Virus record (IMG/VR): IMGVR_UViG_3300025362_000004
Span: 32,001-96,000 of that record
Length of the DNA stretch: 64,000 bases
Source of the DNA: a virus
Strand: one strand, 5' to 3'
The notes under the pieces are model-generated. The model ran no database searches, had not been told where the DNA came from, and saw nothing but the letters and a program-made list of their open reading frames with translations. Of this stretch, positions 1 through 64,000 are shown in pieces. Each line of letters opens with the position of its first letter. Position 1 is the first letter of the stretch. The position numbers were made by a program, and so were the translations under genes.

Positions 1-665
1 TAATGTCGCATACAGATGAACCAGTAAGAACAATTTTTACTGCTATAAGAACTTGTTATAGTGAACATGACCAAGAATATTTAGCTTATGAGGAATGGTT
101 TAAATACTTATGGAAAGTCGCAGAAGGTTATCCAAATGATGCGGTTAGGTTATTATGTAAGGTAGCCGCTATGAAGCACTTAAGCGTTCTTGAACATGTA
201 TCTTTTACTTTTGGAATAAGAGGGGTATCACGTTCTTTATTGGCGCAATTAACTCGCCATAGAATAGGTTGAAGTTATAGTGTCCAAAGTCAAAGATATG
301 TAGATTTAGGAAGTGAATCAAAATCAAAAGGATTCAAATATTTTACTCCTGAGGCTATAAAAAATGATAAACCAGCAAATGGCATATTTAAACAAGCTAT
401 GCGCGATTTACAACGTTCATATGATATACTTAGAATGAATGGTATTAAACCTGAAGATGCGAGATATCTATTACCAAATGCAACAGAAACTAATTTAACG
501 GTAACTTGTAATTTCCGTGCATTTTTAGACTTCTACTCAAAACGAAGCACTAAAGCCGCACAATGAGAAATCAGAGAACTTGCTGAGGTCATGAAATCTC
601 GAATTATCGAAATCGAACCAGATTTAGAATTTGTAATTAATGAATATATAAATCAAGGAGAGTAG
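1..665 (+). CDS. thyX: Flavin-dependent thymidylate synthase (5'-truncated; TGA=Trp at 270 and 564)
   Basis: Motifs HLSVLEH, RHRIG(W)SYSVQSQRY, EDARYLLPNA, NFRAF and AQ(W)EIR lie in one frame if TGA is read as Trp; ends TAG 663-665. Confidence 0.95.
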
Positions 666-669
666 CCGC

Positions 670-864
670 ATGGAGACCATTGAAAAATATGTAATAATCG
701 AACAAACTTTTCATGGGATGCGGATAGTTTCTGAATCATATGATTCTGAAGAAATTATATTTGTTTTAACAACGTTTAAGCATAAAAATAAAAATGTTTA
801 TTACTTTCTATGAAAAGTTATAGAGTTACAAATTGAAGATGAAATTTGAACTAGAATGGAATAA
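670..864 (+). CDS. Small hypothetical protein (64 aa, TGA=Trp at 811 and 847)
   Basis: AGGAG RBS, ATG 670, open to TAA 862-864 only with TGA readthrough. Confidence 0.6.
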
Positions 865-1210
865 GAATTTTGAACCGATATTAATTAAACTTATATTGTA
901 TTAGTATTAGTTTTGGTTAGTCTTTTCAGAAGAAATAAAAATAGTATTTTGAGAGCCGTTGAGGCTCTTTTTTATTTGGAGCGGCTTCATGGCTTTCGTT
1001 GGGGTGTTGTAAAAAAATTGCACAAATTCCTACTATACCCCTACATGCAGTCTGCCCTATTTCTGGCGGTTTTTTGGGATTGACCACCCCCCCCATATAG
1101 ATATTTAATTATTTATGCTATATCCCTTGACATGGTTGTCTATCCGTGATATAATTGACATATAAAGAGTTAGAAAACATCAACCCTTTAAAAAGAGAGA
1201 GAGCCAAAAA

Positions 1211-1768
1211 ATGGAAGATTACAAACAAATCTATGACTTATCAAAAAGAGATATACAAGCACTATGTATCAAGGAAATTGAGAGAGTTCAATTTTTACCT
1301 AGCACGAAAACAAACAGAGCAACAATTAAAAGAATGTTTACTATTTATGATATGGTTAATAATGCAAGTGAAAACTTTATTGCTCAAAATGTTGAGGGCG
1401 TTCGTGGAAATTTTGAAATAAGAGATTTCGAAATGTTTAATATTGGTTCAATGCTAGAGTGTTTAGTAGAACATTATACAACAGGAAAAGACCATTGTTC
1501 AAAATCATTTTTTGACCAAAATGACTTAGAAAACGGCTTCATGCCTTACGAAATAAAAACGAGTTTGGATAATGCAAGGTGTACTGTAAACACTAAAGCC
1601 CAAACTGTAAAGTTTATAAATAATAAAGGTTCATATATAATTAAAAAAAGCGCATATGAAACTATCAAAAAAGACAGTAAAAGCAAGTTATACGAGAATA
1701 TGGACTACTCGCAATTTGAAGGTGTAAGACTTAATCACTCGTTAAGTGTAAAGTTAGGGCTTATCTAA
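1211..1768 (+). CDS. Hypothetical protein, possible PD-(D/E)xK nuclease fold
   Basis: Own promoter (TTGACA 1127 ... TATAAT); ND-x7-EIK motif; family call is tentative. Confidence 0.6.
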   Translation: MEDYKQIYDLSKRDIQALCIKEIERVQFLPSTKTNRATIKRMFTIYDMVNNASENFIAQNVEGVRGNFEIRDFEMFNIGSMLECLVEHYTTGKDHCSKSFFDQNDLENGFMPYEIKTSLDNARCTVNTKAQTVKFINNKGSYIIKKSAYETIKKDSKSKLYENMDYSQFEGVRLNHSLSVKLGLI

Positions 1769-1804
1769 AAGCCCTAACACCCTAACGGGGGAAAGCGAGA
1801 TATT

Positions 1805-1975
1805 ATGAAAAAATTATATAGTTTAATAAATAAGATAACAAAAAACGATATATATTATGCAGTTCAAGATTATGACGGTATCATTAGAGTAATGGGGACA
1901 AGCAAGACCATAGTAAAGTATATGAATAAGAATAAGTTATGGAATAAGGTAAGCTATAGTGTAGTGATATTATAA
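1805..1975 (+). CDS. Small hypothetical protein (56 aa)
   Basis: ATG to TAA ORF downstream of the previous gene. Confidence 0.5.
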   Translation: MKKLYSLINKITKNDIYYAVQDYDGIIRVMGTSKTIVKYMNKNKLWNKVSYSVVIL

Positions 1976-2087
1976 TCACACTACATATACAGAAAGGAGT
2001 TGATGCCATTATGGTGTTATGAGTGACAGTCACACGTGAGTAAATACGCCAAGATAATAGGTGGTAGCGTGTGACAGTGTATTATGC

Positions 2088-2180
2088 ACACAGTGCCGTG
2101 TGTGTCGGTATGTGGGGTGTGTGTATCCACAGTACCATGTGTGTCGGTATATACCCACAGTGCCGTGTGTGTCGGTGTCG
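2088..2180. repeat. Three imperfect direct repeats CACAGTRCCRTGTGTGTCGGT
   Basis: Read directly from the sequence. Confidence 0.85.
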
Positions 2181-2211
2181 GTGGTAGACAACCAAATTTT
2201 TTTGTCTGTCT

Positions 2212-2347
2212 ATGTAAGCGCTTACATATAGGGTGATGTAAGCGCTTACATATAGGGTGATGTAAGCGCTTACATATAGGGTGATGTAAGCGCTTACATA
2301 TAGGGTGATGTAAGCGCTTACATATAGGGTGATGTAAGCGCTTACAT
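2212..2347. repeat. Tandem 24-bp repeat x6, each holding the perfect palindrome TGTAAGCGCTTACA (cre/LacI-family operator-like)
   Basis: Palindromes start at 2213, 2237, 2261, 2285, 2309 and 2333; fits the CcpA cre consensus TGWNANCGNTNWCA. Confidence 0.9.
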
Positions 2348-2439
2348 AGGTTGGTTGTCTGAGGCAGACAACCTAAAAAACTTGTAAAGTTTCTCAAAAT
2401 ATGATATAATTGGGTAAAGATAAAAAGGGGGTTCCAAAA

Positions 2440-2775
2440 ATGTGTGTAAAAGATATAGTAAAAAATAAAGGTGCAACTTTAACAAAAACATTAAGAAAGT
2501 CAATATTAAAAACGGGTTATATGGTTAGTATTAAAGGTTATGAAATACAAGTAGACGCAAGTGATTTTACAAAATTGAGTAACGAAATTTTTAAAACACA
2601 ACAACTTTCAAAATTTCATAAAAATTCTTATATTGGAATTTGGATTGAAGATGAAATTGCTTATATTGATTTAAGTGTTAATATTAAAGATTTAAAAGAA
2701 GCAACTAGCTTCGGAACAGAAAATGAGCAACTTGCAATTTATGGAATTAAAAATAGTGAATTACTTTATATTTAA
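2440..2775 (+). CDS. Early phage protein, possible SAM-lyase-like fold
   Basis: First cassette gene; GIW...YIDLS...A..FG...EQLAIY pattern; family call weak. Confidence 0.55.
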   Translation: MCVKDIVKNKGATLTKTLRKSILKTGYMVSIKGYEIQVDASDFTKLSNEIFKTQQLSKFHKNSYIGIWIEDEIAYIDLSVNIKDLKEATSFGTENEQLAIYGIKNSELLYI

Positions 2776-2893
2776 GGGCTGAAAAGTCCTTTTTATTTAA
2801 GGTAAGAGGCTGTCTGAGACAGACAACCTAAAAAACTTGTAAAGTTTCTCAAAATATGATATAATTGGGTAAAGATAAAAAGGGGGTTTCAAA

Positions 2894-3163
2894 ATGTTAG
2901 GACTAAATACGCCATTAACAGAGGAACAAAAAAACGAGGTTGAATATCAAACACACTTAGTATGTTTAAATTTAGTAAACACACAACGCAACTATTTAAT
3001 AATGCAAGCAAATGAGGAGTATTTCAACGTAATAGACGACTACGATTTCAAATTTGTAATACGCAATGATTTCAAATACTATGACGATATCAAATGGAAA
3101 TATGTAAACTTTAACAAAGTTAAAGCCTACATCGTAGAAACATTAACAGAGTTAAGAGCCTGA
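2894..3163 (+). CDS. Hypothetical early protein (ends in TGA inside the terminator hairpin)
   Basis: Cassette promoter, RBS and terminator. Confidence 0.8.
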   Translation: MLGLNTPLTEEQKNEVEYQTHLVCLNLVNTQRNYLIMQANEEYFNVIDDYDFKFVIRNDFKYYDDIKWKYVNFNKVKAYIVETLTELRA

Positions 3164-3259
3164 AAAAGGGCTCTTTTTTTATTAACGCAAGTGGGTTGTC
3201 TACCATAGACAACCTAAAAAACTTGCATTATTTCGGTGTATATGATATAATATAAGTAT

Positions 3260-3390
3260 AGAGATAAGGTAGTCAATACCTCATCTCTCCACCAAAACTT
3301 TATTAGGCAAACCCACACTAACACGTGGAACCGTTGAATAAGTAAACTCTCTCTAAAAAACCCTATTGTGGCGATAGGGTTTAGAGAATA
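3260..3390 (+). ncRNA. Putative small ncRNA cassette
   Basis: Cassette promoter but no RBS or ORF; hairpins at both ends. Confidence 0.5.
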
Positions 3391-3482
3391 TGCGCAAGGG
3401 GTTGTCTGCGGTAGACAACCTTTTTAATTTGACTTATTTCTTTATATATGGTATAATTACTATATAAGAAAGAGGTAATAAA

Positions 3483-3770
3483 ATGAAAAAAATAATAGTA
3501 TTAGTTGACGATAAAGAGAACTGTATTTTAGCGACGTTAGATTTAGAAAAGAGAAAAGTTGATGTAACACCAGTTAAAAGATTTAAAGAATTATCATTTT
3601 TAGGACAAGCAAGATTTCAAAATAAATTAGAAAGAGCACTTTTAGAAACAACCAGACTCAACGACGAAGAAAAAGAAAACGCAATCTCTAATTTAGTTTA
3701 TAAAAGATTTCTTGACGAGTCTCCAGAATTAGAAGAAATAATGGAATTAGTCGAATTAATGAAAGACTAA
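3483..3770 (+). CDS. Hypothetical early protein
   Basis: Cassette promoter, GAGG RBS and terminator. Confidence 0.85.
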   Translation: MKKIIVLVDDKENCILATLDLEKRKVDVTPVKRFKELSFLGQARFQNKLERALLETTRLNDEEKENAISNLVYKRFLDESPELEEIMELVELMKD

Positions 3771-3907
3771 TTAATCGAAAAAAGAAAGTAGTCCTCCTCC
3801 TCTACTTTCTTCTTTATTGTAAGTATTAGGTTGTCTACGGTAGACAACCTAAAAAACTTGCTATTATTGAGTTTATATGTTATAATATATATAAGAGGTG
3901 AGAGATT

Positions 3908-4147
3908 ATGTTAGTATTACAAAGAAAGCATTATATTATGAGTGAGATTTTAAACGGTGGGAATACCTTAAAAGTTATACCAAAAAATGGGCTTGACAAT
4001 TACAGAGTAGGTCAAACAGTTAGAGTTTTTCATGAAATTAACTCGCAGAAATACCGAGAAGGAAAAATCACAAAAGTAAGACAACACGCATTTGAGTTTG
4101 GTTTTAGTGTTGGAACAACTGAATTGCCGAGAGTTATTATTTTATAA
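3908..4147 (+). CDS. Hypothetical early protein
   Basis: Cassette promoter and RBS. Confidence 0.8.
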   Translation: MLVLQRKHYIMSEILNGGNTLKVIPKNGLDNYRVGQTVRVFHEINSQKYREGKITKVRQHAFEFGFSVGTTELPRVIIL

Positions 4148-4320
4148 ATTAAGACTTATAAGAGAAACAAATAGATAGGTCTGTGTTGAAGAAAAGGAAA
4201 CTTTGAAAAATCCTTTTCTTCTTTTATAATTCATGGTAGGTTGTCTGCCGTAGACAACCGAAAAGATTTGACATCATATCTAAATTATGATATAATATAA
4301 GTATAAAAGGGGTGAATTAA

Positions 4321-4575
4321 ATGGAATTTAAAACAGAGTTAAAAGTAAATATTCATTTTGAAAACAGAACAGTTTTTACAGATGAGGTAGTAAGGGATAG
4401 TATCACAGGCGAAGTTATCGCTGAATTAGTAAATGATATTGATATGGGAACTGCTACTACAGTAGAAAATGATATACTAAAAGATGGTTCTTGTATTTTA
4501 TCAGTAACAAAAGAAACAAGTGGCTTCAATGCTGAAACTGGGTTTTACGACTTAGATTTAACAATTGAAATGTAG
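4321..4575 (+). CDS. Acidic hypothetical early protein
   Basis: Cassette promoter and RBS. Confidence 0.85.
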   Translation: MEFKTELKVNIHFENRTVFTDEVVRDSITGEVIAELVNDIDMGTATTVENDILKDGSCILSVTKETSGFNAETGFYDLDLTIEM

Positions 4576-4742
4576 TTAAGGCTTATAGAATCTAAAATAG
4601 ATAGGCTTGTTTGGAAGAAAAGGAAACTTTGAAAACTCCTTTTCTTCCTTTATAAAATGATAGAGGTTGTCTGCAGTAGACAACCTTATTCGTTTGACTT
4701 AAAATAATATATATGGTATAATATATGTAAGAGGTGAGATGT

Positions 4743-5225
4743 ATGAAAAAGAAATTATATTTTGATATGGACGGTATTTTAGCCGATTTTGACAATGAGC
4801 CAAACGCTTTAACACGTTTTAAAAAAGAAAAAGGCTTTTTCGCAACACTACAACCAATAGAAGAAAATATTAAGGCTGTAAAAAAACTTATCGCAGAGGG
4901 TAAAAAAGTTTATATATTAAGTGTAAGTCCTAACAGACAAGCCGACACTGACAAAAAATCTTGGCTTAAGAAATATCTACCAGAAGTAAAAGAAAAGAAT
5001 ATATATATTATAAGGACAGGAACGCCAAAGAATAAAGCCGTAAAAGTAAAGAGAGCAATATTGTTTGACGATTACCGATTAAATGTTAGAAAATGGATTG
5101 ACGCTGGTGGCTACCTTGCTATAAAAATAACACAAAGAACAGATAAAAAACTCAAAGCCGAATATCAAGCAAGAACTTTAGAACAAAGTATTTCAAGATT
5201 AAAAATGTTTGGGGTGATACAATGA
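4743..5225 (+). CDS. HAD-family 5'(3')-deoxyribonucleotidase (NT5C-like)
   Basis: YFDMDGILADF, ILS, K..WL and LFDD motifs. Confidence 0.85.
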   Translation: MKKKLYFDMDGILADFDNEPNALTRFKKEKGFFATLQPIEENIKAVKKLIAEGKKVYILSVSPNRQADTDKKSWLKKYLPEVKEKNIYIIRTGTPKNKAVKVKRAILFDDYRLNVRKWIDAGGYLAIKITQRTDKKLKAEYQARTLEQSISRLKMFGVIQ

Positions 5226-5380
5226 AAACTATTTATATTGTGTCATGGGAAAGAAAACATGATATATTAAATGACGAAGAAATGGAAAAAATATTAAATG
5301 GTGGAGTAATAATAAAAGACGGTATAAGATATGTTTCTTTGTGGGGTTATATTGATATAAATATAGAGATTGAAAAATAA
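5222..5380 (+). CDS. Small hypothetical protein (ATGA overlap with the upstream gene)
   Basis: GGGGTGA RBS, ATG 5222, TAA 5378-5380. Confidence 0.65.
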   Translation: MKTIYIVSWERKHDILNDEEMEKILNGGVIIKDGIRYVSLWGYIDINIEIEK

Positions 5381-5520
5381 TCTCTTTTTCTTTCTTTTGA
5401 GTAGGTTGTCTGCGGTAGACAACCTAATTTATTTGACATTGTTTTCTTTCTATGGTATAATATATACATAAGATAAAGAAAGATATTACTAAACTTTATC
5501 AAAAAAAGGGGTAACATATT

Positions 5521-5781
5521 ATGGCTAAAGTAACAAAAAAAGTAACAGAGTTGAGCGATAAAGCGAAAGAAATTTTAGTGGTTTTGCAAGGTGCTGACAA
5601 GGGTTTGACACTACAAGAAATCACAAGCAAGGGCGTTGTAAAGCCTAATGGCTCACACTTAAAAGCACTTGAAAACAGAAATCTTGTTACAAGCGTTGAT
5701 GTTGAAATTATCGTGCCAACTACAAGAACAGTAAAATCTTATTCTGTTGTTGTGGCTGAAGAAGAAACACCAGCCGAGTAA
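5521..5781 (+). CDS. Winged-helix-like protein (paralog family A)
   Basis: LSDKAKEIL..L....LTLQEI...L.ALENRNLV...SY.V pattern. Confidence 0.7.
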   Translation: MAKVTKKVTELSDKAKEILVVLQGADKGLTLQEITSKGVVKPNGSHLKALENRNLVTSVDVEIIVPTTRTVKSYSVVVAEEETPAE

Positions 5782-5900
5782 AAAACTAAAGCGAGAAATC
5801 GCTTTTTTTTCTATTCGCAAGTGGTTGTCTGCGGTAGACAACCTAAATGACTTGACTTATTTTAGTATCTATGGTATAATATATATAAGAGGTGATAAAT

Positions 5901-6224
5901 ATGTTATTTAATAATGAGTATTATAATATTCTAAAAAGAGAAGAAAGAGAAATGAAACAAGAGGCTTTAATCGAAAGGTCAAAAGAATTTACTAAAATGG
6001 TTTTAAAAACCGAAGAAGCAATATTACATTTTAACTTTAGTAAAAAATTAAAAACTAAAATTAGTATAATAACTTATGTGTGGTTAGGTCTTGCTACTTT
6101 TAGAAAAGAGTTTAAAGAATATTTTTATAGAGAGTACAAAGAAATGGAAATTGATATAGTTAGTATAGAATATGACAAATCTGAATTCTGTCACGATTTC
6201 ATTCTCAAATTGAAAAAGAGATAA
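5901..6224 (+). CDS. Hypothetical early protein
   Basis: Cassette promoter and RBS. Confidence 0.8.
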   Translation: MLFNNEYYNILKREEREMKQEALIERSKEFTKMVLKTEEAILHFNFSKKLKTKISIITYVWLGLATFRKEFKEYFYREYKEMEIDIVSIEYDKSEFCHDFILKLKKR

Positions 6225-6324
6225 TCTCTCTTTTTTTATTGTAGTTAGGTTGTCTGCGGTAGACAACCTAAGTGACTTGACTTATTTTAGTATCTATGGT
6301 ATAATATATATAAGAGGTGAGAAT

Positions 6325-6786
6325 ATGAAAAACTTAATCAAAGTATTAAATGAAATTACAAACGAAAAAATTATTGTTTCGGCTCGTGGTGGTAGCCCCA
6401 TCATAAACACAAATCAGCGTAGCGTTATAAAGCAAAGAATAGAAAAAGCATTTTTAACAGACTTGCAAGAAATTTTTGCTGAAACCGATTTAGTCCATAT
6501 TATTGGTAGGGCTGAAAAAGGTATAATGTTAGCCATAGAGCATAATGATTTAGTAGATAATGCAAAAACTGAAGGCGAAATTGCTTTAGAATTTAATATC
6601 AAAGTAAGCAATTTAGATTTTGACACAGACACAGAAATTAGACTACACACAAAAGAACAAGCTAACAAAGAAATAGAAAAACAAGAAAAAGCACTTGCAA
6701 AGAAAAGAAAAATTGCAAGAGATAAAAAAGATAGAGCAGATAGAAAAAAAATAAAAGAACAAAAATTAGCCAAGTTAAACGGCTAG
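6325..6786 (+). CDS. Hypothetical protein with basic coiled-coil tail (paralog family B)
   Basis: EIALEFNIKVSNLDFD core shared with the ORFs at 13012 and 24521. Confidence 0.85.
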   Translation: MKNLIKVLNEITNEKIIVSARGGSPIINTNQRSVIKQRIEKAFLTDLQEIFAETDLVHIIGRAEKGIMLAIEHNDLVDNAKTEGEIALEFNIKVSNLDFDTDTEIRLHTKEQANKEIEKQEKALAKKRKIARDKKDRADRKKIKEQKLAKLNG

Positions 6787-6884
6787 TTTTTCTTTGACTT
6801 TCTAGAGGTTGTCTGCAGTAGACAACCTTCAATTTTTGACATTCTACTTAGTTTATGGTATAATATATATAAGAGGTGATAGAT

Positions 6885-7379
6885 ATGAAATTTAATGATG
6901 TAGTTGTAAAAATGGGCGAGTTAGTAAGTGGTTTTTTATCTGCTGTAAGTCCTGCGATATCTGTATCATTTGACAATTTTTCAAGTTTTGACCCTGAAGA
7001 AAATGTTATATATATAGGTCTATTGCCTATGACTGAAGAAAATCCCTATGACGATTTTCATAAAGGCTATTACAGAGCAAGTGGCTTTGATTATGAAAGT
7101 TATGGTATATCATTTGAAACTTTTACAATATTGCACGAGTTAGGACATATGGAAAGCAACCCAACAGAAAAAGAATACCAAGAATATTATAGATTAACAA
7201 ATATAATAAATAATTCAAATATGGAATTATCTACAAAAGCAAATAAATACTTTGCATTAGATTTAGAATATAAAGCAAATCAATGGGCTTTCAACTTCTT
7301 AAAAGATAATTTAGATATTGTTAGAGTGTTTGATAAAGCATTCAACCTCCTAAAAAGCGAATTACTCAATTGCGAGTAA
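6885..7379 (+). CDS. HExxH zinc-metallopeptidase-like protein (ImmA/IrrE-like)
   Basis: TILHELGH and E..AN.WA motifs. Confidence 0.7.
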   Translation: MKFNDVVVKMGELVSGFLSAVSPAISVSFDNFSSFDPEENVIYIGLLPMTEENPYDDFHKGYYRASGFDYESYGISFETFTILHELGHMESNPTEKEYQEYYRLTNIINNSNMELSTKANKYFALDLEYKANQWAFNFLKDNLDIVRVFDKAFNLLKSELLNCE

Positions 7380-7478
7380 TTTCTTTTTCTTCTGGGTTGG
7401 TTGTCTACGGCAGACAACCGCATTCGTTTGACTTAAGGCATTATATATGGTATAATATTTATATAAGAGGTGATAAAT

Positions 7479-8180
7479 ATGTTTTGTTCAAATACAACTA
7501 CAAGCGATTATATATTTTTAATAGTAACTCACGAGTGCGATAGGAATTGTGCTTTCTGCGTAGATAAGGACAGAGGAAAACAAGAATATATTACAATGGA
7601 AAATGCGGCGAAAGCAGTCCAATATTGTTTAGATAATGATATTAAAACGATTACTATATTAGGTGGCGAACCCACACTACACCCATTTATTGCATCAATA
7701 TGTTCTATGATAAGATATTATGGTATAAATATTGTAATGACTACAAATTACAGTAAACCTTCAGTTGTTGCTTACCTAGATAAATTTGTAAGTAGTTTTA
7801 ATATATCTTATTATGACCAAAAACACTTACCAAAGCAAAAAGATTTTAATGCCGACCTTACATTATCAAAGTTATTGTTTAAAGGTGGTATCGACACAAG
7901 AGAAAAACTAGACAACTTTATTGATAAACATCAAAATGATTTCAATGACTTAAAGTTCTCTACACTAACAGATATAAATAAGTTTACCCACGACCACAAA
8001 GACTTACTATTCTTAGACCAACTACCAATAGATAAAAAGGTAACTATTATGGGCGAAATTCAAGGTCATTATTATAGAGGTTATTTAATTAAGAGATTTG
8101 ATTTGAAAGCGACTGAAAATTATTATTGTCAAAGGTCAATGAAAATGCATACCAACGGGGAATTAAAAAGAGAGTGGTAA
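7479..8180 (+). CDS. Radical SAM protein
   Basis: CDRNCAFC (CX3CX2C), GGEPTL and TTN motifs. Confidence 0.92.
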   Translation: MFCSNTTTSDYIFLIVTHECDRNCAFCVDKDRGKQEYITMENAAKAVQYCLDNDIKTITILGGEPTLHPFIASICSMIRYYGINIVMTTNYSKPSVVAYLDKFVSSFNISYYDQKHLPKQKDFNADLTLSKLLFKGGIDTREKLDNFIDKHQNDFNDLKFSTLTDINKFTHDHKDLLFLDQLPIDKKVTIMGEIQGHYYRGYLIKRFDLKATENYYCQRSMKMHTNGELKREW

Positions 8181-8289
8181 CACTCTTTTATTTTAAATTG
8201 AGAAGGTTGTCTACGGCAGACAACCGCATTTGTTTGACTTAATAATAAATATATGGTATAATTAAGTAAAGAAAAAGGGGTATTAAGAA

Positions 8290-8853
8290 ATGGAATATTA
8301 CGGTAGAAATGATTTAAAGAGGGCTATCAAGAGATTTGAGAATGTCAAAAAGATAGCATTAAAATTAAAAGAGTTAGACATTCGTATAGGTCAACCGTTT
8401 AGGGTTAAACAGTTAGGCAATACGATTACTCATTCTGGGACTTTGTTTATGCAACTTGTAAACTCTGGAGTTCTAAAGGTTGTTGAAGTAAGGAAAGAGG
8501 TTTGCCCTTATATCAATAGAGGCGTTGAAACTGTTACAAGTTATAAGCGCATAACAGATGGCTGTATCATTAGCGCTGAAATGTATCACGATATGAATTG
8601 GCGCGGTAGAGATAAATATATTGGATGCCAAAAATCTTTTAAACCTGCTATGAGTAAATACAATGTATATGCAATTCAAGAGAATTGGCGTGGCATTCTT
8701 GTTAAAGAAATCAAAGAATTACAAGGTGCAGTTACGAACATTATTGCAAGAGAAACCAAATGGTTCGTAAACTCAGTTCAAGAATTAACTACTTTCTTTA
8801 AAAACGACGAATGGTCATTAAGAAGAGAAATAAGAAGAATTGAAAACTGCTAA
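8290..8853 (+). CDS. Hypothetical protein, possible winged helix with long wing
   Basis: QLVNSGVLKVVE...YNVY pattern. Confidence 0.75.
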   Translation: MEYYGRNDLKRAIKRFENVKKIALKLKELDIRIGQPFRVKQLGNTITHSGTLFMQLVNSGVLKVVEVRKEVCPYINRGVETVTSYKRITDGCIISAEMYHDMNWRGRDKYIGCQKSFKPAMSKYNVYAIQENWRGILVKEIKELQGAVTNIIARETKWFVNSVQELTTFFKNDEWSLRREIRRIENC

Positions 8854-8954
8854 AAGACCGCAAGGTCTTTTTTCCCGTGTAAGGTAGGTTGTCTGCCGTA
8901 GACAACCTAAAATATTTGACAAACTTAACTCTATATGGTATAATATATGTATAA

Positions 8955-9272
8955 GGTTGAGATAGAAACTCGTAAAAACGAAACATTGTTTAAACTCAAT
9001 TTGTAGTAGGAACCTTATAAAATGTGCTTATGTTAGCGAACCAGCGACTAACTAAAATTGCAAGTGTGAATGTGGAACTTGCAGGTATCCATTGCCTACA
9101 GCTATGGCGTAATTAGAAATTTTAACGACAAAAAAACCGTATACCTTGTTTGTGGTGCTTGTAACGATAACGAAAGTAACCGCCAAAGTCCTGTGGTAAA
9201 GGCAAAATAGGTTGAGAAATGTGGACTTTCTCATTAAATAAAGACTAATGCATAACTATTAGCCTATTTTTT
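8955..9272 (+). ncRNA. Putative ~310-nt structured ncRNA cassette
   Basis: Cassette promoter and terminator, no RBS-led ORF, several hairpins. Confidence 0.55.
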
Positions 9273-9371
9273 TTACGCAAGGAGTGGTTGTCTGCCACAG
9301 ACAACCGAATAATTTGACAATGTAAGCGTTTTATGATATAATATAGGTAGTTAAGAAAGGACTTGACAAAA

Positions 9372-10130
9372 ATGAGCGAAAAAGAAAAAATCTTAATTTT
9401 AGATACAGAGGTCAACGGGAAATTTGTTTATGATATTGGTTTTATTATCGCTGAGGAAAGCGAAAAGGGTTTTTATCACGCCGTAGAAAAGCATCAATTT
9501 TTAGTAGAACAGATATATTATAATCATAGATTATTTACTACTGATTATTACGCAAAGAAACGGAAAACTTATACAAAACTAATGAAAGGTAGAAATGCAA
9601 TATCTAAAAAGTTTGGTTATATAACACAAATAATCGCACACACCATCAAAAAACATGATATTAAAAAAGTTTATGCTTATAATAGTAATTATGATAAAAC
9701 AAGGTTTGCATTTACAAGTAATGATTTCAAAGTTATAAATCCGTTTGATAAAATAGAATGGCACGATATAATGGCTATCTCTAATCACTTTATACATTTA
9801 AGTGAAAAATATATCAATTTCGCTATTGAGAATGAGTATATCAATTCAAGTGGTTTTATTGAAACAACAGCCGAAACAACTTATCAATTTGTAGATAGCA
9901 ATATTGATTTTAAAGAGGAACACACCTCACTTGCTGACTGTGAAATAGAAATGGAAATATTAAACTATTGCATAGCAAAGGGATACAATAAAGAACAAGT
10001 TTACAAAACAAAAAATATCCCAAGTGATAAATTGCAAGTATTAACAGTAATTCACGAAAGCACCGAACATAAATTTGGTTATGTAAAAAGAAAAAATAGT
10101 TATTTAAAAAATCAAATTACTCTCACATAG
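9372..10130 (+). CDS. DEDDh 3'-5' exonuclease
   Basis: ILDTE, AYNSNYD and HTSLADC motifs. Confidence 0.88.
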   Translation: MSEKEKILILDTEVNGKFVYDIGFIIAEESEKGFYHAVEKHQFLVEQIYYNHRLFTTDYYAKKRKTYTKLMKGRNAISKKFGYITQIIAHTIKKHDIKKVYAYNSNYDKTRFAFTSNDFKVINPFDKIEWHDIMAISNHFIHLSEKYINFAIENEYINSSGFIETTAETTYQFVDSNIDFKEEHTSLADCEIEMEILNYCIAKGYNKEQVYKTKNIPSDKLQVLTVIHESTEHKFGYVKRKNSYLKNQITLT

Positions 10131-10240
10131 AGAGTTTTTTGCTTTTAATTTAATTAGGTTGTCTGCGGTAGACAACCGCATAAGTTTGACAAGTTTCTTT
10201 GTATATGGTATAATATAAGTATAGAAAAGGGGTAATAAAT

Positions 10241-10669
10241 ATGTTAAATGTAAATGTAGTAGACACTTACAGCGCGAGGGCGCTTGTCCGTGATTTTAGA
10301 ACTATCTATAGCAAGGTAGGGACATCAATTTTTAGGTCTAAAGAGGTTGGCGAACATTATCGCGCTGAATTAGAAAAGTTAAAAAGATACGGTCTTTGTA
10401 GAGTTGTAGAAACAAGACATCAACAAGTAGTAGATACAAGCCGTTGTTACAGAAACGATATGACTTTGGTAAATACAAGAAACCAAGATACAGTCGATGA
10501 AATTGAAAACGCCGTAGAGGGCGAAACTTACAAAGCCGTAAAAGGTAGAGTAATTAAAGGCGAGTTTTATACATACCAATTAACTTGTAATAGTATTAGT
10601 GACTTAATTGATGAAATCGAAAACCAATTATTCAAAGCCGGAAAAGATTTAAGAATGCATTTTTGTTAA
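10241..10669 (+). CDS. Hypothetical protein, related to the 8290 ORF
   Basis: LEKLKRYGLCRVVE...YTYQL pattern. Confidence 0.8.
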   Translation: MLNVNVVDTYSARALVRDFRTIYSKVGTSIFRSKEVGEHYRAELEKLKRYGLCRVVETRHQQVVDTSRCYRNDMTLVNTRNQDTVDEIENAVEGETYKAVKGRVIKGEFYTYQLTCNSISDLIDEIENQLFKAGKDLRMHFC

Positions 10670-10794
10670 AAGACCGAAAGGTCTTTTTTTGTTTTTGAGG
10701 TGGTTGTCTGCCGTAGACAACCTATTCAGAAGAAAATAAATTGACAAATGTTCGGCGATATGGTATAATCAGTATATAGAAAAGGGGTATTATT

Positions 10795-11085
10795 ATGAAA
10801 AAAATAAAAAAAGCATTAGACTTAATAGAAAATGAATTCTCAAAAATAATTGCAAAAATTACGGAAGATCTTGGGGTTGTAGTTTACTATTATGGCAAAT
10901 TAGAATTTCATCATGGGGTAGAATTTATCCAAAAAATTGAGTTTACAAGAAGTGACGAAGAATTCCTTTTTTACTTGACAGCAAATATAAAAGATATGAA
11001 ATTTAAAGCCGATATAAATAATATATTTCATCATAATTCATTTGAATTTGAAACTGTAAAGAGAATTGTAAAAGACTTTAACTAG
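10795..11085 (+). CDS. Hypothetical early protein
   Basis: Cassette promoter and RBS. Confidence 0.8.
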   Translation: MKKIKKALDLIENEFSKIIAKITEDLGVVVYYYGKLEFHHGVEFIQKIEFTRSDEEFLFYLTANIKDMKFKADINNIFHHNSFEFETVKRIVKDFN

Positions 11086-11188
11086 TCTTTTTTAAAAATT
11101 AAAGTGGTTGTCTGCCGTAGACAACCGCATTTGTTTGACTTAAAACGTTATGTATGATATAATATAAGTATAGAAAAGGGGTATCAAA

Positions 11189-11578
11189 ATGAAAAAAATG
11201 TTATTATTATTAGTAGTATTAGTTATTGGGTTCGGTTTTGTAGGTTGCGACCAAGCGAGTGTGGCCGCCGATAATATCAGCACAGGTGCAGACAATTTTG
11301 AAGTTCTTAGAAAAGTAGTTTTCTATAATGGGATTACAGACGAGTATATGTATGCAATTGAAGGCTATTGTTCTATCAAGCAAGACAACATTGATAATCA
11401 ATTAGAAGTAACTTGTAAAACGGGCGAAGACGCCTATGTAAAACACTATTTATATTTGAGTGATAATATCACATACATGGTTATTCAGTTAGAGACTGTC
11501 AATGTAGACACCTATCATTATAGGTTTATTTTAAGACCGAATGTTTTAATTCCTGATATTGAAGTCGATTTACCGTAG
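11189..11578 (+). CDS. Conserved phage lipoprotein
   Basis: Lipobox FVGC; ADNFEV.R.VVFYNGITD.Y..IEGYCSI motif. Confidence 0.85.
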   Translation: MKKMLLLLVVLVIGFGFVGCDQASVAADNISTGADNFEVLRKVVFYNGITDEYMYAIEGYCSIKQDNIDNQLEVTCKTGEDAYVKHYLYLSDNITYMVIQLETVNVDTYHYRFILRPNVLIPDIEVDLP

Positions 11579-11696
11579 TTAAATTAAGACCTTCGGGTCT
11601 TTTTTTTGTGAGTTGAATGGTTGTCTGCCGTAGACAACCGCATTTATTTGACTTAAAGCGTTGTGTATGGTATAATATATGTATGAGGTGATAGGT

Positions 11697-12110
11697 GTGG
11701 AAAAGTTAATATTTGAAGATAAAATGAGTGGTATTAGAGTTAATTTAAGTAAAGAATTAAGAGAAGAAATGAACGAGATAACAATGGGCTTAGATTATAT
11801 GACACCGAAAGACGTCCCTGATTTTGTTTTGTACGGTATTTGGTGGAGTTTTAAAGGTATGTTTTTAGAGATACTTTTTGAGAAAGACAGTACTAACGTA
11901 AAACTTAGAAAATCTGGTAAAACTGAAGAAATTTTAGTTAGTGAGTATTATTCTAAAAGTCTCTTTGACAGTTTAGTTGGTATGCTAGATAACGACGACC
12001 AAATAAAAGTTTGGCTATATACAAATCGCAAAGACATTTGGGAACAATTAGTTGATAAATTCGGTAGCGAAAAAAATGTGTTTGACGAATATATTAGATT
12101 TAACCATTAG
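11697..12110 (+). CDS. Hypothetical early protein
   Basis: Cassette promoter, GAGGTG RBS, GTG start. Confidence 0.75.
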   Translation: MEKLIFEDKMSGIRVNLSKELREEMNEITMGLDYMTPKDVPDFVLYGIWWSFKGMFLEILFEKDSTNVKLRKSGKTEEILVSEYYSKSLFDSLVGMLDNDDQIKVWLYTNRKDIWEQLVDKFGSEKNVFDEYIRFNH

Positions 12111-12222
12111 GTTAAATCTTTTTTATTTTAAGGTGGTTGTCTGCCGTAGACAACCTAAAATAATTGACAATTTAAAATATATATGATATAATATGTATAT
12201 AGAATTAAAAAGGAGAAATAAT

Positions 12223-12615
12223 ATGAAAAAGATTTATGCGTTCGGTTTCACCTACGATGATTTTGCGGACGGTGGTTTTAGTCCTAATTTTATTAGTTTT
12301 AGTAAAGAAGAATGTTTTAATAAATTAAAAAAAGAAAATAATGACTATGCAGTTGTGTCCTATGATTTTGAAAAAGATTTTGATTATGACGAAATTGAAA
12401 TAATTGCTATTGTTAGAGATGGCCAATTTACTATTTTAACAGATTTAGAAGAATTAAAAGAAAAAGCATTTCAGTTGGGTAAAAATTTAATATCAACTAT
12501 GAACATTATTAACGAACCAAATGAAGAACAATATACTTTCATAGATAATGAGTTTAAAAAAATGGGTTTACCAAATTTTGCTTCATTCCAAGTTTTTGAA
12601 AGGCTTTTTACATAA
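12223..12615 (+). CDS. Hypothetical early protein
   Basis: Cassette promoter and AGGAG RBS. Confidence 0.85.
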   Translation: MKKIYAFGFTYDDFADGGFSPNFISFSKEECFNKLKKENNDYAVVSYDFEKDFDYDEIEIIAIVRDGQFTILTDLEELKEKAFQLGKNLISTMNIINEPNEEQYTFIDNEFKKMGLPNFASFQVFERLFT

Positions 12616-12785
12616 GCCTTTTTTTTATAAATTGTATGGTTGTCTGCCGTAGACAACCAATTAGTTGAATGTTTAGGTTGTCTGCCAAAAATGAACGAAT
12701 AAAGGAATGAGTTTACTTTTCGTTCACTGTTCAGGAGAAAAATAAATATACGCCGACCGTTATTTACCATACCAAGAAAACCCCA

Positions 12786-12897
12786 TTCATTATTCACTAT
12801 TCATTATACGCAAGAACACCGTGCCGTTCATTATTCATTATTAACACGCAAGAAGCAGCAGGCCTATGTTCATTATTCATTATTAAACACGCAAGAG
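12786..12897. repeat. Three TTCATTATTCA...ACGCAAGA direct repeats (iteron-like)
   Basis: Read directly; AT-rich flanks. Confidence 0.75.
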
Positions 12898-13011
12898 TGA
12901 ACTAAAAATTATTTTATTTTTTATTTCTAAATACACTTGACAAAGTTGCCGAAATATGGTATAATATATATAAGAGATAAGGAAAATATTTTATCTCAAA
13001 AAGGGGTAATA

Positions 13012-13410
13012 ATGAAAAATTTAGAAAAGTTGTTTAATGAATTAAGAGTAAGTGAAATTCAAGTTTCCAAGCGTAAAGGTGCAAAAGTAATCAGTCAGAA
13101 ACAGTTGTCCACTATTAAACAGTCAATCATGAACGCAATATTGAATGATATCAAAGAGGTATTAAGTGAATCTGAGTTCGTGGGTATTAACGAAAACGGC
13201 ATTGTAATTGAAATAATGAACGACCAAGTTGACTCATTATCATTTGAAATGAATCCTAAAATTAAAGGTTTAGAGTTCGACGCTTACTATTCAGTATTGG
13301 ACTTCAATATGGAACAAGAAGCCAAACGTGAACGTGCGGCTCAACGAAAGAAAGATGCCAAAGCGAAATTCACTAATGCGCAAGCACAAAGGAAAACTAC
13401 TGCAAAGTAG
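13012..13410 (+). CDS. Hypothetical protein (paralog family B)
   Basis: SFEMNPKIKGLEFDA core and basic tail. Confidence 0.85.
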   Translation: MKNLEKLFNELRVSEIQVSKRKGAKVISQKQLSTIKQSIMNAILNDIKEVLSESEFVGINENGIVIEIMNDQVDSLSFEMNPKIKGLEFDAYYSVLDFNMEQEAKRERAAQRKKDAKAKFTNAQAQRKTTAK

Positions 13411-13969
13411 TTTTTTTTTGCAACATTATGAGTCAATAATGAATGTTCATTTTTATTATTATATGATTAATAATGAATAAAAATCACCTATTTTAGCCCA
13501 TTTTAGTGCATTTTATGCGTATTTTACGCCATTTTACATCATTTTAGTACAAAAATGAACAATAATCGTTCATTATTAATGATTATTGTTATTAAATAAA
13601 CGTGAATATAATGTGGTAATGTTTACTTAGTTTTATCCTCGTTGCCAAAACGTGACAACGTGAGACTATCGATACTCGATGGATCAGGTGTACCGTACGA
13701 ACCGCCGCATAGTCTACATATATTCACGCAAGAACACGCAAGGTTTTTGGAATTGTAGATTTGACTTTTTATGTAGTCTGTGATATACTTATAGTATAAA
13801 GAGTAAGAGATAAAGTGAGAAAAGGTTCTATCTAACTTGGTAACTACCATAAAGTAATGGAAATATAAACTTGACTTTATATCTAATCTATGATATACTA
13901 TATATGTAATAGAGTAGAGATACTTTATATACACTTGGTAGGCAAACCCTACCCGAAAGGAGAATTACA

Positions 13970-14215
13970 ATGGCTAAAGGTAAATTGACTGAAGGAACTG
14001 CGAACGCGTTAGAGGCATTAAAGGGCTTAGGCGGAAAAGCAACTTTCGCAGATGTTAAAGCAACTGGTGCTAAAGTAGGTACTTCTAACTTCACTGCATT
14101 GGTAAATGCTGGGTTAGTAACTGCTGAAAAAGTAACCAAAGTTAAGACTGTTGAGTACGAAGTTAACGAGTACACAGTAGTTGAAGTTGAAGCAACTGAA
14201 GAAGTTGCTGAGTAA
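13970..14215 (+). CDS. Winged-helix-like protein (paralog family A)
   Basis: LTEGTANALEALK...FTALVNAGLV...NEY; strongly biased codon usage. Confidence 0.8.
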   Translation: MAKGKLTEGTANALEALKGLGGKATFADVKATGAKVGTSNFTALVNAGLVTAEKVTKVKTVEYEVNEYTVVEVEATEEVAE

Positions 14216-14265
14216 TACCCCACCTGAATAAATAGAGTTGGGGAGTGCCGAACTCCCCGTTACAT

Positions 14266-14342
14266 GCTCCCATAGACAAAACGGTAAAGTCACTAGGCTT
14301 TCAACCTAGAATTTGCGGGTTCAAACCCCGTTGGGAACACCA
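14266..14342 (+). tRNA. tRNA-Glu(TTC)
   Basis: Cloverleaf, loop CTTTCAA, CCA end. Confidence 0.9.
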
Positions 14343-14346
14343 AATG

Positions 14347-14405
14347 GCCAATATGCGAATGGTCGCAACCAATTCGCCGCAGGGCTAAACCCTGCTAGGT
14401 CTCCA
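14347..14405 (+). ncRNA. D-armless tRNA-Cys-like RNA
   Basis: GGC start, GCA in hairpin loop, T-like arm, U73-CCA end. Confidence 0.4.
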
Positions 14406-14485
14406 AAACGAGCGAAAGTCGTCCAGCCAAGGGCGTAACTCTTCTTGAGCTTCTCTAGAGTATAAAGAAAGAAAGGCTCACCCAT

Positions 14486-14567
14486 GGGGTTGTAAGGGTT
14501 CGACAGTATTGTAAACCAACAAACGGAGCAATGCTGGACAGGGGTTCAACTCCCCTCAATTCCACCA
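14486..14567 (+). ncRNA. Mini-tmRNA: tRNA-like domain only, no tag reading frame
   Basis: GGGG..TTCGAC 5' end, 9-bp P2 hairpin, GAC.GGGGTTCAACTCCCC T arm, G3-U70, TCCACCA end. Confidence 0.8.
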
Positions 14568-14624
14568 ATAACTGGAATATAGATTTGACTTTATTAGTAA
14601 TCTATGATATAATTATAATATAAG

Positions 14625-15525
14625 AAAAAGAAAAAAATAATTTTAGTCGCCTGAGCACTAACAGGTTCCATAATCTTAGGAATAATTAACCCGTATGAGT
14701 AGGAATAAAATATCAGCGATAGACCATTGGGAAAGATACGGATAGTTCGCGCCGTTCTAAAGACTAAATTATAATTTTCTCTATTGCACTGAGTGTTAGG
14801 TTCCCCCTAAGCCTAGCCCCGAGTGGAGCAGAGAAATACTGCATAGTCAGAGTAACGCCTGTATAAATCTCGCGTTTGAAAAAAGGGAATGGAGAGTAAC
14901 AGCCCTAGAAAAGACTTTCCGCGTTCGGGCTTGTGTTACTAATTTTATGGAGCCTTGCTACCCAGCAAAATCAAAAAAAATAGCGATAGGTTGTGAGCTT
15001 AATGAGGTTGAAAGAATACCAAACCAAACTCTCCTATATGTCGCATAGCTCAATTGGATAGAGCAACTTTAAATAAGAGACAGGGTTTGATTCCCCAAAC
15101 GGCACCGTGGCAGTAGATGGAGCTGACTGGATAAAACTACCGAGTGTGAGGACGCACTATAAACACAGTCACCTGACCAGTTTGAAATCTGGTGTATCAA
15201 AATTTATTGCGTGGTCTTAGGAAAGGCGCCCCAATAGGGGAGAAGTTGGTTCGATTCCATCCGCAACGGGGTAGCTCCCCATGTCCTGCAGGACTATAGT
15301 CTTTTAGTGTTTTATATACTCTTAATAAATCACTGTGTATGGGTTCCACCAGAAAACCTAGGCCTAAGAGTTCGGCCTTCAGAATTGAATCGGAGGAGCG
15401 GCAACCTCGGCGCAGAAAACCGCCCTTAATTTATAAGAATCTGCATTATCGTTTATATAAGACGACTGGGCGTCTATAAAAATTCCCTATACTTTAAAAG
15501 CTATCCTTTATTGGATAGCTTTTTT
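14625..15525 (+). ncRNA. Non-coding transcript with several structured elements and a degenerate tRNA (15040-15106)
   Basis: Promoter at ~14585, no ORF of 60 aa or more, terminator 15497-15525. Confidence 0.45.
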
Positions 15526-15659
15526 CTATAACATTCCCTCCCAATAATGAATATTCATTTTTAATATTCAATAATAAAAATAAACAAAAATATGCCTCTA
15601 AAAGCGAAAATAAAAAATTTTCGTATTTAGCCACGCAAATTATCGATTATCGATAAACC

Positions 15660-16040
15660 AATAAAAAAGAAGACAACACTTTGGTTTCCACACCATACAT
15701 GTTATCTTCTCTTTTGCCACTTTTCGCTGGCAACGCTGGATACGTATCTCGAGCTCGTTCATCCTAGTTAAACGTCGTTGGTAAACAAGTCTTGGGTTAG
15801 TCTCGACGGCATGATGTTTTCGCGCACATGCTTTACTACACCTCACATTTTATAGAGCTAGAGGTTTCCTACCGCTTTTATGGTACGTTTAAAGCTGGTT
15901 AAATTCCGTGTCCTTTACGAGACAAGTCGTCGCTACTTATTGAGCAATAGTCAAATCTCTTTTGCCGACTAAACAAGGCAGATTATTCCCTTTGTATAAA
16001 GAAAAATACTCAAGTAATTACTCTCTTTCTTTATCTTTAT
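15660..16040 (-). ncRNA. Putative ~380-nt ncRNA
   Basis: Minus-strand promoter (~16045-16080), GC-richer structured body, terminator with T-run at ~15660. Confidence 0.45.
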
Positions 16041-16469
16041 AACTAATTATATCATAGATTAAGTAAAAAGTCAAATCTAAAAAAATAAAATATTTTTGTG
16101 GCTCTATTATCGACTATCGATAGTGCTATGACTAACTAAAAATTCATCGATATTATAATGATAGGTTAATTTTTCTCTATATTCTGGCTTCCCTAAAGCA
16201 ACAAAATCGCAATCCCGAACTCCAACCACAATTCACAATTTCCTCTCTCTGAGGGTAATTGATGCGGCGATACGGTCAATCGTTTCTATTACTCCTGAAT
16301 AACAACTCACCTAGTCTCTTAAGTCTGAGTTTACTTACTCTCAAGTGCTTTCTTAATGCGTTTAAATTCCTCTGTATTCCTTATCCATTCCCAGCTATCC
16401 TTACCAGTATCCACATTTAACAAACTTATTACTCCTTCACCAAGCCACTCTAAATCATTCAGTAATCTG

Positions 16470-16757
16470 TTATTTTCCATCATTTTTCTCCAACTCGTTT
16501 ACTTTCTCTTCGAATACTTCAATCACAAAACATATCGCAAGGTTAAATATATCAGTTGCAACGTTTTCTAGATTATCTTGAACCATAATAATACGCTCAA
16601 TTTGTTCCTTAGCTTCTTTGCATTCAGGAGAATCTATTCCCTTAAACATTGTCACAAGTTTATAATGTTCTATTGCTATTAATTTTGCTTCCTCTAATTC
16701 ATTTAATATAAGAATATAAGCTTTTGCTCGTTTTCTTTCAATTCTACTTTTTCCCAT
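16470..16757 (-). CDS. Hypothetical protein
   Basis: ORF with RBS. Confidence 0.75.
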   Translation of the reverse strand: MGKSRIERKRAKAYILILNELEEAKLIAIEHYKLVTMFKGIDSPECKEAKEQIERIIMVQDNLENVATDIFNLAICFVIEVFEEKVNELEKNDGK

Positions 16758-17260
16758 TTATTTCAATTTCCTTTCGTTAATTTTTATAATGCTTCGTTTA
16801 CTTTTGCTATTTCGTATCTAAGTGGTTATGCTTCGCCAGAGCTATCCATAGTCAGAAAAAGTGCGCCCGAAGATTGATTTAGACACGCCCAAGGGAATGA
16901 GCTCGGAGAGCGATTTTCCTTGTCCCCCTTGGGGGGTTGGGGGCAACTAACCTAAGAGCCTCGGTGCGGCTACTTCAACTTAATATAGAGCGGGAGTGGA
17001 AATGAGATTACATACCCCACCCCTACCCCTCCCAAGGGAGGGGATTCAAGACGTCAGGCCTTCGGCCTTCGTCATATCAGGAGAATAAATAAATTTCGGC
17101 TTAATTCCTTTTATGATAGGTTTAGGTCGGTGAAACAAATTATATTAAGATATAGTCCTACGGACGTTATCGAAGACTTAGCAGTCTTCTATTAATATTA
17201 TAACATAATCTTAAAACTTTTACAAATTTGCCACTATTTTTTTCATATTTTTCTTGTAGG

Positions 17261-18148
17261 TCACTCTTTATCCTCAATAATCTCCCATAATTTTATATAA
17301 TTCCAAGTAATTTGTAACTCTTTTTCAATATCATTTAATTCAACGTTTTTAAAAGCCTTCGTTGTATCTATTACATCAAGTCTTTTTAGCATGGCAATAG
17401 AATTTAGCTTCGGATTATTAGTATATCTGATACCAATAGGATTGCCATTATACTTACCTGCGGTTTTACGCTCTCCACGAAGGAAACCATAAAAGTTACC
17501 ACTATCAACTTCTAACTCTTGTGCGGCTTTGTAGGCTGTAAGATAAGTTCCTATTATTTGTTTACTATTCATATTATATACTTCCACTCCATTAGTAAAT
17601 TCAAGAGTTTGCATACGCCTACTTAAATGATTTTCTATATTTACTTTACTAAAATCTTTAACGAAAGCGAAAGTAAAACCATTTGCAATAAAATGACCAT
17701 CTTTTCTATGACATATATTTGAAATACTCGTTGGGGCGATATCCAACTTTTTACCCATAGCTGTTACACTATCTTCTTGAGAAATTATTTCAAATGTCCA
17801 AGCGTGTATTTGGTATACAGGCTTAGAATTTTTCTTGCTCAAACCACCCATACTTCGACCACCATTTGCTATATTATAACCTTTTGGTATCTTAGTGTCA
17901 AAATTAGAAATATAAAATATTTCCTTATCATCTAATTCGCTGTTCGGAATGTCGCCTTCGACTTCCTCAATTTTAAACTTATCAAAGCCATATTTTACCA
18001 TTGCAGATAAGATTGCTGAGTTATGCGAAATACTAGCAGATTTATGCCCGTATTTATAATTATTCCAACGATTTCCAATTGCTTGAGTTGTAAGCCCAAT
18101 ATAAATCTTATCATTTACTGAATTTGTTATTTTGTATATAAAACCCAT
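17261..18148 (-). CDS. GIY-YIG homing endonuclease with NUMOD1-like repeats
   Basis: FIYKITN...YIG...E......GYN motifs. Confidence 0.9.
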   Translation of the reverse strand: MGFIYKITNSVNDKIYIGLTTQAIGNRWNNYKYGHKSASISHNSAILSAMVKYGFDKFKIEEVEGDIPNSELDDKEIFYISNFDTKIPKGYNIANGGRSMGGLSKKNSKPVYQIHAWTFEIISQEDSVTAMGKKLDIAPTSISNICHRKDGHFIANGFTFAFVKDFSKVNIENHLSRRMQTLEFTNGVEVYNMNSKQIIGTYLTAYKAAQELEVDSGNFYGFLRGERKTAGKYNGNPIGIRYTNNPKLNSIAMLKRLDVIDTTKAFKNVELNDIEKELQITWNYIKLWEIIEDKE

Positions 18149-18308
18149 TAAATCACCTCTTTTATCTTTATAATATAATTATACCATAAAGTGCATTTAA
18201 TGTCAAATTTAGAAAATTTTTAATGGAATAAATTTTAATCTATTCAGCCGCGAGCGGTGTAACCAGAGTATATATTTTTGATACACCGCGTGCGGCGATT
18301 TAGGCTTA

Positions 18309-18557
18309 TTAAGCGACCTTTATATCTTCTTCTCTACGAACAAAATATCCAGTTTTTAATCCAAAGGTAACAATCCCTTGATAGAAAGCAGTTAAATAAT
18401 TTAACATACCTAAATAACCACCACTTGCAATCACTTCTTTGTCTAACAATATTTGTAATTGAATTTCTGTGGTAAAATTAATTTCTATATCAATGTTTAC
18501 TTCTCGTATTTTGTTTATAATTCCGTTTATTTGATTAATTGCTTGTTGTAATTCCAT
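18309..18557 (-). CDS. Hypothetical protein
   Basis: ORF in the minus-strand operon. Confidence 0.7.
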   Translation of the reverse strand: MELQQAINQINGIINKIREVNIDIEINFTTEIQLQILLDKEVIASGGYLGMLNYLTAFYQGIVTFGLKTGYFVRREEDIKVA

Positions 18558-18738
18558 GCGGCGACCTACCCTCTATAATACTTATCTATGACGATAAATA
18601 AATTCACTAAATTAACTCCAAATACCAAACCATAAAAAAATGCAGATATGGCAAAACCTGAAATTATAGCCGATATACCTAATGTTAAGGTGAAGATTAT
18701 AAGAAGAATAGTTATTTCTAATAATGCATATTTACTCA

Positions 18739-19023
18739 TTATTCCACCAAACTAACTCTGATATAATCTACATCTTCATCATCAGATATTCTATCTATTA
18801 CATAATTGTCTTGAAAACCTAATTCATACAAGATAGTAGCCATACATTTTTCTTGTATAAGAACTTCAACTAAACTCCAAGTTCTTTCTTCAGAATCTTT
18901 TATCATACTAGCAACATATAAAGGATTATATATTTCATGCATTTTCTTTATAATGTCGGCTTCTGTTGCTTCAAAATCCTTTTCATAATAAATTCTTTTT
19001 GAATATTCTACTTTAAATTTCAT
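18739..19023 (-). CDS. Hypothetical protein
   Basis: GGAGG RBS before MKFK. Confidence 0.75.
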   Translation of the reverse strand: MKFKVEYSKRIYYEKDFEATEADIIKKMHEIYNPLYVASMIKDSEERTWSLVEVLIQEKCMATILYELGFQDNYVIDRISDDEDVDYIRVSLVE

Positions 19024-19071
19024 TGCATTCCTCCAATATCTGTCTTGTTTTTCTATTTTCATAATTATCTC

Positions 19072-19437
19072 CTATAATCCCATTACTATTGAAATTAAAT
19101 CATTTCTAATATCTTCTGTTAAACCAATATTTTCACCCTTAATTGAGGCTATTATCAATTTTTTTACAAAATCATTCATTCTTGGTTCAATAGATTTTCT
19201 ACCATCTAAAAATTCTTGTATTTTATCTACTTCTTTATTCCAATTTTGGATAGCACGCTTAGGTGCTTTAATTTCTTTGTCTCTATCATAAATATCATCT
19301 GCAGATGCTTGTATTATTCCACATTTAGGACATTTATACATATAGTTTGTCTGGCCTGGATAGCCATGTCCATTACCTCTTCCCATATCTTTTGCTACTA
19401 ATTGCGGCTCTGCGCCACATATTGCACAATTTTTCAT
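19072..19437 (-). CDS. Lar-like restriction-alleviation zinc-finger protein
   Basis: CAICG...CPKCG...AIQNWN pattern. Confidence 0.65.
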   Translation of the reverse strand: MKNCAICGAEPQLVAKDMGRGNGHGYPGQTNYMYKCPKCGIIQASADDIYDRDKEIKAPKRAIQNWNKEVDKIQEFLDGRKSIEPRMNDFVKKLIIASIKGENIGLTEDIRNDLISIVMGL

Positions 19438-19530
19438 AGTTTCCTTCCTTTTCTTTTCGTTATAATGAAAACACTGTTTCAAGTGTCCAAGATAAAACAT
19501 TCTCTGGAGTATATATTTTAAGTGTTAACA

Positions 19531-19713
19531 TTAGTATTCCCTCTGTAATTCCGATTTTAATTCTTTAATTTTTTGTTTAGTTTCAGCAATTCTGCGCTTA
19601 AGAAAAGATATTACTTCTACTTCTTTATAACAAGTAAAGAATAATCTATTTTTAAACATTTCTAAGTCTTGCTCTAATTCTTTAATTTTTCTTTTTTTAT
19701 TAAATTTATTCAT
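19531..19713 (-). CDS. Small coiled-coil protein
   Basis: Promoter and RBS. Confidence 0.7.
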   Translation of the reverse strand: MNKFNKKRKIKELEQDLEMFKNRLFFTCYKEVEVISFLKRRIAETKQKIKELKSELQREY

Positions 19714-19881
19714 TTTATTTCTCCATGTTCTTATATCTTATACTATAATTATAACATAGACTATTAAAAAAATCAAATCTAAAATTCCATTTCAGTAGAA
19801 AAGAAAAGATTTAATTCTTGATACACCGCGTGCGGCGACTTAAGCCTAATTCATATATTTGGAATATCGTTACGCAATACT

Positions 19882-20145
19882 TTATATTCGATATTCCCAT
19901 GAGATTTTGTATCCTTGAACTCTACAAAAATCTACTTCGCTATAAACTGGCTTTACATAATAACCTTTATGAGTTAAAAAATCTCTTAAAGAAGGATGCA
20001 TTTGTCGATACTGTCCTGTTGTATAAATAATTTTATATTCACCTTTTTCAGCGGCTTTTATAATTCCATTCTCTATCTTTGTAATCTGTTCATGTAATTC
20101 ATTATAGCAATCCGCTATCTCTAATGCTTCTTTTGCTCTAATCAT
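19882..20145 (-). CDS. Hypothetical protein
   Basis: MIRAKEA...GY...YKISW pattern, common in phages. Confidence 0.75.
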   Translation of the reverse strand: MIRAKEALEIADCYNELHEQITKIENGIIKAAEKGEYKIIYTTGQYRQMHPSLRDFLTHKGYYVKPVYSEVDFCRVQGYKISWEYRI

Positions 20146-20572
20146 TTTCTTTCTCCTCTTTTTCGTATGTTGCTCTTTCTTCATCAACCCATTTATGCCA
20201 ATGATTTCCACAGCACCATTCATCTAACATATAAATCGTTACACGTGCAGCCCAAGCATTCATTCCGATAATCATCCATTCTTCGAACGTAGGTTCTGTT
20301 TTCTTCATAGTTATAGTCGGTTCTTCTTTTTGTCTTTTCCAAAATCTTAACATTCTATACATTGTCCTATCCATACGTAAAAGACGCATAATCATTTCCC
20401 ACTCATTAGCTCTATCTATAACTTGTGAGATAATACTAAATAACGTGGAATCTGTTGGTTCTCCTTCGTATGTTCCATAATATTTTTTATAATGTTCTTT
20501 TGTTCTACCGTCTTTTAAAGCAAAAATCCAAAGAACATCTCTTTTGTCTAATTTGTTTATAGTTTCGTTCAT
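20138..20572 (-). CDS. Hypothetical protein
   Basis: AAGGAG RBS. Confidence 0.75.
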   Translation of the reverse strand: MNETINKLDKRDVLWIFALKDGRTKEHYKKYYGTYEGEPTDSTLFSIISQVIDRANEWEMIMRLLRMDRTMYRMLRFWKRQKEEPTITMKKTEPTFEEWMIIGMNAWAARVTIYMLDEWCCGNHWHKWVDEERATYEKEEKEND

Positions 20573-20756
20573 TTTTTTCTCCTTATTTTTCATAATCTAT
20601 ATAGACTTTTATTGGTTTTGTTTTTGGTCTCGCCCTATGAGCCTTTTTAATTTCACAGATAGCCGCATAAAGTGCCCAAAAGAAATATATCCATACAAAT
20701 GCTGGGTGAATAATCACACCAAGTAAAATCGGCAAGGGATATAATATTCTCTTCAT

Positions 20757-21014
20757 TTAATACATCTCTTGAATAAAATAACTTATATCCTCAATCTTTG
20801 TAACTCCAGAGGTTCTATCTTCATAATTTGTATAGATTTCACTTTTTTCAAAATCCATTTCAAGATACAAATCGTAATCTTCATTTATTAAACATTCGAC
20901 TGCATTTTCAGCTTGTTCTTTAGTATCATATATAATATTGATACAGAACGGAAACGTTCTATCATCTATACAATCGCGTGTTCCGTATATTACAAATCCT
21001 TTACAGTTATCCAT
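20757..21014 (-). CDS. Hypothetical protein
   Basis: GAGGAG RBS. Confidence 0.7.
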   Translation of the reverse strand: MDNCKGFVIYGTRDCIDDRTFPFCINIIYDTKEQAENAVECLINEDYDLYLEMDFEKSEIYTNYEDRTSGVTKIEDISYFIQEMY

Positions 21015-21015
21015 A

Positions 21016-21249
21016 TTAACACTCCTCACTTAAATCACTAAGGTCTAGTAATTCAACATTATCATTCATAGAATAGAAGTCTTGCAAAGCCCAAAGACAA
21101 ATCTCTGCATCTTCTAAATCGCTAAATTTTGCTATAATTTCATCATTCACGCAAACTAACTTATTAAAAGGTTTATTCACAATATCCACCATATCTATCC
21201 CAAGAGCTTGTTTTATAATTTTTAATCGCGTCAAATAGTCTATTAACAT
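21016..21249 (-). CDS. Hypothetical protein
   Basis: ORF in operon. Confidence 0.65.
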   Translation of the reverse strand: MLIDYLTRLKIIKQALGIDMVDIVNKPFNKLVCVNDEIIAKFSDLEDAEICLWALQDFYSMNDNVELLDLSDLSEEC

Positions 21250-21598
21250 CCTCTACTCTTTCAATAGAATAAATATCCTCAATTGAAAACTCTTTTTCGA
21301 GACTCCAAGAAGCAAAAACATAAAATCTTTTATCATATAATTTAACTCTACCATCAGAATAAACTTCATATTTATGATTATTATAATAGTATTCAAAAAA
21401 ATCTCTACCAACTTCAAAAAGAGGGAGTGCTTTTTTAACTTCTTTTACACATTTCTTAATATTTTCTTCTAAATCATTTGCTGTTTTTAAAGTATCAAAG
21501 ACTGATACCTTTTCTTTTCTACTTAAATCTTTTAACACTCTAAAAAAAGTTGCTCTATCATCAAGTAATTTCTTATAGCCTCTACTCATTTTTCCCAT
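21173..21598 (-). CDS. Hypothetical protein
   Basis: AGGAG RBS. Confidence 0.75.
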   Translation of the reverse strand: MGKMSRGYKKLLDDRATFFRVLKDLSRKEKVSVFDTLKTANDLEENIKKCVKEVKKALPLFEVGRDFFEYYYNNHKYEVYSDGRVKLYDKRFYVFASWSLEKEFSIEDIYSIERVEDVNRLFDAIKNYKTSSWDRYGGYCE

Positions 21599-21619
21599 TG
21601 TTCTCTCCTTTATTTTTCA

Positions 21620-22000
21620 TTAGTTAAATCTCCTCCAGTATATTCTTAATCCTTTTCCAAGATAACTCCAATCAACTTTAAGTTCCTCTTCAGTTAAATA
21701 ACGAACTATTTCACCATATGCTCCGTCATCAGTATTCGACCTGTCATCATACATTATATCGCGAATGTGTTCGTCCCAATTTGCATAATCTTCATCAGAC
21801 CAATAATATTCTTCATCTCGGTCTAAACCAAAAGTATTGTCAAAACTATCAGCCTCTTCCATAGCAACTTCTATCATTCCTGAATGGATTACTCTAACTA
21901 ATTCATTTTTTCCAAGTTCTTTTTCTAATCTTTCAATTATATTATCTGCTAATTTAGTTTCATCTTCTTGTTCTTGTTTATATTTTTCCATAATTACCAA
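21620..22000 (-). CDS. Highly acidic hypothetical protein
   Basis: Promoter-proximal ORF. Confidence 0.75.
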   Translation of the reverse strand: MVIMEKYKQEQEDETKLADNIIERLEKELGKNELVRVIHSGMIEVAMEEADSFDNTFGLDRDEEYYWSDEDYANWDEHIRDIMYDDRSNTDDGAYGEIVRYLTEEELKVDWSYLGKGLRIYWRRFN

Positions 22001-22280
22001 CTTCTAAATATATTTTTTTATCTTTATAAGTAATTATATCACAGATTAGTAAAAAAGTCAAATCTAATATTCCAATATATTAAAAAGACATATTATATAT
22101 GTCTTATTATATTTTTGTAATTACAACAACTATACCTTCACAGTATAATTTAACCTTTTCAAATCCCATATCAAAAAGTTTATTAACTTCTGGACTTACG
22201 TGACTAACTTCTTCACTTAGTATTTCTTTGGTTTCTCTTACAAACTCTCTAATTCTATATTTTGGCATTATAAACTCCTC

Positions 22281-22472
22281 TTATACTTCAAAAATTACAA
22301 CATCAGATTCTTTATAGGGAACTTCTATCACTATTTCAAAACTTGAATCGCATTCTTCATTATAACAAAGACACTCTTGATGATAACAAACTTTACCACC
22401 ATCAAGATATGTATCGTTTTGCATTACTTCATAATTTTCACTCCCACAAACGGGACACTTAAATCTACTCAT
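22281..22472 (-). CDS. Small zinc-ribbon protein
   Basis: CPVCG...CLC...C. Confidence 0.7.
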   Translation of the reverse strand: MSRFKCPVCGSENYEVMQNDTYLDGGKVCYHQECLCYNEECDSSFEIVIEVPYKESDVVIFEV

Positions 22473-22473
22473 A

Positions 22474-22824
22474 TTACCCACTCCCAACTGCAAGTTTAAC
22501 AGTAAGAATACTATTAGACAAGCGATACTCATATACTTCACCAGCAATTTTCTTGCCATTAACTTCTAAATTCCACATTTCCCAATCCCTATCCATCATA
22601 GTAAATTCTTCTTTTGTGATTTTAGCACTCGCACCTCTACAAGAAAATGTTTTCTTACTTTTCGGTCCGCCATTCCATGGAATCATTCTACCATGGCTAT
22701 CCCAATAAAAACTTAATCTTATGTGCAAATCAGTTCCTTCAACTAATACTGATTCTCTAACATTTGTTTTATCAAAACGCGTTGTAACTGACTTGCCTAT
22801 TGTTTCATCTACTTTAAATTCCAT
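22474..22824 (-). CDS. Hypothetical protein
   Basis: Promoter and RBS. Confidence 0.8.
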   Translation of the reverse strand: MEFKVDETIGKSVTTRFDKTNVRESVLVEGTDLHIRLSFYWDSHGRMIPWNGGPKSKKTFSCRGASAKITKEEFTMMDRDWEMWNLEVNGKKIAGEVYEYRLSNSILTVKLAVGSG

Positions 22825-22945
22825 ATTTTAATCCCTTTTTCTTATCCTTATAATATAATTATACCATAGGTTAAATAAAAAATCAAATCTAATATTCCAA
22901 TAAAAAAGGAAATGCGTAAACATTTCCTACTTAATTTTATTTTTA

Positions 22946-23587
22946 CTAAAACTTTGGATAAAACTCATGTAATCTTACTTGTGCATTACGTGTTTTATAT
23001 GTATATAAACCACAATTGAAATCTACTGCTTTTGCTACTTCGCCGCAGCGGTCTACTAACACAACAGCCTCACGACAACTTATCATACGAGATTCTAAAT
23101 GGAACTCATAACCCATACTGCAGTCATCACGGACATACAATCTTTCTGGCGCACATACTTCAGTAATACGTTCTAACATAAAGTCAGCCCAGCCCCAAAG
23201 TCCATTATCAATATTTAAAGAGTATCTAAATGTTTCTCTTGCTTCACTAAATTTTAATCCAGTAATTCTTGCGAAGGCGTCGCGATATTTCATCATATCA
23301 TTGTTAACTCCGAAAGAACCAGTTCTTGCGTCGTGGTTATACAAGTTATGACTTACAATTACTTTTTGTCCAACTTCGAAGGTTGGTTGGAAAATATCTT
23401 CGAACATATCCATTGACCAATACCAACGACTCCCTTGTAATGTGATACCATCTTCACAAACTCTTGTTACTTTAAGATACTTCCCTTTTGATTCTACCAT
23501 ATCCCAATTCACACGGTAACGATAACACTTGCAAACGTTTAAATTTCTTTTAATTCTTACATAATCTCCTGCTTTTAATCTACTCAT
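22946..23587 (-). CDS. Protein with two tandem SH3/KOW-like repeats
   Basis: GD.V.....M....G....IT...W.WS..MFE unit occurs twice. Confidence 0.8.
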   Translation of the reverse strand: MSRLKAGDYVRIKRNLNVCKCYRYRVNWDMVESKGKYLKVTRVCEDGITLQGSRWYWSMDMFEDIFQPTFEVGQKVIVSHNLYNHDARTGSFGVNNDMMKYRDAFARITGLKFSEARETFRYSLNIDNGLWGWADFMLERITEVCAPERLYVRDDCSMGYEFHLESRMISCREAVVLVDRCGEVAKAVDFNCGLYTYKTRNAQVRLHEFYPKF

Positions 23588-23829
23588 TTACTTCTCCTTT
23601 TATTTTTTTATTTTCTAATTCTACTGTCTCTACTGTTTCTACTTGCTCTTTTATTTGTTTTAATATATTTCTTCTACCTAAGGTTTGTTTAGCAAGTCTA
23701 ATTATTTCTTCTAATTCTTTATCACTATATAACCCGTAGTAAATAGTTTTATTCATATTTAAACCTACTTTCCTTACCTTATAATATAATTATATCATAA
23801 ACTAAACTAAAATTCAAATCTATATTCCA

Positions 23830-24024
23830 TTATTCATGTAATAATGTAAAAATAACTAAGAAAATTATCATTAGTATTGCAAATGCAATTGTTAAAACTA
23901 TTGGTAACCACCAAACCCACACCAATACGAATAAATTAACAAAAATAAATATGAACATTCCAGTTGTTGCAGAACTGAAAAACATTGTCGCTAATAGCGA
24001 TATTAATGCAAATAATTCTCTCAT
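23830..24024 (-). CDS. Small membrane protein
   Basis: Two hydrophobic helices. Confidence 0.7.
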   Translation of the reverse strand: MRELFALISLLATMFFSSATTGMFIFIFVNLFVLVWVWWLPIVLTIAFAILMIIFLVIFTLLHE

Positions 24025-24025
24025 A

Positions 24026-24283
24026 TTAATCTCCTAACATTGCGATTAACATTACAATAAAACCAAAAATAAATACTATTAATGGGACTATCGCAAAGAA
24101 AATCATTGCACTAAGAAATGTTAATGCCACTGGTATCCATAGCGGCGCAGTTACCCACCACCAAGACCAAGCAATAACTCCTACTAATTTTAGTATTAGG
24201 AATACTATAAATGTAGTGCCACACAATCCCATTCCACTTCTGCTATAAACAATTGTTTCTTTAAACTCTGTTTTATTCTCCAT
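24026..24283 (-). CDS. Membrane protein (LKL.GVI.WSWWWV.APLW family)
   Basis: Motif common in phage membrane proteins. Confidence 0.85.
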   Translation of the reverse strand: MENKTEFKETIVYSRSGMGLCGTTFIVFLILKLVGVIAWSWWWVTAPLWIPVALTFLSAMIFFAIVPLIVFIFGFIVMLIAMLGD

Positions 24284-24521
24284 CTTCTTCTCCTCGTAGC
24301 GAGTCCAAATTTCTTCTTGCTACTTTTACTCTAATCTTATCAACCATTTGGTCAATGATTTGATGTTGATATTTCTTTGGATAGCCTGTATATGTTTTAG
24401 TCACATAATGCAAGCAATCAATATAAATATCCCAATACTGTTCTTCACACATTTTTACACCATATTGAACTAAATCTAACTGTTCAATAAATTGTTTATC
24501 ATACTCATTCAACGGTATCAT
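24273..24521 (-). CDS. Hypothetical protein
   Basis: Translationally coupled ORF. Confidence 0.75.
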   Translation of the reverse strand: MIPLNEYDKQFIEQLDLVQYGVKMCEEQYWDIYIDCLHYVTKTYTGYPKKYQHQIIDQMVDKIRVKVARRNLDSLRGEEDGE

Positions 24522-25039
24522 TATTCTTCATCATCTTCTTTTTCTTCTGCTTCTTGTTCTTTTTGAAGATAGCGTTCTATTTTCTTCTCTTTAACTCTTT
24601 TCTTCTCTGCTCTAGCTTCTGCATCTCGTTTAATTTTTCTATCACGTTCTGCGGCTTTAGAGCGAGCTTTTTCTTCATCTTGCTCTTTCTTAAAAGCATA
24701 TTCTCTTTGTTGCTCTGACGCATCATAATCAAGATTTTTAATCTTTAATCCAATTTCTAATGAAATCATACCATTACATAAATCATCTTCATCTTTAGTT
24801 ATAACTTGTCTTTCAACTTTTTCATTATGGATTTCTAAAATCGGTCCATCCTTTGTAATGTAGACTTCAACACCCATTTCTTCTCCCAGTTCCTTTAAAC
24901 CTTCAAATAAGGCTTCAACTAATAAAGCCTTTTCTTGATTTCTTTCGGTTTGTTGAACTGATAAAACTCCTCGACTGGTTCCGACGGCTAAGTCTTTGTC
25001 TTTGAGTTCTTGCACTTTTGTAATAAATGCTTCAAACAT
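24521..25039 (-). CDS. Hypothetical protein (paralog family B)
   Basis: ISLEIGLKIKNLDYDA core and charged tail. Confidence 0.85.
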   Translation of the reverse strand: MFEAFITKVQELKDKDLAVGTSRGVLSVQQTERNQEKALLVEALFEGLKELGEEMGVEVYITKDGPILEIHNEKVERQVITKDEDDLCNGMISLEIGLKIKNLDYDASEQQREYAFKKEQDEEKARSKAAERDRKIKRDAEARAEKKRVKEKKIERYLQKEQEAEEKEDDEE

Positions 25040-25204
25040 CTTATCAATCTCCTTTTAAAGTATATCTTTCACCTTATATAATAATTATATCATAGATTAA
25101 GTAAAATTGCAAATCTAAATTTAAGAAATATTTCAATTTGGAATTTTTTTTGTTGAAAAAAGGACATTATTATCAATGTCCTTTTTTTGATAAAATCTTA
25201 ATAA

Positions 25205-25477
25205 TTACTCTGCGTCTTCACTATAAAGAGCGCCTGCTTCAGTTAGAGTATACACATTTCTTTTAGATTTGTGGTTGCATGTTGGACATACGAACTCTGT
25301 CATTTCTGCACTAATTAATTGACGTCTTTTTAGTTGAGTCATGTTCGCACTAGCGACTGCTTCTTCTAAACCTTCGTTTAATTCAGCAAGTGTAACTCCA
25401 CCCTCAACGTTTCTCATAGCATTTAATGCATCCCATGATTTTTCAGTTAAGTTAGTTAATTTAGCTTCTGTTGGCAT
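25205..25477 (-). CDS. Winged-helix-like protein with CPTC in the wing (paralog family A)
   Basis: LTEKSWDAL...VTLAEL...QLKRRQLI...VYTLT. Confidence 0.8.
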   Translation of the reverse strand: MPTEAKLTNLTEKSWDALNAMRNVEGGVTLAELNEGLEEAVASANMTQLKRRQLISAEMTEFVCPTCNHKSKRNVYTLTEAGALYSEDAE

Positions 25478-25601
25478 TTGTAGTTCCTCCTTTTTCTTTG
25501 TCGATAAAATAGTTTATTTTTATTTTATCTTTATATCTATATTATATCATAACTTTAACAAAAGTCAATTTTAAGATATAATAAAATAACCATTTTTTAG
25601 A

Positions 25602-25934
25602 CTATCCGCAGATGAAATATACGCCATCACCAAGTATAGAATTTATAAGATATAATCGACCACGTATTTCATAAAGTTCTACTAAAAATTCCTTAGTTTC
25701 TACATAATCTATTTCATCAAAGTCTCTTTTAATAAGCATAGCATTTATTCTATTTTCAGTTTTTCTAATATATTCACTCACATCTTCGATTGCTAAACTT
25801 ATATCTTCTAACTCTGTATCTTGGTTATAGGCAATACTATAATTTTCAAGTATATATTGAACTGTGTCTGTATTCCTTGACATAGAAAATATTGTTTCAC
25901 CTGTTTTTGTTTTAAACGTTAAATATGCACTCAT
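25602..25934 (-). CDS. Hypothetical protein
   Basis: Promoter and RBS. Confidence 0.8.
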   Translation of the reverse strand: MSAYLTFKTKTGETIFSMSRNTDTVQYILENYSIAYNQDTELEDISLAIEDVSEYIRKTENRINAMLIKRDFDEIDYVETKEFLVELYEIRGRLYLINSILGDGVYFICG

Positions 25935-26156
25935 TTTTCATCACTCCTTTTACTTTTATACTTTATTATATCATAATCTAAATAAAATTACAAATCTGGT
26001 TGTGTTATTTCAGAAGAAAAAGAAAAGTTTAGTTACACCGAGCGGCGACTTGGCTTCAATAAAGGCTTTAACTCTCCTAAAAATTTGGAGTATAGACTTG
26101 ATTTATTTTATAGGTTATGATATAATTATATTATAAAGATAAGAAAAGGAGTTACT

Positions 26157-26534
26157 ATGAATTATTTTCACGTCGATAAAACAGATAATAAATGGGGTCC
26201 AAGATGTAACTGCCTTGGATATGCTTTGAACACTAAAGAATGGGTTTGTTTTGACCGTTTTAATCAAAGTTGCTATGAAGAATTAGTTTCTGATTTAGAA
26301 GCAGATTTTGAATGGACTCGTATATCTAAAAAAGACATGATTTTAGGCAAAGATTATGTAGCATTAAGATTTGCTGGAAATGACTATCATTTTATGTGGC
26401 GTGGTAAAAAAGGACACTGGAGACATAAGATGGGTAGACAACCAGTTGAAGCAATTTCACAAAAAGAAGTATTTAGTAGGTATTGGTATGGAGATTATTT
26501 TGGAACTATCTTCTTATTTGAAGTAAAAAGATAA
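26157..26534 (+). CDS. Hypothetical protein, possible papain-like fold
   Basis: NCLGYAL...DYHF...WRHKMG motif. Confidence 0.7.
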   Translation: MNYFHVDKTDNKWGPRCNCLGYALNTKEWVCFDRFNQSCYEELVSDLEADFEWTRISKKDMILGKDYVALRFAGNDYHFMWRGKKGHWRHKMGRQPVEAISQKEVFSRYWYGDYFGTIFLFEVKR

Positions 26535-26770
26535 AGCGCCGAGGAGTGACAGGCGGGTATAAAAGGTCAAAGTTGGGTAGGGTTATTGATGTGCTGGCAT
26601 AGTAAAGGGGATATAGCAGTATTTTATGTTTAAATCCGAATCGTTGTCGAACAAATCATAAACCAAACGGAGAGTAGAAATACTCTCCACATTTTTATAG
26701 TGATTTAGATTTGATTTTTTTATTAGATTATGTTATAATTATATTATAAGAGATAGAAAAGGAGTTAAAA

Positions 26771-27487
26771 ATGAGAGATTATTCAACATACTTCAATTTA
26801 ATGAGTGCTAACTTAAAAGAGAAAGCCGACTTTATAATCAAAGAGTTAGATAACGAACGCTATGATATAGTTTATGACTTTGGTTGTGCTAATGGCGATT
26901 TAACAAGATTATTAGCAGAGCAATTTCCTAATATTAAGTTTATTGGTATTGAGGTAAATGAAGAAGTTCGTAAAATAAATCAAAAAGAAAACATTTTTAA
27001 CAATATATATTACAACAGGAATATGAGTGAATTTACAAAAAATACTATGGTAATTTTTTCAAGTGTATTACATGAAATATTTAGTTTTATGGAAGAAAAT
27101 GAGATTATAAAATTACTTAATCAATGTAGACAAGCAAAATCTATTTTAATTAGAGATATGCTTTTTACTGATACTGAACTAATTAACTCATATGAAACAA
27201 ATGAACATGAAAACTATGTAAATCAATTTTTTAATGGATTAAAGCAAACAAATCAAACTTTTGCTCATTTCTTGATGAAAGTTAGATATAAAATTAATTG
27301 GTTTGAAGAATTAAAAGAAGATTATTTTGCAACAGATTGGGATTTAATACTTGATATGTTTAAAAATGATTATACCATCAAAGAACATAATTATTATATA
27401 AATGAATATCTTGCAAAGGAAATTCCTGATTTAGAAAAATATACAAAAACGACACATATAAAATTATTGTTGAGGAGGAAAGATTAA
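26771..27487 (+). CDS. Class I SAM-dependent methyltransferase
   Basis: DFGCANG, GIE and SSVLHE motifs. Confidence 0.85.
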   Translation: MRDYSTYFNLMSANLKEKADFIIKELDNERYDIVYDFGCANGDLTRLLAEQFPNIKFIGIEVNEEVRKINQKENIFNNIYYNRNMSEFTKNTMVIFSSVLHEIFSFMEENEIIKLLNQCRQAKSILIRDMLFTDTELINSYETNEHENYVNQFFNGLKQTNQTFAHFLMKVRYKINWFEELKEDYFATDWDLILDMFKNDYTIKEHNYYINEYLAKEIPDLEKYTKTTHIKLLLRRKD

Positions 27488-27707
27488 TGGCTATAGTTAA
27501 TTCAAAAGGTAAAATAAAAGCATTACCAGTTCTTTCAGTAGAACAAAAAAATAGAGTTTTAGAAGTTAGAGGCAAATGCTGGGACAAGCCTGTATCAATG
27601 TGGAAGAAAATGCACTTTGATAAGAGTAAAATATCTTTTGTAGGCAAGAGATAAAAAACTACTAATGTAGATTTGATTTTTATATCAGTTTATGATATAA
27701 TTATATT

Positions 27708-28613
27708 ATAAAGATAAGAAATAAATATTTTTATCTTCGGTTGAGATACCCTACGGCACAGGTCGTTAAAAGAGGCGTGTTATCCGCCATACGGCACAGG
27801 TCGTTAAAAGGAACTAAGGCGAGCCATACCCGCGTGTGGTGTAACTCCACCAAATATGGTTTCTCCATGGTAATCGCCGCCTTATGAAAATGATATTTAA
27901 GTAATAAAGATACGGGTTTATACATTCTCCCAGCGATAAAAAATGTTTTGCGTTAAACTCTTATACAGAAAAGGGTGGGCTTAAAGGCGGGTCAGCATAA
28001 TGGTCTGGGCGTGTGGCGTCAGTAAAAATCCATGTGGCAGTTGTGGCTATGTCAATAGAAAATGTCATAAGTAGTAATACTTTCATTCGAAAGACGTAAA
28101 AATTATAGTGTTACGCAAAATTAGTAGAGAACACTTAAAATAAACGATACTGACATGATTATATGTTAAATAACACAGTTCAACAGGTTAGATTCAAACC
28201 GTCGCTGAGAGTAAGAGTCGTGTCTAAGGAAGCACTCTACCTCGCTTGAAGATTAAACACTAGCGAGTAAGAAATAAGAAAAGCGCTTTGGCGAAAATCC
28301 AAATGAGTCAACATAGAGGTGTTGGCCTAGAGCAAACTAGGTAGGGAAAACAACGCTGAGAGTTAGAGTTGCGTGTATTGATTAACCACTTTACTTTAAA
28401 CACTCTACCGTAAGGTCTGGAAGCTGTTACCTTATGAGCAACTATATTAAAAACAGCGTATTATTTAATTGCCTGTCGAGGAAAAGTAATATTAAACTAT
28501 ATGAGAATGACGACACGAATAAAATCCTTTCCAAAGGACTGCCCGCGATAAAGTGAACGGCGCAACGGCATGCGAAAGAAGACATCAAGGTTGGAAACTT
28601 GGTGTTTTTTTTT
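27708..28613 (+). ncRNA. Large (~900 nt) putative structured ncRNA
   Basis: Promoter at ~27672, terminator 28582-28613, no credible ORF, internal repeats. Confidence 0.65.
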
Positions 28614-28709
28614 ATGAGTTTTTGGAATATAAGATTTGCTTTTTTTTTAAATCTATGATATAATAAAGTATAAAGATAAAAATATACTATTTTTGTGAGG
28701 TGTTGAAAT

Positions 28710-29093
28710 ATGAATAAACGATATACATTATTCCTTGCTATGGCGGGGACATATGACCCAAACTTAATAACAAGCAATTTAGTGCCTGTGGAATATGATT
28801 TCACAAAAATAAAACGGTCTTATCGTAAAGTGAAAAAAATATTGAAATATAATAATGTTGTAATAGAAATTCACGATAGACTGTTAGGTTTTAAAATTCC
28901 ATATATTTTAGTAATACCTGCAAAAGGAGTAGATAATACTCTATGGTATATGGAAAGAGGTTGGGTAGAAATAGATAAAAAATATGCTTATTTTAATAAG
29001 CGAAAAGAATTGAAAAGAAAAGTACCAAGAGAACATATAATACAATTAGACAATAAAGAATTATTAAATGAATATTTAGAAGGGAATGATTAA
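28710..29093 (+). CDS. Hypothetical protein
   Basis: Promoter and RBS. Confidence 0.75.
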   Translation: MNKRYTLFLAMAGTYDPNLITSNLVPVEYDFTKIKRSYRKVKKILKYNNVVIEIHDRLLGFKIPYILVIPAKGVDNTLWYMERGWVEIDKKYAYFNKRKELKRKVPREHIIQLDNKELLNEYLEGND

Positions 29094-29095
29094 AA

Positions 29096-29362
29096 TTGGC
29101 AACTAAATTCAAAGAACTAATGAAATTAAAAGGTTATACACAAACACAACTAAGCAAAATTAGTGGTGTTGCTCAATCCAATTTGAGTATTTATTGTAAT
29201 CACAGAGAAACACTAGAGGTATCAACAATGGTTACTCGAGCAAGATTGGCAGGCGCTTTTAGTATGACAGTAAAAGAATTTGAAGAATATTTAGATTTAG
29301 AACCTGCAACACTAATCGCATCAAATAAACAAACAGGCAACTTTACATTACACAAAAACTAA
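29096..29362 (+). CDS. XRE/Cro-family HTH protein
   Basis: GYTQTQLSKISGVAQSNLS. Confidence 0.85.
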   Translation: MATKFKELMKLKGYTQTQLSKISGVAQSNLSIYCNHRETLEVSTMVTRARLAGAFSMTVKEFEEYLDLEPATLIASNKQTGNFTLHKN

Positions 29363-29374
29363 GAGGTGAAATAA

Positions 29375-29650
29375 ATGCCATTAACAACTACAAAGATTTT
29401 TGATTATCTCAACAAAAATGAATTAGCACACCAAGTACACATAAGAAACGATGAGATAATTTTTTATCATTGGAATAGGAATATGACAGATTTAATTAAA
29501 TCTGTTGTTTTGCACAATGACAAAATAGAACAAGTATATTATTCAAGGAACATAATTCCCATGTTATATACTTTTATGAATAGTGGAATAGTAAATGATT
29601 TTACTGGAGCAGAGAAGTATGTTAGGGATAAAAGAATTTATGCAAGATAA
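29375..29650 (+). CDS. Hypothetical protein
   Basis: GAGGTG RBS. Confidence 0.75.
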   Translation: MPLTTTKIFDYLNKNELAHQVHIRNDEIIFYHWNRNMTDLIKSVVLHNDKIEQVYYSRNIIPMLYTFMNSGIVNDFTGAEKYVRDKRIYAR

Positions 29651-30083
29651 AGAACAACTTGTGTGTGCTATAAAATATTTATTAGATGTTGGACTACCTG
29701 AGAAATTAGTAGTTCTTGTTACTCAAGCAAAACAACCATACGTTAATAAAATTAAAAATGGTAAATTACATAGAAATACAAAAATAGAAGAAGGTTTTAA
29801 ACTAAATTCTGAGCAACAAAATAAATATGAAATCGTTAAAAAGATATTATTTATGCCTGAATTACCTACATCAGGTATAGGAGAGCAAGATGTTATTTAT
29901 ATGCAATTATTAAAGTTTTTTATGATACCGAAAGACAAAATAATTGAACTTTATAATAATTTAGCAAAAGTTAAAGTTAGTAGGTTATTATTAAAAAAGA
30001 AAATTGACTTAGGAAACTTTGATTCAGAATTAATTGGAGTAGATAAAAAAGAATATCTGGAATTAATGATAGAATTTCTGTAG
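29640..30083 (+). CDS. Hypothetical protein, possible N-terminal HTH
   Basis: Coupled ORF; QPYVNKIKNGK. Confidence 0.7.
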   Translation: MQDKEQLVCAIKYLLDVGLPEKLVVLVTQAKQPYVNKIKNGKLHRNTKIEEGFKLNSEQQNKYEIVKKILFMPELPTSGIGEQDVIYMQLLKFFMIPKDKIIELYNNLAKVKVSRLLLKKKIDLGNFDSELIGVDKKEYLELMIEFL

Positions 30084-30348
30084 TGTAGATTTGATTTTTT
30101 TGTGAGTTTATGATATACTATATATAGAAAGATAGAAAAGACTATCTTATTAAAAGAGGTGAAATGCATGAAAAAAGTAATACGATTATTTAGTTATAAT
30201 ATTAGAACAGTTGGGCAAAACCCTAGTTTTTCAGCGCACCTTGATTATATGAGACAAATTTCTGTGAGTAGATACTAACACGACCATAATAGGTCTATTA
30301 GTCCACAGAGATGTGGACTTTTTTTATTAAAGAGAAGGAGAGGATAAT

Positions 30349-31113
30349 ATGAATAAATATTTTGTATTTGGTGATTCACACGGGCATTATGAAGCACTAA
30401 TTTCAAGCCTCGAAGCCGCAGGTTTCGATATAGATAACCCTAATCACATGATAATTGGTTGTGGAGATTACTTTGACAGAGGAGATAGAAACGCACAGAT
30501 ATATAATTTTCTTACTTCTGAAAAACTGATTGGAAGGGTATATCTTGTATATGGCAACCATGACGCAATGCTAAAAGATTTCTTAAGCAAACAAAATGAT
30601 GGCGTATTTAATGCGACATATAATGGCTTAAATAAAACTATTGGAAATTTTGCACAAGTAAGTTGTAATTCAAATATGTTGATGTATGATGGCGATTTTT
30701 ATATTAGTAAAATTAAACAAAATTATCCAAATCTAATGAAGTTCTTACAATCAATGGAAGATAGTTTTACATTAGATGAATACATATTTACTCACGCGGG
30801 ATTAAAGTATGAAAATATGTATGATACTTGGGCTAAACCAATTTGGGTAGTAGACCATTGGGCTAATACACCAACATTTGTAAATGAGTTTAAATCAGTT
30901 GGTAATTATTTAACTGAAGGAAAGAAATTTGTATTTGGACATTGGCATGCTAGAAGATTAAGAAGTGATTTCGGATTAGAACCAAGTAACGAGACATTTA
31001 AGTATAAAAACTTTATTGGATTAGATGCTTGCACTAACGCAAGTGGTTTCGTAAATGTTTTAGTAATTGAAAGCGATAATTTACCTCAAGTTAATAAAAA
31101 TTTGGAATATTAG
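30349..31113 (+). CDS. Calcineurin-like metallophosphoesterase
   Basis: GDSHG, GDYFDRG, GNHD, THAG and GHW motifs. Confidence 0.93.
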   Translation: MNKYFVFGDSHGHYEALISSLEAAGFDIDNPNHMIIGCGDYFDRGDRNAQIYNFLTSEKLIGRVYLVYGNHDAMLKDFLSKQNDGVFNATYNGLNKTIGNFAQVSCNSNMLMYDGDFYISKIKQNYPNLMKFLQSMEDSFTLDEYIFTHAGLKYENMYDTWAKPIWVVDHWANTPTFVNEFKSVGNYLTEGKKFVFGHWHARRLRSDFGLEPSNETFKYKNFIGLDACTNASGFVNVLVIESDNLPQVNKNLEY

Positions 31114-31315
31114 ATTTGAAATTTTAGTTAGATTATGGTATAATAAAGTATAAAAATAAAGATATAAATATAGATATATGGGAAATGAACTCCCAGTCGT
31201 GCACAGACAAACTGTTCAAGGTACGTAGTCGTTCGGACCGCCAAAAGGTAAGTGAGACAAAGGTGTAGTGGGAGCTACCGATTGGATACCTAGAAACTAA
31301 AGTTCAATCGTATAT

Positions 31316-31394
31316 TGGGATGTGGGCTAATTTGGTAAGCCACCTGCTTTGGGAGCAGGGCATCGTGAGAGTTCAAGTCTCTTCATCCCAACCA
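31316..31394 (+). tRNA. tRNA-Pro(TGG)
   Basis: Cloverleaf, loop TTTGGGA, CCA. Confidence 0.9.
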
Positions 31395-31395
31395 T

Positions 31396-31471
31396 GGTGA
31401 TATAGTAGAGTGGTTTAGAATGTCGGTTTGTCGAACCGAAGAACGGGGTTCAATTCCCCGTATCACCGCCA
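31396..31471 (+). tRNA. tRNA-Asp(GTC)
   Basis: Cloverleaf, loop TTGTCGA. Confidence 0.9.
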
Positions 31472-31484
31472 AAAAAATGAATAT

Positions 31485-31573
31485 GTTGTCTGTGGTGGAA
31501 TGGTAAACACGCTAGGTTGTGGCCCTAGTGCCGATAATTCGGTTTGCGAGTTCAAATCTCGTCAGTCAACCCA
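31485..31573 (+). tRNA. tRNA-His(GTG) with long variable arm
   Basis: G-1:C73, loop TTGTGGC, extra stem GCCGA/TCGGT. Confidence 0.85.
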
Positions 31574-31574
31574 T

Positions 31575-31652
31575 TCGAGTGTAGCTTATGTTTGGAAAAG
31601 CACCCACCTTATAAGTGGGAGAGCGTGGGTTCAAACCCCACCACTCGGACCA
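31575..31652 (+). tRNA. tRNA-Ile(TAT)
   Basis: Loop CTTATAA. Confidence 0.88.
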
Positions 31653-31656
31653 ATTT

Positions 31657-31730
31657 GGGGATATAGTATAATGGGATTACGGGTGGTTTGCAACCACTTA
31701 ATCGGGGTTCAACTCCCCGTATCTCCACCA
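31657..31730 (+). tRNA. tRNA-Ala(TGC)
   Basis: G3-U70, loop TTTGCAA. Confidence 0.92.
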
Positions 31731-31738
31731 AATGAAAT

Positions 31739-31813
31739 GGATTAGTAGCTCAGTGGTAGAGCAAGCGGCTGTTAACCGCTAGGTCGTAGGTTCAAGTCCT
31801 ACTTAGTCCGCCA
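31739..31813 (+). tRNA. tRNA-Asn(GTT)
   Basis: Loop CTGTTAA. Confidence 0.92.
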
Positions 31814-31814
31814 T

Positions 31815-31891
31815 GCCGATTTAGTGTTAATGGCTTAACATAAATGCCTTGTAAGCATAAGATATGGGTTCAACTCCTGTAATCGGCACCA
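31815..31891 (+). tRNA. tRNA-Thr(TGT)
   Basis: Loop CTTGTAA. Confidence 0.88.
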
Positions 31892-31892
31892 T

Positions 31893-31966
31893 AGTCCTAT
31901 GGTATAAAGGGAACACACCTGTTTTACAAGCAGGAATTCACGGTTCAAGTCCGTGTGGGACTACCA
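31893..31966 (+). tRNA. tRNA-Val(TAC)
   Basis: Loop TTTACAA. Confidence 0.88.
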
Positions 31967-32042
31967 AAAAAAAAAATAACCTAAAACAAAGAGTTTGAAG
32001 TTTAGATAGCCAGAATACTGTGTCTAAATTTGAGTTTGATAT

Positions 32043-32116
32043 GCACGTGTAGTTTAATGGTAGAACCTCTGCCTTCCAAGCAGACTATGACAGTTCAATT
32101 CTGTTCACGTGCTCCA
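32043..32116 (+). tRNA. tRNA-Gly(TCC)
   Basis: Loop CTTCCAA, U73. Confidence 0.92.
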
Positions 32117-32117
32117 T

Positions 32118-32193
32118 GATTGGGAAGCTCATTAGGTAGAGCGACGGACTGTTACTCCGCTGGTTAAGGGTTCAAATCCCTTCTCAATCGCCA
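32118..32193 (+). tRNA. tRNA-Asn(GTT)
   Basis: Loop CTGTTAC. Confidence 0.8.
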
Positions 32194-32276
32194 ATAAAAA
32201 TAACAGGATACGACTGAACACAGGCTTGATACAAGACAGTTAATCCTTATGGGTAATCAAGATAAACCCATTATAT

Positions 32277-32351
32277 TCCTCAGTAGCAAAATGGCTTTGC
32301 AGGCGGCTTTTAACCGTCGAGATGCAGGTTCAAATCCTGTCTGAGGAACCA
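32277..32351 (+). tRNA. tRNA-Lys(TTT)
   Basis: Loop CTTTTAA. Confidence 0.85.
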
Positions 32352-32354
32352 TAT

Positions 32355-32428
32355 CCTAGGGAGAATCGGATATTCAAGCAGGTCTCATAAGCCAGCCCTC
32401 GTAAGTTCAACTCTTGCCCCTAGAACCA
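32355..32428 (+). tRNA. Atypical tRNA-Met(CAT)
   Basis: Loop CTCATAA; weak D and anticodon stems. Confidence 0.55.
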
Positions 32429-32585
32429 AACAAATAAAGGAATACAATATATGCCGTCCTGCAAGACGATAAAAGGCATGCCGAGTAGCTTAACAGAAGT
32501 CTGGAATTTCGAAATAAGGATGAAAATAGAGCGCCCCTGTTTGAAGGGGAATGGTAGTGTTGAGAATACACTTTCGGTTATAAAT

Positions 32586-32660
32586 GGGATTATAGTGTTA
32601 ATGGGAGCACATCTGTGTTGCACGCAGATAGTCAGGGTTCAACCCCCTGTAGTTCTACCA
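32586..32660 (+). tRNA. tRNA-Ala(TGC)
   Basis: G3-U70, loop GTTGCAC. Confidence 0.8.
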
Positions 32661-32663
32661 AAT

Positions 32664-32739
32664 AGGAGTGTGGCCAAATGGCTAAGGCATGGGACTTTGA
32701 CTCCCAGAATGGCGGGTTCAATTCCCCCCTCTCCCACCA
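32664..32739 (+). tRNA. tRNA-Gln(TTG)
   Basis: Loop CTTTGAC. Confidence 0.85.
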
Positions 32740-32742
32740 AAT

Positions 32743-32818
32743 GCAAGCGTAGCATAATGGATAGTGCAACATCCTTCTAAGGTGTCCCGTGTGGGTTCAA
32801 CTCCCGCCGCTTGTGCCA
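32743..32818 (+). tRNA. tRNA-Arg(TCT)
   Basis: Loop CTTCTAA. Confidence 0.9.
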
Positions 32819-32819
32819 T

Positions 32820-32893
32820 GTGAGTATAGTTTAGTGGTAAAATAGGTGGTTTCCAACCATCGGTCGAGGGTTCAATCCCCTCTACTCACACCA
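32820..32893 (+). tRNA. tRNA-Gly(TCC)
   Basis: Loop TTTCCAA. Confidence 0.88.
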
Positions 32894-32897
32894 ATAT

Positions 32898-33144
32898 TTA
32901 ATTAAATGAATAGTTATTTAGACCGAAATTATATAAGTGCGCCGAATCGTAGTAGGCAACGAGTTTAGCGACTCAAGCACTTGGTTGAGAAAAGGACTTG
33001 TCCCGTTTAACGAAAATGCCGATAGGATAAGATATAGTTTTAGGAAAAGAGTAGCTCTCAATACCGAAGCAAGAAAACTTTAGAAAGGGGTCGCGACCTA
33101 TCTAATGGAAACCTGTAGGTCTGAATAATTATTCATTTAATTAA
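32898..33144 (+). ncRNA. ~245-nt structured ncRNA closed by a 27-bp helix
   Basis: 32898-32924 pairs with 33118-33144, with two G-U wobbles. Confidence 0.7.
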
Positions 33145-33161
33145 AAGGAAGAGGAGATAAA

Positions 33162-33851
33162 ATGCGAATTATATCAAACAAAAGAGACTATTACGATGGT
33201 TGGGCGACATATGATAAAACATATAAAACTAAAGTATGGGTTCGGAGACCACAAGAAATTGAATATAGCAAATATAAATTAGAAACTTTTACAGAAAATA
33301 GAGTTTGGATTAATAGTAGAGCTTTTCATATTGGTTATCTAATTATCGCTGGTATAGTTTATCCATATATCGAATACGAAAGTCTATGTGATGAAATTTG
33401 GTATAAAGGTAAGTGGATAAAAGAAAATAACAAAGAAGATAAATTCTTCTATGACTATGAAACTCTTATGAGTGAACATGGAGATTTCCTAAAAAAACAT
33501 TGTTGGAATGATGCTAGAGATATTAAGAATTTCTTTGAACAAGACCAATTCGATATGACAGAAATGTGTTTAGAATTAGATGCACCAATCATTTTAATTG
33601 AATTTAAAAAGTTTCCTTGGAGACTTGCAGACACAACAAAAAGAGTTATTACAATAAATCCTAATCTAAAAGAAATTAGTTTAAGTAAGGTATTTAGTTC
33701 ACCACAAATGTATCAAATATTAGACAGATTTGTTAGTAATGTTATGGTAGGAGATAAAACTCCAACATCAAAACAAACAGATATTGAAAAAGTTGAAGCA
33801 CATGGCTTTGACAAGAAAATTTCCTTTAGAAAGGGGAAACAAAAAAAATGA
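33162..33851 (+). CDS. Conserved phage hypothetical protein (MRIIS..RDYYD...AHGFDKK.SFR)
   Basis: RBS; ends in TGA as an ATGA overlap. Confidence 0.85.
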   Translation: MRIISNKRDYYDGWATYDKTYKTKVWVRRPQEIEYSKYKLETFTENRVWINSRAFHIGYLIIAGIVYPYIEYESLCDEIWYKGKWIKENNKEDKFFYDYETLMSEHGDFLKKHCWNDARDIKNFFEQDQFDMTEMCLELDAPIILIEFKKFPWRLADTTKRVITINPNLKEISLSKVFSSPQMYQILDRFVSNVMVGDKTPTSKQTDIEKVEAHGFDKKISFRKGKQKK

Positions 33852-34081
33852 AGTTAAGTGAAATTAAAAAAGGTATTCAAGAAAAGGTTAAAAATTGGGA
33901 AGACGAATTAATTGAAATAGTTAATTCTCATGCTAGAGAACTTGCTGAAGAAGGGTATAATTTTAGAGAAGACGATATTAGTGATGATTTCATGTGTGAT
34001 ATAGAGTGTCTAATCAATGAAAGAGTTGAAATTTATAATTTATGTTATAAGGAGAAAAATAATGAACTTAAAGAAAATTAA
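33848..34081 (+). CDS. Hypothetical protein
   Basis: Coupled ORF. Confidence 0.75.
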   Translation: MKLSEIKKGIQEKVKNWEDELIEIVNSHARELAEEGYNFREDDISDDFMCDIECLINERVEIYNLCYKEKNNELKEN

Positions 34082-34382
34082 AGAACTAGCAGATTACATG
34101 GAAGACAATCCCTATGAATTACCACAAGCACTGATGTATAATGAAATTACTTGTTATACAGATGAAGAAATTTCTGATGAAGTAATGGAATTACTATTAG
34201 ATTTCGGTGAAGAAATATTATTTGATTTTGAATATTCAACAGCAATTGCAGTTGGTTGTGTAATAGGTTCATGGTATAATACTTTTATGCAAGATAAAGT
34301 AGATATACTTAAAAGAGATAGAGATAAATTATACAAAGATTTAAGAGAGAATTATATTTTTAGTGATTGGGCTTTAGCCTAG
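34062..34382 (+). CDS. Hypothetical protein
   Basis: AAGGAG RBS. Confidence 0.75.
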   Translation: MNLKKIKELADYMEDNPYELPQALMYNEITCYTDEEISDEVMELLLDFGEEILFDFEYSTAIAVGCVIGSWYNTFMQDKVDILKRDRDKLYKDLRENYIFSDWALA

Positions 34383-34390
34383 TCATTAAT

Positions 34391-34464
34391 GTCTTGATAG
34401 TTTAAAGGTAGAACTTATCGTTGCCAACGATAGAGTGGGAGTTCAATTCTCCCTCTTGACACCA
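34391..34464 (+). tRNA. tRNA-Gly(GCC)
   Basis: Loop TTGCCAA. Confidence 0.82.
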
Positions 34465-34470
34465 ATATAT

Positions 34471-34560
34471 GGGGATGCTGGGCATTGGTGAGCCTAAGAG
34501 ACTGTAAATCTCCCGCATAAAAGTAAGACTGTGGCGGTTCAACCCCGTCCGTCCCCACCA
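34471..34560 (+). tRNA. tRNA-Tyr(GTA)
   Basis: Loop CTGTAAA, long variable region. Confidence 0.88.
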
Positions 34561-34652
34561 GAAGATAGTAAGATATTGAAAAGTATTTTATATATAAAAT
34601 TTTTATAGAGACGGAGTTTTGCATTTCATTCTAAAATGCAAGACAACTCTAT

Positions 34653-34731
34653 GGTCTTGTAGCTCAGTTTTAGGTAGAGCACGCGGTTGAAGCCCGCGGT
34701 GTCGAGGGTTCAAGTCCCTCTGAGACCACCA
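34653..34731 (+). tRNA. tRNA-Phe(GAA)
   Basis: Loop TTGAAGC. Confidence 0.92.
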
Positions 34732-34884
34732 TTAAAGAAACATAGCTTTAGTTACGCCGCGTGCGGCGATTTGGACTAAAAATATTCCAATAAAAATGAA
34801 CTATGAAAGTTGACTTTTTTCGGATTTTGTGATATAATAAATTATAAAGATAAAAAAGTAGAACTTTTTTTGAGAGGTGTTGTT

Positions 34885-35643
34885 ATGTCAATAGGTATTT
34901 ATAAATACGAAAATAAAATCAATGGAAATATTTATATTGGTCAGTCAATTAATATAGAAGGAAGGCACAGTAAGCATTTATATCGAGCTATTAGAGGCAA
35001 AGAAACAAACAGTGAATATAATACAAGTTTATCTAAAGCGATTAGAAAATATAATATAGAAAATTTTGATTTTTCAATAATTGATGAATGTAAAATTGAA
35101 GAATTAGATAAAAGAGAGATTTACTGGATTAAATATTATGATAGCTATAATAATGGTTATAATCAAACACTTGGTGGTCAAAGTGGTAATAATTATAAGT
35201 TTGACAAAGAAGTTATTATTAAAGTGAAAGAACTGTTAAAAAATACAACATTGTTATATGATACAATAAATGAATTAACTGGTGTTTCTAAAACTACTAT
35301 ATCAGAAATTAATACTGGAAAATATCATATTGATGAAGGTCAAGAATATCCTCTTAGGGTAACGACTAAAGAAGAAAATTATTGCTCTAAATGCGGAAAA
35401 CCAATAAGTAAAAGAAATGAAAATAATTTATGTAGGATTTGTTATAGTGAAACTACTAGAAGAGTAGAACGACCTACACCAATAGACCTCGCTAAAATGG
35501 TTGTTGAAAAAGGTTTTAGTAGCGTTGGTAGGAATTATGGAGTGTCTCATACCAGTATAAAGAGATGGTGTAAAACATATAAAATTCCGTATATAAAGAA
35601 AGAATTAAAAGTATGGTATCAAAATCAAATAGGCTCTGAGTAG
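34885..35643 (+). CDS. GIY-YIG homing endonuclease with zinc ribbon and HTH
   Basis: GIYK...YIGQS...E..WI...GYN; CSKC...CRIC. Confidence 0.92.
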   Translation: MSIGIYKYENKINGNIYIGQSINIEGRHSKHLYRAIRGKETNSEYNTSLSKAIRKYNIENFDFSIIDECKIEELDKREIYWIKYYDSYNNGYNQTLGGQSGNNYKFDKEVIIKVKELLKNTTLLYDTINELTGVSKTTISEINTGKYHIDEGQEYPLRVTTKEENYCSKCGKPISKRNENNLCRICYSETTRRVERPTPIDLAKMVVEKGFSSVGRNYGVSHTSIKRWCKTYKIPYIKKELKVWYQNQIGSE

Positions 35644-35667
35644 GGCCAATCGCCGCAAGGCGTAAAT

Positions 35668-35747
35668 GCCAGTGTAGCTCAATTAGGTAGAGCGGCCGCC
35701 CGATTAGCGGTGACACAGTAAGAGTTCGATTCTCTTCTCTGGTACCA
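35668..35747 (+). tRNA. Atypical tRNA-Ile(GAT)-like
   Basis: Loop CCGATTA lacks U33 and purine 37. Confidence 0.6.
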
Positions 35748-35750
35748 AAT

Positions 35751-35830
35751 GCCATTAAATTAGGTCTGGGAAAACTATTGTCCTCTAAGGGTAATAGAAG
35801 TGGAAGGTTCGAATCCTTCCGTTGGCACCA
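35751..35830 (+). tRNA. Degenerate tRNA-like RNA with CTA anticodon
   Basis: Stem CTATTGTC/GGTAATAG, loop CTCTAAG, perfect T arm, CCA. Confidence 0.5.
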
Positions 35831-35833
35831 AAT

Positions 35834-35908
35834 GCAACTATAGTATAACGGATAATACAACATCCTTCTAAGGTGTCCGATGGGGTTCAAATCCCTCTAG
35901 TTGTGCCA
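35834..35908 (+). tRNA. tRNA-Arg(TCT)
   Basis: Loop CTTCTAA. Confidence 0.88.
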
Positions 35909-35932
35909 TAAAAAAACAAAGGAAGTGATTAT

Positions 35933-36448
35933 ATGTCAAGATTAGATGAAGCGTTTAAATTCATGAAAACAAAACACGGAATACAAGAAAGAGCGACTGG
36001 TGGCTATTACTTTGAGCATCCAAGACGCGTGGCTTCGTATGTCCTAATGTATAAAGATAGTTATAGAATAGAAGATATTGTTATAATTGCTTTATTACAC
36101 GACGTAATCGAAGATACTAACGCAACATATGAGCAAGTCAAAAATGCTTTTGGAGAAATGATTGCTGATACTGTAATGGAATTAACAAGTAATCCTTTAG
36201 ATGTTAAAGAACAAGGAAAGAAAGAGTATTTAGCAGACAAAATGGTTAATATGAGTTCTTATGCGCTTGTAGTTAAATTATGCGATAGACTTGATAATGT
36301 AAGTGATTTGCATAAGATGAGCGATGGATTCAGAGAACGTTATACAAAAGAAACAAAATACATATTAGATAAGATTGATGAAGAAAGAGAAGTAATTACT
36401 ATCACGCATCACAGAATTATACACCAAATCCGATTAAAATTGGAATAA
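35933..36448 (+). CDS. HD-domain (p)ppGpp hydrolase-like protein (SAH/Mesh1 type)
   Basis: H..Q.R..G..YFEHP..VA, LLHDVIEDT and KLCDRLDN motifs. Confidence 0.88.
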   Translation: MSRLDEAFKFMKTKHGIQERATGGYYFEHPRRVASYVLMYKDSYRIEDIVIIALLHDVIEDTNATYEQVKNAFGEMIADTVMELTSNPLDVKEQGKKEYLADKMVNMSSYALVVKLCDRLDNVSDLHKMSDGFRERYTKETKYILDKIDEEREVITITHHRIIHQIRLKLE

Positions 36449-36449
36449 T

Positions 36450-36526
36450 GGGGATATAGGCCAATTGGAAGAGTCAATGCGCTTAAAACGCATAAAGTGC
36501 GGGTTCAACTCCCGCTATCCTTACCA
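36450..36526 (+). tRNA. tRNA-Leu(TAA), short variable loop
   Basis: Loop CTTAAAA. Confidence 0.85.
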
Positions 36527-36657
36527 AATTCTGGAATGTCAGATTTGCATATTTTTGTAATCTATGGTATAATTATAATATAAAGAAGTAAAGTGACTAT
36601 AACACTATAAAAGGCTCTTTTAATACATTTTGAGAGTAGAAATCAAAATAGGAACAT

Positions 36658-36734
36658 GCGTCTGTAGCCCAATGGAAGAGGCAAATGATTTAAGCTCATT
36701 ACAGGTGGGGGTTCGAATCCCCCGAGACGTACCA
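36658..36734 (+). tRNA. tRNA-Leu(TAA), short variable loop
   Basis: Loop TTTAAGC. Confidence 0.85.
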
Positions 36735-36737
36735 AAT

Positions 36738-36812
36738 GCGAGTATGGTATAATGGTATTACGACAGTCTCCAAAACTGCAAAATGTGGGTTCAAATCCTA
36801 CTACTCGTGCCA
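36738..36812 (+). tRNA. tRNA-Trp(CCA)
   Basis: Loop CTCCAAA, G73. Confidence 0.9.
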
Positions 36813-36815
36813 AAT

Positions 36816-36943
36816 ATGCGAATGACGAAACGGTAAACGTAACCCTATTGAATAGGGCGACTGGTTAATAAGATTAACGACAATACGTATAAAGTTAATT
36901 GAATGCCAGTTATCTGTAGGTTCAAATCCTGCTTCGCATACCA
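36816..36943 (+). tRNA. tRNA-like RNA (TGA anticodon) with ~55-nt variable arm
   Basis: Acceptor ATGCGAA/TTCGCAT, T arm, loop ATTGAAT, giant extra stem. Confidence 0.65.
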
Positions 36944-36946
36944 AAT

Positions 36947-37021
36947 GCACTTATAGTGAAATGGATATCACGAGTCGCCACGAACGATTTATTGCGGGTT
37001 CAAGTCCTGCTAGGTGTGCCA
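36947..37021 (+). tRNA. tRNA-Arg(ACG)
   Basis: Loop CCACGAA. Confidence 0.85.
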
Positions 37022-37022
37022 T

Positions 37023-37100
37023 GGGAGTGTGACGCAACTGGAAAGACGTGTTAGTCTTAGAAACTAAATTTTGGGGGTTCAAATCCCCCTACTCCCACCA
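37023..37100 (+). tRNA. tRNA-Leu(TAG), short variable loop
   Basis: Loop CTTAGAA. Confidence 0.88.
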
Positions 37101-37119
37101 AAAAAGAAAGAGGTAAATA

Positions 37120-37410
37120 ATGAAAGAAACACTTAATGAATATTGCAAAAGAGTGCATGATTGTATTGATGGAACCTGTGAGTTTTCAAAACCTTGCTGT
37201 CTTGAATTCTTTGAGAAATATAGAAATACAGATATTTCTATAATTAGAGAGGACATTCTTAGCAACACATCTGAAGAAGACACAAGTCCGATAGTGAGAA
37301 TTAGAATGAACAATCTATGGGACATATTAAAGAGAGAATTTGAAGTTCATCTTGATTTTACGAAAGAAAAAGTAGTAAAGAAATTCGAAGAATTTTTTGA
37401 GGGAGAATAA
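37120..37410 (+). CDS. Hypothetical protein
   Basis: GAGGT RBS. Confidence 0.75.
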   Translation: MKETLNEYCKRVHDCIDGTCEFSKPCCLEFFEKYRNTDISIIREDILSNTSEEDTSPIVRIRMNNLWDILKREFEVHLDFTKEKVVKKFEEFFEGE

Positions 37411-37499
37411 ATATGAAAATTAAATTATTTTTAATTAAACACATTCACAATTTTTTAACAGTATTTTATAGCGTTCTTAAATTGCTTTAAGACGCAAAT

Positions 37500-37583
37500 G
37501 AGTGAGTACCCAAGTGGTTTAAGGGGGTAGGTTGCAACCCTACTGCGAAAGCTTCGTTGGTTCAAATCCGACCTCATTCTCCA
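37500..37583 (+). tRNA. tRNA-Cys(GCA) with extended variable arm
   Basis: Loop TTGCAAC, U73. Confidence 0.88.
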
Positions 37584-37586
37584 AAT

Positions 37587-37663
37587 GGTCGCGTAGCTCA
37601 GTAGATAGTAGCACTTGACTTTTAATCAAGATGTCGCGGGTTTGAGTCCCGCCGCTTCCACCA
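37587..37663 (+). tRNA. tRNA-Lys(TTT)
   Basis: Loop CTTTTAA. Confidence 0.88.
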
Positions 37664-37759
37664 AATAATTAAATAAAGAAATAAAAGAAGGTACGATTGT
37701 GAGGTTAGACACCAACGTTAAATTGTAGAACATGTTGTTCATCGAGAGCCTTCGAACAT

Positions 37760-37836
37760 TGGCGCGTAGCTTAGTCGGTTAAAGCCCCGAGCTCATAACT
37801 CGGTGACCAGGGGTTCAACTCCCCTCGGGCCTACCA
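37760..37836 (+). tRNA. tRNA-Met/Ile2(CAT)
   Basis: Loop CTCATAA. Confidence 0.85.
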
Positions 37837-38061
37837 CATGACCCTTATTGATACAAGTGTATCCAAGCGTTTTGAAAATGCTTGCACTAAGAGTATGTAA
37901 ATAATAATATAGAGTTATTTATAGAGGGGAGACAATACTCCCGAGGGTGCTAATCTATAACAAAAAATCATACTACCACATTCGAAACCAGTATGGTATC
38001 TTTCTAGATAAGATATTAGGTGTGGCGTTAACGGGGATTCAACGATAAAGTCCCTACCAAT

Positions 38062-38148
38062 GGAAGATAAATTGCACTGGCGTGTAACCTTGATTTGAAA
38101 CCAAGTGGTTCCGAAAGGGATGGGGATCGATACCTCTATCTTCCGCCA
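38062..38148 (+). tRNA. tRNA-Ser(TGA)
   Basis: Loop TTTGAAA, long variable arm, G73. Confidence 0.85.
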
Positions 38149-38316
38149 AAAAAAACTATGCTTGAATCGCCGCACGCGGTGTCCTCAATCATATATAAAG
38201 TGTTGTCGAGACACATACATGCGACCCTTCCTCGACGTGTTGAGGAGTATCTTGTTCATAAAGAGATACTTACAGCAAGACATGAGAATGTCGATAAAAA
38301 ATTAAAGTCGCACCAA

Positions 38317-38393
38317 CGCTCAGAGGTCCTAATGGTTAGGACGCTCGCCTCATAAGCGAGAGGTAGTGGGTTCAATTCCCGCCTGAGCGACCA
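38317..38393 (+). tRNA. tRNA-Met(CAT)
   Basis: Loop CTCATAA. Confidence 0.88.
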
Positions 38394-38395
38394 AC

Positions 38396-38470
38396 GGATT
38401 CATAGTTCAATGGAAGAATGGTCGGTTCTTACCCGATAAGATTAGGGTTCAAATCCCTATGAATCCACCA
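38396..38470 (+). tRNA. tRNA-Lys(CTT)
   Basis: Loop TTCTTAC. Confidence 0.8.
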
Positions 38471-38492
38471 AAAAAGTTTTCGGAGGTGTAAT

Positions 38493-38819
38493 ATGGAACA
38501 TAACAGAGCATATCATCGATACCAAACAGAAGTAAAAAAAAATAGACTAATAAAAATAAACAAGCACGTTGGTTTTAATTTCGTTAATGGTCATTTTCGC
38601 AAGGGGAAACTTCATTGTAGTTGCCCAATGTGTGCAACAAAAACAAATACAAAACATGGGACATATGATGGCGGACATAAACCATCAGAATTAAAAAGAC
38701 TTTACGATATTAGTGAAGTAGTTCTTGAAGAATATAATGAAGCGTTTATAGCGTTAGCTGAGTTCGATGAATTTATGGAAGACGAGTGCGGCGATTCATA
38801 CTTAAAAACAGTAAAATAA
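38493..38819 (+). CDS. Hypothetical protein (KLHCSCPMC family)
   Basis: GGAGG RBS; zinc-binding motif. Confidence 0.8.
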   Translation: MEHNRAYHRYQTEVKKNRLIKINKHVGFNFVNGHFRKGKLHCSCPMCATKTNTKHGTYDGGHKPSELKRLYDISEVVLEEYNEAFIALAEFDEFMEDECGDSYLKTVK

Positions 38820-38941
38820 TTAAATATGCTGAAGTTAAAGAGTAAGATACGACCGCAAACTATATCTTACTTATGGAGAGCTCCTCCCTTTAATAGAGTC
38901 TTTTGCGGGAACTCGAGCGTGAAGCTTAGGCATTAACATAT

Positions 38942-39028
38942 AGAGAGTAATCCATGATGGTGATTGGGTCCGCCTGCTAAGCGGCACGACGTGAAAGCGT
39001 TACGGTTCAAATCCGTTACTCTCTGCCA
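38942..39028 (+). tRNA. tRNA-Ser(GCT)
   Basis: Loop CTGCTAA, long variable arm. Confidence 0.88.
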
Positions 39029-39035
39029 AAAGAAA

Positions 39036-39344
39036 ATGACATATAAGGAAAATAGATTGGCCGCGACTGCACTGCAGAGTGGCGCGACGATTACTATTCA
39101 AGGCTTTGGTAATTCAATGACACCTATTTTATCTTCTGGACAAAAAGTGCTAGTGGCACCTATTACAGAAGAAATAAAATTAAAGAAAAGGGACATTGTT
39201 TTATGTAAAGTTAGAGGTAATTATTATTTGCATTTAATAAGTGCAAGAAAAGGAAATCAATTCCAAATTAGTAATAATCATAAGCACGTGAATGGTTGGA
39301 TTACTATTAAGAACATATTTGGAGTAGTAACAGAAAGATTATAA
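39036..39344 (+). CDS. S24/S26 peptidase-like protein
   Basis: GNSMTPIL..G...DIVLCKV.G..YLH motif. Confidence 0.75.
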   Translation: MTYKENRLAATALQSGATITIQGFGNSMTPILSSGQKVLVAPITEEIKLKKRDIVLCKVRGNYYLHLISARKGNQFQISNNHKHVNGWITIKNIFGVVTERL

Positions 39345-39378
39345 TTCTTGATACACCGCGTGCGGCGATTCAAGCAAT

Positions 39379-39453
39379 GGGCGCGTAATTCAGCGGGAGA
39401 AATTCTGTTTTACAAGCAGAAAGTCGTAGGTTCAATCCCTACCGTGCCCACCA
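39379..39453 (+). tRNA. tRNA-Val(TAC)
   Basis: Loop TTTACAA. Confidence 0.9.
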
Positions 39454-39473
39454 TTAAAAAATCGGAGGTTAAT

Positions 39474-39725
39474 ATGATACATAAAAATATTGAGAACCAA
39501 AGAAGAATGAAAAAACAATGCAATAGTAAAGGACAAGAATATAATCCATTCTGTGCATGGTATAATGAAGATTTAGGTCGTTATACTAGAGACGATAAAT
39601 ATCGCATGAGAATAAAACGGTTTTTAAAAAAAGCGAGTAATAAAAAAATTAGAAACTATAAAGGAGAATTAAGCGAAGGCTGTAATCATAGAAAATTATT
39701 TGATTACTGGTGGGAGTTATTCTAG
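39474..39725 (+). CDS. Basic hypothetical protein (KK.SN..IR...G..RK.FD.WW family)
   Basis: GGAGG RBS; paralog at 45253. Confidence 0.8.
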   Translation: MIHKNIENQRRMKKQCNSKGQEYNPFCAWYNEDLGRYTRDDKYRMRIKRFLKKASNKKIRNYKGELSEGCNHRKLFDYWWELF

Positions 39726-39743
39726 ACCAGAAAGGAAAACAAC

Positions 39744-40397
39744 ATGATTACAAGATTAAAAGAAATAACAAAAGTATATACAGACCCTCATTTCGGGCAT
39801 GATAGATTAAGAATTTTGGCTAGACCAGAGTTTGAAAGTCTTGAACAAATGCACGAAACAATGATAAAGGAATATAATTCAGTAGTTAAAAATACTGATG
39901 TAGTTCTTTGGCTTGGAGACCTTGGATTTAGAGATGCAGTAAAAGAAATTTTACCACAACTTAAAGGTTATAAAATCCTTATTTTAGGTAACCACGATAA
40001 CTATTCAAAAACATTCTACGCAGAGTATTTTGATGAAGTTTATGACCACCCATTATACTACAATAGAAGAATAGTATTCTCTCATATTCCTATAATGGTA
40101 AGCCCAGGCATACTAAACGTGCATGGACATACACATAACATCGTATTAAAAAGTGACCAACATTATAACATATGCGGCGAAATTGTAGGATGGAAGCCAA
40201 TCAACATTAAGAAAATTGTTTTAATGATAGGTAAAATTCCTACTGAAAATATTCACTTTTTACAAGAGTGGTATGCAGAAATTCAAGTTCCTAATATGAC
40301 TTATGATAGCAACGATGATTTAGTGTTGCGTGAAGATGGAACTATTGATGCAGAAAAAACACTAATGGCAAAATATAAGAAAAGAGCAAGCAACTAA
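39744..40397 (+). CDS. Calcineurin-like phosphoesterase
   Basis: TDPHFGH, LGD, GNHD, SHIP and HGHTH motifs. Confidence 0.9.
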   Translation: MITRLKEITKVYTDPHFGHDRLRILARPEFESLEQMHETMIKEYNSVVKNTDVVLWLGDLGFRDAVKEILPQLKGYKILILGNHDNYSKTFYAEYFDEVYDHPLYYNRRIVFSHIPIMVSPGILNVHGHTHNIVLKSDQHYNICGEIVGWKPINIKKIVLMIGKIPTENIHFLQEWYAEIQVPNMTYDSNDDLVLREDGTIDAEKTLMAKYKKRASN

Positions 40398-40478
40398 AAT
40401 TTGATTTTTATTATAATTTGTGTTATAATTATAGTATATAAGAAATAAGAGCCTTTAAATAGGCAAGGAGAGTGTATT

Positions 40479-40673
40479 ATGGCAGATTTATTAAAACAAT
40501 CAAAACAGTATCGTGTTAATAGCGAGGCTGAAGTTGCAGACTTAATCGACTTAGCAAAAGATGAAAGTCAAGGAACTATTGAATTTAGTAGAAAACATAA
40601 AACCAAGAAGTCAAAAGGTGAAATAGTTGACGAATGGTGAGTTGTTGAAATAACTGAAAAGTTCGTAGAATAG
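40479..40673 (+). CDS. Small conserved phage protein (TGA=Trp at 40638)
   Basis: Promoter, AGGAG RBS; reads KKSKGEIVDEW(W)VVEITEKFVE then TAG TAG. Confidence 0.75.
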
Positions 40674-40756
40674 TAGAATTATAGATTTGAAATATATTGT
40701 AGTTTATGATATAATATATTATAAAGGTAAGAAATATATTTAAAAAGGAGACCTCA

Positions 40757-40951
40757 ATGAAGAAATCATTAAAAGTATTTGAAGTTCATATAAAGTTTAA
40801 ATATATGACAAATGATATAGGTACTGAAGTCGTGACAAAAGATGTCGTAGAGGTTGAATTCGCACAAACAAAACAAAAATTATTAAAAATGTTAAAGAAA
40901 AAATTTAGATATTCAACAATTTTAGAATTAGAAATTATAGAACTAATATAG
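40757..40951 (+). CDS. Hypothetical protein
   Basis: Promoter and RBS. Confidence 0.75.
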   Translation: MKKSLKVFEVHIKFKYMTNDIGTEVVTKDVVEVEFAQTKQKLLKMLKKKFRYSTILELEIIELI

Positions 40952-41078
40952 ATTTTAACTCCTGAGTATGAGTATAAACTATAGGGCGCCCGCAAGGGAT
41001 AATTGTGAGATAATAATAACCTCTGCCCCCGTTATCGGCTCACTCGACGTTGTAGGTTTTCGTTAAACCTTCTTAAAT

Positions 41079-41154
41079 GTCGGCGTGGTGAAGCGGTCAA
41101 CACATTGCCCTTTCAAGGCAACATGCACGGGTTCAAGTCCCGTCGTCGATACCA
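41079..41154 (+). tRNA. tRNA-Glu(TTC)
   Basis: Loop CTTTCAA. Confidence 0.9.
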
Positions 41155-41263
41155 AAAAGAAACTAAATGACTACTAGATAAATACTAGTTTTGAGCGGAA
41201 GCAAGAAGAATATAAATGTGCCTTAGACGTTAAGTGGGCTGTATTAAAGTCATTTACATATAT

Positions 41264-41340
41264 GCCGACTTAGCTCAGATGGCTAGAGCGCGTCACTTGT
41301 AATGACGATGTCGAGGGTTCAATTCCTTTAGTCGATACCA
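41264..41340 (+). tRNA. tRNA-Thr(TGT)
   Basis: Loop CTTGTAA. Confidence 0.88.
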
Positions 41341-41343
41341 AAT

Positions 41344-41418
41344 GCTCCTATGATGAAATCGGTATCATAATTGCCTTGTAAGCAATATTTCGGGGTTCAA
41401 ATCCTCGTGGGAGCACCA
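41344..41418 (+). tRNA. tRNA-Thr(TGT)
   Basis: Loop CTTGTAA. Confidence 0.85.
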
Positions 41419-41555
41419 TTAAAAAGAATAACTTTAGTTACGCCGCGTGCGGCGACTCAAGCATAGAATAAATATACCAAAATGGTTGCACAGATTTGAC
41501 TTCTTTATAAGATTGTGATATAATAAATTATAAAGATAAAAAAGAGGTGTTTATT

Positions 41556-42230
41556 ATGTTAGGTTTTATTTATATAATTAAAAATAATATAAACGATAAG
41601 GTTTATATCGGTAAGACTTATCTTGCTGTCGAAAAAAGATTTGAAGACCATAAAAAAGATTGTTTTAGAGAACGTAATTCTGAAAGACCAATTTACAAAG
41701 CAATGAAAAAGTATGGTTTAGAAAATTTTTCAATATCAAAAATCGGAGAATATGAAGAAGGACTACTAGAAGAAAAAGAAATAGATTTCATAAAAAAATA
41801 TAATTCTTATATTGGCTTCGACAATTCCCAAGGTTATAACGCAACACTAGGTGGAGACGGAAGAAGATATCTCAACTTATCTGAAGAAGAAGTTATAGCA
41901 AAATATAAAGAGTTAAAATTTGTTAATAAAACCGCAGATTATTTTAATTGTTCTTATGACTCAATAAGAATAATACTGGACAACAATAATGTAGAAATTA
42001 AAAAATATACTGAAATTGGTTTAGGTGGTCAATTCAAGAAAGAAAAAGTTACAATGATGGACAATAAAGGAAAATTTCTTTATTTTGATTCAGTAATTGA
42101 TGCCGCAAAATATTTAGTAGATAATGAGATTGCTAAATGTAAAGTTAATTCTGCTAGAGTTAGCATAGGAAGAGCAATATCAGGTTTAAGAAAAACATAT
42201 CTAGGTTTTCATTGGTCAAAAGGCCAATAA
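41556..42230 (+). CDS. GIY-YIG homing endonuclease
   Basis: FIYIIKN...YIGKT...E...I...GYNATLGG. Confidence 0.9.
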   Translation: MLGFIYIIKNNINDKVYIGKTYLAVEKRFEDHKKDCFRERNSERPIYKAMKKYGLENFSISKIGEYEEGLLEEKEIDFIKKYNSYIGFDNSQGYNATLGGDGRRYLNLSEEEVIAKYKELKFVNKTADYFNCSYDSIRIILDNNNVEIKKYTEIGLGGQFKKEKVTMMDNKGKFLYFDSVIDAAKYLVDNEIAKCKVNSARVSIGRAISGLRKTYLGFHWSKGQ

Positions 42231-42233
42231 TAC

Positions 42234-42312
42234 AGTGGAGTAGAGCAGTGGTCAGCTCGTCAGGTTCATACCCTGGAGGTCGCGTTTGGTTCGAATCCCG
42301 CCTCCACAACCA
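42234..42312 (+). tRNA. tRNA-Met(CAT), initiator-like
   Basis: 1:72 mismatch, loop TTCATAC. Confidence 0.8.
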
Positions 42313-42328
42313 AAGAAAATAAAACATT

Positions 42329-42378
42329 AGAGCCTATACTTACTTCAAATACATTCAGCGTAGATTAGTTAGGCCTCT
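42329..42378 (+). ncRNA. Y-RNA-like unit 1 (5' leader of the TerD-domain gene)
   Basis: AGAGCCTATACTTACTTCAAAT ... AGTTAGGC bulged stem. Confidence 0.7.
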
Positions 42379-42399
42379 AAAAAAAAGGAGATGTTTTAA

Positions 42400-44364
42400 A
42401 TGAAAGAAAAGATTTTAATAAGACGTAATTATTTTTTAGGTAATACAAGTTATGAAGATAGCAATTACCGTAGATATTACGCAGCACAATTACTAAACAA
42501 GTTTGGTATCCTAGTTGATAGACCAAGCATGGTAACACGTAGACACGTGGAATTGACTAGTGAATTGTTTGGAGTTAATATTCCAAAGAGTTTTTATAGT
42601 AATCCACAAGATATGAGATATTTCACTTGTAGTGAATTACTTGTTGAACAAGTAATTTCATATTTTAACATTGAGTTTGTTACAGGCGTAAGTTCTGACG
42701 ATGAAAGTTCTTTTGATAGAATAGAAATCTTTAGAAAAGCCCTACCAAATTATAGAGAAGGCGATGAAGTTGTTTTTAGAAACTTTAGAATCCTTACTGA
42801 TAATGAAGCAAGTCCAATATTAGAAGAAGTTTATAGTAACTTAGCAAGTTATACAAGAAAATGGAATGAAACTGAAAATGAAGAATTTGTTTGGTTATTC
42901 AATAACCATGTCGCGAATGACACAAGAATAAAAAGCAAGGACAATGCTATTGCAATGTTCAACGCTTATCCATGCCGTTTATTTGGTCATTCATTAGACC
43001 AAAAAGATGTTGTAAAATTAAGCGTTGAAATGATTGGTAGAGAAGAAAAACACTTTTCTTATACTCCTGAACAAAAGCAAAAACTTGGCTATGCTTTAGA
43101 ATCTTGCTATAGTGTTCCATTGACAAATAAACAAGCAAAATACTTTAATACTATTTCTAGAAAATTAGGATATAAAAGCAATGAAACAAACGACCGTAGT
43201 CCATATAAAATGGCAACAGAGTATATGAATAAGGGTAGAGTTGTTGATGCTGCAAGAATTTTTGCAAGAAATGGTTCTTTGCTTGAAAGAAACTTAATAT
43301 GGTTACTTTCAAGAGCTGATATGCAAGAAGCACAAGAAATCATGAAGTTCGTTAAAATCAAGAATCCAATTGTTGGTATTCAATTCTTCAATGGCTTAAT
43401 TGCTCAAGGAGAAAACAATGGGAGTAGAACCTTCAAATTCTACAAAAATAGATTGATTAGACAACACATTGAAACAGACGTAGAAGCAAGATACAGAAAA
43501 TCTGTTCTATCTTTAGGTATGAAAAAATACTTAAAGAAAGTAATGAATGAAAAAATTGATGAATATTACAAGAATTTACCAAGTCTTGGAAAAGTATATG
43601 TTGATGATGAATTTGAAAATATTGGTTTACCAATGAATACAAGTGCATCTGGAACAGGAATTGATGTATTACCAGTAGGTAGTAGATTAATGATTACTGA
43701 AGATTACATCAGAACATTCTGTTATTGGAACGGACCAAGAGATATTGATACAAGTGTAATTTTCATACATAGAGATGGTCATCAAGCTACATTCTATTGG
43801 GGAAATTATTACGCAAAACCATTTGGACGTAGCGCACTATATTCTGGCGATGACAGAAGTAAAAACGGTGCAGAATATGGAGACTTTAAAATTAGTGAAC
43901 TTAAAGCATTAGGTTATACACACGCTATTTATACACTAAATGGTTATAGTGATAATCTTGACGTTGGGGAAATTTATTGTGGTTATCAAAATAAAAAAGA
44001 CCTACACACACAAGCTTGGGATGCTAAGAATATTCAAATGAAAATTAAAGTTCATGGAGATAGTAGAAGTTATGCTGGATTCGCTATTGATTTTGAGACA
44101 AGAGAAATCATTGTTTTAAATCAAATGGTAGACAGTAAAAATCGTGTCGTTAATCCCGAAACATTAAAATCATTTGAACCATATTTAAAATCTAATTTCT
44201 TAGATACATTTAATGTTGCTAGAATCGCAAGATTAAGAGGAGAAGTTGTAACAGACCCATCTAAAGCAGATTATGTATTTAGTAGAGATTATTTTGAAAA
44301 TATAAAAGGTCAAAAAGTTATCAGACCATCTGATATCGAAAAGATTGTTAAGTTATTAAATTAA
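42400..44364 (+). CDS. Large alpha-helical protein with C-terminal TerD-like domain (Ro/TROVE-like candidate)
   Basis: RTFCYW..PRDIDTS...YSGD.....GAEYGDF TerD-like motifs; helical N-terminus with RNGSLLERNLIWLLSR. Confidence 0.7.
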   Translation: MKEKILIRRNYFLGNTSYEDSNYRRYYAAQLLNKFGILVDRPSMVTRRHVELTSELFGVNIPKSFYSNPQDMRYFTCSELLVEQVISYFNIEFVTGVSSDDESSFDRIEIFRKALPNYREGDEVVFRNFRILTDNEASPILEEVYSNLASYTRKWNETENEEFVWLFNNHVANDTRIKSKDNAIAMFNAYPCRLFGHSLDQKDVVKLSVEMIGREEKHFSYTPEQKQKLGYALESCYSVPLTNKQAKYFNTISRKLGYKSNETNDRSPYKMATEYMNKGRVVDAARIFARNGSLLERNLIWLLSRADMQEAQEIMKFVKIKNPIVGIQFFNGLIAQGENNGSRTFKFYKNRLIRQHIETDVEARYRKSVLSLGMKKYLKKVMNEKIDEYYKNLPSLGKVYVDDEFENIGLPMNTSASGTGIDVLPVGSRLMITEDYIRTFCYWNGPRDIDTSVIFIHRDGHQATFYWGNYYAKPFGRSALYSGDDRSKNGAEYGDFKISELKALGYTHAIYTLNGYSDNLDVGEIYCGYQNKKDLHTQAWDAKNIQMKIKVHGDSRSYAGFAIDFETREIIVLNQMVDSKNRVVNPETLKSFEPYLKSNFLDTFNVARIARLRGEVVTDPSKADYVFSRDYFENIKGQKVIRPSDIEKIVKLLN

Positions 44365-44372
44365 AATTATAT

Positions 44373-44737
44373 AGAGCCGATGCTTACTTCAAATTTCACA
44401 GGCCTTTAAAGCCTGTACCATACAATTCTAGCTCGGCCTTATAGTAAAAATAATAAAATAGAACCAATGCTTACTTCAAATTTAATCTAATCCGCTGATG
44501 AGGTTCGAATCCTCCTAGTCGTCTAATGGTAAGACCGCGGACTCTAAAAGACAGCTTGGTCATAATTAAAAAATAAATAGAACCGAAACTTACTTCAAAT
44601 GGATATTACAGGTTCGATTCCTGTATTAGGTCCCGAAAGGGTTGCCTGATATATAAAATAGTTCGGTCAAAAATAAAAATAAATAAATTAGAGCCTAAGC
44701 TTACTTCTAAAACAATTCGATGTTAATTAGCTAGGCC
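44373..44737 (+). ncRNA. Four tandem Y-RNA-like units (44373-44438, 44460-44561, 44579-44668, 44690-44737)
   Basis: Conserved AGARCCNANRCTTACTTC 5' arm and complementary AGYTNGGYC 3' arm with compensatory changes; variable inserts, two with tRNA T arms. Confidence 0.8.
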
Positions 44738-44837
44738 ATCTTAAAAAGAAGACTTCAGTTACGCCGCGTGCGGCGACCTAAGCCTTGAATAAAAAGTCGC
44801 GGCGACTTGGCTTTAATAAAAGCCTAAAACCGCATTT

Positions 44838-44913
44838 GGTCCTAAAGTGTTAATGGTGTGCATGGTAGCTTGTCAAGCTATAGGGGCGGGATCGAAACCC
44901 GCTAGGACCGCCA
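44838..44913 (+). tRNA. tRNA-Asp(GTC)
   Basis: Loop TTGTCAA. Confidence 0.88.
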
Positions 44914-44987
44914 ATAAAATATGTAATTTGAAAATATAGAGTGTCATATAAATCCTCTAGTTTTATGAATTATAAGAGAGGTGTAAT

Positions 44988-45185
44988 ATGAACGGTATAG
45001 TAAAATGGTTTAATGCTGAAAAGGGTTATGGATTTATTACTGATGAAGATGGAAATGATGTGTTCGCACATTTTAGTCAAATTCAAATTGATGGATACAG
45101 AACTTTAGAAGCAGAACAAGCAGTAACATTCGACGTAGCTGAAGGTCAACGTGGCCCACAAGCAGAAAACATTGAATTAGTATAA
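44988..45185 (+). CDS. cspA: Cold-shock protein
   Basis: [22 protein letters not shown] and GPQA motifs. Confidence 0.95.
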
Positions 45186-45252
45186 TCTAAAAAGAGGTGT
45201 AGTAAATGAGGAAATTAAGTATCTTCTAAGGTTTTAATTAGAGGTGAAAGAA

Positions 45253-45495
45253 ATGATTAATGGACACAAAGAAACACAAAAAAGATTAAAAAAGGAATAT
45301 AATAATTATTGGAAAAGCCAAGTTTCTTATAGAAAAGATGGCGATTATTATGTTGAATGCGGTAGTAATTATCCTAAAAGGACTAAAAAAAGTTTAAAAA
45401 AGTTTAGTAATAGACGTATTAGACAATGTAAAAGAGATTTAGATGACGGTAATTATTATCGAAAAGTAGTAGATATGTGGTGGATTATATATTAG
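45253..45495 (+). CDS. Basic hypothetical protein, paralog of the 39474 ORF
   Basis: KKFSNRRIR...GNYYRKVVDMWW. Confidence 0.8.
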   Translation: MINGHKETQKRLKKEYNNYWKSQVSYRKDGDYYVECGSNYPKRTKKSLKKFSNRRIRQCKRDLDDGNYYRKVVDMWWIIY

Positions 45496-45507
45496 TTCAC
45501 TACCCAT

Positions 45508-45584
45508 TGGAGTGTAGCTCAGAAGGATAGAGCGCACGCCTGATAAGCGTGAGGTCGAGGGTTCAATTCCCTCTTCTCCAACCA
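45508..45584 (+). tRNA. tRNA-Ile(GAT)
   Basis: Loop CTGATAA. Confidence 0.9.
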
Positions 45585-45587
45585 AAC

Positions 45588-45979
45588 GGGGCTGTTTATG
45601 GATTCGACAGGGTAAAAACGGATACGATTAGCATAGGTTCGATGGAACTAAAACACACGATAAAACAATCGGAAACTTATTTAACACAGTTATTTCTTGG
45701 GTAAAGGGTTTATTCTCTCCAAGAGTAGCACTTTCAGTCTAAGAAGAGACAGAACGAATTTATAACTATTACCTATAAGTTATAATTTCGCCAGAATATA
45801 GGATACGACTACTGACTAATACAAAGTGGTAAGAGATAAATTGTATTGAACGATTCGTAATAAAGTTTGTATGTAGTAAAAAGCGAAAAGTTCTAAAACC
45901 CTCTAAAAACATACTAACTATGTAGAATATGGTATCACGAATATCGTGGACAGGGGTTCAAATCCCCTCAGCTCCACCA
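45588..45979 (+). ncRNA. ssrA: tmRNA; predicted tag (A)GNLFNTVISWVKGLFSPRVALSV (45671-45742)
   Basis: GGGGCTG..GGATTCGAC 5' end; GAC.GGGGTTCAAATCCCCTCAGCTCCACCA 3' end. Confidence 0.95.
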
Positions 45980-45997
45980 AAAAAGGAAAGAAGGAAT

Positions 45998-46372
45998 ATG
46001 ATAATGATAAGAAAATTAATTTTAGGTAATACAGGCTCTGGAAAAACTACAGAATTATGCAAGATAGCCGCAAAAGGTTTGCTTGATGGTGAAAATATAC
46101 TTTTTATAAAAGATGGTGAAAGTAAAGACTTCTTAGTTAATAGAGTATTACATTTCGTTGCGCCTGCTTTAGGTTTTAGTTCTAAATTACAAATAAAAGG
46201 CACAGTTTTATTCATAAATAAAAATGAACTAAATGGTATTAGAGGAATGGCTTTTGATACTATATTATTTGATAATTATGAACGACAAGACATATTTAAT
46301 ATCCCTGCAAAAATAGGAATATTTACTCAACAAATGAATAATACAGAATACGCAACAACAGTAATATTATAA
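45998..46372 (+). CDS. Small P-loop NTPase-like protein
   Basis: GNTGSGKT Walker A and ILFD. Confidence 0.7.
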   Translation: MIMIRKLILGNTGSGKTTELCKIAAKGLLDGENILFIKDGESKDFLVNRVLHFVAPALGFSSKLQIKGTVLFINKNELNGIRGMAFDTILFDNYERQDIFNIPAKIGIFTQQMNNTEYATTVIL

Positions 46373-46383
46373 AGGAGAGCATT

Positions 46384-46584
46384 ATGGCAAAGATATTTTT
46401 TAAACAACCAAAAGCAAAGAAGATTAGAGGCGGATATATAAAACCAAAAGGTTTGACTTATAGCCGCGAACCATTTATCAAAAAAGTATTTGGGGAAGTG
46501 CGAGAATTCGCAAATCGTCAAGAATACAAAGCTTTCTATAGACGTAACAGAAGAAATAGAAAACTAGGGATTGAAATAGTATAA
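46384..46584 (+). CDS. Small basic protein
   Basis: AGGAG RBS. Confidence 0.75.
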   Translation: MAKIFFKQPKAKKIRGGYIKPKGLTYSREPFIKKVFGEVREFANRQEYKAFYRRNRRNRKLGIEIV

Positions 46585-46955
46585 TGATACTAAGAGATGT
46601 TTTAGATGAAGCAAAAGAGGGAGATTATTTCGTATTAGACGCAGAATTGCCAGGCGATATTATCAACCAATTAGATGAAATTGAGTTAGATTACAATGAA
46701 AAATACACTTGTTGCTCAGGCGATAAAGATAAAGTATTTGATTATTGTGGCGACGAAGACCTATTAGAAGAAGAAGTTACTGGTTATAATAAAAGTGGTA
46801 ACAGAATTTATATCACAATAGGAGAGTTTGGTTCATACGAAATCTATGAACATTATTTAGAAATCGTAGCAACAAAAGTTATGAATTACGAGCAATGGCT
46901 TGATGATTATAAAGACGCATTTAAAGAATTAGAAGATTTACAGAAATACAGATAA
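46584..46955 (+). CDS. Acidic hypothetical protein
   Basis: Coupled ORF. Confidence 0.75.
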   Translation: MILRDVLDEAKEGDYFVLDAELPGDIINQLDEIELDYNEKYTCCSGDKDKVFDYCGDEDLLEEEVTGYNKSGNRIYITIGEFGSYEIYEHYLEIVATKVMNYEQWLDDYKDAFKELEDLQKYR

Positions 46956-47247
46956 AGAAATTGACCTAACGCACTAAGGTGAGGAAAGTCCGAACTACTA
47001 TATCGCTTAACGCCGTATCTCTAATAAAGTATGGCAGGTATGGAACAGAGACGAGTAAATTTATTTGGCTTATTATTATATTATTTTACACCGAGTATAA
47101 CGGGTAGAATATTATACATGTGATTGTTACGACGTAAGCAAATAAATGGATATGAAACGGCTGTATCTGGCGAGGTAGCAAGTCAAACTATGGTAGACGC
47201 AAATAGGTAGATGTTAGGATAAAACAGAATTCGGCTTACTAATTTTT
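46955..47247 (+). ncRNA. rnpB: RNase P RNA (compact)
   Basis: GAGGAAAGTCCGAAC (46981), ACAGAGACGA, GAAACGGC, AGCAAG, AGATG and AACAGAATTCGGCTTA conserved regions. Confidence 0.92.
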
Positions 47248-47279
47248 TTACTTCTGAAATAAAATACAAAGGAGAATAT

Positions 47280-47474
47280 ATGTTAGCAATATTTTTAGTA
47301 ATGGCGCCTTTATTGGCATCAGCATTAACAATTTTAGCAATAACAATTGGAGCGGCGATATTGTTTTATATAATGTATCATACATTCCATGGAGATTTAC
47401 CATTTATAATGAAAACCGTAATAGTAATTTTACTAATAATTGGTTTTACATTATTAGGAATAGCAATTTTATAG
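47280..47474 (+). CDS. Small two-helix membrane protein
   Basis: AGGAG RBS; hydrophobic. Confidence 0.75.
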   Translation: MLAIFLVMAPLLASALTILAITIGAAILFYIMYHTFHGDLPFIMKTVIVILLIIGFTLLGIAIL

Positions 47475-47539
47475 GGTTGAGGTTAGAACCGCCGCAGAAA
47501 CTATCCCTTTCAAAAAAAAGTTTTAACAGCGGCACCAAT

Positions 47540-47614
47540 GAAAATATAGTGTAATGGTTAGCACACTGAGTTCCGAACTCAGGAGTAGGGGTTCAATTCC
47601 CCTTAGTTTCACCA
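47540..47614 (+). tRNA. tRNA-Arg(CCG)
   Basis: Loop TTCCGAA. Confidence 0.78.
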
Positions 47615-47616
47615 AT

Positions 47617-47709
47617 GGGACGGTGTATGGGCTACAAGAGGTCACGAGTCAACAATGTAAACTGATTGGCTTAACGTCGGAGCGGGTTCAATTCCCCTTC
47701 GTTCCACCA
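47617..47709 (+). ncRNA. Atypical tRNA-like RNA: Ala-type acceptor, elongated arm with GTA loop
   Basis: GGG/TCC-ACCA with G3-U70; T loop; no canonical D arm. Confidence 0.5.
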
Positions 47710-47714
47710 AATAA

Positions 47715-47924
47715 TATGAAGAGAGCGTACGACATAATTGCGTCAGGGTCTTCTCGAAGGTTCAATTCCTTCCTTCATAACCATATTACGAAGAGCGAGT
47801 GCGACATAATTGCGCCAGAGCTAATTGGAGGTTAAATCCCTCTCTTCGTAACCATGCTGAGGAGAGTGTGCGACATAATTGCGCCAGAGTCTAATTGAGG
47901 GTACGATGCCCTCCCTCATCACCA
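47715..47924 (+). ncRNA. Three tandem D-armless tRNA mimics (47715-47783, 47787-47854, 47856-47924)
   Basis: Each has a 7-bp acceptor stem, invariant CGACATAATTGCG hairpin, T-like arm and ACCA end. Confidence 0.8.
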
Positions 47925-48051
47925 AAAAATCTATAAGCGAGGTATAAAAATGGAAAATCGGAATATAAACCTAGTTTTAAATCAAGAGAGAACCAAGAAC
48001 TAGACATGGAAGTTTACTTCCATGTAAAATAAATGGAAGAGGTGCAATAAA

Positions 48052-48567
48052 ATGAGCAAATTTAAAAAAATACCATTATCAAAACAAACAAAACCATACC
48101 ACTCACGGACATATGGTCAATTAATTGAAGAAGATATGTTTTTCATCCTTGGCGAAAGACTAAAAATGTCTAATAATCCTTGTATATTGTTTATAGGAAC
48201 AGATAGTCAAACATTCTCACAAACAAAGGTTATTAGTGTTATTGCTGTCCATGAAATTGGACACGGCGGTTTCTGGTTCCATACAGTAGACTGGACAGAT
48301 GCATATAGAAAAGCTAGAATTGCAGAAAAAATTGCTGAAGAAACAGTTCGTTCAATCGAATTAGCTAAGAAAGTTATTAAGTTTGTTGAAGATAATAAAT
48401 TAGACGTAAGTATTAAAATCCATGCAGATGTTGGGCGTGGTAAACATAGTAAAACAAAAGAAATGATTAACTGGGTAGTTGCAATGATTGAAGCCGAAGG
48501 ATTTGAAGCGGAAATCAAACCAAACTCTTGGGCTGCATCAAGTATCGCAGATAGAATTTCAAAATAA
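48052..48567 (+). CDS. RNase H-like YkuK (DUF458) family protein
   Basis: IGTDSQ, E...SI..A, IHADVG and AASSIADR motifs. Confidence 0.88.
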   Translation: MSKFKKIPLSKQTKPYHSRTYGQLIEEDMFFILGERLKMSNNPCILFIGTDSQTFSQTKVISVIAVHEIGHGGFWFHTVDWTDAYRKARIAEKIAEETVRSIELAKKVIKFVEDNKLDVSIKIHADVGRGKHSKTKEMINWVVAMIEAEGFEAEIKPNSWAASSIADRISK

Positions 48568-48801
48568 AATTAAATAATGAATAAAATCTAGTAATGTAGA
48601 TTTTATTTTTTTTCTAATCTATGGTATAATATATATATAAGATAAACTTATAGAGGTGATTATTATTCCAAGAAAATGGACAAATAGCAAGGGAAACTCT
48701 ATATTTGTTGATAAAAGCAAAGATAGAAGATTAGACAAGTTAAGAAGAGAATTAAAAGAAAAAGAAAGACAGGAAAAGGAAGCTAAGAAACGGAGATAAA
48801 T

Positions 48802-49284
48802 ATGAAACGAAAAGTAATATTTTTAGATGTAGACGGAGTATTGAATAGCGAAAAATTTTTTATAGCAAGAAAACCAGGCTTAAATAAAGATAGCAATTAT
48901 CCTTATAGCCACTTAGATAATGATGCAGTTGGAAGATTTGCATATTTTGTTGCAGAACTTAAAAATAATTTTGAAGTTAAAATAGTTATTTCTTCGTCTT
49001 GGAGAGTAATGAATTATGATGAAATCAGACAAGTTCTTGCTAAAAACTTTATTGCGAGATATGATGAATTTACAAGAACAGAGTATAGTGATGGAGATAG
49101 AGGACAAGAAATTTTAAACTATTGTGCTTTTTATGGTATTGATGTATCTGAAATAATTGTTATTGATGATGATGATTTCGATATTAAAGATTATATCCCC
49201 GCAGAGAACTTCATTCATACCTCTTGGAAAAACGGATTAACCTACAAATTAGTTTCAGATTTCCTAAATAAATTAGCAGTGTAG
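48802..49284 (+). CDS. HAD phosphatase, RNA-repair-associated type
   Basis: FLDVDGVLN, IVISSSWR, RGQEI and IDDD motifs. Confidence 0.88.
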   Translation: MKRKVIFLDVDGVLNSEKFFIARKPGLNKDSNYPYSHLDNDAVGRFAYFVAELKNNFEVKIVISSSWRVMNYDEIRQVLAKNFIARYDEFTRTEYSDGDRGQEILNYCAFYGIDVSEIIVIDDDDFDIKDYIPAENFIHTSWKNGLTYKLVSDFLNKLAV

Positions 49285-49384
49285 ATTTGATTTTCTTTAT
49301 GGTTTATGATATAATTATATTATAACTAAGTGAGATATATAATATTATTTAGTTATCGGTCTTTGAAAAACAAATGAGAAATTA

Positions 49385-50266
49385 TCACTCATTTCATATG
49401 AAATTAATGGTGGCCTCAAAGCTGTTCGCGGCTTAAAGGTGGGTATCAACACGAACTCCAAAGGTTCGTTCGTAGTCCAAAAGACAAGGGGATATCGCTG
49501 TTATCATTAGTTGTTGTAAATTAATACCATCGGTGGTCATTTAGTAAAGTGAGAGTAGCGTCTCAAACTATACTATGGGAAAATGATTTTACTGCTGTTG
49601 ACGGGGAGAAATGCCTCTATAACACGGGTGGTAGTTGAACGTAGAAACCAGTAGAATTTTTAAATAATTAAGCAAATGCTAAATTTGTAGGTAATCAATC
49701 CTACCTATTACACGCCTTGTGCAATATAGAGACCTTGCTAGTCAATATATGTAATAGTCGCATAATGAATAAGTTGTATATGTATTGGACTTCCTAATCA
49801 GAAGACCCTAACGTAAGTTAGTACACTAAAACCCTAACTCTTGCTTGGAGTAAGTGGCGTATAAATGAGGTTGAAATACCTTTCGAGCCTGTTGAGGCAA
49901 ATTTATACGGCGAAACATATATAATTTAATTAGTGCATCGAGAAGCGACTCAGTATCTGGGGCCCGCGACCCTCCCAGGGCGTGGATGAGACCCAAGCGT
50001 AGATATGAAAACCGTTGAAACGGGTAAAACCGTGTATAATGAGTCAAGCCAATTCGAGTAAAAGCATAAAAACGGAAAAAAATACAGATACTTTCTTAAA
50101 GTGAAAGTTGACTTGTTTAAGACAGGTAAAATAGATTAAAGCCTACGTACTTGTGAGTAATCAATCTCACTATCCTTCGGGATATGTAATGAACCAACAC
50201 AGTTAATGAATAAACTTATTGGTAAGATAATAAATCCAATCCGTTAATTTTATATGAAATGAGTGA
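49385..50266 (+). ncRNA. Large structured ncRNA, domain 1 (~880 nt)
   Basis: 26-bp closing helix 49385-49410/50241-50266 with two G-U pairs; no ORF; promoter at ~49287. Confidence 0.75.
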
Positions 50267-50278
50267 ATAACACGAGGC

Positions 50279-51170
50279 AGTTTAGTGTCTCTAAAGGGAA
50301 AAGGTGGGTAACCATCTGGAAGGTATTTGACAAATATCGCTATGTAATATAGCCCGTCTAAACAAAAGTAGTCAAGTGAGAGTATTAAAAATGTAGCTCA
50401 CTCTTCAAGATAGTAACGAATTGTTGGAGAATAGATACTGTTATTATGTTAAAAGGAGTCAACGGCAAGTGCTTAGATTCTGTGGTTATCTCGTGGTGGG
50501 ATAATCGGCATATCCAAAAATAATAGAATTGAAAGAAAACTACAAGGGTAATAAGTATGAGGTTAGCAACTAAATGCAGTTACCCATTAAGTAAAGTAAA
50601 AATGGAGCTTTATTTAAAGTGAAAGTACCGCGAGGAAATCACAACGGAGATATTGAATATTTTGTGTCCCAAAAGGAAACGAAGTTCAGGTTGAAGTATA
50701 TCTTCTGTCAAAACAAACAATACATATGGGGGTTCGAGTCCCTCCCTAGCCTCCAATAAAAATTATATGGCTGGGTAGCTTAATGGGTAAAGCAGTTGTC
50801 TAAGAAACAATACATTTGTATAAGCGAAATCTTCAAAGATTTAAGATGAAAATGCCTTAATTCCACAGAGTAATACTTAATGTGGAGCAGTAAAACTCGC
50901 AAGGTAATACTGTTTGATAAGGAAATGCACGGCGTCTCTAGCGAGACTTAGTGAGTCGCAAGCTCACACGGTAATGGAATTGTCGATTAATCTTAAATGA
51001 CAGGGTGCTAAGCATCATCCTTCCAGAGATGGTAAAACAAAGCAGGCATGCTTCTAAACAGACCCGAGTCTGTGGATAAGTTAATTAACACGTGCAGATA
51101 AGCATCGCGTGGTACGATTAACTAAAGTAGGAGTATTAAAGATATAATCTCAGTCTTTAAAAACTAAACT
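50279..51170 (+). ncRNA. Large structured ncRNA, domain 2 (~890 nt, GOLLD-like candidate) with embedded permuted tRNA
   Basis: AGTTTAGT/ACTAAACT closing helix; terminator 51171-51195; no ORF. Confidence 0.7.
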
Positions 51171-51298
51171 AGCACTTCCGAGTGCTCTTTTTTTATGGAA
51201 TAAAAGTAAATACATAAATTAAAAATTGACTTTTGGTTTAAATTATGTTATAATTAAGTATAAAAAGATAGATATATATTTAATATTAGGAGAGTAAA

Positions 51299-51703
51299 AT
51301 GAATAGTACTGAAGCACACATAAAATATAACGATTTAATAACTAAATTAAAATTAACTTTACCTTATGGAAATTTTAATGATTTAAGCATTTCAGATTAC
51401 TTTAAAAATCGCAAGACTGGACCAAAGCGTTGGTTATATAATCGTCATCACATCTGTGAAATAGATATAAGCGGTTCAAGAATTATGCAATCAGGATATG
51501 CTAACTCAGAATCAATAATTGTAGATACAGATACTCATTGTGTATTACACTACTTAATTATTTTAAGTGGCAGGACTAGACCAGATTGGGGTATGCGATT
51601 ACAATTCGATAACATACATGAATGGGAAGAATCAATAAGAAGAGGTTGCAGAAAATATAATATACCATTTGATTATGAATGGCAAAAAAGTATAAGGAGT
51701 TAA
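51299..51703 (+). CDS. HNH-like protein
   Basis: RHHI.E....N.......H...H pattern. Confidence 0.55.
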   Translation: MNSTEAHIKYNDLITKLKLTLPYGNFNDLSISDYFKNRKTGPKRWLYNRHHICEIDISGSRIMQSGYANSESIIVDTDTHCVLHYLIILSGRTRPDWGMRLQFDNIHEWEESIRRGCRKYNIPFDYEWQKSIRS

Positions 51704-51706
51704 ATT

Positions 51707-51988
51707 ATGGGATTATTTAAAAAAAGAAAAGTACAAGCTGGATATACACGAGAAAAACCAACTCATGTAAAAGCACCACCAAAGAAAGAAGTTGAAGTGC
51801 GTGACTTTTATATAGAAGGTTTAAGCAAAGAGGAAATAATTGGCTTAATAAAAACGTCAAGAATACTACAAACTACTTGCTGGAATAATACAGGTGGACC
51901 AGCATACAAACATTACGAAACATTCTATCAGATAGATTACCGATATATTAGAGACTTGGTAAATATGATGGTGGAAGAAGATGAATAA
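51707..51988 (+). CDS. Hypothetical protein
   Basis: AGGAG RBS. Confidence 0.75.
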   Translation: MGLFKKRKVQAGYTREKPTHVKAPPKKEVEVRDFYIEGLSKEEIIGLIKTSRILQTTCWNNTGGPAYKHYETFYQIDYRYIRDLVNMMVEEDE

Positions 51989-52370
51989 AATAATTGAATG
52001 TTCAAGTAGAGGCGACAAAAGATTCAGTTCATTATACGCAAAGATGCCAGATGGATTTTCAATAGAACATCACTATCAAGTTAATATAAAAGGATATAAT
52101 ACTATTGCTGATGGAAAAAATAAAATTGGAAAATTATTTAGTTTTAAAAAGCAACTACGTAAATTTAAAGCACTTTGGATAGAATACTTAAGAGTTAATC
52201 CAGAGCTTTTTAAGTATCTTATTCAGAAGAGAAAAGAAGGGTACGACTTTAATGACTCATATGGTAAGCCCGGTGCGGCGAACCAAGCTACAACACTAAT
52301 GGAAATAATAGATGAATGGATAAGCGGAGAAGATTTTACAAGTTACGCAGACGACTATATTGAAGATTAA
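51981..52370 (+). CDS. NADAR-like protein
   Basis: ECSSRGDKRFSSLYA...SIE..YQ...KG...LW..YL..NP motif. Confidence 0.6.
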   Translation: MNKIIECSSRGDKRFSSLYAKMPDGFSIEHHYQVNIKGYNTIADGKNKIGKLFSFKKQLRKFKALWIEYLRVNPELFKYLIQKRKEGYDFNDSYGKPGAANQATTLMEIIDEWISGEDFTSYADDYIED

Positions 52371-52381
52371 AGGAGAATAGT

Positions 52382-52915
52382 ATGAGAAAACAAATGGTAT
52401 TAAATTTATTCGGTGGGCCTGGGACAGGCAAATCAACAGGAGCGGCTTATATATTTAGCAAATTAAAAATTGATGGATATGACGTAGAATTAGTTACGGA
52501 GTTTGCTAAAGATAAAGTATACGAAGATACAAAAGAAGTATGGAATAATCAACTTTATATATTCGGTAAACAGAGTTTTAGATTATCGAGAATAGAGGGA
52601 AAAGTAGATTTGATTATAACTGATGCACCGATATTGCTTTCAGTTTATTACAATCAAGGCAAGTTAAGTTGGCACTTCGATGAAATGGTAGAAGAATTTC
52701 ATAATGACTTTGATAATATAAATATATTTTTAAAAAGAGTTAAAGAATATAATCCTAAAGGAAGATTCCAGACAGAAAAGCAAGCAATACAGATTGATGA
52801 TGACGTAAAACAAATGCTAAGAGATTTAAACGAATCATATATATGTTATCCTGCTGATGAAGGCGGCTATCAAAGAATATATGAAAAAATCAAATTTGTA
52901 TTAGACAACCTATAA
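52382..52915 (+). CDS. P-loop nucleotide kinase/NadR-like ATPase
   Basis: NLFGGPGTGKST, EFAK, ITD and GR.Q motifs. Confidence 0.88.
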   Translation: MRKQMVLNLFGGPGTGKSTGAAYIFSKLKIDGYDVELVTEFAKDKVYEDTKEVWNNQLYIFGKQSFRLSRIEGKVDLIITDAPILLSVYYNQGKLSWHFDEMVEEFHNDFDNINIFLKRVKEYNPKGRFQTEKQAIQIDDDVKQMLRDLNESYICYPADEGGYQRIYEKIKFVLDNL

Positions 52916-53040
52916 ATGGTTGTTTTTTTATTCCATAGGCATATCAGAAAAGAATTGATTTTTTTATGAAATCGTGTTATACTATATATAAGAAGTTGGA
53001 ATATAGAGTTCCAATTAATAAATAAAAGAGGTGGAATAAT

Positions 53041-54927
53041 ATGGCAATACTTAATATTACCTATGGTTTATTTGGTGGAATTAATAATGTTGGGAACCCA
53101 GCATCATATGAAAGTACAACAGATTTACCAGTAACGCTACTAGACCCTACTAAGGAAGGATATACCTTTGTAGACTGGTATGATAATGGAGATTTTATCG
53201 GAGACCCTATAACAGAGATTCCGTTAGGAACAACATCAGACGAAGCAGTTTATGCTGAGTTTACAATTAATTCTTATGCATTACAATTTACAGACCATGA
53301 TGATACCGTTCTTCAAACGGCAGATTATGAATTTGGAGCTGACACAAGTGGAGTGACAGCACCAGTAGCTCCTACAAGAACTGGATATGTATTTAGCGCA
53401 TGGGATATATCAATTCCAGAAACAATGCCTGCGGCAGTAGTAACAATCCAAGCGATATATACAGCAGAACAACATGTATTAAGCTTTGAAAGCAATGGTG
53501 GTTCAGCAGTAACATCACTTACACAAGACACAGGTTCAGCAGTGGTTCAACCAGCTAACCCAACTAAAGAAGGATATGTATTCGATGATTGGTACAATGA
53601 AGTTGGATTATCAACAGCTTATGTATTTGATACAATGCCAGCAGTAGATACAGAAATCTATGCAGGTTGGACAGTAGTTCAATATACAATTACTTTTGAT
53701 AGTAATGGCGGTACAGTTGTAGCACCAATTACACAAGATTTTGGTACAGTAGTTACTGAACCTGCAGACCCAACTAAAGCAAACCTAAACTTTAGAGTAT
53801 GGTCTTCAGATGCAGAGTTGACTCAAGAATATATTTTTGATACAATGCCTGCAGAAGACATCACCGTATATGGATATTGGTATGCCGTTTTAACTTATGA
53901 TTCAAATGGTGGTAGTGCAGTAGCTCAAGAAAATGTTGGCGAAGGCAATACACCAGTAGAGCCTGATGCACCGATATTCGCAGGATATACATTTAATGGG
54001 TGGTATATAGATGATAATACATTCTTAGTGCCAGTTGATTTTGAAACTCCACTTACAGCAGATGAAGTATTTTATGCTGAATGGGTAGCAGTTCTTTATT
54101 CAGCACAATATTTAGATTGGGACGGGGCAGTTCTTCAAACAGCTAACTATGAATTCGGAGCAGATACAAGCGGAGTAACACCTCCAGCTGAACCAACTAG
54201 AACAGGTTGGACATTTACAGCTTGGGATTCAGTAGCACCAGCGACAATGCCAGTTGACGGAATAACTATTACAGCTACTTATACAATAGATGTAATCACA
54301 ATGACATTCGATACAGGTGTAGGTTCAGTAGTAGCACCGTATGTTCAAGACTATGGGACACCTGTAGTAGAACCTACAACTTCTGAAACTGGTTATACAT
54401 TTGATGGCTGGTTCGAAGAAGCAGAGTTTACAACTCCTTACGTATTTACAACAATGCCTGCGGCGAATTTAACAATTTATGCTAAACTTACAGAGTTGGT
54501 ATTTAATATTACTTACGTAAATGTATTAGGAATAGCACACACTAACCCTGCAACATACGAGTCAGATACGCCTGTCACATTCACAGACCCAACAACAACA
54601 ACAGGATATACTTTTAAAGGTTGGTATAATGCAATTAGACAAGGAACAGAAGTCTTAGGAACTACAACAGAAACTATTGGTAGTTTCACAGTATATGCTC
54701 AATGGGTTATGGTAAATAATCAAATTGCAATACCACAAGTTAATGCAGATGACACAGATTTAAGAATACCTACTTCTGCTATCAGAATATCTGGTACAGC
54801 AAAAACACCAACAGGATATGCAATGTGGGTTGAAACAGATAGTTATAAAAACTATACGTTCCCTACTAAATATGTTACATTGGCAGAAGCAGTAGCGGCT
54901 AGAGATGCTTTCTTAGCACTATTATAA
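53041..54927 (+). CDS. InlB B-repeat (Listeria-Bacteroides repeat) protein
   Basis: About eight FDSNGG...PT(K/R)EGY.F.GW...YA.W repeats. Confidence 0.92.
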   Translation: MAILNITYGLFGGINNVGNPASYESTTDLPVTLLDPTKEGYTFVDWYDNGDFIGDPITEIPLGTTSDEAVYAEFTINSYALQFTDHDDTVLQTADYEFGADTSGVTAPVAPTRTGYVFSAWDISIPETMPAAVVTIQAIYTAEQHVLSFESNGGSAVTSLTQDTGSAVVQPANPTKEGYVFDDWYNEVGLSTAYVFDTMPAVDTEIYAGWTVVQYTITFDSNGGTVVAPITQDFGTVVTEPADPTKANLNFRVWSSDAELTQEYIFDTMPAEDITVYGYWYAVLTYDSNGGSAVAQENVGEGNTPVEPDAPIFAGYTFNGWYIDDNTFLVPVDFETPLTADEVFYAEWVAVLYSAQYLDWDGAVLQTANYEFGADTSGVTPPAEPTRTGWTFTAWDSVAPATMPVDGITITATYTIDVITMTFDTGVGSVVAPYVQDYGTPVVEPTTSETGYTFDGWFEEAEFTTPYVFTTMPAANLTIYAKLTELVFNITYVNVLGIAHTNPATYESDTPVTFTDPTTTTGYTFKGWYNAIRQGTEVLGTTTETIGSFTVYAQWVMVNNQIAIPQVNADDTDLRIPTSAIRISGTAKTPTGYAMWVETDSYKNYTFPTKYVTLAEAVAARDAFLALL

Positions 54928-55113
54928 TATAGATTGTGCGACTTTTGAATAAAAAGTCGCATTTTTTATTATTGACTTTTTTCCAATTTTGTGATATAAT
55001 AAATTATAAAGATGTAAAGGTAAAGTTATTGGGAAATAACTACACAAAATTAAGAGCCTAGAACAGGTAGTCTGATTGCCACTTTAAATCAAAAAACTTA
55101 AAGGTGGTTTAAA

Positions 55114-55587
55114 ATGAAAAATTTAAAAAGAAAACTTATTGCGACATTCACAGTAATGATGTTTGCCTTACTGGCAACAATTGGAACAACTTATGCTTAC
55201 TGGAATTACTTTGTACATACAGAGTCTAGTATTACAGTAGAAGTTGGAGTAGCCGACAGAATAGTCGTAGCAATTAACACAACAGGTGCAGGTGCTTTAG
55301 TCCCAGCAGGACAATCTACAGGTGCTGAAGTTGAATCTATTGTATTGACTTATGATGTTTCAGTTACACAAGGTGCAGTTGACAGTGGTATTACAACATT
55401 ATCTGTAACAACAGCAAATGAATCAACAGCATTAGTTAACATCTCTGTTAGCGCGCCAACAACTTTAACAGTGGCTAATCAAACAGTTACGGTTACAGTT
55501 ACATTAGATTCCCCAGCAGACCAAGCGGCTTATGATGCTTTAATTGCAGCTGGGATTACATTCGACTTAGTTTTTACTATAGCGTAA
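55114..55587 (+). CDS. Secreted protein with SipW-type (TasA-like) signal peptide
   Basis: Basic N-terminus, hydrophobic helix, GTTYAYW. Confidence 0.75.
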   Translation: MKNLKRKLIATFTVMMFALLATIGTTYAYWNYFVHTESSITVEVGVADRIVVAINTTGAGALVPAGQSTGAEVESIVLTYDVSVTQGAVDSGITTLSVTTANESTALVNISVSAPTTLTVANQTVTVTVTLDSPADQAAYDALIAAGITFDLVFTIA

Positions 55588-55595
55588 GTCAGAAT

Positions 55596-55865
55596 ATGGC
55601 GAAAAGAATAGCAATCATTTGGCTTGTTATTGGAATGTTATTCCTAATGGGGATAAATCAAACTTACGCATATTCTTGGAATATATTACAAGAAACAAAA
55701 GCTAGTCAAATAACAGTTGGAGCATGGGATTATGCGCCTCAATGGAATTCTACAACAACTTACTTAAGGGGAGATATCGTAGAATATAATGGAATTAAAT
55801 ATGAGGCTAAAAAAACTAGTACAAACCAATTACCAACGAACAATAAATATTGGAGAACAGTTTAA
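55596..55865 (+). CDS. Secreted protein with carbohydrate-binding (CBM5/12-like) module
   Basis: TYAYSW signal; WNSTTTY.RGDIVEYNG..YEA.......P....W. Confidence 0.75.
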   Translation: MAKRIAIIWLVIGMLFLMGINQTYAYSWNILQETKASQITVGAWDYAPQWNSTTTYLRGDIVEYNGIKYEAKKTSTNQLPTNNKYWRTV

Positions 55866-55967
55866 TACGAACGCGGTTACCTTCGGGATAGCCGCATTTT
55901 GTTATTTAGATTTGATTATTTTTATAATCTATGTTATAATATAAGTATAAGAAAGGAGAATTATAAA

Positions 55968-56267
55968 ATGAAAAAATGGATTTTAGATACTTTATTTGCT
56001 TTAACACATATCCAACATTGGGTTAGGAATCATTCAACAAGTAAAGAGTTAGACAAGTGGTTTAACAAGGAAATAGAAAAAGGAACAAAGTTTAAAAGAG
56101 TTTATATATACGATACTTTAGATGAATACTGTGCGGAATTTGCTGGAATAGACTTATGGATAAAAAATATACCTTATGCTTGTTTTGTTATTAATGGTTT
56201 TATGCCAAAAAGAAGAACAGTCAATAAACTACAAAGGTTATTAATGGAGAGTTCATTAGATGTATAA
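55968..56267 (+). CDS. Hypothetical protein
   Basis: Promoter and AGGAG RBS. Confidence 0.75.
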   Translation: MKKWILDTLFALTHIQHWVRNHSTSKELDKWFNKEIEKGTKFKRVYIYDTLDEYCAEFAGIDLWIKNIPYACFVINGFMPKRRTVNKLQRLLMESSLDV

Positions 56268-56643
56268 AAATGTATTTACATATGAACCACATAAATACAC
56301 ATTAGCATTTATAGACTTAAACGGAACTATCTCGGGTGACCTTATGAAACAAATTAAATACCGCCAACCAAAAGTTATAGAAAAAATGCATAATTTTATT
56401 TCTTCTGTAGAACTTTCTATAGGCGATAACTTTACTATAGATGATTATGTATTTATAATTTCTCGTAAACACTACCGTAATAAAACAAATCTAATATTAA
56501 CAGAAAAGGCTCTTGAGGATTTAACTTTTAATCATATGAAAACAACTCTTGAAAATTTTCCAGAATTAAAACCATTATTAGATAAATTCAATATTGAAAT
56601 TTATGAAACTTCGGAATGGGGAGTTTGGGATAAACGTGACTAA
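56260..56643 (+). CDS. Hypothetical protein
   Basis: Coupled ORF. Confidence 0.75.
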   Translation: MYKNVFTYEPHKYTLAFIDLNGTISGDLMKQIKYRQPKVIEKMHNFISSVELSIGDNFTIDDYVFIISRKHYRNKTNLILTEKALEDLTFNHMKTTLENFPELKPLLDKFNIEIYETSEWGVWDKRD

Positions 56644-56867
56644 AATATCACATAAATATTCTTTTTTTATTCCAAAGTTGACAATTTTTTAAAATCGTAG
56701 TATAATATTAATGTAAAGATAAGAAATGCGGCGAAATTTAAACAAAAGAGCGAATATTTTATATTTCGGCAAAACACGTAAATTTCCGTCGTACCCCCGA
56801 ACTGGCAGTACCAGTTTTGGTATGGGTCAAATAGGGCGGCGCCGCAGATTTAGTCTTTATTTTTATT

Positions 56868-56945
56868 GGGAGTATAGTGTCAACTGGACAGCACGTCGGC
56901 CTTCAAACCCGTACAGCCCCAGTTCAATTCTGGGTACTCCTGCCA
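56868..56945 (+). tRNA. tRNA-Trp(TCA), UGA-decoding
   Basis: Acceptor GGGAGTA/TACTCCT, G73, loop CTTCAAA (anticodon 56903-56905), short variable loop. Confidence 0.85.
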
Positions 56946-56978
56946 ATATTACTGTCAAAGCGACGAGGGCGATACAAC

Positions 56979-57488
56979 ATGGATATTTGATTAATAATAG
57001 GAACAATAACTGGGCTTTTAGTAGGTATTACAGGGCTTTTAACATACTTTGAACATAGACGAGATGCAAAAGAGAATAAAAGAAAAAAAGCTACAATTGA
57101 AAAACAAGAGGAATTTAAAAAAGAAATAATAAATGAAGTAACTCATAGAACTGCTGAAGAAAGAGAAAGTTGTTTAGAAGAGAAATTGATCGATTATCTT
57201 GATAAAAAAACATACACTGAAAGACATGAAGAAGTTATTAAAGAAATACATAAATTATCAGGACAATTAACCAAACACTACTCAGAATCAATAGAAACAG
57301 AAAGACAAAGATTGGCTTCTGAAATAATTAATTTTGCAGAAGATATAAAAAATAAATTGCCAAAATCTTCAGTCGCATATGAACATATACATATATGTTA
57401 TAAACGATATAAAGATATTGGTGGAAATCATTATATAGATAAAGTGTTTGAATATATACAAAATAGCATGGGTGAAGATGATGTTTAA
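56979..57488 (+). CDS. Holin-like membrane protein (TGA=Trp at codon 4)
   Basis: MDI(W)LIIGTITGLLVGITGLLTYF TM helix in frame with the tracked 57186 ORF; Y..Y...GGN motif typical of lysis-cassette proteins. Confidence 0.7.
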
Positions 57489-57882
57489 AATTATTAGTTT
57501 TATCTGACAATTACCACAGAACTTAATAGGATTATTTTTATACTTGGTATTTGGAACTGCGAAACGCTATAAATATAAAGGAAAATATGTAGCTCATGCT
57601 AAAACAAACAAATGAGGTGCAATAAGTTTAGGAATGTTTATTATTTTCTTTGCTGATTACGGCGATGGAGAATATTATACAAATACAATAAATCATGAAT
57701 ATGGACATACAAAGCAATCAAAAATGTTAGGTCCATTTTATTTGTTAATAGTTGGATTACCTTCAATAATTTGAGCTAGTTGTTTTAAAGGGTATAGGGT
57801 GTCTACGGGCGCAAGCTACTACTGATTTTATACAGAGCATTGAGCTGATAAATTAGGTGGAGTTTCCCGCTGTAAAAAATAA
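57481..57882 (+). CDS. Membrane-associated HExxH protein (five TGA=Trp codons)
   Basis: (W)QLPQNLIG, (W)GAISLG, HEYGHTKQS, GLPS and YY(W)FYTEH(W)ADKLGG; TGA at 57505, 57613, 57772, 57823, 57841. Confidence 0.88.
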
Positions 57883-57968
57883 CAATACGAAAAGCAAGTT
57901 TATGAAATTTGCTTTTTTTTATAATTTATGGTATAATATATATATAAGATATGGAAATGGAGGTATTT

Positions 57969-58544
57969 ATGTTAGTTTTATTTAAAAATATGAAACAAGA
58001 TAATATACTCGTTTTCGATGCCGAATATAATGAAGGAGACTTAATTCAATTTGCTGGGATATTATTTCGGAAAATAGAAGAAGATATTTTTCAAGTTCAT
58101 AAATCAATTAATTTCTATGTAAAGTTAGATGGAACAAAAATTAATTATTTTATAGAACGATTTACTGGTATTACAGACGAGTATTTAGAAGAAGAAGGGA
58201 TTAACCTTTCAGAAGCAAAAGAAAAAATAGATGAGTTATTAAGAGAATCTAATAACACATTAATAGTTAGCCACGGATTATATAACGATAGATTAACTTT
58301 AGAGAATAATGGTATCGATTTTTATGAAATGGAAGAATGCGTTACAGGACTATGTACATATAATATGTCCAAAAGAATATTAAAAAGAGATAATCATTTA
58401 AAATTAGAAGATGTTGCAAGTGAAGCGGGGATCTTCCTTTCACGCAAGCATAATGCTTTTGATGACACCTGGGCAACGGTTGCGGTTTTTAGCCTATTGT
58501 GTAAACTTGATGCGGAGGAAACAGATGAAAAAAGTATTTTATAA
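57969..58544 (+). CDS. DEDDh 3'-5' exonuclease (DnaQ-like)
   Basis: VFDAE, TGIT, SHG..ND and HNAFDD motifs. Confidence 0.88.
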   Translation: MLVLFKNMKQDNILVFDAEYNEGDLIQFAGILFRKIEEDIFQVHKSINFYVKLDGTKINYFIERFTGITDEYLEEEGINLSEAKEKIDELLRESNNTLIVSHGLYNDRLTLENNGIDFYEMEECVTGLCTYNMSKRILKRDNHLKLEDVASEAGIFLSRKHNAFDDTWATVAVFSLLCKLDAEETDEKSIL

Positions 58545-58974
58545 TTATGATAAGATGGATTTAGAACGAAGAAAATCCTATAAAAAGGTAGTTTTCAATT
58601 TGAATGTTCCGAACTTTTATGGAATGGAATTTTTTCAAGAGATTGATAAAAAGATAATAGAGTTTATAAATGAACTAGATAAAAATGAGCCAACAGTAAT
58701 CCAAATAGTTGGTGATTTTAGTTTGGTTAAAAATGAAGAGCCAGCAGATATTGAGGATTTTTTAACTTCAATCGTGGCTCTATTTATTTCTGCCATTCAT
58801 ATTAAAACGGAAAAATCAGATAGGGAGCATAGATTGGCAGTACCTCAAAAGTTAGCCAATATAAATCTGCCCTATACTTCAAAATTAAAAATAATAAATT
58901 ATAAATTAAGACTTCCGATCTTTACGATAGAAATCTTAAATGAAAAGCAAGAAATTTTGCTAAAAATATTTTAG
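58525..58974 (+). CDS. Hypothetical protein
   Basis: GGAGG RBS. Confidence 0.75.
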   Translation: MKKVFYNYDKMDLERRKSYKKVVFNLNVPNFYGMEFFQEIDKKIIEFINELDKNEPTVIQIVGDFSLVKNEEPADIEDFLTSIVALFISAIHIKTEKSDREHRLAVPQKLANINLPYTSKLKIINYKLRLPIFTIEILNEKQEILLKIF

Positions 58975-58982
58975 GTGATATA

Positions 58983-59474
58983 ATGAAAATATTATTATTA
59001 ACAACTGTTGAGCCAACTCAAGCGGCTATAGACTATAGAGAATTAACTGATGTAATAGATATTAAAAATATTAGTTTAATTTCAATACCATTTTTTGCTG
59101 AGATTGATTCAATGAATAATGGGAGATTATATCTTCCTACTTTATTTGCAATGTATAAAGCAATGACAGATAAACCAACTCAAAAAAAGATATTTGATAA
59201 AAGGCATACATTGATTATTGGGAACTCATATAAGAGTGAGAAGTTTGATATGATTATATCTTTAGGTGATTCTTCAGAAGATACCTATACAAAAATGATA
59301 AGAGATTCACAAGAATATAAAGAGTTTAATTTATTAGTAGAAGCAGAAAAATTATACGACTGGCAAGATGCAGAGTTAAACTTTCCTACAATAAGACACG
59401 TCATACTATTTTTAGAAGGAGTTATAAAAGATGGAACAATTCAACGAAAAGCAAAAACTAGCAATACAATGTAA
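58983..59474 (+). CDS. Hypothetical protein
   Basis: AGGTG RBS. Confidence 0.75.
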   Translation: MKILLLTTVEPTQAAIDYRELTDVIDIKNISLISIPFFAEIDSMNNGRLYLPTLFAMYKAMTDKPTQKKIFDKRHTLIIGNSYKSEKFDMIISLGDSSEDTYTKMIRDSQEYKEFNLLVEAEKLYDWQDAELNFPTIRHVILFLEGVIKDGTIQRKAKTSNTM

Positions 59475-60699
59475 TGAAACAGAAATAGTTATTATCGCGC
59501 CTGCGGGAAGTGGTAAGACTACAACACTTGTTGGCGCAATTACAAGATATAAAAATGAAAATCCTGATTCAAAAGTAGTGGCTATTACATTCACCCGTAA
59601 AGCCGCAGAGGATTTATCAAATAAATTAATGGAATATACTAATATAAGAACGTCAACTATTCATAGTTGGGCTTATACAGAATTAGATATATTATCAAAA
59701 AGAGTTTCAAAAGAGTTTCCTCAAAATACTTTTAAAGTAAAATTGTTAGAGGAAGATAGAATTAAAGAAATACTTAATAGTATCATTAAAAATAGAGGTT
59801 ATAAATACTTAAATATGTATCAATTATATAGTTATGTTATGGGTAATTATAATATTGAGGTTAATGATAAACTAAAAAGAGTATTTCAGTCAGTAAAAGA
59901 TAGTTATGTAGCGTATAAAGAAGATAATGGTTTATATGATTTCACAGATTTACCACAATACTTACTTGATAAGTTAAATGACTACGGGTTAAACATTGAA
60001 AAAATAGATGCATTATTTGTTGATGAGTTTCAAGACGTAGATGAAACACAATTAGAATTATTTAATCGTGTTCCTGCGCAAAAGAAGTTTTATATTGGAG
60101 ACCCACAGCAAGCAATTTATATTTTTAGAGGTGCTACTCCAGATGTTTTAGATAAGTTAGATGATTTTAAAACACACGATTTGAATATAAATTACAGAAG
60201 TTATCAAGAGATTGTAGACTTCGCAAGCAGTGTTCAAGATAAAGCAATGATTCAAGGAGTAAATTTCACTATTGAAAAAGAATCATCAAGAAGTAATATT
60301 GAATGTATTAAAGGATATGGTGGAAATGTTTATACTCTTAATGCTTCTGGAGATGCATATAAAGTAAATGAGTATATAAGAGTAAAAGGCATTGATGTCA
60401 TACGTGGATTTATTATGAGAAATTCAATGATATTGTGTAGAAAAAATAAAGAAGTAAGAGCAATAAAGAATTTAGGTTATGATAATGTTTCAACAATACA
60501 TCAAGCAAAAGGGTTAGAATACGAAAGTGTTATTATAACAAGTTTCGAACTAGCACCTGGTAATATGGAAGAAATAAATATTGCATATGTCGGAATGACA
60601 AGGGCTGAAGATTATCTATTAGCGGCTGACTACAACGCATTTATATATCTATTACCAAAAATTATGCCAGATTATAAAAAAGCAAATAGTTTATTTTAG
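59431..60699 (+). CDS. UvrD/Rep-family SF1 helicase
   Basis: APAGSGKT, ITFT, VDEFQD, GDPQQAIYIFRG, NYRS, TIHQAKGLE and YVGMTRA motifs. Confidence 0.95.
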   Translation: MEQFNEKQKLAIQCNETEIVIIAPAGSGKTTTLVGAITRYKNENPDSKVVAITFTRKAAEDLSNKLMEYTNIRTSTIHSWAYTELDILSKRVSKEFPQNTFKVKLLEEDRIKEILNSIIKNRGYKYLNMYQLYSYVMGNYNIEVNDKLKRVFQSVKDSYVAYKEDNGLYDFTDLPQYLLDKLNDYGLNIEKIDALFVDEFQDVDETQLELFNRVPAQKKFYIGDPQQAIYIFRGATPDVLDKLDDFKTHDLNINYRSYQEIVDFASSVQDKAMIQGVNFTIEKESSRSNIECIKGYGGNVYTLNASGDAYKVNEYIRVKGIDVIRGFIMRNSMILCRKNKEVRAIKNLGYDNVSTIHQAKGLEYESVIITSFELAPGNMEEINIAYVGMTRAEDYLLAADYNAFIYLLPKIMPDYKKANSLF

Positions 60700-60712
60700 A
60701 AGGAGAAAGAAA

Positions 60713-61801
60713 ATGAAGATAAGTAAAGAAGAATTTAGAACAACTTACTGGAATATGCCTGCCATGAAATACTATGAAGGAGATTTATCAAAACAAAAAG
60801 CATTAGATATGATAGATAATAACAATAATAATTGTGTTGCTATGGTTAAGTGGGATGGCGAATGGAATATGTCTATTATTGATGAAGATGAAACATTAAT
60901 GAGAGGTCGTAATAAAACTGTTAGCGGCGACTATAAGAATCGCGCAGATTGGTTACCACATATAACTAAACAACTACAATCTATTTTTCCTTCTGGAACA
61001 GTTTTCTTAGGAGAGGTATCATTTAATGACATAACTAAAACGTCTAAAGACGTTGGAACAATAATGAGATGTAATGTTAGTAAAGCATTAGAGCGACAAC
61101 AAAGAGGCCCATTATCATTCCATATTTTTGATTGTCTATGTTATGATTATGAAGACCTTCGGAAAAAAACATTTGAAGAAAGAATCCAAGTGGTCTACGA
61201 TAACTATAAGCAAGTAATAGATTATATTTATCCCGTTGCTATTGTAAAAGAAAATTTTATGGATTTTGCAGAAAAAGTTTGGGCTAAAGGTGGAGAAGGA
61301 GTTCTTGTTATTAAAAGGAACGAACCTTATAGAGCTGGCTCAAGAAAAGCTTGGTCAAGTCTAAAATTGAAAAAGAAACTTGGAGAAATTAAAGTAAAAG
61401 TAATAGACCTTATTGAACCAAATAGAGACCACGAGGGAACTAGTGGAGAAGCTTGGCAATACTGGTTAATACAAAAGAACATTAATTTCGGTGAAGTTGG
61501 TAGAGCTATTTGGATAGATGAAGAATTTTGTAAAACACGCAAAATGATTAAAGACCCATTCCATAGAACTTTACCTGTAACTAAGCCATACTGGAATAAA
61601 TGGAAAAATGGTGTTTTAGTTGAACATGAAGGAAATAGAATTAGAGTAGCGTCTGGATTAGACGATGCAACTAGAGAATGGCTAGCAACGCCTGAAGCGG
61701 CTGAATTGCTAGAGAAAGAAGAATTATTCGTAAATATAACTGGCATGGAAATTACTGACGACAGTATCAGACATCCAGTATTTTTAGGAGTTATAAAATA
61801 A
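60713..61801 (+). CDS. ATP-dependent DNA ligase
   Basis: KWDGE, GE, FD, EGVLV, KLK and RHPVF motifs. Confidence 0.9.
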   Translation: MKISKEEFRTTYWNMPAMKYYEGDLSKQKALDMIDNNNNNCVAMVKWDGEWNMSIIDEDETLMRGRNKTVSGDYKNRADWLPHITKQLQSIFPSGTVFLGEVSFNDITKTSKDVGTIMRCNVSKALERQQRGPLSFHIFDCLCYDYEDLRKKTFEERIQVVYDNYKQVIDYIYPVAIVKENFMDFAEKVWAKGGEGVLVIKRNEPYRAGSRKAWSSLKLKKKLGEIKVKVIDLIEPNRDHEGTSGEAWQYWLIQKNINFGEVGRAIWIDEEFCKTRKMIKDPFHRTLPVTKPYWNKWKNGVLVEHEGNRIRVASGLDDATREWLATPEAAELLEKEELFVNITGMEITDDSIRHPVFLGVIK

Positions 61802-61815
61802 ATACGAGGTGTATA

Positions 61816-62856
61816 ATGCAAGTTAAAAAAAGAAATGGAGAACTTGAAGATTTTAATTTAATGAAAATCGCCAAGGCAGTATATAGAGCAAGGCTTGATG
61901 CGGGTTATGAAAAAGACTTAGAGCGTTGCGTTGATGAAGCAAAAATAATCATGAAAGATATTGTTAATGGTAAAACTTTAGATATTGAAACAATTCAAGA
62001 TGAGATAGAAAAGTATTTTATTAAAAATGATGATATAGAAGTATTTAAACTTTTCACTTTCTATCGTGAAAAAAGACGACAAGACAGAGCTAATCCATGA
62101 GCCAATAATGACGAGCGTCAAGATTTAATACTTCAAAAATATTTACTTCCAACAGAAACTAAAAAGGAATTTTTAGATAGAATATCACTTGGGAGAACAG
62201 ACCTTCTTAAGATTTTTAGAAATCGAGAGGGTATTTGAGGTGGAAGAAACCTTTTTGCGATAGGTAGAGACGGTAATATTACTGGTTCTAATTGTTATGT
62301 TGCTGAAAATCCAACAGATAGTTTAGAGGATATTTATAGAGTAGCTTTTGATATTGCTAAAACTTATAGTTATGGTGGTGGACAAGGTATGAACTTATCT
62401 AATCTTAGACCTAAGGGCGCTAAAGTAAATAATAGTAGTAATACGACACCTGGTGTCATGACTTTTGCAGAGTTATATTCATTTATTACTTTACACACAC
62501 AACAAGAAAGTAGACGTGGAGCACTAATGCTTATGTTAAATATTGACCACCCAGATATAATTGATTTTATTACTTCTAAGCTAGACTTATCTAAAATTAC
62601 AGGTGCTAATATTAGCCTTGCGATTACGGATGATTTTATGGAAGCATATAATAATAATAAAGATTGAAATTTAACTTTTGAAACGCCTTATGAGATGATA
62701 GTAAAAACTGTAAATGCAAGAGATTTAATGCATTTAATTAGTTACTCAGCTCATACAATGGGAGACCCAGGATTCATTTACATTGATAATGTTAATAATT
62801 ATCATTTATTAAGTGAATATGATGAAGTAGAATTTACAGCTACAAACCCGTGTGGT
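61816..62856 (+). CDS. nrdJ: Class II (B12-dependent) ribonucleotide reductase, exon 1, with ATP cone (TGA=Trp at 62098, 62236, 62665)
   Basis: VKKRNG ATP cone, SNCYV, GGGQG, RRGALM, HPDI, ANIS, DPG and ATNPCG motifs. Confidence 0.88.
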
Positions 62857-63183
62857 GAACTGCTTGCCTCACATTAAACATCGAGCAATATCGGTGAAGG
62901 CTTAACTGCTAATACCGAGATAAGTTACACTTTAATAGGTGTAACCATCGTAACGCATAGATAATGAAACTTTTGATACACCGCGTGCGGCGATCCGGAC
63001 TGGTTCAAAAGAATATAATTTATCCACGAGTGCTCGATATATAATCCCCTACGGATTATATAAAAATATATGCTGACCTACCAGATGAATAAATCTGGAA
63101 AGCCGCGTCTAATTGTCATACGACAGTGGTTGAACGAAAGTTCTAGAAGTAGAGAATAAAAAGTCTTTACGATAACAATAAAG
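62857..63183 (+). mobile_element. Group I intron (327 nt, no endonuclease ORF) in the RNR active-site codons
   Basis: Splicing restores NPCG|EQPL; exon ends in U, intron ends in G; P1 GCCTCAC, P10 TGCTT/GAGCA, P7 GCATA/TATGC. Confidence 0.9.
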
Positions 63184-64000
63184 GAGCAACCTTTAATGGC
63201 AAATGGTTCATGCAACCTCGGAAGTATTAACTTAAATGCTTTTGTAAGAAAAAATTTTACTGAAGAGGCGTATTTTGATTCTGGAAGATTTATTGAAGTA
63301 GTTAAATCTATGATTAGTGGATTAGATGAATTATTAGATATAATGGGTGAAAGACATGCATTGGCATCTCAAAGAGAACATGTTATAGAATGGCGTGAAG
63401 TTGGATTAGGAGTTATGGGACTTGCTGATTTAGCTTTAAGTATGGGATTAGGATATGGAACATCTGAATTTATTAAAGTTCTTGATGTGATTATGTCTAC
63501 AATGGCTAATGCGGCGGCGCAAGCGTCGGTTGAATTAGCGGTAGAAAAAGGAACATTCCCGAAATATGATTATGAAAAGATTTCTAGTTCAAGGTTCTTT
63601 AATGAAGTCTATTCAGAAGAAACAAAAAATATGATACAAGAGTATGGTTTAAGAAATAGTAGATTACTAAGTATTGCACCAACTGGTAGTATATCAAATA
63701 TTATTGGAGTTAGTGGCGGCGTTGAGCCTTATTTTATGCTTGGCTATCAAAGAACTATTAAGTCTATGTTCGAGGATGAAAAGACAATTTGAATTTACGA
63801 AAAAACTCCGTTAAAAATGATGAAGTATTTCAAACTTGAAAATCATTATGATTTACCTGATTGGGCTAAAATAACTTCACAGAATATTAATGTTAATTCA
63901 AGATTAAAAGTTCAAGAGACTATTCAAAAATATGTTGATACAGCAATTTCTTCAACATTTAATTTACCTAATGATGCTACAACTGGAGATGTCGAAGGTA
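63184..64000 (+). CDS. nrdJ: Class II ribonucleotide reductase, exon 2 (runs off the window; TGA=Trp at 63790)
   Basis: EQPL...SCNLGSINL, GLGVMGLAD, GLRNS..LSIAPTGSIS and QKYVDTAISSTFNLP motifs. Confidence 0.9.

What the first reader, a model, noticed from the sequence alone, without database searches (positions are those of the whole stretch)
47715..47924. Three tandem D-armless tRNA mimics with an invariant CAUAA loop
Seen: three ~68-nt units. The acceptor stems differ in sequence yet stay paired (TATGAAG/CTTCATA, TACGAAG/CTTCGTA, GCTGAGG/CCTCATC), all keep CGACATAATTGCG and CAGRG, and all have a T-like arm and ACCA. Covariation plus the invariant loop argues for function. Inference: an undescribed small RNA family, possibly decoys for CAU-anticodon nucleases (VapC-type), MetRS or TilS.
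Basis: partly seen in the sequence, partly recalled or inferred. Interest (0 to 1): 0.8.

Follow-up and report, generated by a model that had tools for sequence, protein, structure and literature searches.

The report
Three tRNA-shaped mimic RNAs in phage
A 124-kb salt-lake phage carries, at the end of one run of its tRNA genes, three tandem 68-69-base genes for tRNA-shaped RNAs that have no D arm or usable anticodon loop but share an invariant hairpin. They look like working non-decoding RNAs, but I found no relative elsewhere and their role is unknown.

Summary
Three units (47715-47783, 47787-47854, 47856-47924, + strand) each have a 7-bp acceptor stem, a T arm, A73-CCA and no D hairpin. Across the three copies 98% of pair cells are paired and 6 pairs changed on both sides. 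The middle 22 columns are nearly invariant: 3 of 22 vary, against 22 of 43 elsewhere (p=0.003). ARAGORN and Rfam call nothing there.

The "CAUAA loop" is only one of three possible registers. Covariation and RNAalifold favour a long irregular hairpin in which CA of CAU is paired. That weakens the CAU-anticodon decoy idea.

The units follow the phage's own tRNA conventions. All 40 of 40 tRNAs encode CCA, and 15 of 39 spacers are 5 nt or less. An RNase H-like gene and a HAD "RNA-repair" gene lie just downstream.

I found no homologue in viral, metagenome or genome collections or in 13 whole phage records. No RNA data exist. The scan had not found this RNA on other DNA, though it has noted other odd phage tRNA-likes.

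Best reading: processed, non-decoding tRNA-derived RNAs that present a conserved binding hairpin. Interest is moderate.

The parts
47715..47783 (+). Unit 1: 69-nt tRNA-shaped RNA gene (acceptor 47715-47721 with 47773-47779; A73-CCA 47780-47783)
   Evidence: Sequence; alignment A2; model R1 93.2 bits; pair counts
47787..47854 (+). Unit 2: 68-nt tRNA-shaped RNA gene. It is one base shorter in the CAGRG segment, and C10 pairs with that G.
   Evidence: R1 89.7 bits
47856..47924 (+). Unit 3: 69-nt tRNA-shaped RNA gene, with one C.U mismatch at acceptor pair 2:71
   Evidence: R1 94.8 bits
47722..47751 (+). Unit 1 middle arm (cols 8-37). It has a 3-bp basal helix, an irregular segment with conserved G11, G13 and CAGRG, a 3-bp stem 15-17/27-29, and the invariant ACAUAAUUG. 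The equivalent arms are 47794-47822 in u2 and 47863-47892 in u3.
   Evidence: Invariant columns; covariation at 15-29 and 12-33; competing register
47756..47772 (+). Unit 1 T arm (cols 42-58). The G53-C61 and T54/A58 equivalents are invariant in all three units. Loop positions equivalent to 55, 56, 57 and 60 vary.
   Evidence: Invariant G46, T47, A51, T52, C54; two double changes in the T stem
47540..47614 (+). Context: canonical tRNA-Arg(CCG) that opens this tightly packed run
   Evidence: ARAGORN; Rfam tRNA 64.8 bits
47617..47709 (+). Context: 93-nt uncalled tRNA-like element ending in ACCA, lying between tRNA-Arg and unit 1
48052..48567 (+). Context: RNase H-like (YkuK/DUF458) gene, 128 nt downstream of unit 3
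   Evidence: PF04308 E=6.1e-34. Homologues in other phages lie within 1 kb of a tRNA or tmRNA in 21 of 51 loci.
48802..49284 (+). Context: HAD-domain gene of the 'Swiss Army Knife RNA repair' type
   Evidence: PF18143 HAD_SAK_2 E=3e-20

Best explanation
The three units are genes for small, stable, non-decoding RNAs derived from tRNA.

The acceptor stem, T arm and A73-CCA form a generic tRNA "chassis". This lets the RNAs be cut out of the tRNA-array transcript by the host tRNA-processing enzymes (RNase P at the 5' end, trimming back to the encoded CCA) and makes them stable. In place of the D and anticodon arms, the chassis carries one long irregular hairpin whose sequence is held constant. That hairpin is the working part. 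Most likely it is a binding site for a protein or RNA that normally handles tRNA, and the three copies supply dosage.

Shown: the structure, the compensatory changes, the invariant core, and the array-style packing.

Inferred: transcription, processing, stability and trans action.

The partner is unknown. A decoy or sponge for a host tRNA-directed factor is one option. A substrate or cofactor of the adjacent RNase H-like and HAD genes is another.
For: 1. tRNA chassis under structural selection. 98.1% of 53 pair cells are paired and 6 pairs changed on both sides (1 of 500 shuffles; slid controls 0-1). RNAalifold finds 7 such pairs independently.
2. Core under stronger constraint than the chassis. 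3 of 22 columns vary against 22 of 43 (p=0.0034). Two of the three core changes compensate each other (15-29).
3. RNA on the + strand. Fold z-scores are -2.05 to -2.64 on + and -0.08 to -1.25 on -. The G.U pair at 42-58 in u2 would be A.C on the other strand.
4. The units follow this phage's tRNA conventions. 40 of 40 ARAGORN tRNAs end in encoded CCA and 15 of 39 spacers are 5 nt or less. The units end in ACCA with spacers of 5, 3 and 1 nt.
5. Not decoders. There is no RF00005 match at E<=10 and no ARAGORN call in either mode. No register gives a 5-bp Watson-Crick stem with a U33-type 7-nt loop in all three units. The phage already has 4 CAU tRNAs and covers all 20 amino acids.
6. T-loop positions that contact the D loop in real tRNAs (55, 56) vary, while the T54/A58 and G53-C61 equivalents are invariant. 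This fits loss of the D loop.
7. The acceptor sequence is not conserved (1:72, 2:71, 3:70 and 6:67 differ). The shared function therefore lies in the arm, not in an acceptor-read identity.
8. The neighbourhood is RNA-centred: RNaseH_like, HAD_SAK_2, GOLLD, tmRNA.
Against: - No homologue was found outside this genome. All comparative evidence therefore comes from three paralogues.
- Gene conversion of the middle segment could mimic an "invariant core".
- There are no expression data and no mapped RNA ends.
- Contigs from four other samples are letter-identical, so they give no natural variation.
- No promoter or terminator stands out above chance (28 promoter-like sites against 29.9 expected).
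- No binding partner is identified.
- The arm's secondary structure is ambiguous among three registers.
Confidence: 0.55

Rival explanations
1. They are working, decoding tRNAs with a non-cloverleaf layout. The 3-bp helix 8-10/35-37 would be a D stem whose two strands lie on either side of the anticodon arm. The purine-rich CAGRG would stand in for the D loop. CAU would be the anticodon (Met, or Ile after lysidine).
For: - The topology matches what earlier notes of this scan call "rewired" phage Ile/Arg tRNAs. Those notes are unchecked AI notes, and I held none of their sequences.
- The units have CCA, A73 and an intact T54/A58 and G53-C61, and they sit in a tRNA array.
- CAUAA equals positions 34-38 of 3 of the phage's 4 CAU tRNAs.
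Against: - The units are 68-69 nt, against the 76-77 nt reported for that family.
- The only register that puts CAU at positions 34-36 has GA at 32-33 (no U33), a C.U closing pair and mostly wobble pairs.
- The CAUAA-pentaloop register is broken in u1, and covariation favours another register.
- T-loop positions 55 and 56 vary.
- There is no RF00005 match at E<=10.
- The phage already has four CAU tRNAs.
Confidence: 0.12
2. They are decaying duplicates of a tRNA gene (pseudogenes) with no function. The shared core reflects recent duplication or gene conversion.
For: - They are found in one genome only.
- There are no expression data.
- u3 has an acceptor mismatch.
Against: - 22 of 43 chassis columns have diverged, yet 98% of pair cells stay paired and 6 pairs carry double changes (1 of 500 shuffles).
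- Decay would not keep CCA, A73, G53-C61 and T54/A58 in all three units.
- The same sequence persists unchanged in contigs of several samples.
Confidence: 0.1
3. They act in cis. As tRNA-like processing signals, they would make RNase P cut the long tRNA-array transcript and so release or stabilise the downstream RNase H-like/HAD mRNA. The released small RNAs would be by-products.
For: - The units sit directly between the tRNA run and the RNase H-like gene, 128 nt upstream of its start.
- No separate strong promoter for that gene rises above chance.
Against: - One tRNA, which is already present at 47540-47614, would be enough for such a cut.
- This does not explain three copies with an invariant 22-nt arm.
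- In 51 other phage loci with the RNase H-like gene, ordinary tRNAs flank it and no such unit is present.
Confidence: 0.1
4. They are specific decoys for a factor that reads CAU anticodon loops (a VapC-type nuclease, MetRS or TilS).
For: - The invariant stretch contains CAUAA, as do the loops of 3 of the phage's 4 CAU tRNAs.
- Phage tRNAs are known to counter tRNA-cleaving defences (PMC10264068, PMC11464382, PMC11555353; I saw only search listings and abstracts).
- Three copies would suit titration.
Against: - The loop context differs from any canonical CAU tRNA (GA, not CU, before CAU).
- The favoured fold pairs C and A of CAU.
- No PIN, VapC, TilS or MetRS link was found or tested, and the host is unknown.
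Confidence: 0.08

Closest known systems
Canonical bacterial and phage tRNA (Rfam RF00005), e.g. this phage's own 40 tRNAs
   Same: A 7-bp acceptor stem, a 5-bp T stem with a 7-nt loop that keeps the G53-C61 and T54/A58 equivalents, discriminator A, encoded CCA, and head-to-tail packing with 1-5-nt spacers.
   Different: No D hairpin. No 5-bp anticodon stem with a 7-nt loop and U33. Length 68-69 nt. No RF00005 match at E<=10 and no ARAGORN call.
D-armless mitochondrial tRNAs (e.g. animal mt tRNA-Ser(AGY), nematode mt tRNAs); recalled from general knowledge
   Same: The D hairpin is missing, the acceptor and T arms are kept, and the overall length is similar.
   Different: Those tRNAs keep a normal anticodon stem-loop and decode with dedicated factors. 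Here the loop is non-canonical, and ARAGORN's mitochondrial mode does not call the units.
'Rewired' non-cloverleaf phage tRNA-Ile/Arg family noted earlier in this scan (unpublished AI notes)
   Same: A short helix made from strands on either side of the anticodon-side arm, a purine-rich segment 3' of that arm, a location in phage tRNA clusters, and being missed by gene finders.
   Different: Those are described as 76-77 nt with intact anticodon loops and as probable decoders. The units here are 8 nt shorter and lack a usable anticodon loop. I had no sequences of that family, so homology is untested.
Phage tRNAs that counter tRNA-cleaving defences (T5 tRNA against PARIS, PMC11464382; tRNAs against retron effectors, PMC11555353; anticodon-loop variants, PMC10264068)
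   Same: Phage-encoded, tRNA-shaped RNAs in tRNA clusters whose value may lie in conflict over host tRNA rather than in codon supply.
   Different: By their abstracts, those are full-length functional tRNAs that replace or resist cleavage. The units here cannot plausibly decode, so they would have to act as decoys or ligands.
tRNA-like Y RNAs (YrlA) with Ro60/Rsr, and the phage Ro60-like partner RNAs noted earlier in this scan
   Same: Small RNAs in phage tRNA clusters that join tRNA-like parts to a conserved protein-binding helix.
   Different: This genome has no TROVE or DUF2828 gene by profile search. The units lack the ACAGCAA handle that those notes describe (sequence). No Rfam family matches.
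Engineered 'tRNA scaffold' RNAs, in which an insert replaces the anticodon arm so that E. coli processes and stabilises it (approach referred to in PMC3753655, abstract seen)
   Same: The design logic is the same: tRNA ends for processing and stability, with a foreign hairpin as cargo.
   Different: Those are artificial and keep the D arm. This one is natural, lacks the D arm and comes in three copies.

Membership tests
Canonical tRNA (RF00005) | Scores above the Rfam tRNA gathering threshold (29 bits) or is called by a tRNA finder | tested here: not met
   No RF00005 match in 47715-47924 even at E<=10. ARAGORN bacterial mode gives no call.
Canonical tRNA (RF00005) | D stem-loop between the acceptor and anticodon arms | tested here: not met
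   Only 30 nt (29 in u2) lie between the acceptor 5' strand and the linker, and they form a single arm.
Canonical tRNA (RF00005) | 5-bp anticodon stem with a 7-nt loop carrying U33 and a purine at 37 | tested here: not met
   Three registers were examined. None gives this in all three units.
Canonical tRNA (RF00005) | 7-bp acceptor stem, T arm with G53-C61 and T54/A58, N73-CCA | tested here: met
   u3 has one C.U mismatch.
D-armless mitochondrial-type tRNA | Detected by a finder that allows missing arms, and has a normal anticodon arm | tested here: not met
   ARAGORN -mt lists 71 candidates in the genome, none at 79715-79924 in genome coordinates.
'Rewired' non-cloverleaf phage tRNA (earlier notes of this scan) | Helix formed by strands on either side of the anticodon-side arm | tested here: met
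   Helix 8-10/35-37 is paired in all letter-bearing cells. In u2, C10 pairs with the neighbouring G.
'Rewired' non-cloverleaf phage tRNA (earlier notes of this scan) | Intact anticodon stem-loop and a length of about 76-77 nt | tested here: not met
   68-69 nt with no canonical loop.
'Rewired' non-cloverleaf phage tRNA (earlier notes of this scan) | Sequence or profile homology to family members | not testable with these tools
   The notes give no sequences, and no member was at hand.
Y RNA / YrlA-type Ro60 partner RNA | A Ro60 (TROVE) or DUF2828 gene in the genome | tested here: not met
   PF05731 and PF11443 each gave 0 matches at E<=0.1 in the 123,582-bp record.
tmRNA / tRNA-Ala-like domain | G3.U70 in the acceptor stem | tested here: not met
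   Pair 3:70 is U-A, C-G and U-A in the three units.
Any Rfam 15 family | A covariance-model match | tested here: not met
   Gathering-threshold scan of the window. E<=10 scan of 47450-48050 found only a chance - strand mir-46 overlap at 18.9 bits.

The most novel reading that the evidence does not exclude
The units are natural "tRNA-scaffolded" decoys. The phage would use the host's own tRNA-processing machinery to mass-produce three copies of an invariant hairpin. That hairpin would titrate or redirect a host factor that acts on tRNA or on the ribosomal decoding site, for example a tRNA-cleaving defence nuclease. Because this phage appears to read TGA as sense in its structural genes, the target could instead be a factor whose activity must be blunted for that switch. 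This would be a new anti-defence or translation-takeover principle: a non-decoding tRNA mimic rather than a replacement tRNA.
Probability: 0.15. Interest if true: 0.8.

Novelty: new variant of a known kind. Interest (0 to 1): 0.5.

Why it matters
Phage tRNA clusters are increasingly seen as weapons in conflicts over host tRNA, not just as codon supplements. A tRNA-shaped RNA that cannot decode, yet is kept in three copies with an invariant arm, would extend that picture. The current picture is of replacement tRNAs; this would add mimic RNAs that ride the tRNA-processing pathway. It would also be a natural counterpart of the engineered tRNA scaffold. The finding shows once more that gene finders and Rfam miss structured RNAs inside tRNA arrays. 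Its weight is limited because it is so far an orphan: one phage lineage, no expression data and no partner.

Tried and rejected
Homologue hunts that found nothing real:
- Exact-core pattern in viral contigs: 0 hits.
- Exact-core pattern in metagenome contigs: 6 hits, all inside GC-rich coding-like DNA with no T arm or CCA.
- Exact-core pattern in genome contigs: 5 hits of the same kind.
- Loop fixed, stems free, in viral contigs: 28 hits, none tRNA-like. One (L011) matches the whole 22-nt core but has no T arm or CCA after it.
- Stems fixed, loop free, in viral contigs: 22 hits, none tRNA-like.
- blastn and tblastn against GenBank phages: no DNA match, and only one 26.5% protein match.
- Model R1 on 51 loci around RNase H-like homologues: 26 matches at E<=1, best 26.7 bits. 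The five printed alignments are tRNA-length acceptor/T-arm matches; of nine shorter matches inspected, the one I checked against ARAGORN lies inside a tRNA-Ser.
- R1 on 13 loci around homologues of the 654-aa protein: 38 matches, best 27.5 bits.
- R1 on 13 whole virus records: best 28.9 bits. The units themselves score 89.7-94.8 bits.
- A stricter script for short CCA-ended tRNA-likes in the 51 loci found 2 candidates. Both were known tRNAs, so 0 were new.
- Close-relative protein scans of viral contigs and genome contigs found none.

Sequencing runs: 12 runs were listed and no RNA holder was listed. The four runs I laid gave only contigs identical to the window where they cover the units, so there was no variation to test covariation. 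Parts without cover mean nothing.

Readings considered and dropped:
- Coding repeat. The unit starts are 72 and 69 nt apart, so they are in frame, but that frame hits TAA in u2 and TGA in u3. The changes are compensatory for RNA pairs.
- Antisense target of the loop. The 9-mer complement with up to 1 mismatch gave 31 matches against 39.1 expected.
- Ro60 partner. No TROVE or DUF2828 gene is present. The 654-aa tRNA-cluster protein looks TerD-like rather than Ro60-like.
- DNA-level repeat (iteron or att site). This was rejected on strand asymmetry of folding and on the G.U pair.
- Tertiary pairing between CAGRG and T-loop positions 55/56, and between the linker and the apical loop. I checked these by eye and saw no consistent covariation.

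Literature: I could not find T4's small stable RNAs of the tRNA cluster in the library (one search gave 0 papers, paper not held). I therefore mention them from recall only, in the full report. Supplements were not consulted.

Full report
WHAT IS THERE. The window is bases 32001-96000 of a 123,582-bp virus record with 32% G+C. Salt-lake metagenome runs hold it. ARAGORN finds 40 tRNAs and a tmRNA.

One tightly packed run ends with these elements:
- tRNA-Arg(CCG), 47540-47614
- an uncalled 93-nt tRNA-like element, 47617-47709
- the three units of the finding: u1 47715-47783, u2 47787-47854, u3 47856-47924

IS IT REAL. The shared motif CGACATAATTGCGYCAGRG occurs 3 times, against 0.03 expected. 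I aligned the units (A2) and wrote an 18-pair structure:
- acceptor stem, cols 1-7 with 59-65
- helix, cols 8-10 with 35-37
- stem, cols 15-17 with 27-29
- T stem, cols 42-46 with 54-58

On this structure 98.1% of 53 cells are standard pairs and 6 pairs changed on both sides. Only 1 of 500 shuffles matched that. Slid controls gave 44-57% paired and 0-1 double changes. RNAalifold, run without my structure, recovers the same helices and counts 7 double changes.

The variable columns are concentrated in the chassis. Only 3 of 22 columns vary in cols 13-34, against 22 of 43 in the rest of cols 1-65 (Fisher p=0.0034).

The + strand folds better than shuffles (z -2.05, -2.64, -2.31). The - strand does not (z -0.72, -1.25, -0.08).

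- u3 has a C.U mismatch at pair 2:71.
- A 3-bp helix encloses the middle arm.
- The CAUAA pentaloop is not the favoured fold.

THE MIDDLE ARM. Three registers are possible.
- Register 1: six pairs (13-18 with 24-29) and a CAUAA loop. This is the minimum-free-energy fold of u2. In u1 it has an A.C mismatch and a weakened G.U pair, and it shows no double change.
- Register 2: pairs 15-29, 16-28 and 17-27. It turns u1's two core substitutions into a G-C to A-U compensation. RNAalifold chooses it and adds 19-26, 20-25, 14-31 and 12-33. Pair 12-33 is C-G, U-A and A.A in the three units. The result is a rod of about ten Watson-Crick pairs, interrupted by conserved G.G mismatches (11/34, 13/32) and bulged A18 and C30, and capped by UAAU.
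- Register 3: places CAU at anticodon positions 34-36 but needs GA at positions 32-33, a C.U closing pair and mostly wobble pairs. I read this directly from the sequence.

With three sequences the register cannot be settled, but none of the three gives a usable anticodon loop. The stacked length of the arm is about that of the D-plus-anticodon stack of a tRNA. This is an inference from the pair count. The RNA could therefore keep an L-like outline.

tRNA FEATURES KEPT AND LOST. Kept in all three units: the G53-C61 and T54/A58 equivalents, A73 and CCA. T-loop positions equivalent to 55 and 56 contact the D loop in real tRNAs, by established tRNA structure. These positions vary here, as expected if there is no D loop. 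Acceptor pairs 1:72, 2:71, 3:70 and 6:67 differ among the units. An acceptor-read aminoacylation identity is therefore not the shared feature.

Rfam's tRNA model gives no match even at E<=10. ARAGORN calls nothing in either bacterial or mitochondrial mode. The phage already has four CAU tRNAs, three of them with the loop CUCAUAA, and it has tRNAs for all 20 amino acids.

ARRAY CONVENTIONS. All 40 of 40 ARAGORN tRNAs in this genome end in encoded CCA, and 15 of 39 spacers are 5 nt or less. The units end in ACCA and have spacers of 5, 3 and 1 nt. A script that searched the whole genome for CCA-ended elements with an acceptor stem and a T arm re-found the three units. It also found a few other uncalled tRNA-likes, but no further copy of this type. 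Model R1 scores the three units at 89.7-94.8 bits and everything else in the genome at 22.9 bits or less.

NEIGHBOURHOOD. The next genes downstream are:
- an RNase H-like YkuK/DUF458 gene, 128 nt downstream (PF04308, E=6.1e-34)
- a HAD_SAK_2 gene, described by Pfam as the "HAD domain in Swiss Army Knife RNA repair proteins" (E=3e-20)
- a 1.36-kb ORF-poor stretch, and then a GOLLD RNA (150.4 bits against a threshold of 150)

YkuK is classed with RNase H1-type endonucleases and has no known function (PMC3985635, passages read). Homologues of the RNase H-like gene in other large phages sit within 1 kb of a tRNA or tmRNA in 21 of 51 loci. GOLLD is known to lie near phage tRNA islands (bioRxiv 10.1101/2024.12.08.627333, passages read). 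The setting is thus an RNA-processing and RNA-conflict neighbourhood. None of this identifies a partner.

HOMOLOGUES. I found none. The searches, described in Tried and rejected, were:
- five pattern scans of three public collections
- BLAST against GenBank phages
- model R1 on 64 loci and 13 whole virus records

All gave only chance hits or ordinary tRNAs. Proteins 70-74% identical to the adjacent RNase H-like protein do exist in other assemblies. Contigs from four further samples that cover the units are letter-identical. All comparative evidence therefore rests on three paralogues, and gene conversion of the core cannot be excluded.

EARLIER NOTES OF THIS SCAN. Look-ups by sequence and by place found this RNA only in this genome. 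Look-ups by words showed that the scan has met other unusual phage tRNA-likes:
- "rewired" 76-77-nt Ile/Arg tRNAs whose D-stem strands flank the anticodon arm
- mini glycine-tRNA pairs
- 45-nt CCA-ended hairpins
- Ro60-like partner RNAs with an ACAGCAA handle

The helix 8-10/35-37 gives the units here the same topology as the "rewired" class. But the units are 8 nt shorter and lack an intact anticodon loop. The Ro60 lead failed here, because the genome has no TROVE or DUF2828 gene. These notes are unchecked leads. I used them to frame a rival reading, not as evidence.

INTERPRETATION. The best reading (0.55) is that these are processed, stable, non-decoding tRNA-derived RNAs. A generic tRNA chassis serves for processing and stability, and it carries an invariant irregular hairpin that is the functional ligand. 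Three copies supply dosage. The structure, the covariation and the constraint on the core are shown. Expression, processing and trans action are inferred.

The rival readings are:
- a non-cloverleaf decoding tRNA (0.12)
- decaying pseudogenes (0.10)
- a cis-acting processing signal for the downstream genes (0.10)

From recall only, with no paper held: phage T4 also encodes two small stable RNAs of unknown function within its tRNA cluster. That would be the oldest precedent for non-tRNA passengers in phage tRNA operons.

VERDICT. The feature is real and unannotated, and I found it in no library or paper searched (Rfam; paper searches). It is a new variant of the known kind "tRNA-like small RNA in a phage tRNA cluster". 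It is an orphan with no expression data and no partner, so interest is moderate (0.5).

Noticed in passing
window 47617-47709 (+): A 93-nt element directly between tRNA-Arg and unit 1. It ends in ACCA and has a G-C, G-C, G.U acceptor start (tRNA-Ala/tmRNA-like), an imperfect T stem and a long middle arm. ARAGORN and Rfam do not call it. Its fold is no better than shuffles (z -0.07).
   Followed up: partly
genome 2670-29439 (- strand; outside or at the left edge of the window) and window 56868-56942: TGA appears to be read as sense in the - strand structural module. Read with TGA as sense, the open frames there merge into long ones (679, 897, 401, 1802 and 472 aa, with 4-8 in-frame TGA each). 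Most large + strand replication genes have 0-1 in-frame TGA. The 1802-aa read-through matches tape-measure phrog_4211 in one stretch, residues 30-1314. A tRNA with anticodon UCA lies at window 56868-56942 (Rfam tRNA 43.5 bits; ARAGORN -mt 'tca').
   Followed up: partly
window 50645-51156 and 49285-50644: GOLLD RNA match at 150.4 bits, exactly at threshold. It is preceded by about 1.36 kb with no + strand ORF of 40 aa or more. That stretch may be the variable 5' part of GOLLD or another RNA.
   Followed up: no
window 14486-14567 (+): An 82-nt CCA-ended element that the Rfam tmRNA model matches end to end at 65.1 bits. It has a perfect acceptor stem and T arm. It could be a mini tmRNA-like tRNA domain with no obvious mRNA part. 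It is additional to the full tmRNA at 45588-45979.
   Followed up: no
window 36816-36943 (+): A 128-nt CCA-ended element with a perfect 7-bp acceptor stem and a T arm. ARAGORN and Rfam do not call it. It may be a tRNA with an insertion or intron.
   Followed up: no
window 38062-38148 and 38942-39028 (+): Two tRNA-Ser candidates (UGA, GCU) that only ARAGORN's mitochondrial mode reports. They would complete the phage's set of 20 amino acids.
   Followed up: no
window 48052-48567; loci L050-L100: Phage homologues of the RNase H-like YkuK/DUF458 gene recur inside tRNA clusters. 21 of 51 IMG/VR loci have a tRNA or tmRNA within 1 kb, and 22 of 51 within 3 kb.
   Followed up: partly
window 42400-44364; loci L106-L118: A 654-aa protein with no Pfam family and a TerD-like C-terminal part. 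It has 390 homologues at E<=0.001. In 9 of 13 IMG/VR loci it lies within 10 kb of tRNA arrays of 6-26 tRNAs. This looks like a second unexplained tRNA-cluster resident.
   Followed up: partly
window 55009-55083 (+): A c-di-GMP-I riboswitch aptamer (49.1 bits), 30 nt upstream of an ORF for a 157-aa protein with an N-terminal hydrophobic segment (55114-55587).
   Followed up: no
L110 and L114, 13671-13742 (+): A 72-nt CCA-ended RNA-like element in another phage's tRNA cluster. It has a T arm and a hairpin with a UUCGAGU loop, and ARAGORN does not call it. It is unrelated in sequence to the units here.
   Followed up: no

Follow-up and report, generated by a model that had tools for sequence, protein, structure and literature searches.

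In the genome of a complete, tailed phage, a tRNA gene with the anticodon UCA lies directly upstream of two overlapping genes that carry TGA very early in their reading frames. This raises the question of whether the tRNA and the two genes form a dedicated gate, in which late or lytic functions stay silent until the phage can read UGA, as was proposed in an initial annotation of the locus. The analysis covered a stretch of 64,000 nucleotides (the window), which is part of a phage genome of 123.6 kb with a G+C content of 32%. DNA of this phage is present in runs labelled salt lake metagenome. The unit under study consists of the following features, given in coordinates of the window:

56678..56706, + strand: sigma-70-type promoter TTGACA-17-TATAAT, 12 of 12 matches
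56712..56867, + strand: 5′ leader of ~155 nt, with a Y-shaped predicted (MFE) fold closed by GCGGCG/CGCCGC
56868..56945, + strand: tRNA(UCA), opal-reading, with Trp-type acceptor (G1.U72, G73) and encoded CCA (cmscan, RF00005)
56946..56978, + strand: spacer of 33 nt with the ribosome binding site GAGGG (56965-56969), no hairpin
56979..57488, + strand: gene A, ORF of 169 aa (MDIW...), TGA at codon 4 (56988-56990)
57478..57882, + strand: gene B, 134 aa (133 from the second ATG at 57481), overlapping the end of gene A, with an N-terminal membrane helix
57889..57925, + strand: terminator by fold, a 13-bp hairpin (57889-57917) followed by a U run

The coding density of the phage genome rose from 0.766 under code 11 to 0.852 under code 4, and long genes are unbroken under code 4, for example an ORF of 1802 aa with 8 TGA codons. 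ORFs were called by a purpose-written greedy script and not by a gene finder. In the regional values, which leave out ORFs shorter than 100 aa and those on RNA genes and still take in spurious ORFs at 33-88 kb (such as a repeat-made ORF with 9 TGA), the share of TGA among the Trp codons was 0.58 at 1-33.2 kb of the genome, 0.53 in the ribonucleotide reductase (RNR) region and 0.54 at 119.6-123.6 kb. At 96.7-119.5 kb it was 0.05, with 3 TGA versus 62 TGG in 18 ORFs, all three TGA being located within one ORF. Large genes free of TGA contain 15, 14 and 11 TGG. The set of 23 recoded genes holds 80 in-frame TGA, and by two counts, TGA makes up 0.58 to 0.67 of the Trp codons in such genes. The recoding is block-wise, with TGA standing for Trp in only some of the genes. 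TGA accounts for ~55-67% of the Trp codons in the structural, tail-fibre, thyX, nrdJ and homing-endonuclease genes and a few others, and is avoided or kept as a stop in the early cassettes, the RNA region and the replication genes. Together with the tRNA, the reading of TGA as Trp is far beyond chance.

Recoding was also found to extend to nucleotide synthesis, as first noted. The gene thyX has 3 in-frame TGA, and the same type of codon occurs in the gene for a ribonucleotide reductase:

61816..62877, + strand: class II (B12-type) ribonucleotide reductase, first part, with in-frame TGA

The frame of this gene stops after NPCGE and the remainder resumes at 63196. Among solved structures, the best relative of the enzyme is 1xje, which is class II and B12-dependent (E 2.4e-25). 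Regarding the codon context, the base after the 80 in-frame TGA was G in 40, A in 28, T in 11 and C in 1 case, and the base after 40 TGG was A in 15, G in 13, T in 9 and C in 3 cases.

For the code of the host, the ends of the early genes are informative. One of them terminates within a hairpin:

3154..3175, + strand: early-gene terminator hairpin, the TGA stop of the gene (3161-3163) lying at the stem-loop junction

This hairpin has a folding energy of -11.8 kcal/mol (z -2.84) and is followed by seven U. Two ATGA stop/start overlaps were found in addition, which open ORFs of 52 and 77 aa. TGA thus serves as the stop of three early genes, judged by context (one terminator hairpin, two ATGA overlaps). 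The lack of in-frame TGA in the early genes and its use as the stop of three of them make a standard code in the host very probable, this support for the host code being indirect.

The tRNA(UCA) was detected by cmscan with model RF00005 at positions 56868-56942, with 43.5 bits compared to a gathering score of 29. The E-value was 2.4e-07 in a 2.5-kb search and 1.3e-05 in a 132-kb search, and ARAGORN made no call for this gene. The anticodon loop CUUCAAA yields the anticodon UCA, which is present in 1 of the 42 RF00005 matches (44 Rfam matches in the genome). The weak anticodon stem with a C-C mismatch that had been described at the outset was recovered and extended by another mismatch: according to cmscan, both U27.U43 and C31.C39, the first and the last pair of the stem, are non-standard, leaving three standard pairs. 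Among 41 phage tRNAs, 35 have no mismatch in the anticodon stem and five have one. Two mismatches, as well as any mismatch at 31-39, are restricted to tRNA(UCA), whose Rfam score is the second lowest among the phage tRNAs. The 27-43 pair is reportedly the subject of work by Schultz and Yarus from 1994. The acceptor stem, T arm and D arm are intact. The tRNA is 75 nt long plus the CCA, which reaches 56945, with a variable loop of 5 nt and no second hairpin.

The Trp identity elements of a tRNA are G73 and a tRNA-Trp-like acceptor stem. Both can be compared directly with the other Trp-type tRNA of the phage:

36738..36812, + strand: ordinary tRNA-Trp(CCA) of the phage, anticodon stem with an A27.C43 mismatch and four pairs left

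Six of the 7 acceptor-stem pairs agree between the two tRNAs, namely G1.U72 and pairs 3-7. The pair 2-71 is swapped (G-C for C-G), and G73 is common to both. Because the acceptor stem and G73 copy those of the phage tRNA-Trp, tRNA(UCA) probably accepts Trp and would act as the UGA decoder of the phage. Contigs of four other runs, covering parts of the stretch including the tRNA and codon 4 of gene A, showed 0 differences, which makes an assembly error unlikely. These pieces are all identical and none spans the whole unit, so they provide no variants for covariation or for a TGA/TGG switch.

A tRNA-Trp with a 4-bp ("unpinned") anticodon stem was described to read UGA, and unpinned stems were found to aid UGA reading by tRNA-Trp in protists and E. 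coli (Fakih et al., Nucleic Acids Res 2026, PMC13092985). In addition, of 70 code-4 bacterial genomes whose tRNA-Trp(CCA) has a 4-bp stem, 65 were reported to encode a tRNA-Trp(UCA) as well (PMC13092985). This is similar to the situation in the phage, both of whose Trp-type tRNAs have a broken pair at the top of the anticodon stem (A27.C43 in the CCA and U27.U43 in the UCA tRNA). Unlike the phage, the genomes of that study are cellular, the word "phage" being absent from its main text. Furthermore, tRNA(UCA) also loses the loop-closing 31-39 pair, which is untreated in the main text of PMC13092985. A plain suppressor tRNA with three pairs was not found in the literature searched, in which Borges et al. 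was represented without its supplementary tables.

Homologous tRNA(UCA) genes were found in 15 other large phage contigs. They have in common with the gene in the window the D arm (TAGTGT...GCAC), the CGG/CCG core of the anticodon stem, the loop CUUCAAA, G73 and the encoded CCA, and lie likewise isolated, away from the main tRNA array. In contrast, all 15 carry a second hairpin, with a CCA loop, in their variable region, whereas the tRNA studied here, with its 75 nt plus CCA and a 5-nt variable loop, lacks it. The 31-39 pair is C.C here and U-A there, and the 27-43 pair is U.U here and G.U there. Neither gene A nor gene B was found at any of the homologous loci (0/15). The neighbourhood is similar in two near-identical contigs of the same layout, L137 and G003. 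In L137, tRNA(UCA) is located upstream of a DEDDh exonuclease gene whose product matches the exonuclease of the window (blast E 1e-37), and by eye, the tRNA of G003 was seen in much the same setting, ahead of a DEDDh exonuclease gene. There, the tRNA has its own promoter and no leader of the kind seen here, and a different ORF of 87 aa lies between the tRNA and the exonuclease gene. Three tRNAs of contig G002 that were missed by ARAGORN were considered as further UCA candidates and rejected, their anticodons being TAC, GTC and CAT by reading. Of 14 terminase relatives, 5 contigs were searched, and these too lack the arrangement: gene A is present in 0/5 and gene B in 2/5, at other places. Across these contigs, the order tRNA, gene A, gene B is not a conserved design.

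Concerning transcription, 11 perfect promoters were counted on the + strand of the genome, and that of the unit is the only one located outside the early cassette array (33.1-45 kb of the genome). The predicted fold of the leader has an MFE of -45.4 kcal/mol (z -3.47), and 1 of 200 shuffles folds as well. The leader has no Rfam match at E<=1, no similar sequence was found in the genome or in the comparison loci searched, and no CCA-looped hairpin was seen in it by eye. The distance of 33 nt between the tRNA and a membrane-protein gene with TGA as its fourth codon, as stated in the initial annotation, agrees with the spacer at 56946-56978 and the ATG at 56979. The GAGGG motif stands 9 nt before this ATG, and the fold of 56943-56985 reaches -4.4 kcal/mol (z -0.05). 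The hairpin at 57889-57917 has a folding energy of -10.5 kcal/mol (z -3.9), which was equalled by 0 of 200 shuffles. It was not listed by a consensus terminator scan, having too few G-C pairs for the rule of that scan. With this layout, tRNA(UCA), gene A and gene B very probably belong to one transcript. No RNA run was listed among those containing the stretch, and the DNA of the unit has no match among cultured phages. Genes A and B are a small recoded island with TGA-free genes on either side: the five ORFs upstream of the unit contain 27 TGG and 0 TGA. Therefore, the coupling of the two genes to the tRNA is not random.

Gene A encodes a protein with an N-terminal membrane helix, long helices and a conserved C-terminal domain (RYKxLGGNSYID). 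Its family comprises 62 representatives at E<=1e-3, and by-eye reading places a Trp at or beside the position of W4 in ~11 of 28 aligned members. The AF2 model is all-helical with a pLDDT of 95, and a Foldseek match for this fold at E<=0.001 is absent. The gene was classified as a putative member of a single-pass membrane-protein family. For the description as holin-like, no holin family match was obtained with gene A itself in Pfam or PHROGs. Among 28 relatives, 3 match the holin family phrog_1350 and 1 matches phrog_20. At 2 of 18 genomic loci of a short relative, a gp58-like tail protein adjoins (in the Pfam table at locus L140 only); the other 16 have no adjoining tail protein, and the neighbour families listed are mostly housekeeping. 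CHAP was found for 2 of 89 pooled neighbours, without attribution to loci. In the window, gene A is surrounded by tRNA(UCA), gene B and the exonuclease gene, and no lysin gene adjoins.

Gene B contains TGA at W10, W46, W99, W116 and W122, so that all five Trp of this gene are indeed encoded by TGA, as reported before. A lone TGG occurs in this open frame, within the part that a TTG start further upstream would add and that falls inside gene A. In an alignment of 29 sequences, W10, W99, W116 and W122 fall into nearly invariant, invariant or majority Trp columns, and H73-E74-x-x-H77 and E120 are invariant, E120 being a candidate metal ligand. The AF2 model has a pLDDT of 90. The top rows of Foldseek were BlaR1, BepA and ZMPSTE24 at E>=0.24, and VIA-align returned the VgrG2b effector metallopeptidase domain, BepA, abylysin and HtpX with Z scores of 4.4-3.5, which is below the reliable level. 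Nearly all of the best structural rows (Z<=4.4) are zinc metallopeptidases. None of the 29 family members has a Pfam or PHROG match, and the profile gave 0 matches at E<=1 against PDB sequences. Gene B looks like a small membrane-anchored metallopeptidase of the zincin type. An obligate pair of genes A and B was rejected, since gene A occurs in 0 of 80 viral loci holding gene B. The chance of finding all Trp codons as TGA is ~0.07-0.13 for five of five and ~0.04-0.09 for six of six at a TGA share of 0.58-0.67. The exclusive use of TGA in genes A and B is not beyond chance and matches the other recoded genes.

For the identification of lysis genes, a six-frame search of the genome was carried out for Amidase_2, Amidase_3, GH25, CHAP, M23 and NlpC/P60 (PF01510, PF01520, PF01183, PF05257, PF01551 and PF00877), and all of these were empty. 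Likewise, there is no lysin among the 25 of 26 Pfam families listed for 91 ORFs. The PHROG tally of 132 ORFs lists 25 of 79 families, and thus a lysin could be hidden among the rest. Both tallies were made without already-scanned ORFs and ORFs lying on RNA genes, and the ORFs of 1802 aa and 1280 aa lie outside the family scans. As no endolysin family was found in the genome, there is room for a lysis role of genes A and B. A release factor in the rest of the genome, for which a search had been suggested, was not found: the RF-1 domain (PF00472) and TrpRS (PF00579) had no match in the whole genome, with controls matching in 10/14 and 14/14 genomes, respectively.

The general idea that recoding in phages is linked to the control of late and lysis genes, on which the initial annotation drew, has been published before (Borges et al., bioRxiv 10.1101/2021.08.26.457843). 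The 'Agate' phages of that study have genomes of ~127 kb and read TGA as Trp (code 4). By its published description, to which the comparison is confined, they are similar to the phage studied here in genome size, in the use of TGA for Trp in structural genes next to standard-code replication genes, in alternatively coded modules scattered over the genome and in recoded homing-endonuclease genes. Further similarities are a phage suppressor tRNA, relatives infecting Bacillota and the near absence of TGA as a stop, with 3 clear cases here and 4 of 146 genes in a standard-code relative according to that paper. The differences are the origin, runs labelled salt lake metagenome instead of gut, the recoding of thyX and nrdJ in addition, and the lysis cassette, none being recognised here. 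In the 'code change module' of the Jade phages, a suppressor tRNA, TrpRS and RF1 are located directly upstream of a TGA-bearing lysis cassette (10.1101/2021.08.26.457843). The suppressor tRNA(UCA) of the phage is likewise found directly upstream of transmembrane-protein genes with in-frame TGA. In contrast to the published account of Jade, the genome has neither TrpRS nor a release factor, the tRNA would be part of the same transcript as the TGA-bearing genes, and two putative membrane-protein genes follow it with no lysin behind them. Phage genomes in blocks of different genetic codes were also described with Mgcod, in an abstract dealing with crAss-like phages (10.1101/2022.06.29.495998), and the combination of standard-code blocks and opal-reassigned blocks within one genome is the same here. 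The phage is a local version of a published code-switching strategy and not a new kind of system.

Three other explanations were weighed against the simplest one, a UGA decoder on a standard-code host. If the host itself read UGA as Trp, with a Mycoplasma-like code 4, there would be no gating at all. The initial annotation had set such a host against its own proposal, and the early genes, free of in-frame TGA and with three TGA stops, speak otherwise. The low G+C content of 32% and the lack of a detected cell-wall lysin in the genome would suit a code 4 host, but the phage brings its own UCA tRNA, its 18 ORFs at 96.7-119.5 kb have TGG 62 times and TGA three times, confined to a single ORF, and TGA stops are placed in a terminator loop and two ATGA overlaps. 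Moreover, the terminase relatives of the phage infect walled Bacillota, and the phage has a tail protein with a Prophage_tail domain and Listeria-Bacteroides repeat proteins. The host is probably a standard-code Bacillota, and a code 4 host is extremely improbable. The decoder might also be a different molecule, with tRNA(UCA) weak or decaying and UGA read mainly by the phage tRNA-Trp(CCA) through its four-pair anticodon stem. The second-lowest Rfam score, the rejection by ARAGORN and the two stem mismatches including the loop-closing pair point in this direction, as do A27.C43 in tRNA-Trp(CCA) and the ability of a 4-bp-stem tRNA-Trp to read UGA (Fakih et al., PMC13092985). On the other side, 80 in-frame TGA in 23 recoded genes make a dedicated cognate decoder the simpler need. 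The perfect promoter, the intact acceptor stem, T arm and D arm and the encoded CCA have all been kept, the sequence is identical in the contigs of four other runs, and 15 other large phage contigs retain homologous genes. A decaying tRNA(UCA) is thus considered quite improbable.

The remaining explanation is a purpose-built gate, in which gene A, as a holin or lysis-timing gene, and the coupled gene B would be silent until the co-transcribed suppressor matures, so that lysis follows the code switch. Several observations are in favour of it. TGA occurs very early in both overlapping genes (codon 4 of A, codon 10 of B), the translational coupling of B to A is the look expected of a deliberate gate, and both genes form a recoded islet between TGA-free neighbours. 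The outline of gene A, a membrane helix at the N-terminus and a tail that is helical and charged, is holin-like, with matches to phrog_1350 in 3/28 and to phrog_20 in 1/28 relatives, a gp58-like tail protein next to 2/18 genomic relatives and CHAP somewhere among the pooled neighbours, and no other lysin was found in the genome. In addition, a strongly recoded transmembrane protein is part of the Agate lysis cassette and a code-change module lies upstream of the Jade lysis genes in the published description (10.1101/2021.08.26.457843). However, gene A itself matches no holin family, 16/18 genomic relatives have no adjoining tail protein and mostly housekeeping families among the neighbours listed, no lysin gene adjoins genes A and B here, gene B is peptidase-like, and the charged stretches after both membrane helices, judged by eye, suggest cytoplasmic domains. 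The promoter is of the early, host type; being perfect and like those of the early cassettes, it does not mark the tRNA as obviously late. In genes A and B, TGA is used no more often than elsewhere among the recoded genes, and the arrangement was found in 0/15 homologous tRNA(UCA) loci and 0/5 terminase-relative contigs. The terms "holin-like" and "self-contained gate" were therefore not retained: the evidence does not raise the holin gate above a local accident of gene order, and such a gate is unlikely.

Probably, tRNA(UCA) is a UGA decoder used on a standard-code host, and its linkage to genes A and B is most simply a local co-expression effect that need not be a lysis gate. The host RNA polymerase would transcribe tRNA(UCA) from the perfect sigma-70-type promoter, and the tRNA would be cut out of a transcript running on into the overlapping genes A and B. 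These two genes would be translatable only after tRNA(UCA) works. At a G+C content of 32%, genes always accompanied by the suppressor could freely change from TGG to TGA by drift. As a more tentative proposal, which is rather doubtful at present, the stripped-down decoder, with no second hairpin and a three-pair stem and alongside an equally unpinned tRNA-Trp(CCA), might outcompete the host release factor 2, the leader and genes A and B serving as a built-in check. If so, the proteins of genes A and B would appear only in cells in which the switch already works.

In code-switching phages, late proteins are held back by a codon that is unreadable to the host. The genome described here, from runs labelled salt lake metagenome, is an example outside the animal guts surveyed in print, and within it TGA has two roles, as a stop in early genes and as Trp in late genes. 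A holin gate, if true, would matter for lysis timing. As tRNA(UCA) has no CCA hairpin such as that of its relatives, it provides a natural comparison for what this hairpin does, and likewise for whether a loosened anticodon stem helps a suppressor to beat the release factor.

The phage genome, a single record of 123,582 bp with 32% G+C, was rated complete by CheckV; the window covers its positions 32001-96000. Salt lake metagenome is the label of all 12 listed runs with phage DNA, five of which hold at least half of its sampled words. The terminase relatives in a cultured-phage collection have Bacillus, Geobacillus, Brevibacillus, Enterococcus, Lactococcus and Clostridia as hosts.

Based on ORFs from our own greedy call, the genome-wide coding density was 0.766 under code 11 versus 0.852 under code 4. 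The TGA share of Trp codons was 0.58 at genome 1-33.2 kb (packaging, head and tail genes, thyX), 0.53 in the reductase region and 0.54 at genome 119.6-123.6 kb (tail fibres, resolvase). The recoding extends to thyX and nrdJ, as the initial annotation had proposed. For the replication genes (genome 96.7-119.5 kb) the share was 0.05, with 3 TGA versus 62 TGG and all three TGA in one ORF; individual TGA-free genes carry 15, 14 and 11 TGG. In three early genes TGA is a stop by its context: one lies where stem and loop meet in a terminator hairpin with seven U behind it, and two form ATGA stop/start overlaps leading into ORFs of 52 and 77 aa. Since TGA is a stop early and Trp late in one genome, a host that natively reads UGA as Trp, named initially as a finding that would speak against a translational gate, is hard to reconcile with these data and very probably not involved.

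Two further observations were made in recoded regions. The frame of the class II ribonucleotide reductase ends directly behind NPCGE and continues about 320 nt downstream; the interruption (62877-63196) gave no match to an Rfam intron family and may represent an intron or a gene split in two. At genome 30097-31068 (L002:14097-15068), a gene with TGA as codons 3 and 6 encodes a 323-aa protein that starts with a membrane helix, continues as a long coiled coil and ends in a GIY-YIG nuclease domain. This is a second membrane-anchored protein whose frame has TGA very early.

The tRNA with the anticodon UCA and the two genes following it were analyzed together with their flanking elements.

Features of the tRNA(UCA) unit and related RNA genes (window coordinates unless stated)
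56678-56706, + strand: promoter TTGACA-17-TATAAT, perfect sigma-70-type consensus
56712-56867, + strand: leader of 155 nt with a structured fold, between promoter and tRNA(UCA)
56868-56942: tRNA(UCA), with encoded CCA to 56945
56979-57488, + strand: gene A, 169 codons, TGA as codon 4
57478 or 57481 (ATG) to 57882, + strand: gene B, overlapping the end of gene A, five Trp codons, all TGA
just 3′ of gene B: hairpin of 13 bp with U run, z −3.9
36738-36812: phage tRNA-Trp(CCA), A27.C43 mismatch leaving a four-pair anticodon stem
45588-45979: full tmRNA
G003:C1:60247-60343 (related genome): tRNA(UCA) homologue with second hairpin

The early TGA of gene A, the all-TGA Trp codons of gene B and the spacing of 33 nt between the encoded CCA and the gene A start codon agree with the initial annotation. 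Contigs of four other public runs showed no differences to the tRNA-gene A-gene B stretch in a piecewise match, so an assembly error is unlikely to explain the unusual tRNA or its neighbouring TGA codons. In a whole-genome scan, the promoter was the only perfect + strand consensus outside the early cassette array, and the structural block, which lies on the opposite strand, gave no promoter match of at least 11/12. As the promoter resembles those of the early array and none occurs in the structural block, tRNA(UCA) is probably transcribed by the host polymerase from early on. In the array itself, at genome 33.1-45 kb (window 1127-12937), small TGA-free genes are preceded by a row of sigma-70-type promoters, ten of them perfect and many near-perfect.

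The leader was more stable than 199 of 200 shuffled sequences (z −3.47); it had no match in Rfam, and nothing similar was found in the genome or the related loci compared. The spacer upstream of gene A contains a GAGGG ribosome-binding site and no hairpin (fold z −0.05). Because the spacer lacks a hairpin and a hairpin with U run follows gene B, the simplest reading is that the tRNA and both genes form one transcription unit. Further upstream, a c-di-GMP-I riboswitch (55009-55083; 49.1 bits, gathering score 35) directly precedes the gene (55114-55587) of a small protein whose N terminus resembles a signal peptide, with a near-consensus promoter at 54972.

The tRNA was detected by cmscan with 43.5 bits (gathering score 29), and its loop CUUCAAA gives the anticodon UCA, in line with the initial annotation. 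ARAGORN made no call here; in the window and the rest of the genome it identified 40 other tRNAs and one tmRNA, all within the window. According to the Rfam scan no other UCA tRNA exists in the genome. The same analyses gave a short second tmRNA-family match (14486-14567; 65.1 bits) and a borderline GOLLD RNA match (50645-51156; 150.4 bits, gathering score 150). In the related genome G002, a ROOL RNA and a tmRNA adjoin the tRNA array.

The weak anticodon stem noted initially was confirmed, as U27.U43 accompanies the C31.C39 mismatch, both flagged as non-standard by cmscan. Among 41 phage tRNAs, 35 have no anticodon-stem mismatch, five have one, and only tRNA(UCA) has two as well as a broken loop-closing 31-39 pair. 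G73 and a tRNA-Trp-like acceptor stem are Trp identity elements. With the phage tRNA-Trp(CCA), tRNA(UCA) has G1.U72, pairs 3-7 and G73 in common; pair 2-71 is inverted, G-C for C-G. This likeness supports a predicted Trp identity, and the same is seen between the two tRNAs of the relative G003. No match to the TrpRS family or, in the search suggested initially, to a release-factor domain was found in the whole genome; charging of tRNA(UCA) must therefore rely on a host enzyme.

Read by eye, the tRNA-Trp(CCA) of G002 and G003 have five-pair anticodon stems. [quoted passage not shown] By analogy, the loosened anticodon stems of the phage's two Trp-type tRNAs may have a role in UGA reading.

Gene A was initially described as holin-like, which its family does not bear out. 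It matched no Pfam family above the cut-off and no holin PHROG, and its model gave no informative fold match in the structure search. From the sequence, alignment and model it consists of an N-terminal hydrophobic helix, basic residues, long helices and a conserved C-terminal domain. The family has 62 representatives (E<=1e-3). Among 28 aligned members, about 11 have Trp at the place of codon 4 (read by eye), 15 match phrog_4257 and 12 phrog_13632, and three touch a holin family; most PHROG matches of the relatives are to families of unknown function. In Bacilli, 18 low-G+C genome bins contain a short form made up of the membrane helix and this C-terminal domain. The Pfam families listed for 89 pooled neighbours were mostly housekeeping, with CHAP in two (loci unspecified); a large tail-type gene precedes the short form at two loci, with a gp58-like match at L140.

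Full-length relatives of gene B number more than 170. In a 29-member alignment, TGA positions 10 and 122 fall on nearly invariant Trp columns, 99 on an invariant and 116 on a majority Trp column; an HExxH motif and one further Glu are invariant. No Pfam or PHROG family matched any of the 29 members. The predicted structure (pLDDT 90) gave weak best matches (Foldseek E>=0.24, Z<=4.4), almost all zinc metallopeptidases (BlaR1, BepA, ZMPSTE24, abylysin, HtpX). The model points with moderate confidence to a small membrane-anchored zincin-like peptidase. In nine of 80 viral loci (L016, L043-L045, L048, L049, L066, L071, L078) no further protein gene separates the homologue from a long tRNA array, which begins 150-400 nt downstream in the same orientation. 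These loci are probably interrelated rather than independent; an association between this family and tRNA regions is possible.

The initial annotation regarded the unit as a self-contained translational gate on a holin-like gene. Its framework stands in part: the tRNA lies in likely one transcript with the TGA-led genes, TGA occurs very early in both, gene B is coupled to gene A, and the two form a recoded islet amid TGA-free neighbours. However, the early-type promoter probably makes the tRNA available from early on, and the TGA share of both genes (6/6) does not clearly exceed the level in other recoded genes (P ~0.04-0.09). Nor is the pairing kept in the loci and relatives compared: none of the 80 viral loci holding gene B has gene A, and it is also missing from the five terminase relatives searched, two of which have gene B elsewhere in the genome.

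The homologous tRNA(UCA) genes argue in the same direction. A pattern built from the D arm and anticodon arm was run on viral contigs and identified 15 (L125-L139), ten of these 104-146 kb in size, and neither gene A nor gene B is present at any of these 15 loci. In G003 a promoter of its own precedes the tRNA, a leader is absent, and a different ORF of 87 aa separates the tRNA from an exonuclease gene; L137, a near-identical neighbour, has the same layout (its exonuclease matches that of the window with E 1e-37). Pfam and PHROG scans of the neighbours revealed no lysin beside gene A or gene B. Six lysin Pfam families were empty in six frames genome-wide, and no endolysin was among the Pfam families listed for 91 ORFs, which favours the gate; as no lysin was found in the genome, either gene may have a lysis role. 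Taken together, a gate designed for lysis is unlikely, and the linkage of the tRNA to genes A and B is more simply read as a local effect of co-expression.

The unit belongs to a kind of code-switching phage already described by Borges et al. (10.1101/2021.08.26.457843). Their account includes TGA-to-Trp phages on standard-code hosts, among them the ~127-kb 'Agate' lineage, recoded intron endonucleases and a lysis cassette with a strongly recoded transmembrane protein. Only 35% of such genomes yielded a suppressor tRNA, for which non-canonical structures are a possible reason. In Jade phages, a 'code change module' of suppressor tRNA, TrpRS and RF1 lies directly 5′ of TGA-bearing lysis genes. 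The unit described here lacks both TrpRS and RF1, its tRNA lies in the same putative transcript as the genes needing it, and its DNA is found in runs labelled salt lake metagenome instead of gut.

In all 15 homologues the variable region contains an additional hairpin, whose 7-nt loop carries CCA at the anticodon positions (mostly CUCCAAA). The window tRNA(UCA) is without this second hairpin and has C.C at 31-39 where the 15 homologues have U31-A39. As a suppressor tRNA it is unusual.
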